Positions 1 to 41,681 of a DNA stretch of 41,681 bases are shown here, one piece after another. Source of the DNA: an uncultured Rhodothermales bacterium (GTDB lineage: Bacteria > Bacteroidota > Rhodothermia > Rhodothermales > UBA10348). The notes under the pieces were generated by a model. It ran no database searches, had not been told where the DNA came from, and saw only the letters and a program-made list of their open reading frames with translations. A program made the translations under genes and the position numbers. Location: the NCBI GenBank assembly GCA_964466675.1, contig CAYXSE010000004.1, positions 1 through 41,681 on the forward strand, in the 5' to 3' direction. Within the stretch, counting starts at the first letter, position 1; each line of letters begins with the position of its first letter.

Positions 1-794
<794 letters not shown>

Positions 795-833
795 TTATCG
801 ATGGTGGGACGGCGGTTGTCACCGCCGGGATCA

Positions 834-1121
834 TTAGCTGACGATTCCGAGAATGTCGGTTTCGCGCATGATCAGCAGATCGTCGCTGTCCAGCTCGATC
901 TCGGTGCCGGAGTACTTTCCGTAGAGGACGGTATCACCTTCCTTCACGGTCATATCGATCTTGTTACCGTTCTCGATCCGGCCTGGGCCGACGGCAACGA
1001 TGGTGCCTTTCTGGGGCTTCTCCTTGGCGGTGTCTGGGATGAAAAGTCCGCTGGCCGTTTTTTCCTCGGCTGCTTGGGGCTTGACCACCACGCGATCGCC
1101 AAGAGGCTTGATTCCTGCCAT
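834..1121 (-). CDS. groES: Co-chaperonin GroES (Cpn10)
   Basis: 95-aa [51 protein letters not shown]...[23 protein letters not shown] with a typical Cpn10 sequence and length. It lies 60 nt upstream of groEL on the same strand. Confidence 0.95.
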
Positions 1122-1163
1122 TGCAAGTACCTCGTTATTGAATGTAGATGTGATAATTCAAAG

Positions 1164-1190
1164 TTGTCACTCTCCCATGGGGAGTGCCAA
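1164..1190 (-). promoter_or_regulatory. CIRCE-like inverted repeat (HrcA operator), proximal copy
   Basis: TTGTCACTC-tcccatggg-GAGTGCCAA, against the CIRCE consensus TTAGCACTC-N9-GAGTGCTAA. It lies 43 nt upstream of the groES start on the groES side. Confidence 0.75.
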
Positions 1191-1199
1191 CGACATGGC

Positions 1200-1226
1200 G
1201 TGGCACTCGTGGCGAGAGAGTGCTAT
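1200..1226 (-). promoter_or_regulatory. CIRCE-like inverted repeat (HrcA operator), distal copy
   Basis: GTGGCACTC-gtggcgaga-GAGTGCTAT, with 9-nt arms and a 9-nt spacer. It is separated from the first copy by 9 nt. Confidence 0.7.
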
Positions 1227-1398
1227 TTACTGGGCTCCGGCGGCCGAGTTCCTAGTACCGAACCCCCAGGATGCGGTCAGGGAGGGTTATAGGGTTAAAG
1301 GTTGGTGAACCTGTCCGGGTCTGCCGAACCCGGCCTTGCAACCCTTACCGCCAGTGTACCGTAAACTCGACGCACCACAACCGGACCATTCTTGATCC

Positions 1399-1467
1399 CA
1401 ATCCTCCCAAACGTGCCAATCCTCCCAAACGTGCCAATCCTCCCAAACGTGGCAGTCCTCCCAGAAC
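1399..1467 (+). repeat. 18-bp tandem repeat, about 3.8 copies (caatcctcccaaacgtgc)
   Basis: Units at 1399-1416 and 1417-1434 are identical. The unit at 1435-1452 has 1 change. A degenerate partial copy (cagtcctcccagaac) occupies 1453-1467. The array is intergenic between the groES control region and the DUF2085 gene and ends at that gene's putative TTG start. Confidence 0.9.
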
Positions 1468-1926
1468 TTGACTGACGGCCCTCTCCGGCTGGGCTGGACT
1501 CTCGCGCTGTTCGTAGGATTGTGCCTGGTAGCCGCGGCTACGCTCCCTCCCTTTGTTGGAGAAGGAGTCCGTGAGTACCTCATGCACGCCTTCACAACGG
1601 TGTGCCATCAACTACCGGACAGGTCGCCGAGTGTGGGCGGAATACCGTTGGCAGTATGCCACCGATGCTACGGGATCTATTGGGGTATCCCCGTAGCCAG
1701 TTTCGCCTACCTGGCTCTCCGTGGTCGCGGACCAATCCCAAGGAAGATTGCGCCCTACGTCCTGGTCGCGTCCCTGATTCCGATCGTCATCGACTGGAGC
1801 GGAGACGTCCTTGGAATTTGGGCCAACACTCCGGTCAGCCGCATGATCACGGGCCTGGTCTTCGGCGTCGTTGCGGGCCATTTTTTCGTCACCGCGATGG
1901 TGGATGCGTTTCCACGGAAGGAATGA
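1468..1926 (+). CDS. DUF2085-family integral membrane protein
   Basis: 152-aa ORF with the family's paired Cys motifs (VCHQLPDRS ... AVCHRCYGIYWG) and several hydrophobic helices. The start is a TTG and is uncertain. Confidence 0.65.
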   Translation: MTDGPLRLGWTLALFVGLCLVAAATLPPFVGEGVREYLMHAFTTVCHQLPDRSPSVGGIPLAVCHRCYGIYWGIPVASFAYLALRGRGPIPRKIAPYVLVASLIPIVIDWSGDVLGIWANTPVSRMITGLVFGVVAGHFFVTAMVDAFPRKE

Positions 1927-2007
1927 CCAAGCCGGGTCCGGGTCCGGGGCTATTTCTTTTTCTCCTGTCGTCTCCTATCATCACTTCCAATCATCCCATT
2001 CCCTGCC

Positions 2008-2478
2008 ATGCCCAGTAAACAGCAATCAATTATTCTTGGTGGAGTCGTGGTTGGACTCCTGAGTACCTCCTACCTGGGCATGATCAATATTCTCTGTTGT
2101 GCGGGAGTGCTGGCAGGGACCATGGTGGCGGTGTGGCACTACACCACAACCAACGAGCTTACGATGTCCACCGGCCAAGGGGCCGTGTTGGGATTGATGG
2201 CAGGAGTGGTTGGTTTCGGGATTTCGTTCGTCTTGAATTACATGTTCATCTCGATGGGCGTGAGATCAGACCTGGCCATCTCCCAGTTCATTGTCGAACG
2301 GTTGGGCGACAGCATGCCGCCAGAAACCCTGGATCAGATGCTGGACGAAATGGCAAAGGAGATCACCTTTGTCAGCTACACGATGAGCGCCATGTGGGGT
2401 CTCGTGATCACGTCCGTTTTTGCTCTGATTGGAGGCTCGATCGGCGCCGCCATTTTCAAGAAAGGCACCGAAGAGTAG
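2008..2478 (+). CDS. Hypothetical multi-pass membrane protein
   Basis: 156-aa ORF with an ATG start and about four hydrophobic segments (IILGGVVVGLL, ILCCAGVLAGTMVAVW, AVLGLMAGVVGFGISFVL, MWGLVITSVFALIGGSIGAAIF). No family recognised. Confidence 0.55.
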   Translation: MPSKQQSIILGGVVVGLLSTSYLGMINILCCAGVLAGTMVAVWHYTTTNELTMSTGQGAVLGLMAGVVGFGISFVLNYMFISMGVRSDLAISQFIVERLGDSMPPETLDQMLDEMAKEITFVSYTMSAMWGLVITSVFALIGGSIGAAIFKKGTEE

Positions 2479-2509
2479 TCGGATTCCGAGCGAAAGCGCG
2501 GCTCAAAGG

Positions 2510-3232
2510 CTAACGGTTTCGCGGGTCCGTGTACGGGGTCTTGGATCTCGGCGAGCCGAGGATCATAGACACCACAATGGCTCTCCGGAGTGAGTCGGGG
2601 GTCGCGAGCAGGCTACGTTTCGTGGTCGCCCCGCGACCCTTGGCTTGCACGCTCGGGGTGTCCGAGTGTGAATGCCCTAGAAGAGGGTCGCCGAAATCGG
2701 CGACGTCGTGTCGAAAGGCTTCTTCGGTCTGGTGGAAACGTTTGGCGGCGGCATCAGGAGATTTCCCGCTGATGGCAACCTTGGTCGAGCCATCGGCATT
2801 CCACTTGCCGGCGGACTTCCATTCTCTCTTCTTGTCTTCGAACAACTGTTCGGAGTCGGGCCGCCCGGTCAAGACGCGATGGAATTCATCGCTGGCAGAG
2901 GTCGTGGTCTCGCCGGCCGAGCGCGGCGGCGGTGAGGCTCGTGCCGGCCTGGGCGTGGGTTGTGCCTGCCTGGGCGTGGGTTGTGCCTGCGGCGGCGCAG
3001 GCGATGGACGCGGAGCCGCGTCGGCATCCGGTGTACCCATGCCGAGCGCTTGGCGAATTTCGTCCAGCGCCGTCTCAAGCTCCATGGGTCCCGCCTCTGG
3101 AGCCTCGTCTGGCGAAACACCCTCGCCTTGTGCTTGCCGCGCAGCAGCCTCTCGTGCCTTCCGTTTCTTGGCCAGCGCGTTCAGAAGCGACACCAGACCG
3201 AAGGCGATGAGCACAATTATCTGGAAGTCCAC
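2510..3232 (-). CDS. Hypothetical membrane-anchored Pro/Ala-rich protein
   Basis: 240-aa ORF with a GTG start. It has an N-terminal TM helix (DFQIIVLIAFGLVSLLNAL followed by KKRK), then a low-complexity Pro-rich region with a QAQPTPR duplication. It lies downstream of mutY on the same strand. The competing + ORF 2529..3338 looks like an antisense shadow. Confidence 0.5.
   Translation of the reverse strand: MDFQIIVLIAFGLVSLLNALAKKRKAREAAARQAQGEGVSPDEAPEAGPMELETALDEIRQALGMGTPDADAAPRPSPAPPQAQPTPRQAQPTPRPARASPPPRSAGETTTSASDEFHRVLTGRPDSEQLFEDKKREWKSAGKWNADGSTKVAISGKSPDAAAKRFHQTEEAFRHDVADFGDPLLGHSHSDTPSVQAKGRGATTKRSLLATPDSLRRAIVVSMILGSPRSKTPYTDPRNR
2948..2989. repeat. 21-bp perfect tandem duplication (cctgggcgtgggttgtgcctg x2)
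   Basis: Two identical units at 2948-2968 and 2969-2989. The duplication is in frame and encodes the QAQPTPR-QAQPTPR repeat of the minus-strand ORF. Confidence 0.9.
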
Positions 3233-3300
3233 GTCGATCAGGTGTTCAAGTGAGTCGGAGGCCGTGGTAGCGCGAATGCGCGGCCGATCCCAAGATACAG

Positions 3301-4395
3301 TTACCGGGTCCGCTCGCCACCCTCCAGAAGTTCGATGAGACGCCTATTGGCTCTGGGAAAAGCAAATTCGCCCATTTTTTCCGGGGATACCCATCGGAAT
3401 GGTTGTCCTTGACGGGCGCGGACCTCCCCGCCTATCCAATCACACTCAAACGCGGACATCTGGATGCGAAAATGTGAATACGCATGCTTGATGATGGCCA
3501 GCTGTCGGGTCACCCTTACTTCGATGCCCAGCTCTTCACGCACCTCCCTGATGCACGCGTCGCGAGGGGTCTCGTTCTCGAGGCACTTTCCGCCCGGGAA
3601 TTCCCACAGTCCGCCGAGTAGGCCCTTGGGCGCGCGCCGCTGAATCAACATGCACCCGTCCCCTCTGGCGATGACGCCGACGGCTACGCGAACAAGCGGG
3701 GGGCGTTTCTTGGGCTGCTTGACCGGGTACCGATCCTGTGAGCCGGAACGTTTGGCCAGGCAGCCAGCGGCCACAGGGCACGCTCCACAAACCGGGGAGC
3801 GCGGGGTGCAAATCGTAGCACCCAACTCCATAATCGCCTCATTATGTGGTCCCGGGCGGTCCGGGTCGAGGAGTTCCTGGGCCCGGGCCCGAAGTAAACG
3901 ACGCACCGGAGACCGGCCCACATCATCCGGAAGGGTGTCATACCGAGCCAGAACACGGATCACGTTTCCGTCCAGCACCGCCTCCGGAAGTCCAAACGAC
4001 AACGAGCCTATCGCAGACGCGGTATAGTCTCCGACTCCCGGCATCTGACGCAGCCCATCATAGGAGGAAGGCAACAGGCCACCGTTGTCCCGGACAATCC
4101 ACTTCGCCGCCCGATGGAGATTTCGGGCTCGCGAATAGTACCCGAGGCCTTCCCATTCGAGAAGCACTTCATCCAGGTTCGCGGCCGCAAGGTCCTGAAC
4201 CGATGGAAAGGCAGCCATGAATCGGCGGTAATACGGAATCGCCTGGTCGACCCGGGTCTGCTGGAGCAAAACTTCTGAAATCCACGTTGTATAGGGGTCG
4301 TTCTGACCTCGCCAGGGGAGTTCCCGCGCGGCACCTTCGAACCAGGTACCAAGCCGGTGGCGGAACTCGGAGATGGAGAGCCCGCGTTCCGACAT
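3301..4395 (-). CDS. mutY: A/G-specific adenine DNA glycosylase MutY
   Basis: LPWRGQNDPYTTWISEVLLQQTRVDQAIPYYRRF, an HhH-GPD segment (MPGVGDYTASAI), a 4Fe-4S loop (CTPRSPVCGACPVAAGC) and a C-terminal NUDIX-like domain (GLWEFPGGK...EVREELG). Confidence 0.9.
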   Translation of the reverse strand: MSERGLSISEFRHRLGTWFEGAARELPWRGQNDPYTTWISEVLLQQTRVDQAIPYYRRFMAAFPSVQDLAAANLDEVLLEWEGLGYYSRARNLHRAAKWIVRDNGGLLPSSYDGLRQMPGVGDYTASAIGSLSFGLPEAVLDGNVIRVLARYDTLPDDVGRSPVRRLLRARAQELLDPDRPGPHNEAIMELGATICTPRSPVCGACPVAAGCLAKRSGSQDRYPVKQPKKRPPLVRVAVGVIARGDGCMLIQRRAPKGLLGGLWEFPGGKCLENETPRDACIREVREELGIEVRVTRQLAIIKHAYSHFRIQMSAFECDWIGGEVRARQGQPFRWVSPEKMGEFAFPRANRRLIELLEGGERTR

Positions 4396-4398
4396 GGA

Positions 4399-4770
4399 TC
4401 ACAGATCCGAACCGCCTACGAACACGCGTACATACACCGCTTCTGAACCGCCTGACTTCAACTCGGCCTCAAACACAAAACGGTAATTACCTTCCGCATC
4501 AGCAGGCGTGCGCCAGAAGAAGGACCGGTCTCTCAACCATCCCAATGCAGGAATCCTCAAAGCCTCATAAGTCAGCACCGAGTCTCCGCGGAGCGTTTCC
4601 GGTAGAGCGCGGATGAACACGGTACCGGCGGCAATGGAATCCACGACCGTGGTATCCGGCTCGTTCGGCCCGAGGTCCTTGCCTGGCGGTGGAGGTGAGG
4701 GCGAGGCCGCAACCAAAAGCAATACCAGCCAGGTCGCCATAGCCAGCGACAGCACGTTGATAACTCGCAT
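4399..4770 (-). CDS. Hypothetical exported or anchored protein
   Basis: ORF 4399..4824. The likely start is the internal ATG at 4770, which gives MRVINVLSLAMATWLVLLLVAASPSPPPPGK (signal/anchor-like). It ends 4 nt before mutY on the same strand. No family recognised. Confidence 0.4.
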   Translation of the reverse strand: MRVINVLSLAMATWLVLLLVAASPSPPPPGKDLGPNEPDTTVVDSIAAGTVFIRALPETLRGDSVLTYEALRIPALGWLRDRSFFWRTPADAEGNYRFVFEAELKSGGSEAVYVRVFVGGSDL

Positions 4771-4807
4771 TCGGATACTCGGGGTTCTGGGAGAATCAAT
4801 ATACGAG

Positions 4808-6526
4808 TTGGTCTCCAGGAGCACGACGGCCGTCGTCCGCCGCCGCCGCGGCCTCAGGCTGGTATCGACACTCCTGCTGATGCTCTACAGTGCGACCGGG
4901 ATCGCGCATGCTCAAGCGTGGCGGGTTGCCTTCGGGGACTCAACAGCATCGTGGCCGGTGGGGGTCGAGTCGGGAGATGTATTGGGCCTGAACGCGTACT
5001 ACCAGAGCCTGGGTTATTTCTTTGCACACGTCGACTCCGTTTCCAGAGACTCCTCCGAGCCGGCCGTCCACATGGCTCTCGGCATCCGAAGCGCGGTTCA
5101 ATCAGTGAGTGTGGAGGGACCTGGGCCGGATAGACGCTCGGAAGTGGAGTCGATTCTTGGGAGCATCTCGGGCCAATACCTGGCGCCGGGGCTTGTGGAC
5201 AGCGTCGCGATTCAGACGCTCGAACTGTACGAGGAGAATGGTCTTATTGGCACTGTGGTCGAACTGGATTCGGTAGCGGTAGGGAAATCAGGGCTCCATG
5301 TCGCCTTCAGAGTCCGCGAAGGCAGTCGCCCGGTCTTGCTCGGGCTAATCGTCGGTGGACGGACTCGGGCGTCCACGCGATTCCTGGAGAGGGTCACCGG
5401 GCTTTCACCTGGCCGGAGGCTGACGTCCTTTAGGCCGGGCGAGATCTCCAAGGATCTTCGGGATACGGGTCTATTCGATTCCATGGCAAAGCCGGTCTTG
5501 CTGCCATCAACAGACTCAACCGCCATCGTGCAGCTCGTTCTCGAGGATCGCGCCCCCGGCTCGTTCGATTTCGCCCTGGGCTACCTCCCGCCGTCCGGGA
5601 GTCGGCCGGGCACGGTGGTCGGCAGTGGCAACCTGCTGCTTCGCAATCTGTTTGGAGGCGGCCGCTCCATATCGGTGGAACTGGACCGGCTTCCCGGCCA
5701 AACGAGCAGCCTCAAAGCGCACTTCGCCGATCCGTTCGTACTGGGGCTGGACGCTGGAGCCGAGGCGACCTTCTTCGGCTACCAGCAGGATTCCACCTAC
5801 AGCAAGCAACAATATGAAATCGGCCTGTCCTTCAAGCTGAAACAATCCGTCGTGACTGCCCACGCTGTCTCAGAGGTTTCCCGTCCGGGCACCGCAGGGG
5901 TGAGGTTGGAGAACGGTCAGCAACTCATCCCCAACTCCCGCGCACGGTTGGGAGGGTTGGGATTCAGGTTTGGTTCGCTAGGCGATGACACCGCCGTTGG
6001 CTCCGGAGTCTGGGCCGATATCCGTGTCCTCCGCGGCCGGAAGACTTTCCGGTCCGGGCAGCTCCAATCTGGAGACACCCTCCGCGTGGAGCGACAGGTG
6101 GCCCAGGATCGGATCGAAGCTTCTCTCCGCTGGCGGAAACCCCTGAATTCCTCATCGTGGCTGGTGTTCGGACTTGACCTCAACAGTATCGTCAGTGATG
6201 CGATCGACCCCAGTGATCTATATCGACTGGGAGGGGCCAAGACGCTCCGAGGGTACGATGAGGATCGCTTTCGGGGCGAAACCGTTAGTCGCGCGTTGTT
6301 CGAACTCCGTCGTGTGATTCAGAGCGGATCGGTTGCGTATGGCTTCTTGGACGTGGGAGTGGTTGGAGATTCCAGCGCGGAGGAGCGTTGGGCCGTTTAC
6401 CCGGGATTCGGGATCGGGCTTGTCCTGGAGTCGGCCGCCGGTCTTATCAATGTCAGCTACGGAATGAATCTGGAAGATGGCCCGCTGGCGGGCCGTGTCC
6501 ATCTGGGATTGGCGTTCGGGCTATGA
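4808..6526 (+). CDS. Omp85-family (BamA/TamA-like, surface antigen D15) outer-membrane beta-barrel protein
   Basis: The ORF track gives 4613..6526, but its 5' part overlaps the divergent gene. A TTG at 4808 gives a signal peptide (RRRRGLRLVSTLLLMLYSATGIAHA/QA). POTRA-like N-terminal repeats are followed by a Gly/aromatic-rich barrel (LRGYDEDRFRG, GFGIGLVLESAAGLINVSYG). The start is uncertain. Confidence 0.7.
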   Translation: MVSRSTTAVVRRRRGLRLVSTLLLMLYSATGIAHAQAWRVAFGDSTASWPVGVESGDVLGLNAYYQSLGYFFAHVDSVSRDSSEPAVHMALGIRSAVQSVSVEGPGPDRRSEVESILGSISGQYLAPGLVDSVAIQTLELYEENGLIGTVVELDSVAVGKSGLHVAFRVREGSRPVLLGLIVGGRTRASTRFLERVTGLSPGRRLTSFRPGEISKDLRDTGLFDSMAKPVLLPSTDSTAIVQLVLEDRAPGSFDFALGYLPPSGSRPGTVVGSGNLLLRNLFGGGRSISVELDRLPGQTSSLKAHFADPFVLGLDAGAEATFFGYQQDSTYSKQQYEIGLSFKLKQSVVTAHAVSEVSRPGTAGVRLENGQQLIPNSRARLGGLGFRFGSLGDDTAVGSGVWADIRVLRGRKTFRSGQLQSGDTLRVERQVAQDRIEASLRWRKPLNSSSWLVFGLDLNSIVSDAIDPSDLYRLGGAKTLRGYDEDRFRGETVSRALFELRRVIQSGSVAYGFLDVGVVGDSSAEERWAVYPGFGIGLVLESAAGLINVSYGMNLEDGPLAGRVHLGLAFGL

Positions 6527-7302
6527 TGACGAAACACACGTTTTACGTTCCTCCCGAATCCATCCAGGGCGAAGTAGTGGCTTTTTCAGCCACCGACTCG
6601 AACCACGCAACCCGAGTGCTGCGGCTGGAGATCGGCGCCGTGGTGACAGTCGTGGATGGGCGGGGGACGCGCATGCACGTGAAATTGATGGAGGTCTCCA
6701 GGAAGCGCGTGTTGGCCGTTATCCAGGAGAGCTGGAAGGAAGCACCCTCCCTTCCAGCCGAGGTCGTGGTCGCGGCTGCTTTGTTAAAGAGTGCGAGCCG
6801 CTACGAGACCATGCTTGAGAAGGTGGCGGAGATCGGAGCGAGGACCATCGTACCTCTGATCACAGACCGGACCGAAAAGTCCAAGTTTCGAGCAGATCGG
6901 GGCCACACGATTCTTGTAGGTGCCATGAAACAATGTGGAAGCTCGTTCCTAACTCGGCTGGATCCGCCCGCGACGTTCGCGGATTTCGTTTCGAAGGATC
7001 CCGCCAACGCGGTGCGCCTGGCTTGTCACGAAGGTGCCGATCCTGCCAGGACTGTGGCCTCGGCCCTCAAGGGACAGGCCCCCGATCGCGGCGTTATCTT
7101 GCTGATCGGGCCAGAGGGTGGCTTCACCGATCGTGAGATGGAGTCGGCAGCGAGGTCAGGCTTCGGTCCGGTTTCGCTGGGCCGGGCTAGGCTCCGAGCG
7201 GAAACGGCGGCAATCGTCGCTGTCGGGGCGATCTCGCAACTAAGGATCTCCCAACGCAAAATCTCCCAACTCAAGATCTCCCAACTCAAAGGGCCGGCCT
7301 GA
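6523..7302 (+). CDS. rsmE: 16S rRNA (uracil1498-N3)-methyltransferase RsmE, with a repeat-encoded C-terminal tail
   Basis: MMTKHTFYVPPESI...ATRVLRLEIGAVVTVVDGRG and the SPOUT knot region LLIGPEGGFTDREMESA...VSLGRARLRAETAAI. The ATG at 6523 overlaps the upstream stop (ATGA). The track's upstream extension to 6388 overlaps the Omp85 gene and was rejected. Confidence 0.85.
   Translation: MMTKHTFYVPPESIQGEVVAFSATDSNHATRVLRLEIGAVVTVVDGRGTRMHVKLMEVSRKRVLAVIQESWKEAPSLPAEVVVAAALLKSASRYETMLEKVAEIGARTIVPLITDRTEKSKFRADRGHTILVGAMKQCGSSFLTRLDPPATFADFVSKDPANAVRLACHEGADPARTVASALKGQAPDRGVILLIGPEGGFTDREMESAARSGFGPVSLGRARLRAETAAIVAVGAISQLRISQRKISQLKISQLKGPA
7231..7290 (+). repeat. 15-bp tandem repeat x4 (atctcccaactcaag family)
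   Basis: Units at 7231-7245, 7246-7260, 7261-7275 and 7276-7290. The repeat is in frame and encodes ISQLR-ISQRK-ISQLK-ISQLK at the extreme C-terminus of RsmE. Confidence 0.9.
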
Positions 7303-7836
7303 GTGGAACAGACACTTTCATCCCGAAAAGTTTTCTCGGGGAAACTCCTCCAAGTCCGTCGTGATGTGGTGCGCCTCCAGGATGGCCAGGAGACCGTTCG
7401 CGAATGGATAGACCATCCCGGCGCCTCGGCCGTCGTGCCGCTGCTCCCGGACGGCAGAGTCATCATGGTGAGGCAGTACAGGTATGGCCCCGGCAGGTCG
7501 TTTCTTGAGATTCCCGCAGGCAAGTTCGATGGTAACGAGGAGGACGCCGAAGCGGTTGCCCGGAGAGAGCTGGAGGAGGAGACAGGGTATCGGGCTGGAA
7601 CGATGACTCTCCTGGGCTCGCAGTACAATGCCATTGGATACAGCAACGAGGTCATCCACCTGTTCCTTGCATCGGAATTGTCAATGAGGGTCCAAAAACT
7701 GGACCAAGGGGAGTTTCTGACCGTAGAGCTGCACCCGTTTTCTGAAATGCTCAGGCAGGCAAGAGCCGGCGAACTTCAGGATATGAAGACAGTCTCAGCA
7801 CTGCTGATGGCAGAATCCGTCGTAAACCAGAAGTGA
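7303..7836 (+). CDS. NUDIX hydrolase (ADP-ribose pyrophosphatase-like)
   Basis: NUDIX box GKFDGNEEDAEAVARRELEEETGY. The GTG start immediately follows the rsmE stop. The N-terminus (FSGKLLQVRRDVVRLQDG) is typical of the NudF type. Confidence 0.85.
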   Translation: MEQTLSSRKVFSGKLLQVRRDVVRLQDGQETVREWIDHPGASAVVPLLPDGRVIMVRQYRYGPGRSFLEIPAGKFDGNEEDAEAVARRELEEETGYRAGTMTLLGSQYNAIGYSNEVIHLFLASELSMRVQKLDQGEFLTVELHPFSEMLRQARAGELQDMKTVSALLMAESVVNQK

Positions 7837-7926
7837 CGATTCACAGTCGCTGCACCTCAGGTCGTTCCTAACTGGGGACGCGTTCGTTATCTTGGCGGGC
7901 TGAATCCTGGAGAATCCCGCGCTGAT

Positions 7927-8322
7927 ATGTTTGCCTTTCTTATAGTCCTCATCGGAGTCATCGGCATCTTGATGACCCTCTCCGTCTTGCTTCAAAGCGG
8001 AAAAGGCGGCGGCCTGGCCGGTATTGCCTCGGGTGGTGCGACCACTCAGATTCTTGGGAGCAGGCAGGCGCCGGATTTCCTGGAGAAAGCTACTTGGATC
8101 CTTGCGACTGCGTTTATCGCGCTCTGCATCATGACGAACTTCGCGATAGACCCGGCGGCGCGCGAGAGCGTGATTCAACAGCAGCTCGAGATGTCGGCGC
8201 CGGCTACGTTGCCACCACCGACCGTTCCGGCACCCGCCACGGACGGCTCCGATGGTGCAGTGCCAGCTTCGGAAGGGCCAGCTTCGGAAGGGTCAGGCAC
8301 GGACGGCGGATCGAGCAACTAG
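7927..8322 (+). CDS. secG: Preprotein translocase subunit SecG with a low-complexity C-terminal extension
   Basis: MFAFLIVLIGVIGILMTLSVLLQSGKGGGLAGIASGG...FLEKATWILATAFIALCI is the SecG signature. An Ala/Pro/Ser/Gly tail follows and contains the PASEG duplication. Confidence 0.85.
   Translation: MFAFLIVLIGVIGILMTLSVLLQSGKGGGLAGIASGGATTQILGSRQAPDFLEKATWILATAFIALCIMTNFAIDPAARESVIQQQLEMSAPATLPPPTVPAPATDGSDGAVPASEGPASEGSGTDGGSSN
8263..8292 (+). repeat. 15-bp perfect tandem duplication (ccagcttcggaaggg x2)
   Basis: Units at 8263-8277 and 8278-8292, encoding PASEG-PASEG in the SecG tail. Confidence 0.9.
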
Positions 8323-8353
8323 GCGCAAGATGGTCAACTAGGCGCAAAATGGT
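8316..8353 (+). repeat. 19-bp tandem duplication (caactaggcgcaagatggt / caactaggcgcaaaatggt)
   Basis: Units at 8316-8334 and 8335-8353 with 1 mismatch. The first unit contains the secG stop codon (tag, 8320-8322). Confidence 0.9.
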
Positions 8354-8355
8354 GA

Positions 8356-8379
8356 GGGACGCTTCGTCGGAAGCGCCCC
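8356..8379. terminator. GC-rich hairpin between the convergent secG and rnpB 3' ends (possible bidirectional terminator)
   Basis: gggacgcttc-gtcg-gaagcgcccc: a 10-bp stem with one mismatch and a 4-nt loop. There is no flanking U-tract on either strand, so the assignment is weak. Confidence 0.3.
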
Positions 8380-8391
8380 CCATGGTCGCGG

Positions 8392-16420: not shown

Positions 16421-18471
16421 GGTCGGTAGGCATTATTCAGGCTCGCATGAACTCCTCGCGATTGCCGGGCAAGGTTCTGATGCCGCTCGCAGAGGAGCCG
16501 GTGCTGGGGCATGTGGTGAGGCGTCTTTCATCCTGTACTCAGGTGACAGAGGTTGTGGTAGCTACCTCCACCGAGGAGGCGGACGATGCCATCGAGGAGT
16601 TCTGCAGGGTTCGCGAAATTCATTGCTACAGAGGGAGTCTGGACGATGTCTTGGACCGTCATGTGCAGGCCGCCCGCCTATTTCAGGCTGACTACGTGGT
16701 CCGGATCACCTCGGATTGTCCTGCTTTCGATGCGACGATTGTGGACGCGCTTGTGGTCGCGGCCATCGCGGGCTCCTATGACTGTTACGGCTTGATCGGC
16801 GACTATCCGGACGGGCTGGATTGCACGGTCTACAGCATGACGGCCCTGGAGACGGCCTCGAAAGAAGCATCACTCCCAACCGATCGGGAGCATGTCAGCA
16901 TGTTTCTGGAAAAGAACCCCCATCGCTTCCGGACGGGGGGATTGTCCGTGTTCTCCGGGCTGGCCAGTCACCGCTGGACCCTTGACGAGAGGGAAGACTA
17001 CGAATTCTTGAGCGAGGTATTCGACCGCTTGGAGGACCCGGCCGCGCCCTCACTGACCAATGAGATCCTGGCCATGCTTCGGGCCGACCCTTCGCTGTCC
17101 GCCAAAAATCGCGGGTTGTCGAGGAACGCAGGGTGCCAGCCGGAAAGTTTTCGATCGCCGGTCGAAACACACACGGGTCCCGCCCTCTATCGGGAGGCAA
17201 AACGACTCATCCCGGGCGGGACGCAGCTCTTATCCAAGCGCCCGGAGATGTTTGCTCCCGATGTGTGGCCGTCGTACTACTCCCGGGCCAAAGGATCCAC
17301 AATCTGGGACCTGGACGGAAACGAGTATACCGACATGAGCATCATGGCGGTCGGCGCCTGCATCCTTGGTTATGCGGACGATGAGGTGGACGAGGCGGTG
17401 AGAGAGGCCGTAGCCAGGGGCGTCAATACCACGCTGAACTGCCCAGAAGAGGTTGAACTCGCCCGGGAGATGTGTCTGTTGCATCCGTGGTTTGACATGG
17501 TCCGGTATGCTCGTGGCGGCGGCGAGGCGATGTCCATGGCGATTCGAATCGCCCGAGCCTCGACCGGTCGCGACCTGATTCTCTTTAGCGGATATCATGG
17601 GTGGGGGGACTGGTACCTGGCCGCGAATTTGGCCGATGACTCAAGCCTGGATGGGCACCTGATGCCGGGATTGCGACCGAACGGGGTGCCCCGGGGGTTG
17701 TCAGGAACCGCCGTTCCTTTTCTGGTCGAGGATATCGAGTCCCTGAAGGAGGCATGCCGAGGAAGGGAAGAGGAGGTCGCAGCCATTGTCATCGAGCCGG
17801 CTCGAGCTCACGAGGCCCCCGTCGAGTATCTGTCGGCGTTGCGTGAGGTAGCCAGCGAGTTGGGAGCGGTTCTGGTTTTTGACGAGATCACAAGCGCCTT
17901 TCGGATGTGCGCAGGAGGCATCCACCGTCGATATGAGGTCTACCCGGATGTGGCCGTGTTTGCGAAATCAATGGCAAACGGGTACGCGATGGCGGCCGTT
18001 CTTGGCACAGAGGCCGTGATGCAAGCGGCCCAGACGACGTTCATTTCCAGCACAAACTGGACGGAAAACATAGGGCCGGCGGCCGCGCTGGCGACGCTTC
18101 GGAAATACAAGCGAGAGCGTGTGGAAGACCACATTATTCCCTTGGGCACGGGTGCGAAGGAGGTCTGGAACCGGGCCGCTAAAGTCTCGGGCTTACAGGT
18201 CTCTACGTCGGGCATTCCCACCTTGGCCGGGTTCAGCTTCGATCATCCGTCGAACCGAGCGATGACCACCCGATACGTGATCGAGATGCTCAAGAAGGGT
18301 TTCCTGGCTTCGAACCAGTTCAAGCCTTCTTTTTCCCACACTTGGCGGGACCTGAAGCGTTTTGAAGAAGCGGTGACTCCTACTTTCGAGTTGCTTGCCT
18401 CACTTCCCGAGGACCACCTGCTCGAGTCGCAACCGGCACATTCGGGTTTCTTCAGATTGACCAAAGAGTAG
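16417..18471 (+). CDS. Bifunctional fusion: N-terminal acylneuraminate/SpsF-type cytidylyltransferase and C-terminal class-III PLP aminotransferase (glutamate-1-semialdehyde aminomutase-like)
   Basis: N-terminal domain: MRSVGIIQARMNSSRLPGKVLMPL...VVATS...RITSDCP. C-terminal domain, from about nt 17170: LIPGGTQLLSKRP...WDLDGNEYTDM...GYADDEV...SGYHGW...AAIVIEP...LVFDEITSAFR...DVAVFAKSMANGY (PLP Lys). The ATG at 16417 forms an ATGA overlap with the upstream stop. Confidence 0.8.
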   Translation: MRSVGIIQARMNSSRLPGKVLMPLAEEPVLGHVVRRLSSCTQVTEVVVATSTEEADDAIEEFCRVREIHCYRGSLDDVLDRHVQAARLFQADYVVRITSDCPAFDATIVDALVVAAIAGSYDCYGLIGDYPDGLDCTVYSMTALETASKEASLPTDREHVSMFLEKNPHRFRTGGLSVFSGLASHRWTLDEREDYEFLSEVFDRLEDPAAPSLTNEILAMLRADPSLSAKNRGLSRNAGCQPESFRSPVETHTGPALYREAKRLIPGGTQLLSKRPEMFAPDVWPSYYSRAKGSTIWDLDGNEYTDMSIMAVGACILGYADDEVDEAVREAVARGVNTTLNCPEEVELAREMCLLHPWFDMVRYARGGGEAMSMAIRIARASTGRDLILFSGYHGWGDWYLAANLADDSSLDGHLMPGLRPNGVPRGLSGTAVPFLVEDIESLKEACRGREEEVAAIVIEPARAHEAPVEYLSALREVASELGAVLVFDEITSAFRMCAGGIHRRYEVYPDVAVFAKSMANGYAMAAVLGTEAVMQAAQTTFISSTNWTENIGPAAALATLRKYKRERVEDHIIPLGTGAKEVWNRAAKVSGLQVSTSGIPTLAGFSFDHPSNRAMTTRYVIEMLKKGFLASNQFKPSFSHTWRDLKRFEEAVTPTFELLASLPEDHLLESQPAHSGFFRLTKE

Positions 18472-19349
18472 TGTCAGTCCCACCCTTCATCGCTGAGGTC
18501 TCCAGCAACCACCACCGTGATCTGGGTCGGTGTCTGCGGTTCGTCGATTCGGCGGCGGACATTGGCTGCGCGGCCGTCAAGTTCCAACTGTTCCACGCGC
18601 GCCAACTCTTCGCTCCGGAGATCATGGCCAAGAGCGAATTTCACCGGAGACGGGAGGACTGGGAACTGCCTGAGTCCTTCCTGCCGGAGCTATCGAGGCG
18701 TGCTCACGATCGGGGAATCGGGTTTTCGTGCACTCCGTTTCATCTGGGCGCCGTGGAGGCCGCCGCTCCGTTCGTGGATTTTTTCAAGGTCGCCTCCTAT
18801 GAACTGCTCTGGCATGGGCTTCTGCAGGCGTGCGCCGGCACGGGCAAGCCGGTGGTTCTTTCGACAGGGATGGCGACGATGGAAGAGATTGAATCTGCGG
18901 TCGCCTGCCTTCGTGTCGCCGGATGCCGCGATCTGACGCTTCTGCATTGCGTCTCCGCGTATCCGGTTGATCCGGGAGCGTGCAACCTGGCCGCGATCGA
19001 GACGCTTCGGTCCACGTTCGATTGCCCGGTGGGGTGGTCGGACCATAGTGTTCGTTCGGGTGTCATCATGCAAGCCGTACTGCGATGGGGCGCGGCGATG
19101 GTAGAATTCCACCTGGATCTGGACGGCGAGGGGGACGAGTACGCAGCCGGTCATTGTTGGCTGCCGGGGCCTATTGAGCGGGTGATCCTAGCGCTGCAAC
19201 AGGGGTCTGATGCCGACGGTTCTGGCCAGAAGGTGCCCGCTCCCGCGGAAATGGCGGACCGGGAATGGAGAGCGGATCCGTCCGATGGATTGAGACCACT
19301 GCTCTCGACGCGGGCGGATTGGGATTCTGAGGAAGCGAGCCGAAAATGA
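18471..19349 (+). CDS. NeuB-family PEP-condensing synthase-like protein lacking the C-terminal SAF domain
   Basis: FIAEVSSNHHRDL, AVKFQLF, FKVASYE, VLSTGMAT, LLHCVSAYP, VGWSDHS and MVEFHL track the NeuB TIM-barrel motifs. The protein ends after a ~60-aa unrelated acidic/Arg-rich tail instead of a SAF domain. The GTG start overlaps the upstream stop by 1 nt. Confidence 0.7.
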   Translation: MSVPPFIAEVSSNHHRDLGRCLRFVDSAADIGCAAVKFQLFHARQLFAPEIMAKSEFHRRREDWELPESFLPELSRRAHDRGIGFSCTPFHLGAVEAAAPFVDFFKVASYELLWHGLLQACAGTGKPVVLSTGMATMEEIESAVACLRVAGCRDLTLLHCVSAYPVDPGACNLAAIETLRSTFDCPVGWSDHSVRSGVIMQAVLRWGAAMVEFHLDLDGEGDEYAAGHCWLPGPIERVILALQQGSDADGSGQKVPAPAEMADREWRADPSDGLRPLLSTRADWDSEEASRK

Positions 19350-20383
19350 CACGAACAGTCATCATTCGTTGTGACGCCTCGCCCGAGATCGGATTTGGGC
19401 ATCTGGTCCGCTGTCTGGCCCTGGCCGAGGGGCTGAGGCAAATTCCCGACTGGAAAATCCTGTTCGCGATGAATGGCGGGGCGCTGGAAATGGTCGAGGA
19501 GGCGGGATTCTGTGTAATTCAGCCGCAGGGCGGATTCTCCCCCAGCTATGGCGAGGATGAATGGCTTGAATCTCTTGTAGGGGACGAGGCCGCCTCCATC
19601 GTCATCCTGGATGTCAGAACGGACCTCACTGCCCGGCTGCTGCGAGAGCGTCATCCAGACTGCGTGATCGTCGTCCTCGATGATCCCGGAGAGCGTAGAC
19701 TCAGCGCCGACCTGGCCTTCTATCCGCCCGCGCCACAGATGGCGGAAATGACCTGGGACGGGTTTCGAGGGAGTCTGTATTCCGGCTGGGAGTGGGTGAT
19801 TCTGCGGTCGGATTTCGATCGACCTCGAGCTGCTTCTGCTTCGCGCGAGACAGGCGTCCCCCGAGTTCTGGTTACCATGGGAGGAAGCGATCCAGCCGGA
19901 CTGACTCTACCGGTTCTCAGGGCCCTGACTGCACTGGGCGACAATTTCGATGCAGACGTGGTTCTTGGCCCCGGTTTTCAGGAGGAGGAGGCTGTTCGGT
20001 CGTACATCATGGAATCGGGATCGAGATTCCGAATCCTGACACAAACAAGGTCTATGGCCGACCTCATGGAGGCGTCTGACCTTGCGATCGCCTCTTTCGG
20101 CATGTCCGCCTACGAACTTGCAAGCCTGGGTGTCCCGGCCGTCTACCTGTGCCTCTCCGGTGATCATGAGGCGTCGGCCGGGGCCTTCGTGGCGGCTGGC
20201 ATTGCGGTCAGTCTGGGGCACCACCGGTCCGTATCGGCAGCACAGATTCAGAGTGCCACGAGATCGCTGCTCGTGGATTCGCCCGCCAGACGCCTCATGG
20301 GATCGTTGGCCCGCAGCACGGTGGATGCCAAGGGAGCCGGCCGCATTACAAAGGTGATTCAAGAGCGTGCCGAGGCCGGATGA
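19346..20383 (+). CDS. pseG: PseG/SpsG-like UDP-sugar hydrolase (GT-B fold)
   Basis: VIIRCDASPEIGFGHLVRCLALAEGL is the characteristic PseG N-terminus. The C-terminal half is MurG-like (VLVTMGGSDP...IASFGMSAYELASLGVPAV). ATGA overlap with the upstream stop. Confidence 0.75.
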   Translation: MTRTVIIRCDASPEIGFGHLVRCLALAEGLRQIPDWKILFAMNGGALEMVEEAGFCVIQPQGGFSPSYGEDEWLESLVGDEAASIVILDVRTDLTARLLRERHPDCVIVVLDDPGERRLSADLAFYPPAPQMAEMTWDGFRGSLYSGWEWVILRSDFDRPRAASASRETGVPRVLVTMGGSDPAGLTLPVLRALTALGDNFDADVVLGPGFQEEEAVRSYIMESGSRFRILTQTRSMADLMEASDLAIASFGMSAYELASLGVPAVYLCLSGDHEASAGAFVAAGIAVSLGHHRSVSAAQIQSATRSLLVDSPARRLMGSLARSTVDAKGAGRITKVIQERAEAG

Positions 20384-21645
20384 AGGGTGGCAGGAAGGCC
20401 ATATTCGAGCTGCCAGCAGGGCCCAGGGCGTCAGAGTTCGGAATCCCGACCGCTGTCATCTTCGGTTCGGGTAGTCTGCTGGAAATAGATCCGCCTGAGG
20501 GTCCCATTTTGTTCGTCGTCAGCGAATCTGTGGCGACTGAGGTAGTAGAGGAGCTAGCGGACCGCTGGCATGCTCGGGGTCACGAAGTGATTACCGTGGT
20601 GAAACCGCCAGGGGAGCCGGAGTCGGCGGATGTGGATCGTGTTGCGGCCGGTGTCTCAGGCCTGATGGGCCGGGGCGACTTGGGGCGCGGACCTCAATCC
20701 GTCGTCGGCCTGGGCGACGCAGCGCGGGGGCCTCGATCCGTGGTCGGCCGGGACGACGCACGGCGCGCGCCTCGATCCGTCGTCGGCCTGGGAGGCGGAA
20801 GTGCGCTTGATTTTGCGAAGGGCCTGGCCGCGCTGAATGATGCCGAGTGTTCCATCACAGACTTCGAGTTCGGCCGAGAGCAGATCGGAACCCCGTTGCC
20901 ACTCTATTTGGCCCCTTCCACCTGCGGGTCTGGTAGCGAAGTGACACCCTACGCTGTATTCACCAATACCCATACGCGGAGGAAGTTTACACTCGCCCAC
21001 CCGGCGCTGAGGGCGGTGTCGGCGAACGTCGACCCAGACCTGCTAGATTCGCTTCCCCCCGGGGCACGACTGGGGACGTCTCTGGACGCGTTCACGCACT
21101 GTCTGGAGGCCCTCCTCAATCGGGCGGGGCCCGGTAGCGCGACGCGCATTGCCGAGGCCGGTCTGCAGATCGCTTGGCGGCGCATCAAGAAGGTCAACCT
21201 CACCCGAGAAGACCTTGTCGATCTGTCGAGGCTATCAGTTTATGGCGGAGTAAGCATTTCCCACCGTCGAACAGGCTTGATCCACACCCTCTCTGTGGCG
21301 TTTTCCAGCCTTACGAGTGTTTCGCACGGTATCTTGAACACGCACCTGCTTCCCTTTGCCATTTCACACAACCTGCCGGGTTATTCAGGACTGCTCTCTG
21401 CGGTAGTTTCCAAAATGACCGGGCGAGCCCCGTCCACCGACCAGCGCGCGATGGCAGAGTTGACAGCGTGGACAAGGAGCCTGGTCGGATCGACCCTCCC
21501 GTTCTCCGGCGAATCGGTTCGAAAGAACCAGGATGACCTGGTAGCTCGGATTCTTCAGGATTCAGGCCTTCCAGGAGTGAGCCATGCCGAAATTTCCGCC
21601 TCCACACTCAGGTCACTAGTTCTACGGATCGCCGATGCGGCTTGA
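20380..21645 (+). CDS. Iron-containing (group III) alcohol dehydrogenase family protein with an internal tandem-repeat insertion
   Basis: GLGGGSALDFAKG (GGGSxxDxAK), LDAFTHCLEAL and SHGILNTHLLPFAISHN metal/NAD motifs. ATGA overlap with the pseG stop. Confidence 0.8.
   Translation: MKGGRKAIFELPAGPRASEFGIPTAVIFGSGSLLEIDPPEGPILFVVSESVATEVVEELADRWHARGHEVITVVKPPGEPESADVDRVAAGVSGLMGRGDLGRGPQSVVGLGDAARGPRSVVGRDDARRAPRSVVGLGGGSALDFAKGLAALNDAECSITDFEFGREQIGTPLPLYLAPSTCGSGSEVTPYAVFTNTHTRRKFTLAHPALRAVSANVDPDLLDSLPPGARLGTSLDAFTHCLEALLNRAGPGSATRIAEAGLQIAWRRIKKVNLTREDLVDLSRLSVYGGVSISHRRTGLIHTLSVAFSSLTSVSHGILNTHLLPFAISHNLPGYSGLLSAVVSKMTGRAPSTDQRAMAELTAWTRSLVGSTLPFSGESVRKNQDDLVARILQDSGLPGVSHAEISASTLRSLVLRIADAA
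20668..20784 (+). repeat. 39-bp in-frame tandem repeat x3, plus the ancestral partial unit downstream
   Basis: Units at 20668-20706, 20707-20745 and 20746-20784 encode GRGDLGRGPQSVV / GLGDAARGPRSVV / GRDDARRAPRSVV. GLGGGS follows directly. The units are diverged, with several substitutions each. Confidence 0.9.
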
Positions 21646-22147
21646 CCAAAAAGAGAGGCCCGTTTTCGACCGCAGGGCGTCCGGGGCAGAGTTTGCTCGG
21701 ACCCTCACGGCCTCATGTGATTGGTTCGCAGGAGTGCCAGACAGCGTCTTTCGGCGCGTCATCCCGCATCTTCCGGACTGGCATTTTGCACCCCGGGAAA
21801 ATCACGCGATATCGATGGCATTCGGCGCGCGCCTGGCCGGATTGATGCCCGCGGTGTTGATGCAGAACAGCGGCGTTGGGCTGAGTGTGGATGCGCTGCT
21901 CGGGACCTTCCGACTGTACGGGCAGGGCTTGCTACTCGTGGTGTCGAATAGAGGCGTCCTTCCATGGGAAGAGATTCAGCACCAGGACTGGGGCAAGGTC
22001 ACCATGCCCATGTTGGACGCGTTGAACATCGACCGGGTCTCCTTCGACGATGAGGGGCTCGCGGGAGTCCAGCGCGCGAGCGAAATGGCCGTACGGGAGC
22101 GGGCCATCGTTGCACTCACCATCGAGAGGGGCAATATCGATGAGTGA
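21635..22147 (+). CDS. ThDP-dependent decarboxylase, alpha (N-terminal pyrimidine-binding) subunit; sulfopyruvate/phosphonopyruvate decarboxylase-like
   Basis: 170 aa: FAGVPDSVFRRVIPHL...APRENHAISMAFGARLAGLMPAVLMQNSGVGLSVDAL...LLLVVSNRG resembles ComD and the Ppd N-terminal half. It overlaps the upstream gene by 11 nt. Confidence 0.7.
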   Translation: MRLDQKERPVFDRRASGAEFARTLTASCDWFAGVPDSVFRRVIPHLPDWHFAPRENHAISMAFGARLAGLMPAVLMQNSGVGLSVDALLGTFRLYGQGLLLVVSNRGVLPWEEIQHQDWGKVTMPMLDALNIDRVSFDDEGLAGVQRASEMAVRERAIVALTIERGNIDE

Positions 22148-22607
22148 TCGTGCCCGGGCCATCGGTGAGATTTTGGAGGCTAACTCCCAGGCGTTCGTGG
22201 TGCTGAGCAACGGGCTGACCTCGAGGGAAGCCGCGCATTTTCACCGGTCCTCACGATGCTTCTACATGCTGCATGGCATGGGGGAGGCGTTGGCCGTCGG
22301 CATCGGGTTGGCGAAGGCTCGTCCGGACATAGAGGTCGTCGTCATTGAGGGAGACTACAACGCCCTCATGGGACTGGCGTCCTGGAGCCTGATGCCCGTT
22401 CCAAATCTGGAGTACTACGTGCTCCAGAACGGTGTCGCCGAGACGACGGGGGGCCAGCCGGTCCCGGCCCTCCCCGCTCTTCCATCTTGGTGTCGCACCG
22501 TAGACATAGAGGCTGGCATGGCCCAGACGCCAAATCCTCCATCGCCAGAAAGCATCTGGAAGGATTGTCAACAGTGGCTAAAACAGACGACGCAAGAGAT
22601 TGAGTAG
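22140..22607 (+). CDS. ThDP-dependent decarboxylase, beta (C-terminal pyrophosphate-binding) subunit; sulfopyruvate/phosphonopyruvate decarboxylase-like
   Basis: MSDRARAIGEIL...VVLSNGLTSREA...MLHGMGEALAVGIGLAKARPDIEVVVIEGDYNALMGL (ThDP-binding GD..N-type motif). The ATG at 22140 overlaps the alpha-subunit stop. The track start at 22050 was rejected. Confidence 0.7.
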   Translation: MSDRARAIGEILEANSQAFVVLSNGLTSREAAHFHRSSRCFYMLHGMGEALAVGIGLAKARPDIEVVVIEGDYNALMGLASWSLMPVPNLEYYVLQNGVAETTGGQPVPALPALPSWCRTVDIEAGMAQTPNPPSPESIWKDCQQWLKQTTQEIE

Positions 22608-23664
22608 AAGGACGTCATTCCCCACCGCCCACGGTTCCTTCGAGATCGGTGAAGGCCTGCCCACCTACCTGATCGCGGAGATCGGCCTCAACCACAACGG
22701 TAGCGAGGAGTTGGCGCGCGAGTTGATCTACGAAGCGTCACTGGCAGGGGCCAGTTTCGTCAAATTTCAAAAGCGCGATCCGTCGAGTCTCGCCACCGCC
22801 GCGTTTCTGGATGCGCCGTTCGAAAAATGCCCCCTGCTCGGGAGCACCCAGCGGCAGGTGAGGGAGCAGCTGGAGTTGTCCCTGGAGGCCTATGAGAGAC
22901 TGGCCGCGTACTCAGCCAGCCTGGGTCTGGTGTTTTTTGCATCCGCATTCGACATCCCAAGCCTCCATTTTCTGGTCGATGCGGGCGTTGAGATAATAAA
23001 GATTGCCAGCCACAGCATTACCAACGGCCCACTCCTGGAGCGGGTGGCCGAGTTGAGAATGCCGGTGGTCGCGAGCTTAGGTGGGGCTACGGGCGAGGAG
23101 CAGGATCGAGCCGTCGAGATACTGTCGGGCAACCCGTTGGTGCTGCTCCATTGTGTGAGTTCCTATCCCACTCCCGACGCGATCGCTCGCCTCGATACGA
23201 TCGGGTATCTATCCAGTCGATACGGGGTGCCGGTTGGCTTTTCGAGTCACGAGGTCGGGACCGAAGTGTCCGTCGCCGCCTCTGTGCTGGGGGCCAGTCT
23301 TGTTGAACGCCATTTCACTCTTTCCCGCTCCATGGTTGGACTGGACCATACAATCAGCCTGGAGCCCAGTGAGTTCGCCGATATGGCGCAGAAGATTCGC
23401 AGACTCCACTCTTGCCGGGGGGTCTCAATGGGGCTGGACGATGGAGAGATGGGAGCCCGAAATAACTACCACGTCAGTATCTGTTCTCTTCACGACATAG
23501 AGGCTGGCACGACACTGGAAGCTTCGATGCTGGCCTGCAAGCAGCCTCTTCGCGATTCAGGCCTCTACTTTACCGGCCTGGAACTGGAGGCTGTAGTCGG
23601 ACATGTGACGAACACGGACCTGAAGGCCGATTCGCCTATCCCGCGAGCCGCCATCACCGCGTAA
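22600..23664 (+). CDS. pseI: Nonulosonic acid synthase (NeuB/PseI family) with a C-terminal SAF domain
   Basis: TYLIAEIGLNHNGS, FVKFQKRDP, IKIASHS, VASLGGAT, LLHCVSSYPTP, VGFSSHE and VERHFTL, plus a SAF-like C-terminus (ICSLHDIEAGTTLEASML). Whether it is a Pse-, Leg- or Neu-type synthase cannot be told by eye. The symbol is given from context (pseB/C/G neighbours). TTG start. Confidence 0.8.
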   Translation: MSRRTSFPTAHGSFEIGEGLPTYLIAEIGLNHNGSEELARELIYEASLAGASFVKFQKRDPSSLATAAFLDAPFEKCPLLGSTQRQVREQLELSLEAYERLAAYSASLGLVFFASAFDIPSLHFLVDAGVEIIKIASHSITNGPLLERVAELRMPVVASLGGATGEEQDRAVEILSGNPLVLLHCVSSYPTPDAIARLDTIGYLSSRYGVPVGFSSHEVGTEVSVAASVLGASLVERHFTLSRSMVGLDHTISLEPSEFADMAQKIRRLHSCRGVSMGLDDGEMGARNNYHVSICSLHDIEAGTTLEASMLACKQPLRDSGLYFTGLELEAVVGHVTNTDLKADSPIPRAAITA

Positions 23665-24885
23665 TTGCAGACGATACTCATCATAAGCGGCAGTATCGAG
23701 GCGGTAGCTGGGATCCGGTTGGCCAAGGCCATGGGTTTGTTCGTGGTGGTGAGCGATGGAAATCCCGACGCTCCCGGGTTCGCGGACGCAGACGAATGCC
23801 TCCTGGTGAGCACGTATGACGTGGAGGCCACGGTGAAGACGGCAAGGGCCTTCAACGACGCCCGCCGCCCCATAAACGGGGTCGTCTCCGTGGCCGCCGA
23901 CGTACCACAGACCGTCTCAGCAGTGGCAAAAGAGCTGAATCTACCCGGAATTTCGGCCTCGGCTGCATTTCTGGCCGCCGACAAGCTGGCCATGAAGAGA
24001 CAGTTTCAAGAAGATGGAATACCGATCCCCTGGTTCAGCGCGGTTGAGTCTGTGGGCCACCTTCGAGAGCTGGTATCTGAACGGGGATTCCCGCTCGTCC
24101 TGAAACCGGTCGACAGCCGTGGCGCAAGAGGCGTACTTCGGCTTCGGCCGGACGTCTCCCTGGATTGGGCCTATTCGATTTCCCTCGAGGAATCGCCCAC
24201 GGGTCGAGTCATGGTCGAAGAGTTCTTGCCTGGTCCCCAACTGAGTACCGAATCGGTTGTGATGGGTGGCAAGGGTTACACCGTAGCATTCTCGGATCGT
24301 AACTACGAGTTTTTGGACAAGTATGCCCCGTTCATCATAGAGAATGGGGGGCAGATGCCGAGCTCGCTCCCCGCTTCGGTACAGATCGCGGCAGCCCAGG
24401 TGATCGAATCCGCTGCGGCCAGTTTGGGCATTACCGATGGGGTGGTCAAAGGTGACGTGGTCGTGACCGAGGGTAGGCCCTATATCATCGAGATCGCCGC
24501 GAGGCTGAGCGGTGGGTATTTTTGCACCCACCAAATTCCTCTGAGTACAGGTGTCGACCTCGTAGGTGCGGCGTTCGACTTGTCCCTTGGCAATCGGATA
24601 GACCCAGAACGCCTGGTGCCCACAAAGGAGCAGCATGTGGCTCAGCGATATTTTTTTCCTGGACCTGGGCGGATCTCGAGCGTGACTGTGCCCCCCGAAT
24701 TTGTCGGCAACGACTCCATCCCATTTTTGGAGATGCGATTGGAAGTCGGAGACGTGATCGGGTCCTTTGTGAGCCACCCCTCGCGTGCCGGTGTTGTGAT
24801 CACCACCGGACCGACCCGGGCAGCGGCTGTAGGCCTGGCTCGGGACGTCGCGGAGAACATCCGCATCGAGACGGTCGAAGCCTGA
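23665..24885 (+). CDS. ATP-grasp domain ligase
   Basis: FPLVLKPVDSRGARGV...VMVEEFLPGPQLSTE...IIENGGQMP...GVVKGDVVVTEGRPYIIEIAARLSGG is the ATP-grasp core. The TTG start directly abuts the pseI stop. Confidence 0.75.
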   Translation: MQTILIISGSIEAVAGIRLAKAMGLFVVVSDGNPDAPGFADADECLLVSTYDVEATVKTARAFNDARRPINGVVSVAADVPQTVSAVAKELNLPGISASAAFLAADKLAMKRQFQEDGIPIPWFSAVESVGHLRELVSERGFPLVLKPVDSRGARGVLRLRPDVSLDWAYSISLEESPTGRVMVEEFLPGPQLSTESVVMGGKGYTVAFSDRNYEFLDKYAPFIIENGGQMPSSLPASVQIAAAQVIESAAASLGITDGVVKGDVVVTEGRPYIIEIAARLSGGYFCTHQIPLSTGVDLVGAAFDLSLGNRIDPERLVPTKEQHVAQRYFFPGPGRISSVTVPPEFVGNDSIPFLEMRLEVGDVIGSFVSHPSRAGVVITTGPTRAAAVGLARDVAENIRIETVEA

Positions 24886-26886
24886 ATGGATCTATACTTC
24901 TTTTTCCATCTGAACCTGGCCTTCTCTTCAATCGAGGAAGAGCAGCGTCCGGCGGTCGTCAAGCGCTGCTACTGGCCCATTCTGAGATTGGCCGAGCGGC
25001 TCCAGATCCCGATGGGGGTGGAGGCGACCGGTTATACCCTCCGGGCCATCGCCGAGATTGACCCTGAATGGATTCGCGTATTTCGGGGGCTGGTCCACGA
25101 GGGGCCCTGCGAACTCATCGGATCGGGCTTGACTCAGATGATAGGACCTCTTGTGCCTTCCCGAGTGACCGCAGAAAATCTCAGGCTGGGTAGTCAGGTT
25201 TACGAGGAACTGATCGGATTACGACCGCGCATCGCTCTCCTGGGCGAGCAGGCCTTTTCGGCTGGCCTGGTGCCGATCTACAAGAGCGCCGGCTTCGAAG
25301 CCGTCATCACCGAGTGGAACAATGCGGCCCAGGCGAATCCCGAATGGTCGGGACAATGGAAGTACTACCCGCAACTAGCGGCGGGGACACGAGGGGAGAT
25401 ACCTGTGGTCTGGAATGAGTCCATCGCCTTCCAGAAATTTCAACGTTATGTCCAGGGTGAGGCCGATCTGGACGAATACAGGGCGTACCTGTCCGAACGC
25501 GCCTCGGACAATGAGGAGGGAACGGGCTGCTTCCCGCTCTACGGTTCGGACGCCGAGATCTTCGATTTTCGTCCAGGCCGGTTCCCGGCGGAAGCGAAGT
25601 TGGGACGGCAAGGCGAGTGGCAGCGGATCGAGCATCTGTTTACCACTCTCCGAGAGGATGGCTGGTCCTTTATTTCTCCTTCGGATGTGCTGGCCAAGTT
25701 GGGCCAGGTCAATGCCGGTCATAGGGTGACACTGGGCAGCTCGGCTCAGCCGGTCCTCGTCAAGAAGCAGGGGAAGTACAATCTCTTGAGGTGGGCGGTC
25801 ACCGGGAGGGACGATCTCGGCATCAACACGAGGTGCTGGAAGATTTACGAGGCCCTGTTGGAGGATGAGAGCGCAACTGGCCGAGATTGGGCCGAGCTTT
25901 GTTACCTGTGGAGCAGCGACTTTCGGACGCATATCACCGATTCCCGTTGGGAAGCCTTCCTGGAGCGTCTCGCTCGGGCCGAGCGACGGATGGTGCCAGA
26001 AAAGAGTCTCGCGAAGGAGCCATTGCGGGACCGGCGCCGACGGGAGATCCGCCGCCCGGCCATCGGAGCGCTGCAGGACCAAGACGCCAAAAATACAGTC
26101 ATCAAGCGCGACGGGCGTTTTCTTGTCATCGAGGGAAAACGGCTTAGGCTTCGGTTCAATTGCCGAAGGGGCTTGGCCTTGGATCGATTCGTCGACCTCA
26201 AAAGCGGCCCCGACTCGTTGACGGGCACACTACCGCACGGCTACTTCGAAGAGATCGACCTGGGCGCAGATTTTTATACGGGCCACCTGGTATTCGAGTC
26301 TCCGGGTCGTCACAAAACCACAGATCTCGAGGAGGCAGAGCCCATTGTCCAGGACCGGAACGGCGTCGTGACCGTTTCGGCGGAAATTCAGACCGAACTG
26401 GGACCGGTGATGAAGACCTGGACCATTTGCGACGAACCTGGACGACTGGGATTGGAGATCGAAGCCGTGCTGCGCACACCTGCACGGGGTTCATTACGAT
26501 TGGGGCATGTAACATTAATGCCGGAAGTTTTCGACCAGTCCACCCTATTCTACCGGACTCACAACGGGGGCGAGGAAATGGAGACATTCCGTCTCGACGG
26601 AGTCGATATCGATCACCTTCTTCCGGTCTCCGCCCTGGTTTCAGCGAGGCATGCTGTGGGTCTTACCGGAGGGCTGGTCGATCTCGGCGATGCGCGACGG
26701 TATATCCGTATAGAGGTCGACAAAACGGCGTCTGCGCTGGTGGGGATGGTTTCTTACAAGCTCGCTCGATCGCGTTACCTGTACCGCCTGGTATTCTCGG
26801 CTCAGGAATTGGATGACACAAGCAAAGAGTCCGAACCATCCGAGATCCGCGCCCGCTTTTGGTTCTCGATCAAAAACACGGGCTAG
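24886..26886 (+). CDS. Large GH57-like (glycoside hydrolase family 57 / related barrel) protein; function unclear
   Basis: 666 aa. The N-terminus MDLYFFFHLNLAFSSIEEE...GVEATGYTL...ELIGSGLTQMIGPL...LGEQAFS resembles the GH57 catalytic-domain start as I remember it. The remaining ~400 aa are unassigned. The ATG abuts the upstream stop. Confidence 0.45.
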   Translation: MDLYFFFHLNLAFSSIEEEQRPAVVKRCYWPILRLAERLQIPMGVEATGYTLRAIAEIDPEWIRVFRGLVHEGPCELIGSGLTQMIGPLVPSRVTAENLRLGSQVYEELIGLRPRIALLGEQAFSAGLVPIYKSAGFEAVITEWNNAAQANPEWSGQWKYYPQLAAGTRGEIPVVWNESIAFQKFQRYVQGEADLDEYRAYLSERASDNEEGTGCFPLYGSDAEIFDFRPGRFPAEAKLGRQGEWQRIEHLFTTLREDGWSFISPSDVLAKLGQVNAGHRVTLGSSAQPVLVKKQGKYNLLRWAVTGRDDLGINTRCWKIYEALLEDESATGRDWAELCYLWSSDFRTHITDSRWEAFLERLARAERRMVPEKSLAKEPLRDRRRREIRRPAIGALQDQDAKNTVIKRDGRFLVIEGKRLRLRFNCRRGLALDRFVDLKSGPDSLTGTLPHGYFEEIDLGADFYTGHLVFESPGRHKTTDLEEAEPIVQDRNGVVTVSAEIQTELGPVMKTWTICDEPGRLGLEIEAVLRTPARGSLRLGHVTLMPEVFDQSTLFYRTHNGGEEMETFRLDGVDIDHLLPVSALVSARHAVGLTGGLVDLGDARRYIRIEVDKTASALVGMVSYKLARSRYLYRLVFSAQELDDTSKESEPSEIRARFWFSIKNTG

Positions 26887-26892
26887 GAGTCG

Positions 26893-27864
26893 ATGCGAGT
26901 ATTGGTGACCGGAGGGGCCGGGTTTATTGGCTATCACCTTGTGGAGCGATTGCTCAGGGACGGCCATGAGGTTACATCGATCGACAGCCTGAATGACTAC
27001 TATGATCCGACTCTCAAGGTTGCCCGGTTAGACCAGATCGACTCGACCGAGGCCTATCGGTTTATCCAAATGGACATCTCCGATCGGGAGGCGCTGATGG
27101 AGCTGTTCGAGGCATCTCGATTCGAGGTGGTCGTCAACCTGGCGGCCCAGCCCGGGGTGCGGAACAGCCTCAAGAATCCGTTCTCTTACGTGGACAGCAA
27201 CGTCGTCGGATTCTTGAGTGTCCTGGAGGCCTGCCGGCATCACCCTGTCAAGCACCTCGTCTATGCGTCATCCAGTTCGGTTTATGGGACAGGTTCCACG
27301 GTTCCCTATTCGACCGATCAGCGCGCGGACCGCCCGACTTCGATCTACGCGGCCACCAAGAGAGCGAGTGAACTCATGGCCTACAGTTATTCGGAGCTCT
27401 ACGGGATTCCGAGCACTGGGCTGCGGTTTTTCACGGTCTACGGGCCATGGGGCCGGCCGGACATGGCCTATTTCAAGTTCGCCGAACTCCTTCGCAACGG
27501 CGATACCATCCCCGTCTACAACAACGGCGAATTGAGTCGGGACTTCACGTACATCGACGACATTATCGAATCAACAGCTCGAGTGATTCCTCTGGCTCCC
27601 GAAGCGAACGTGCCCCATGTCCTGTTCAACATCGGAAGGGGAGAGCCGGTGAACCTGCTCGCCTTCATCACCATACTCGAAGACGAATTGGGAATCTGTG
27701 GCACCAAGGAATTGTTGCCCATGCAGCCGGGGGAGATGTATACGACCTACGCCGACACTCGGGACCTTGAAGGAGCAGTCGATTTCGTCCCACAGGTTTC
27801 TCTCAGGGATGGAATCCGACGCTTCGCGGCTTGGTACCGGGAGTACCGGGGAGTGAAAGGCTAG
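26893..27864 (+). CDS. NAD-dependent SDR epimerase, UDP-glucuronate 4-epimerase-like
   Basis: MRVLVTGGAGFIGYHL, NDYYDPTLKVARL, YASSSSVYG, YAATKRASE (YxxxK) and RFFTVYGPWGRPDMA are the hallmark strings of the CapI/Gla-type UDP-GlcA 4-epimerases. Confidence 0.8.
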   Translation: MRVLVTGGAGFIGYHLVERLLRDGHEVTSIDSLNDYYDPTLKVARLDQIDSTEAYRFIQMDISDREALMELFEASRFEVVVNLAAQPGVRNSLKNPFSYVDSNVVGFLSVLEACRHHPVKHLVYASSSSVYGTGSTVPYSTDQRADRPTSIYAATKRASELMAYSYSELYGIPSTGLRFFTVYGPWGRPDMAYFKFAELLRNGDTIPVYNNGELSRDFTYIDDIIESTARVIPLAPEANVPHVLFNIGRGEPVNLLAFITILEDELGICGTKELLPMQPGEMYTTYADTRDLEGAVDFVPQVSLRDGIRRFAAWYREYRGVKG

Positions 27865-29171
27865 GCTGCTGGGCCCATGGCAATCTGCACCACCAATTCC
27901 GCGACTCGAGCCGAAGCGCAACCGTCATTCTCGTGGTTTAGAGCGGGCAAAGATTCTCGAGCCGCCGCTCTAAGCGAATTGGCGTAATCCGGATCAGTCA
28001 GAATTCGGTCCAGTAGTCCCGCGAGTTCAGTCGCGCCTCTCACACTCCTGACACCGTCGGATTCCTCATAAAACGGCTCGATGGGTCTTGCGCGCGCATC
28101 CAGAATGACGCACGGTCGGTCGAGAATGAGAATCTCGGTAACGAGGCTGGATTGGGATGTGACGACTACATCCGCCGCTCGGATCAGGGTGGCCTTCTCG
28201 CGTACGATAGTGCCGCGCGAATAGTCCACATGCAGAAGGTTGACACCCTGCTCAGCGAACCATTTACGGTAGTCGGACAGCTCGGCTACGGTAGGTTCTC
28301 TTCCCGGCCTCTGGCTCGATTCGCCGGGATGCGGTCTGACCGCGACCAGCGGAGCCGGCATAAGACTCGATACGGCCTCGGCGAAGATTTCGTTCGCCTT
28401 CATGAGCCCAATGCCGATTTCAGTAAAGGCCATGACCGATCCCGACGCAAAGACCGATGCATATAACACCAGCGGAAGATTGTGGGGGATGCCCAGGCTG
28501 TCACGCGCTTCCTTCTTGCTCTGGCGCACAGCGTCTTCGTAGAGTACGTCCCACTGTGGCGCACCCGTCACATGGACGCGCTGTGGGTCCGCACCCGACT
28601 CAATGAATATTTCTCTCTGCCTCGACCCATAAACTGCTGAGTGCCAAGGGGTAGTCCGCATGGAGGGATCCGACGCTTTCAGGAGGTTCCCATGCGCCAG
28701 CTCGATTACCGGGATCCCTGCCTGGTCGGAGAGCGCCTGGATGACTCGCTGCCCCGAGCTCAGGCAGGACCGCATAACCACGGCCCTGAGATCAGAGGTG
28801 TCGATGAGCCTTCTCATCACGCGAGCGATCAGAAGCTGGTTCTCCGCCATCGAAAGGATGTGCTTGACCAAATCGCTCCCCCCGGATGAGAGCAAGTTGG
28901 CCTGGGCTGTTTCGAACGCGGAGGCGGCACCGGGCGTACTGATGCCTGCTGCGAATCTCTTGCCCAGTGCCTTCGACGCCTGAGCGGCGTATTCCGCGTC
29001 TTCCTCCCGCGCGAACTCGTGGAAGCCGGCCGCCAGCACGCCGCGTTCCTCGAGCAGCTCTCGCATGGGCGGTTGGTTCATGATTGGCCGAGCGCCCAGA
29101 CGAGCGGCCTCTTCAACCACCTTCAGGTATTCTTCAAAGGCGAAGTCGAAGAAGAGGATGTCTCCGTTCAT
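27861..29171 (-). CDS. Putative GT-B-fold transferase (capsule-synthesis / glycerophosphotransferase / SpsB-like); candidate glycan-assembly enzyme
   Basis: 436 aa from the ATG at 29171 (ATGA overlap with the upstream gene's stop); the track's extension to 29303 was rejected. Two Rossmann-like halves (VVMRSCLSSGQRVIQALSDQAGIPVIELAHG; PLVLYASV...VRPHPGE...ADVVVTSQSSLVTEILILDRPCVILD). The family assignment is tentative. Confidence 0.45.
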   Translation of the reverse strand: MNGDILFFDFAFEEYLKVVEEAARLGARPIMNQPPMRELLEERGVLAAGFHEFAREEDAEYAAQASKALGKRFAAGISTPGAASAFETAQANLLSSGGSDLVKHILSMAENQLLIARVMRRLIDTSDLRAVVMRSCLSSGQRVIQALSDQAGIPVIELAHGNLLKASDPSMRTTPWHSAVYGSRQREIFIESGADPQRVHVTGAPQWDVLYEDAVRQSKKEARDSLGIPHNLPLVLYASVFASGSVMAFTEIGIGLMKANEIFAEAVSSLMPAPLVAVRPHPGESSQRPGREPTVAELSDYRKWFAEQGVNLLHVDYSRGTIVREKATLIRAADVVVTSQSSLVTEILILDRPCVILDARARPIEPFYEESDGVRSVRGATELAGLLDRILTDPDYANSLRAAARESLPALNHENDGCASARVAELVVQIAMGPAA

Positions 29172-31870
29172 ACCCCAGCCCCCTCCGTATTGGCCTTGAG
29201 CCAGGCCCTGACGAGGCCGGGCGAGATCTCGAACTCCATGAGCTGACCGAGATTCAGTCCGTTGACCGTCATGATTTGCCGCCAGATCGGGTCCAGCGCC
29301 CATGTCTTGGCTACTCGGCGAATGTCGGCGGTTAGCCTTGCCGAGTCGTGGCCAAGAACAGTCGCTTCATAGTGTTCCAGGGCGGCCCGGTAAGTTGTCT
29401 TATCGATTTGCACGAGACTGGTGCACGAAGGGCACCGCTGTCGCGCAACAGGATGGCCCGCGATGGTCTGCTGCTGAATGACGAGCTCCGACCTGCACTC
29501 TGGACACCGACACGCCAACTCGGCATTCACCATCTGGGGTAGGACACCGGTCACTTCGGTGACCTGAATCGGTTTGGCCTCCCCACTGGCACTCCTCGAC
29601 GTGCTCCGGATCAGGTCTGCAATCTGGCCGACCTGGCTATCCAGCGTGTAATGCTCTGCAACGAACTCCCGATAATGTCTTGAGTGATAATCGGGCGAGG
29701 TAATCTGGTCCACCGCCTCTTCCACGGTGTTAAACAAGACGTCCGAGGGCCACATATCGCGGGCAAACGGGAAATTGTGGACCACCGGCTTCATCCCGCA
29801 AGTCATGGCCTCCGCGATTGTATAGCCAAAACTTTCATGTGTACTTGTGGAGAGTAGATAGTCCTTGTCTGACAGGAAAGCGTGGATGTCGGGCTGCCAG
29901 TCATTCATCATCACGTTGTTGGTGAGTCCCAGCTCCTCAACCATGTGATTCCAGTACAGCTTAAGCGCGGGGTCCTGAAACGTACCGGCCACATGCAGGC
30001 GGTACTTCGGATCCCTTTTTACCAGAATATCCAGTATCTGGAGCGCCAAGCCAGGATTTTTTCGACCATGGAGATACCCCACGAGAGCGATGTCAAACCC
30101 GACTTTCCGTTCTCGGAAGGAATAGCGGGACATGTCCACGCCATTCGGGATGTGCTTGACGTCCGTACGCTCGCGAAGGCCCGGGACCCTACTGGCAACG
30201 ATTTCCGCGAGATGATCGGCGACGACAACAAGCGTATCCACATGATCCCACTGGACCGTCAGTGGCATGTCCGTGAACGCTTCGAAGCGATGCAGGCGGC
30301 ATATCACGGCCTTCCGCCGTGCGATGTCCTGTCTCGATGCCCAAATAAGAGGGTCGTTACACCATTCGAACCAGCAGACATCCGCCCATTCCATCGCGTT
30401 CAAGATGTCCTCCCGGGTGACAACAACAAACTTTCGCGCGTCCATGCTCGGAATCAGATCGCGAATGATGTCCGAGAGAAACTGATCCAGGCCCTTGGAG
30501 ACCAGGAATGCGACCTTGAGGTCTTCCACTCCGTCATGAGTATTCACGCCAAGGCGCGCCGCTGCGTCAGGGGCCAGGATCGAGGCCAGTCGGTTCTCCA
30601 ACCGTTTGGCGGCCTCATCTTCCCCAACGGCGCTCGCCACCTGAACGAGCATATGAAGGCAATCGGCGTCCTCTGCGTCGAGCAGAAGCGCGGAGGTCAA
30701 TCGATTTATCGCTAGGGCCGCCTCTCCTAGCTTCCACGCGATGCGTGCCTGAAGCGATATCAGAGGAAGCGCGAGCTCGCTGTTCTCCTCGTCGAGTTCG
30801 GCGATGAGGGTGCGAGCCCTTGCTGGATCCTCGGCCTCCAGTGCGAGCGAAGCCGCCTCAAGGACCTCGGCGGCCGATTCTCCCTCGACCGGAGCGGTCG
30901 CTTCCGCCAGCGACTGGCGCAACCGATCGAGTTCGGTGGGAATCTCACTCATTCGCTCCAGCAGGAAACGAAATGCCTCTTCGGCTTCCTGGGCTGTCGT
31001 GTCCGGCTCTCGTCCGGCCAGAAGCGCTTCCACCACATCCGCACACTCGAGGCCACACCGATAGACTGTTGAGAGGACCTGAGCTCGCTGACGAATCAAG
31101 CCTAGTACCACCTCATCGTCTACCTGCGAGAGCCGTTGCAACAGCCGGCATCCCACCATTAGCGCCAGAAGGTTCACTACCGCGCGCTCGACCGACATAT
31201 TCTTGGGATGCGAGAGGGAAGCATCGTGCTCCCGTCGCATGTAGGACCCGTGCTCCAGGACGCGGATCCGTCGGTCCGGGTAGGCCGCGCACATTCGCGT
31301 CAACAGGACGAAGTCCTCGCTTGTCCGAAACAACCCGCCCGCGAAGTGGGGAAGCGCCTCGGCCGTTCGCATCATAGTGCCCGCCTGCAAGGCCCTCATT
31401 TCGCCTCCAAATACCAGCTCCCTCAGGAGCTCTCGCCCCGTCATGCCGTCGAAAATGAGTCTGTCAAATTGCTTCGATTCCGGGACGCCATCAATCACGA
31501 ACGTGATCTCAGGCATGGAAACGAACAGGACGCTCTGGTCCTCTAGCTCCAACTGCGCCGCTTCTGAGAACGCCTGGAATCCGCTCAGGTAGTCATCGTC
31601 ACCACACAGCATGAACAGCGGAGTTCCGCAGTTCTCGACCCCATGACGCGCGGCCTCGGCGGCGCCGCCATTTTTTTCTCGTGCTGTAAAGCGCGCGCTC
31701 GACCGTTTCGCGAGGTCTCTGAGTCCTGCCTGGACCTCCGGGGACGAAGCATCATCTGCAATCAGGAGGGGCAACCCTTCCCACCGACCATCGGCCACAT
31801 CTTGCTCTACGAACTCCAGGCGTTCGTAGGTATGCATCACGATGGTAACCTTCGACTCCGACTGACTCAT
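29168..31870 (-). CDS. 900-aa multidomain glycosyltransferase: GT2-like N-domain, helical/TPR-like linker, GT4 (Glycos_transf_1) domain, CxxC...CxxC zinc ribbon, ~80-aa C-terminal domain
   Basis: GT2: VTIVMHTYER...LLIADDASSPE...FMLCGDDD. Helical region: ALEAEDPARARTLIAEL...AINRLTSALLLD. GT4: VGYLHGRKNPGLALQIL...HVAGT...STHESFGYTIAEAMTCGMKPVV (Ex7E). Zinc ribbon: CRCPEC-x20-CPSC (nt 29411-29512). Confidence 0.75.
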   Translation of the reverse strand: MSQSESKVTIVMHTYERLEFVEQDVADGRWEGLPLLIADDASSPEVQAGLRDLAKRSSARFTAREKNGGAAEAARHGVENCGTPLFMLCGDDDYLSGFQAFSEAAQLELEDQSVLFVSMPEITFVIDGVPESKQFDRLIFDGMTGRELLRELVFGGEMRALQAGTMMRTAEALPHFAGGLFRTSEDFVLLTRMCAAYPDRRIRVLEHGSYMRREHDASLSHPKNMSVERAVVNLLALMVGCRLLQRLSQVDDEVVLGLIRQRAQVLSTVYRCGLECADVVEALLAGREPDTTAQEAEEAFRFLLERMSEIPTELDRLRQSLAEATAPVEGESAAEVLEAASLALEAEDPARARTLIAELDEENSELALPLISLQARIAWKLGEAALAINRLTSALLLDAEDADCLHMLVQVASAVGEDEAAKRLENRLASILAPDAAARLGVNTHDGVEDLKVAFLVSKGLDQFLSDIIRDLIPSMDARKFVVVTREDILNAMEWADVCWFEWCNDPLIWASRQDIARRKAVICRLHRFEAFTDMPLTVQWDHVDTLVVVADHLAEIVASRVPGLRERTDVKHIPNGVDMSRYSFRERKVGFDIALVGYLHGRKNPGLALQILDILVKRDPKYRLHVAGTFQDPALKLYWNHMVEELGLTNNVMMNDWQPDIHAFLSDKDYLLSTSTHESFGYTIAEAMTCGMKPVVHNFPFARDMWPSDVLFNTVEEAVDQITSPDYHSRHYREFVAEHYTLDSQVGQIADLIRSTSRSASGEAKPIQVTEVTGVLPQMVNAELACRCPECRSELVIQQQTIAGHPVARQRCPSCTSLVQIDKTTYRAALEHYEATVLGHDSARLTADIRRVAKTWALDPIWRQIMTVNGLNLGQLMEFEISPGLVRAWLKANTEGAGV

Positions 31871-31937
31871 CCCCTTGGCGGCTTGTTCAAGTTTGCAGTT
31901 TAAGACCGTGTTCGCGGAGTTGCAGCCGAGACATGAC

Positions 31938-31945
31938 TATCTTTG
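31938..31945 (+). promoter_or_regulatory. Possible Bacteroidota-type -7 promoter element (TAnnTTTG) for the tRNA gene
   Basis: TATCTTTG ends 6 nt before the tRNA 5' end. A TTG lies about 17 nt upstream (31919-31921). This is a single-site match only. Confidence 0.3.
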
Positions 31946-31951
31946 CAAGAC

Positions 31952-40152: not shown

Positions 40153-41436
40153 TCAACTGCCTACGTCGCGAAGCTTGAACAGGGATCTGACTGTGCGGGC
40201 CAGATTCTCGGGGTCGCCGGACCGGGCCTCTCGCTTGATTCCCGTGGTGGGGTTATGGAATAACTTCTGAACCAACGACTGGGAGAACCGCTCGATGTGC
40301 TCGCGGAGTTCCTCAGGAAGCTCTGGAAGTAGGTCCGACAAGCGGGCGAGTTCTTCCTTCCGGATGTGCTCTGCCTGACGCCTGAGGTCGCCAATCAGTG
40401 GCTGCACCCGGGCAACCTGGAGCCAGCTCTCGAAGCGCTTGCGCTCCTCCTCCAGGATGGCTTCGACCGCCGGGATCGCAGCTTCCCGTAGCCGCAGGGA
40501 CTCGGAGATCTCGACGTGCATCGCGTCCACATCCAAATGGAATACACCCGCAATGTTGGCCACCCCCGGCTCAATATCGTGCGGGACGGCCAGATCCACT
40601 AGAAGGAGGGGGCGATCGCTCCGGGTCGTCATGGCGCGCTCAACCGTGCGCTGCTCAATGATGGGCAGCGGGCAACCGGTGCAGGAAAAGACGACGTCCG
40701 AACGTGAGAGTACCTCAGCCATCTCGGAGAATGACAGCGCCTCAGCCCCAAGGCTGGCGGCCTGCGCCACAGCGGTTTCCAGCGTTCGATTGACGAGAAT
40801 CACTCCGACGTTGGAACGCGAGCGTACCACCTTCAAGACGAGGCGTCCCGTTTCACCTAAGCCCACAACCGCGACGGTCTTGCCCTCCAGAGAGCCCAGG
40901 ATTGCCTCCGCCTTTCGCACTGCAACTGAGCTGACACTTACGCCATGGTGCCCGATGCGTGTCTCTGCTCTGGCTCTCCGCCCAGCCTTCAACGCGAAAC
41001 GAAAAAGACTCTCCAAATGATCGTCGACGCCTTCGTGGCGCCGCGCGTCTTGAAGGGCAGCATCGAGTTGCCCGAGAATCTCGGCCTCACCCAGGACCAT
41101 GGCATCCAAACCTGCTGCAACACGCGAAATGTGCTCGGCCACTTCGATCCCGGTCTTGGTGTAAAGCGCCGACACCACCGCCTGACGAAGTCGCCCCATG
41201 TCCGTCAGGACCTGTCGCAACTCTGCGAGTCCGTCGCTCGCGGCCGCCGCGCTACCGTAGAACTCGACGCGGTTGCACGTGCTTAGGATCACAAGCCCAT
41301 GCAGCTCACGACTCGCCCTTACAGCTCCGTAGAGTTCGGTCTCAGCGGCGGACGTCAGGGCCAGCTTCTCGCGGACATGCACGGGGGCATTACGATGGCT
41401 GATTCCCAGGCAGAAAATATCGGAGTTTCGAGGCAT
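40153..41436 (-). CDS. hemA: Glutamyl-tRNA reductase
   Basis: FCLGISHRNAPVHVREKLAL...LVILSTCNRVEFYG (catalytic Cys)...VAVVGLGETG (NADPH fold). It is the first gene of the heme operon. Confidence 0.92.
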   Translation of the reverse strand: MPRNSDIFCLGISHRNAPVHVREKLALTSAAETELYGAVRASRELHGLVILSTCNRVEFYGSAAAASDGLAELRQVLTDMGRLRQAVVSALYTKTGIEVAEHISRVAAGLDAMVLGEAEILGQLDAALQDARRHEGVDDHLESLFRFALKAGRRARAETRIGHHGVSVSSVAVRKAEAILGSLEGKTVAVVGLGETGRLVLKVVRSRSNVGVILVNRTLETAVAQAASLGAEALSFSEMAEVLSRSDVVFSCTGCPLPIIEQRTVERAMTTRSDRPLLLVDLAVPHDIEPGVANIAGVFHLDVDAMHVEISESLRLREAAIPAVEAILEEERKRFESWLQVARVQPLIGDLRRQAEHIRKEELARLSDLLPELPEELREHIERFSQSLVQKLFHNPTTGIKREARSGDPENLARTVRSLFKLRDVGS

Positions 41437-41681
41437 GCAGACTGCAAGCTAAGGTCGCACAATATAGCCCCCCCAGATGGTCGAAAGATCGAACCGGCTC
41501 CCACAACGGATCGAAGAGGGTGTTGGACTCACTGTCAGACCGGGAGGCGGCGGCTCGCCTCCGTGGCGTACCAGTTCATGTAGCCTCGGGGATCGCGGCG
41601 AGACCAATCAAGAGTCTCGAACGGACCATTCAATCAAAAGAAACGTATCATTGTTTTGATAACACTGTTTCTTATCATAAC

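Follow-up and report, generated by a model that had tools for sequence, protein, structure and literature searches.

A split ThDP-dependent decarboxylase and its NeuB-linked gene cassette in a pseudaminic-acid-type operon of an uncultured Rhodothermales bacterium

The window, a 41,681-nucleotide stretch of DNA from an uncultured Rhodothermales bacterium, carries a 13-gene operon of the pseudaminic-acid type (Table 1), within which the genes for an iron-containing alcohol dehydrogenase (Fe-ADH) and for the alpha and beta subunits of a ThDP decarboxylase are intact and overlap at their ends. Fe-ADH overlaps alpha by 11 nt, alpha overlaps beta by 8 nt (ATGAGTGA), and beta overlaps the next gene, encoding the NeuB paralogue NeuBlong, by a further 8 nt. 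Every element described in the initial annotation was found in its place, including the group-III Fe-ADH directly upstream of alpha, recognized by its Pfam matches, and the aminotransferase-cytidylyltransferase fusion; the arrangement is indeed unusual for a nonulosonic-acid locus, as had been remarked. NeuBlong lies just outside the region covered by that annotation, which did not link the pair to it.

Since the PseB model match starts at residue 76, the true start of this gene is probably near 13340. The N-terminal domain of the fusion protein matched only KdsB-type models and no PseF model, and its two parts are separate genes in most other loci; the aldo-keto reductase is a variable neighbor, found in only part of the related loci. 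The short NeuB paralogue (NeuBshort) scored below both the NeuB and the PseI equivalog cut-offs, and it adjoins PseG both in the window and in related loci (L003, L007, and L097-L100). The SDR protein that ends the operon resembles dTDP-glucose 4,6-dehydratase and GalE, below both cut-offs. The TagB/TagF-fold protein, which gave weak matches to the BFO_1060 family glycosyltransferase and to TIGR04396, is a candidate transferase for the modified sugar. A class-V aminotransferase at 12012-13178 is SufS/EgtE-like.

Table 1. Genes and features of the operon and adjoining region in the window
Feature	Coordinates	Strand	Supporting match
PseB, UDP-GlcNAc 4,6-dehydratase (inverting)	13117..14352	+	TIGR03589 497.9 bits (cut-off 407.75); Pfam Polysacc_synt_2
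PseC, UDP-4-amino-4,6-dideoxy-AltNAc aminotransferase	14349..15518	+	TIGR03588 536.3 bits (cut-off 423.5)
Aldo-keto reductase	15515..16420	+	PF00248 91.6 bits
CTP_transf_3 cytidylyltransferase (KdsB/SpsF-like) fused to class-III aminotransferase (GSA-like)	16405..18471	+	PF02348 and PF00202
NeuBshort, short NeuB paralogue (292 aa, no SAF domain)	18471..19349	+	PF03102 188.9 bits
PseG-like UDP-sugar hydrolase	19346..20383	+	TIGR03590 129.4 bits (below cut-off 153.55)
Group-III Fe-ADH, 421 aa, gene 1 of four-gene cassette	20380..21645	+	Pfam Fe-ADH 85.5 bits (cut-off 31.3); ADH_Fe_C 40.6 (cut-off 27)
In-frame 39-bp tandem repeat, 2.8 copies, inside Fe-ADH gene	20685..20792	+	TRF score 153
ThDP decarboxylase alpha (PYR domain, 170 aa)	21635..22147	+	TIGR03297 N-terminal half E 1e-20; ComD E 7e-15
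ThDP decarboxylase beta (PP domain, 155 aa), ATG at 22140	22140..22607	+	PF02775 TPP_enzyme_C 26 bits (cut-off 21.9)
NeuBlong, NeuB paralogue with SAF domain, 354 aa	22600..23664	+	PF03102 220 bits; SAF match
ATP-grasp carboxylate-amine ligase, L-amino-acid-ligase type	23665..24885	+	LAL_C2, ATP-grasp_3, ATPgrasp_N
GH57-like protein, role unassigned, 666 aa	24886..26886	+	PF03065 61.8 bits, N-terminal 160 residues only
SDR epimerase/dehydratase, final operon gene	26893..27864	+	PF01370 191 bits
TagB/TagF-fold (Glyphos_transf-like) protein	27861..29303	-	PF04464 34.8 bits
Glycosyltransferase, GT2 and GT4 domains, 900 aa	29168..31870	-	PF00535 and PF00534

The pair had been proposed to be a ComDE/Ppd-like two-domain ThDP enzyme, and the HMM comparison agreed. 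Alpha matched the N-terminal half of the phosphonopyruvate decarboxylase model TIGR03297 and ComD (Table 1), beta matched the C-terminal half of TIGR03297 (E 2e-17) and ComE (E 5e-15), and the middle (TH3) domain is absent from the pair. All of these matches fell far below the curated cut-offs: alpha and beta scored 74 and 63.5 bits against 312.5 for Ppd, and 55 and 56 bits against 148 and 221.5 for ComD and ComE, respectively. The closest solved relative is the split phosphonopyruvate (PnPy) decarboxylase RhiEF, with the alpha-family profile matching RhiE (9IZ3_A) at E 3e-19 and beta matching RhiF (9IZ3_B) at E 7e-13.

All 158 alpha homologues are split subunits of ~170 aa in which the catalytic Glu is invariant in the alignment, so the ORF pair did not arise by chance. 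Alpha homologues throughout the family keep this residue (Glu55) and the QNSG motif without exception; in beta, the GD(G/Y)...N metal motif and TTGGQ are conserved, in the window as in the family. The split with its 8-nt alpha/beta overlap is kept in 10 of 11 annotated loci and in 44 of 45 loci over several phyla, and full-length identities of 45-72% indicate purifying selection. Single-chain Ppd enzymes exist, and the window beta reads GDY where most relatives have GDG, so the two ORFs might be pictured as what is left of a single-chain decarboxylase gene that broke apart, or as the subunits of an inactive pseudo-enzyme. Given the conserved split, the invariant catalytic and cofactor motifs, the purifying selection and the fact that RhiEF and ComDE are, like the window pair, naturally split enzymes, we consider this extremely improbable, and the decay of a single gene that had been named as a possible refutation did not take place. 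Taken together, the sequence features strongly support the prediction that the two ORFs each encode one subunit of a 2-oxo-acid decarboxylase that depends on ThDP, is naturally split and is active.

Close relatives are scarce: among 1.84 billion cluster representatives, 10 were retrieved at E 1e-30 and 829 at E 1e-3. We compared the clade with RhiE/F and with alpha/beta pairs adjacent to PepM, and found about 15 positions at which RhiEF and the PepM-linked relatives agree and the clade as a whole differs. In alpha, active-site-adjacent motifs read RENH for RED(S/E), WEExQH for (N/K)DAxEH and SNRG for SWRG; in beta, LH(G/A)MGE stands for (I/V)GSMG and YY for HV, the other state at these positions being common to both sets of reference relatives, and a deletion of about 33 residues follows TGGQ. 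The new acidic residues E112, E113 and beta E49, together with the loss of a His shared with PnPy enzymes, would speak against an anionic phosphonate or sulfonate substrate. There is strong support for viewing alpha/beta as a rare clade that is sister to, yet distinct from, the RhiEF/Ppd and ComDE decarboxylases.

Gene order was compared across 56 related loci (~640 kb, neighborhoods taken to 10 kb) from Desulfuromonas, Maridesulfovibrio, Acidobacteriota, Kordiimonas, planctomycete-like contigs and metagenomes. NeuBlong lay directly 3′ of beta in all 43 assessable loci, and Fe-ADH directly 5′ of alpha in 39 of the 43, with stop and start codons of the cassette genes overlapping in most loci. 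In the reverse direction, three of three NeuBlong homologues (56-66% identity), picked because their contigs were absent from the alpha hit list, had Fe-ADH-alpha-beta upstream. NeuBlong is an obligate partner of alpha/beta. The four-gene cassette stands alone in L139 and L012, with no further sugar genes within 10 kb, and it also occurs without PseB or PseC nearby. Its carriers include complete genomes such as those of Sulfidibacter corallicola (CP071793) and Maridesulfovibrio hydrothermalis. The ATP-grasp gene was present in 25 of 28 assessable loci; L004, L012 and L139 lack it within 10 kb yet retain the cassette. The GH57-like gene usually accompanies the ATP-grasp gene, with orthologues in 10 of the 15 loci examined first. 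There is strong support that the clade is confined to a translationally coupled Fe-ADH, alpha, beta and NeuB cassette, of which it forms the core, and that this cassette sits in or near pseudaminic-acid-type glycosylation loci, whether flagellin/Maf islands or surface-polysaccharide loci.

Among the partners, Fe-ADH has as its closest solved relatives the Thermotoga iron-containing ADH (1vhd/1o2d), followed by 1,3-propanediol and lactaldehyde reductases. Its GGGS and Asp/His metal motifs align with those of nine orthologues, which lack the 35-residue insertion that the 39-bp repeat creates just before the GGGS loop. NeuBlong scored 245.8 bits against the NeuB cut-off of 399.65 and 186.2 against the PseI cut-off of 340.25. 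Its clade retains all the PEP, metal and catalytic residues of NmNeuB but has two sugar-side positions changed throughout (E134 to Ser and R314 to Gln). The best solved relative of the ATP-grasp protein is the L-amino acid ligase BL00235.

The first option of the initial annotation was a phosphono- or sulfono-decorated glycan locus with PepM encoded elsewhere. The pair would then be a true phosphonopyruvate or sulfopyruvate decarboxylase, the genes for PepM or for the sulfolactate enzymes would lie elsewhere, and the glycan would carry a phosphonate or sulfonate (HEP, AEP, isethionate or taurine). The top HMM and structure matches of alpha/beta (Ppd, RhiEF and ComDE) fit this proposal, as do the best curated match of Fe-ADH (the phosphonate-cluster family TIGR03405, 100.9 bits against a cut-off of 423.7), the class-III aminotransferase and cytidylyltransferase in the operon, and the JGI auto-annotation of homologues as sulfopyruvate or phosphonopyruvate decarboxylase. 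However, every score is 2- to 4-fold below its curated cut-off, and the residues common to RhiEF and the PepM-linked relatives have been replaced. As the annotation had stated, the window holds no PEP mutase or sulfolactate enzymes: neither E. coli PrpB nor a locus-derived PEP-mutase-family protein gave a tblastn match better than E 0.6, the EDKxxxxxNS motif was not found in any of the six frames, and no scanned ORF matched ComA, ComB or ComC. A PEP-mutase-family gene was present within 10 kb in none of the 56 related loci, whereas distant alpha/beta pairs (35-38% identity) lie directly beside canonical or near-canonical PepM. In L129 (38% identity) the order is canonical PepM (EDKLFPKVNS), alpha, beta, Fe-ADH, and in L128 a near-canonical PepM is directly upstream of the pair. 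PepM requires a coupled decarboxylase, normally its neighbor (PMC8942020). The aminotransferase at 12012-13178 is not a PhnW, and the suggested chain of decarboxylase, transaminase and CMP activation found no support; the aminotransferase-cytidylyltransferase genes are only variable neighbors. The PepM-free neighborhoods and the NeuB linkage seen in both directions of the test disfavor the phosphonate/sulfonate reading, which we judge quite improbable; independence of the clade from PEP mutase, judged from the window and the 10-kb neighborhoods, is strongly supported.

The phosphonate trio of PEP enzyme, split decarboxylase and Fe-ADH matches the parts list of the cassette, with NeuB replacing PepM. 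We tentatively propose that NeuBlong occupies the slot of PEP mutase and would join PEP to a sugar aldehyde, giving a 3-deoxy-2-ulosonic acid, that is, a 3-substituted pyruvate. Alpha/beta would decarboxylate this acid to a 2-deoxy aldehyde one carbon shorter, which Fe-ADH would reduce to the alcohol; the net effect would be a PEP-driven two-carbon extension of an aldehyde, pulled by CO2 loss. The product, a deoxy(amino)polyol or deoxy sugar, may decorate a Pse-type nonulosonic acid made by PseB, PseC, PseG and NeuBshort and activated by the cytidylyltransferase, or may feed the second NeuB paralogue. The chemistry favors this model, since NeuB enzymes make 2-oxo acids, the class of substrate that all ThDP decarboxylases share, and so might the NeuBlong residues, in that the PEP, metal and catalytic positions are kept while the two sugar-side positions are changed. 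In Shewanella, sfmABCDE (encoding a short NeuB, an acetolactate synthase (ALS)-like ThDP enzyme, a reductase, a methyltransferase and an ATP-grasp enzyme) are all required for a 274-Da nonulosonic acid bearing a nitrogen-free C9H16O7 moiety (PMC3765264), a precedent for ThDP enzymes working with NeuB genes in flagellin glycan synthesis.

Several observations weigh against the model. Fe-ADH resembles small-aldehyde reductases. The characterized relatives of alpha/beta use C3 acids (PnPy and sulfopyruvate), and we know of no enzyme of this family that acts on a sugar acid; nonulosonic acids, moreover, are mostly ring-closed in solution. In L005, L014, L135 and L138, the genes for PseB, PseC, PseG and a cytidylyltransferase have no NeuB other than NeuBlong within 10 kb. 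NeuBlong looks like the nonulosonic acid synthase itself there, in which case decarboxylation of its product would compete with CMP activation. The roles given to the changed residues were read from sequence alignments, and gene adjacency, finally, does not give reaction order. We consider the model the best explanation, at a likelihood somewhat short of even, and the specific order NeuB, alpha/beta, Fe-ADH is a possibility of much the same, if anything slightly lower, standing.

The alpha-beta-NeuB adjacency fits equally well with a reversed, rhizocticin-like order, in which alpha/beta would turn a small 3-substituted pyruvate into an aldehyde, the NeuB paralogue would add PEP to give a 4-hydroxy-2-oxo acid, and the LAL-type ATP-grasp enzyme would later join this acid to the sugar. 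RhiG is the aldolase of the rhizocticin pathway and acts after RhiEF there; alpha/beta followed by NeuB would be the PEP-dependent counterpart of RhiEF followed by RhiG. In the pathway of RhiEF, the nearest characterized enzyme, the decarboxylase step feeds the formation of a C-C bond of the aldol type (PMC12141560). Rhizocticin-type clusters have an ATP-grasp enzyme of the LAL type, like the one encoded here, and NeuBlong, lacking R314 and E134, may not bind N-acetyl-hexosamine. On the other hand, Fe-ADH would compete for the aldehyde and lacks a clear role, in several loci a complete PseB/PseC/PseG set has NeuBlong as its sole NeuB, and no conserved gene would supply the unusual 2-oxo acid. 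We regard the reversed order as unlikely.

A central metabolite would require no supply gene. In a version of the second option of the initial annotation, which had the decarboxylase act on another 2-oxo acid, alpha/beta and Fe-ADH might act independently of NeuB on a common small 2-oxo acid, with oxaloacetate (the carboxylate analogue of PnPy and sulfopyruvate), hydroxypyruvate and 2-oxoglutarate as candidates, and the ATP-grasp ligase would attach the resulting hydroxy acid or alcohol to the 4-/7-amino group. That group would be free because the operon has no PseH acetyltransferase; no acetyltransferase gene was found there, tightly packed as the operon is, or in those related loci that were annotated. 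The C3-acid precedent of the family, the frequency of the ATP-grasp gene and the nearness of Fe-ADH to small-aldehyde reductases, and to the 4-hydroxybutyrate dehydrogenase and PnAA-reductase models, agree with this scheme. It leaves the strict alpha/beta-NeuBlong tie unexplained, however, the tie to the ATP-grasp gene being less strict, with three loci having the cassette alone of the two; the new acidic residues of the active-site loop would also disfavor an anionic dicarboxylate. We hold this scheme, too, to be rather unlikely.

ThDP decarboxylases commonly show carboligase side activity, and the product of PseB, an equivalog match here, is a 4-keto sugar. The ThDP enzyme might take an activated unit of two or more carbons from a 2-oxo acid and place it on a keto- or aldehydo-sugar intermediate, as YerE does in yersiniose synthesis. 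Fe-ADH would then reduce the new side-chain carbonyl, and the sugar would become branched or extended either ahead of the NeuB step or following it; the Shewanella glycan likewise needs a ThDP enzyme and a reductase. The sugar carboligases known to us, however, are ALS-like with a middle domain, L136 carries an ALS-like ThDP enzyme in addition to alpha/beta, indicating that the two are not interchangeable, and the cassette persists without PseB/PseC nearby. Carboligation therefore appears very unlikely. It was part of the third option in the initial annotation, which also allowed decarboxylation of a keto-sugar or ulosonic acid, and the obligate NeuB coupling shifts weight towards a version of that option. 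The observation behind the annotation is confirmed, and its interpretation as a whole is partly supported.

We are confident, though short of certain, in the combined conclusion that alpha/beta is an active split decarboxylase of a distinct, rare clade, found only as the core of a NeuB/Fe-ADH cassette and independent of PEP mutase. The Fe-ADH-alpha-beta-NeuB cassette is so far uncharacterized and its alpha/beta branch unstudied; the probable role of the enzyme is the tailoring of a surface or flagellar sugar, not phosphonate synthesis.

The initial annotation had read two overlapping genes as the separate halves of a two-domain ThDP decarboxylase, directly downstream of an iron-dependent alcohol dehydrogenase (Fe-ADH), and our searches bore this out. 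Alpha matched the N-terminal half of the phosphonopyruvate decarboxylase family TIGR03297 (E 1e-20) and ComD (E 7e-15), and beta matched the C-terminal half of TIGR03297 (E 2e-17), ComE (E 5e-15), and PF02775 (26 bits, above the cut-off of 21.9). The closest solved structure was RhiE/RhiF (PDB 9IZ3), which alpha matched at E 1e-7 with its sequence alone and at 3e-19 with a profile of its family, and beta at E 7e-13. Acetolactate synthase was reached only at E 0.02, so the different ThDP family that the initial annotation had kept in view did not emerge. Glu55 of alpha, the catalytic Glu within an R-E-N-H motif, was invariant in all 38 aligned homologues and corresponds to the Glu of the RE(D) motif in RhiE; the QNSG and W-E-E-x-Q-H motifs were invariant too. 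In beta, G71, D72, and N97 of the GDG-X(24-27)-N metal/diphosphate motif were invariant and TTGGQ was kept; the motif reads GDY in the window vs. GDG in most relatives. On these matches the pair is assigned to the ThDP-dependent decarboxylase superfamily as a split PYR + PP type member. Nearly all of the 158 alpha homologues in a collection of 5.8 billion proteins were ~170 aa long and 45-72% identical over their full length, and an 8-nt alpha/beta overlap recurred in 10 of 11 annotated loci. With the invariant motifs, these observations argue against remnants of a single decayed gene, and decay is, for practical purposes, excluded.

Of the curated families, TIGR03297 fitted best and ComD/ComE second, yet all scores were 2- to 4-fold under the cut-offs: 74.0 bits for alpha and 63.5 for beta vs. 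312.5 for TIGR03297, 55.3 for alpha vs. 147.95 for ComD (TIGR03845), and 55.9 for beta vs. 221.5 for ComE (TIGR03846). ComD/ComE of coenzyme M biosynthesis share the split alpha/beta architecture, but no ComA, ComB, ComC, or cysteate-related gene was found in the window or the related loci, and the hosts of the window clade are bacteria with flagellin or surface-glycan loci. RhiE/RhiF (rhizocticin, Bacillus subtilis; PDB 9IZ3/9IZ4) likewise consist of two subunits of ~170-190 aa, with PYR and PP domains and no middle domain, and have the catalytic Glu, QNSG, GDG...N, and (S/T)TGGQ in common with the window pair. However, identity is only ~35%, the RhiEF motifs RED-S, SWRG, NDAVEH, GSMG, and HVV correspond to RENH, SNRG, WEExQH, LH(G/A)MGE, and YY in the window clade, and window beta is ~33 residues shorter than RhiF after TGGQ.

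Set against RhiE/F, two pairs adjoining a canonical (locus L129) or near-canonical (L128) PepM, and Nitrospira and Bathyarchaeota relatives, the 41 alpha and 40 beta sequences from the clade showed clade-specific states at about 15 positions that are otherwise shared. In alpha these are RENH for RED(S/E), D86 for N, SNRG for SWRG, WEExQH for (N/K)DAxEH, and RGN for KGV, with the substitutions D56N, N86D, S90G, P98G, W105N, D112E, A113E, and E115Q relative to RhiEF and the PepM-adjacent relatives. In beta they are LH(G/A)MGE for (I/V)GSMG and YY for HV (G45H, H92Y, and V93Y), and the ~33-residue deletion is a feature of the whole clade. Several of them lie next to the catalytic Glu and the conserved His loop, from which we infer an altered substrate pocket that would have gained acidic residues. 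Relatives are also few: when 1.84 billion cluster representatives were searched exhaustively, 829 were returned at E 1e-3 and only 10 at E 1e-30. We conclude that the pair represents a new, rare subfamily of a known kind of enzyme, in a new conserved genetic context and probably with a new substrate.

Genomic context provided the decisive evidence. Related loci were gathered by exact-protein look-up, a scan of 185,579 species genomes, and a metagenome scan, and were annotated by tblastn using the window proteins and, as a PEP-mutase-family probe, E. coli PrpB; the context set comprised 56 non-redundant loci with alpha identity of at least 42% (~640 kb). Beta lay next to alpha in 44 of 45 cases and an ATP-grasp gene was present in 25 of 28 (both among the first 51 loci). 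A SAF-bearing NeuB paralogue followed directly downstream in 43/43 and Fe-ADH preceded directly upstream in 39/43. For the reverse test we took the best 120 homologues of NeuBlong, the SAF-bearing paralogue of the window (52-79% identical), and picked three of them since their contigs were absent from the alpha matches, from Desulfuromonas acetexigens, Maridesulfovibrio hydrothermalis, and a planctomycete-like contig; in every case Fe-ADH-alpha-beta lay directly upstream. The four genes stand alone in the planctomycete-like locus (L139) and in Sulfidibacter corallicola. We interpret the cassette of Fe-ADH, alpha, beta, and the NeuB paralogue as the functional unit. An apparent Fe-ADH::alpha fusion in Sulfidibacter (L012) proved not to be one, as the DNA has a TGA stop followed at once by ATG. 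Many loci are flagellin/Maf islands (L001, L002, L004, L136, and L137) and others, such as L003, are polysaccharide loci; the glycosyltransferase neighbours of the window suggest that it belongs with the latter. The best synteny was with the MAG 'Betaproteobacteria bacterium RIFCSPLOWO2_02_FULL_62_17' (L007).

Two of these loci showed further peculiarities. In L139 (positions 7754-11053) the cassette is flanked by transposase genes, a RES/Xre toxin-antitoxin pair, and a 54-aa cytidylyltransferase gene fragment, suggesting that it is mobile as a unit or the remnant of a larger island. The D. acetexigens locus (L137) has genes for a PIG-L-family de-N-acetylase and a formyltransferase between its ATP-grasp and GH57-like genes (12481-14108), which points to N-acyl exchange on its sugar, from acetyl to formyl.

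The same loci bear on whether the cassette belongs to a genuine phosphonate or sulfonate pathway with its PEP mutase (PepM) encoded elsewhere, one of the options of the initial annotation. The best-scoring curated families are indeed single-chain Ppd (TIGR03297; AepY, Fom2, and Ppd) and the phosphonoacetaldehyde-reducing Fe-ADHs (TIGR03405; PhpC/FomC), and the parts list of a PEP-using enzyme, a decarboxylase, and an Fe-ADH is the one seen in L129. However, the PEP-using enzyme of the window cassette is NeuB rather than PepM, and the alpha/beta and Fe-ADH scores are far under the Ppd, ComDE, and TIGR03405 cut-offs. As the initial annotation had noted, the window lacks a recognizable PEP mutase: neither of two tblastn probes produced a match better than E 0.6, and EDKxxxxxNS was absent from all six frames. 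None of the 56 related loci had a PEP-mutase-family gene within 10 kb either side of the match. The probe did recover such genes in two control loci: L129 (alpha 38% identical) has PepM with EDKLFPKVNS followed by alpha, beta, and Fe-ADH, and in L128 a near-canonical PepM with EDQAFPKTNS lies immediately upstream of alpha. The partner of RhiEF is likewise PepM (RhiH), whereas in the loci examined the window clade always has a NeuB paralogue and never a nearby PepM. No scanned window ORF matched ComA, ComB, ComC, or another sulfopyruvate source, and no such family featured among the Pfam domains of 10 related loci that are annotated. We regard a phosphonate or sulfonate pathway as very improbable; the earlier interpretation is supported in part, in its description of the enzymes and of the missing PEP mutase.

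A separate, widespread split alpha/beta clade occurs in Nitrospira/Nitrospiraceae (L016-L085), at ~35% identity to window alpha. In 25 of 70 of these more distant genome loci, a PEP-mutase/isocitrate-lyase-superfamily gene lies 1-2 kb away on the opposite strand (e.g., 8144-8971 in L059); its motif, EDNVYPKRCS, differs from the methylisocitrate-lyase KRCGH motif. Since it is not EDKxxxxxNS either, we discarded this clade as a PepM positive control and kept L129, L128, and RhiEF as phosphonate references.

The sugar operon is tightly packed on the plus strand from ~13.3 to 27.9 kb, with overlaps of 11 nt between Fe-ADH and alpha and 8 nt at both the alpha/beta and beta/NeuBlong junctions. Convergent with it on the minus strand are genes for a GT2/GT4 protein and for a TagB/TagF-fold protein that weakly resembles glycosyltransferases of the BFO_1060 family.

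Features of the window, with family matches and scores
Feature	Position	Strand	Match or remark
Omp85/BamA-like protein	4613-6526		
Atg22-like MFS transporter	10643-12139		
Class-V aminotransferase	12012-13178	-	SufS/EgtE-like
ORF, 333 aa	12303-13304	+	No family match
PseB	to 14352	+	497.9 bits vs. cut-off 407.75
PseC	14349-15518	+	536.3 bits vs. cut-off 423.5
Aldo-keto reductase	15515-16420	+	PF00248
Cytidylyltransferase-class-III aminotransferase fusion	16405-18471	+	PF02348 + PF00202
NeuBshort	18471-19349	+	292 aa, without SAF domain
PseG-like hydrolase	19346-20383	+	129.4 bits, below cut-off 153.55
Fe-ADH	20380-21645	+	PF00465 + PF25137
Tandem repeat in Fe-ADH gene	20685-20792		39 bp, 2.8 copies, 81% matches
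ThDP alpha	21635-22147	+	170 aa
ThDP beta	22140-22607	+	155 aa
NeuBlong	22600-23664	+	354 aa, full-length NeuB paralogue with SAF domain
ATP-grasp ligase, L-amino-acid-ligase type	23665-24885	+	LAL_C2
GH57-like protein	24886-26886	+	PF03065, N-terminal part only
SDR	26893-27864	+	PF01370
Haem operon, coproporphyrin-dependent type	32028-41436	-	Complete

PseB and PseC of the pseudaminic acid pathway both passed their equivalog cut-offs, and the operon further shares with the canonical route (PseB, C, H, G, I, and F) a PseG-like hydrolase, two NeuB-family synthases, and a cytidylyltransferase. It differs in several respects. No PseH N-acetyltransferase is present: the operon runs gene to gene, leaving no space for one, and no gene in it has an acetyltransferase domain. 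The cytidylyltransferase is KdsB/SpsF-like, its domain matching KdsB-type models and giving no match to PseF models, and is fused to a class-III aminotransferase. Neither NeuB reached the cut-off for PseI (TIGR03586; NeuBlong 186.2 and NeuBshort 150.3 vs. 340.25) or for N-acetylneuraminate synthase (TIGR03569; 245.8 and 158.4 vs. 399.65). The Fe-ADH, ThDP alpha/beta, ATP-grasp, and GH57-like genes are additional to the canonical set. The cytidylyltransferase and its GSA-aminomutase-like aminotransferase form one 688-aa protein in the window and are two neighbouring genes in most related loci; in L137 the cytidylyltransferase is instead fused to PseG. Orthologues of the GH57-like protein are ~650-690 aa long, resemble GH57 only in their first 160 residues, and are almost always encoded beside the ATP-grasp ligase (L001-L003, L005, L007, and others); a PDB sequence search gave only a marginal match (E 0.003), and we assigned no function.

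Upstream, a class-V aminotransferase gene is divergent from the operon and adjoins the transporter gene. We considered it as a 2-aminoethylphosphonate transaminase, PhnW, and rejected this as it is SufS/EgtE-like instead (178 vs. 62 bits). The 333-aa plus-strand ORF, a candidate first operon gene, was dismissed as an antisense shadow of this aminotransferase. Beyond the TagB/TagF-fold and GT2/GT4 genes lies a haem operon encoding glutamyl-tRNA reductase, porphobilinogen deaminase, uroporphyrinogen-III synthase, ALA dehydratase, chlorite-dismutase-like HemQ, uroporphyrinogen decarboxylase, HemY-type oxidase, GSA aminomutase, and ferrochelatase; the same genome encodes the Omp85/BamA-like protein.

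The Fe-ADH scored 85.5 against PF00465 (cut-off 31.3) and 40.6 against PF25137 (cut-off 27), and its GGGS, DAxxH, IHTLS, and HG motifs aligned with nine orthologues, which identifies it as a group-III iron-containing alcohol dehydrogenase. Its best match was TIGR03405 (PsrA/PhpC class), at 100.9 bits far under the cut-off of 423.7. The in-frame tandem repeat within its gene, which none of the nine orthologues has, lengthens the protein by 35 residues, duplicating the strand ahead of the GGGS nucleotide-binding loop (RGPxSVVGLG). Recent slippage, a strain-specific variant with an effect on activity, or an assembly artefact could each account for it. NeuBlong scored 220 bits against PF03102. Equivalents of NmNeuB E25, K53, Q55, K129, H215, E234, and H236, which we take to be the PEP, metal, and catalytic residues, were invariant in all 120 members of its clade. 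In contrast, E134 is replaced by Ser in 117 of the 120 and R314 by Gln in all of them, so NeuBlong probably takes a different aldehyde from the one used by classical synthases.

The NeuB condensation of PEP with an aldehyde gives a 3-deoxy-2-ulosonic acid; being a 3-substituted pyruvate, this is a legitimate substrate for a ThDP decarboxylase. The cassette has the parts list of a hydroxyethylphosphonate-type cluster (PEP enzyme, split decarboxylase, and Fe-ADH) with NeuB replacing PepM. Because NeuB takes the place of PepM in this list and its product suits a ThDP decarboxylase, we tentatively favour, by analogy, the order NeuB, alpha/beta, Fe-ADH. NeuBlong would condense PEP with an aldehyde to give an ulosonic acid, alpha/beta would strip off its carboxylate to leave a 2-deoxy aldehyde, and Fe-ADH would reduce this to the alcohol; the net effect would be to lengthen an aldehyde by two carbons, yielding a 2-deoxy aldehyde or alcohol.

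Several observations weigh against this order. NeuBlong is the sole NeuB near PseB, PseC, PseG, and the cytidylyltransferase in four related loci (L005, L014, L135, and L138), where it may be a plain nonulosonate synthase. We know of no relative of alpha/beta that accepts sugar acids, and the Fe-ADH resembles small-aldehyde reductases. The pair might instead act on a small central 2-oxo acid to supply a hydroxy acid or alcohol, which the ATP-grasp ligase would attach to the amine left free without PseH; we consider this unlikely. Equally improbable, in our estimate, is that alpha/beta makes the aldehyde that NeuB then condenses with PEP, which would mirror the rhizocticin pathway, where RhiEF is followed by RhiG, the aldehyde is used to form a C-C bond, and ATP-grasp ligases come in at a later stage. 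A YerE-like carboligation seems highly unlikely.

Full-text literature searches found no paper tying a ComDE/Ppd-like enzyme to flagellin, pseudaminic, or nonulosonic acid loci, and the only published ThDP enzyme found in a nonulosonic-acid flagellin locus was that of Shewanella oneidensis sfmABCDE; the one other relevant paper was a review on RhiEF. The sfm products are a short NeuB, an IlvB-like ThDP enzyme, an SDR, a methyltransferase, and an ATP-grasp enzyme. All are required for a 274-Da Pse-like flagellin sugar to which is attached a 236-264-Da unit free of nitrogen, made up of C9H16O7 with as many as two methyl groups added (PMC3765264). As in the window, a NeuB paralogue adjoins a ThDP enzyme together with a reductase and an ATP-grasp ligase, and by size and type only, NeuBshort (292 aa) resembles SfmA (290) and the ATP-grasp ligase (406 aa) resembles SfmE (412). 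However, SfmB is a 581-aa ALS/IlvB-like protein rather than a ComDE-like split enzyme, and SfmC is an SDR, not an Fe-ADH; the system is analogous, not equivalent, to the cassette. One flagellar locus (L136, GCA_021731365.1, 6694-20516) holds both the alpha/beta pair and a 563-aa ALS-like ThDP enzyme, with two NeuB paralogues, an SDR, a GFO/IDH/MocA oxidoreductase, two methyltransferases, and an ATP-grasp ligase. Since the cassette and the sfm-like set occur there together, their functions are separate, and we rejected alpha/beta as a non-orthologous replacement of SfmB.

Public annotations name the homologues as sulfopyruvate or phosphonopyruvate decarboxylase subunits, or as hypothetical proteins. 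For this clade the decarboxylase names are in all likelihood incorrect, a point of consequence wherever Ppd serves as the marker in genome mining for phosphonates. Bacterial nonulosonic acids of flagella, S-layers, and capsules carry many unexplained substituents whose making enzymes are mostly unknown. It is conceivable, if somewhat doubtful, that the cassette is an unrecognized sugar-building device in which NeuB, the ComDE-like ThDP enzyme, and Fe-ADH (or a second NeuB extension) perform a decarboxylative two-carbon homologation, giving 2-deoxy higher-carbon amino sugars or polyols on flagellin and surface glycans. If true, such homologation would explain orphan masses, e.g., the nitrogen-free C9H16O7 on Shewanella flagellin, and ulosonate decarboxylation would add a new type of reaction to sugar biosynthesis. 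Since cultivable carriers exist (D. acetexigens, M. hydrothermalis, S. corallicola, and Kordiimonas lipolytica), the question is accessible to direct genetics and flagellin mass spectrometry. Our results define a rare but phylogenetically wide four-gene cassette and offer a concrete hypothesis, that of a new ThDP reaction with sugar acids as substrates.
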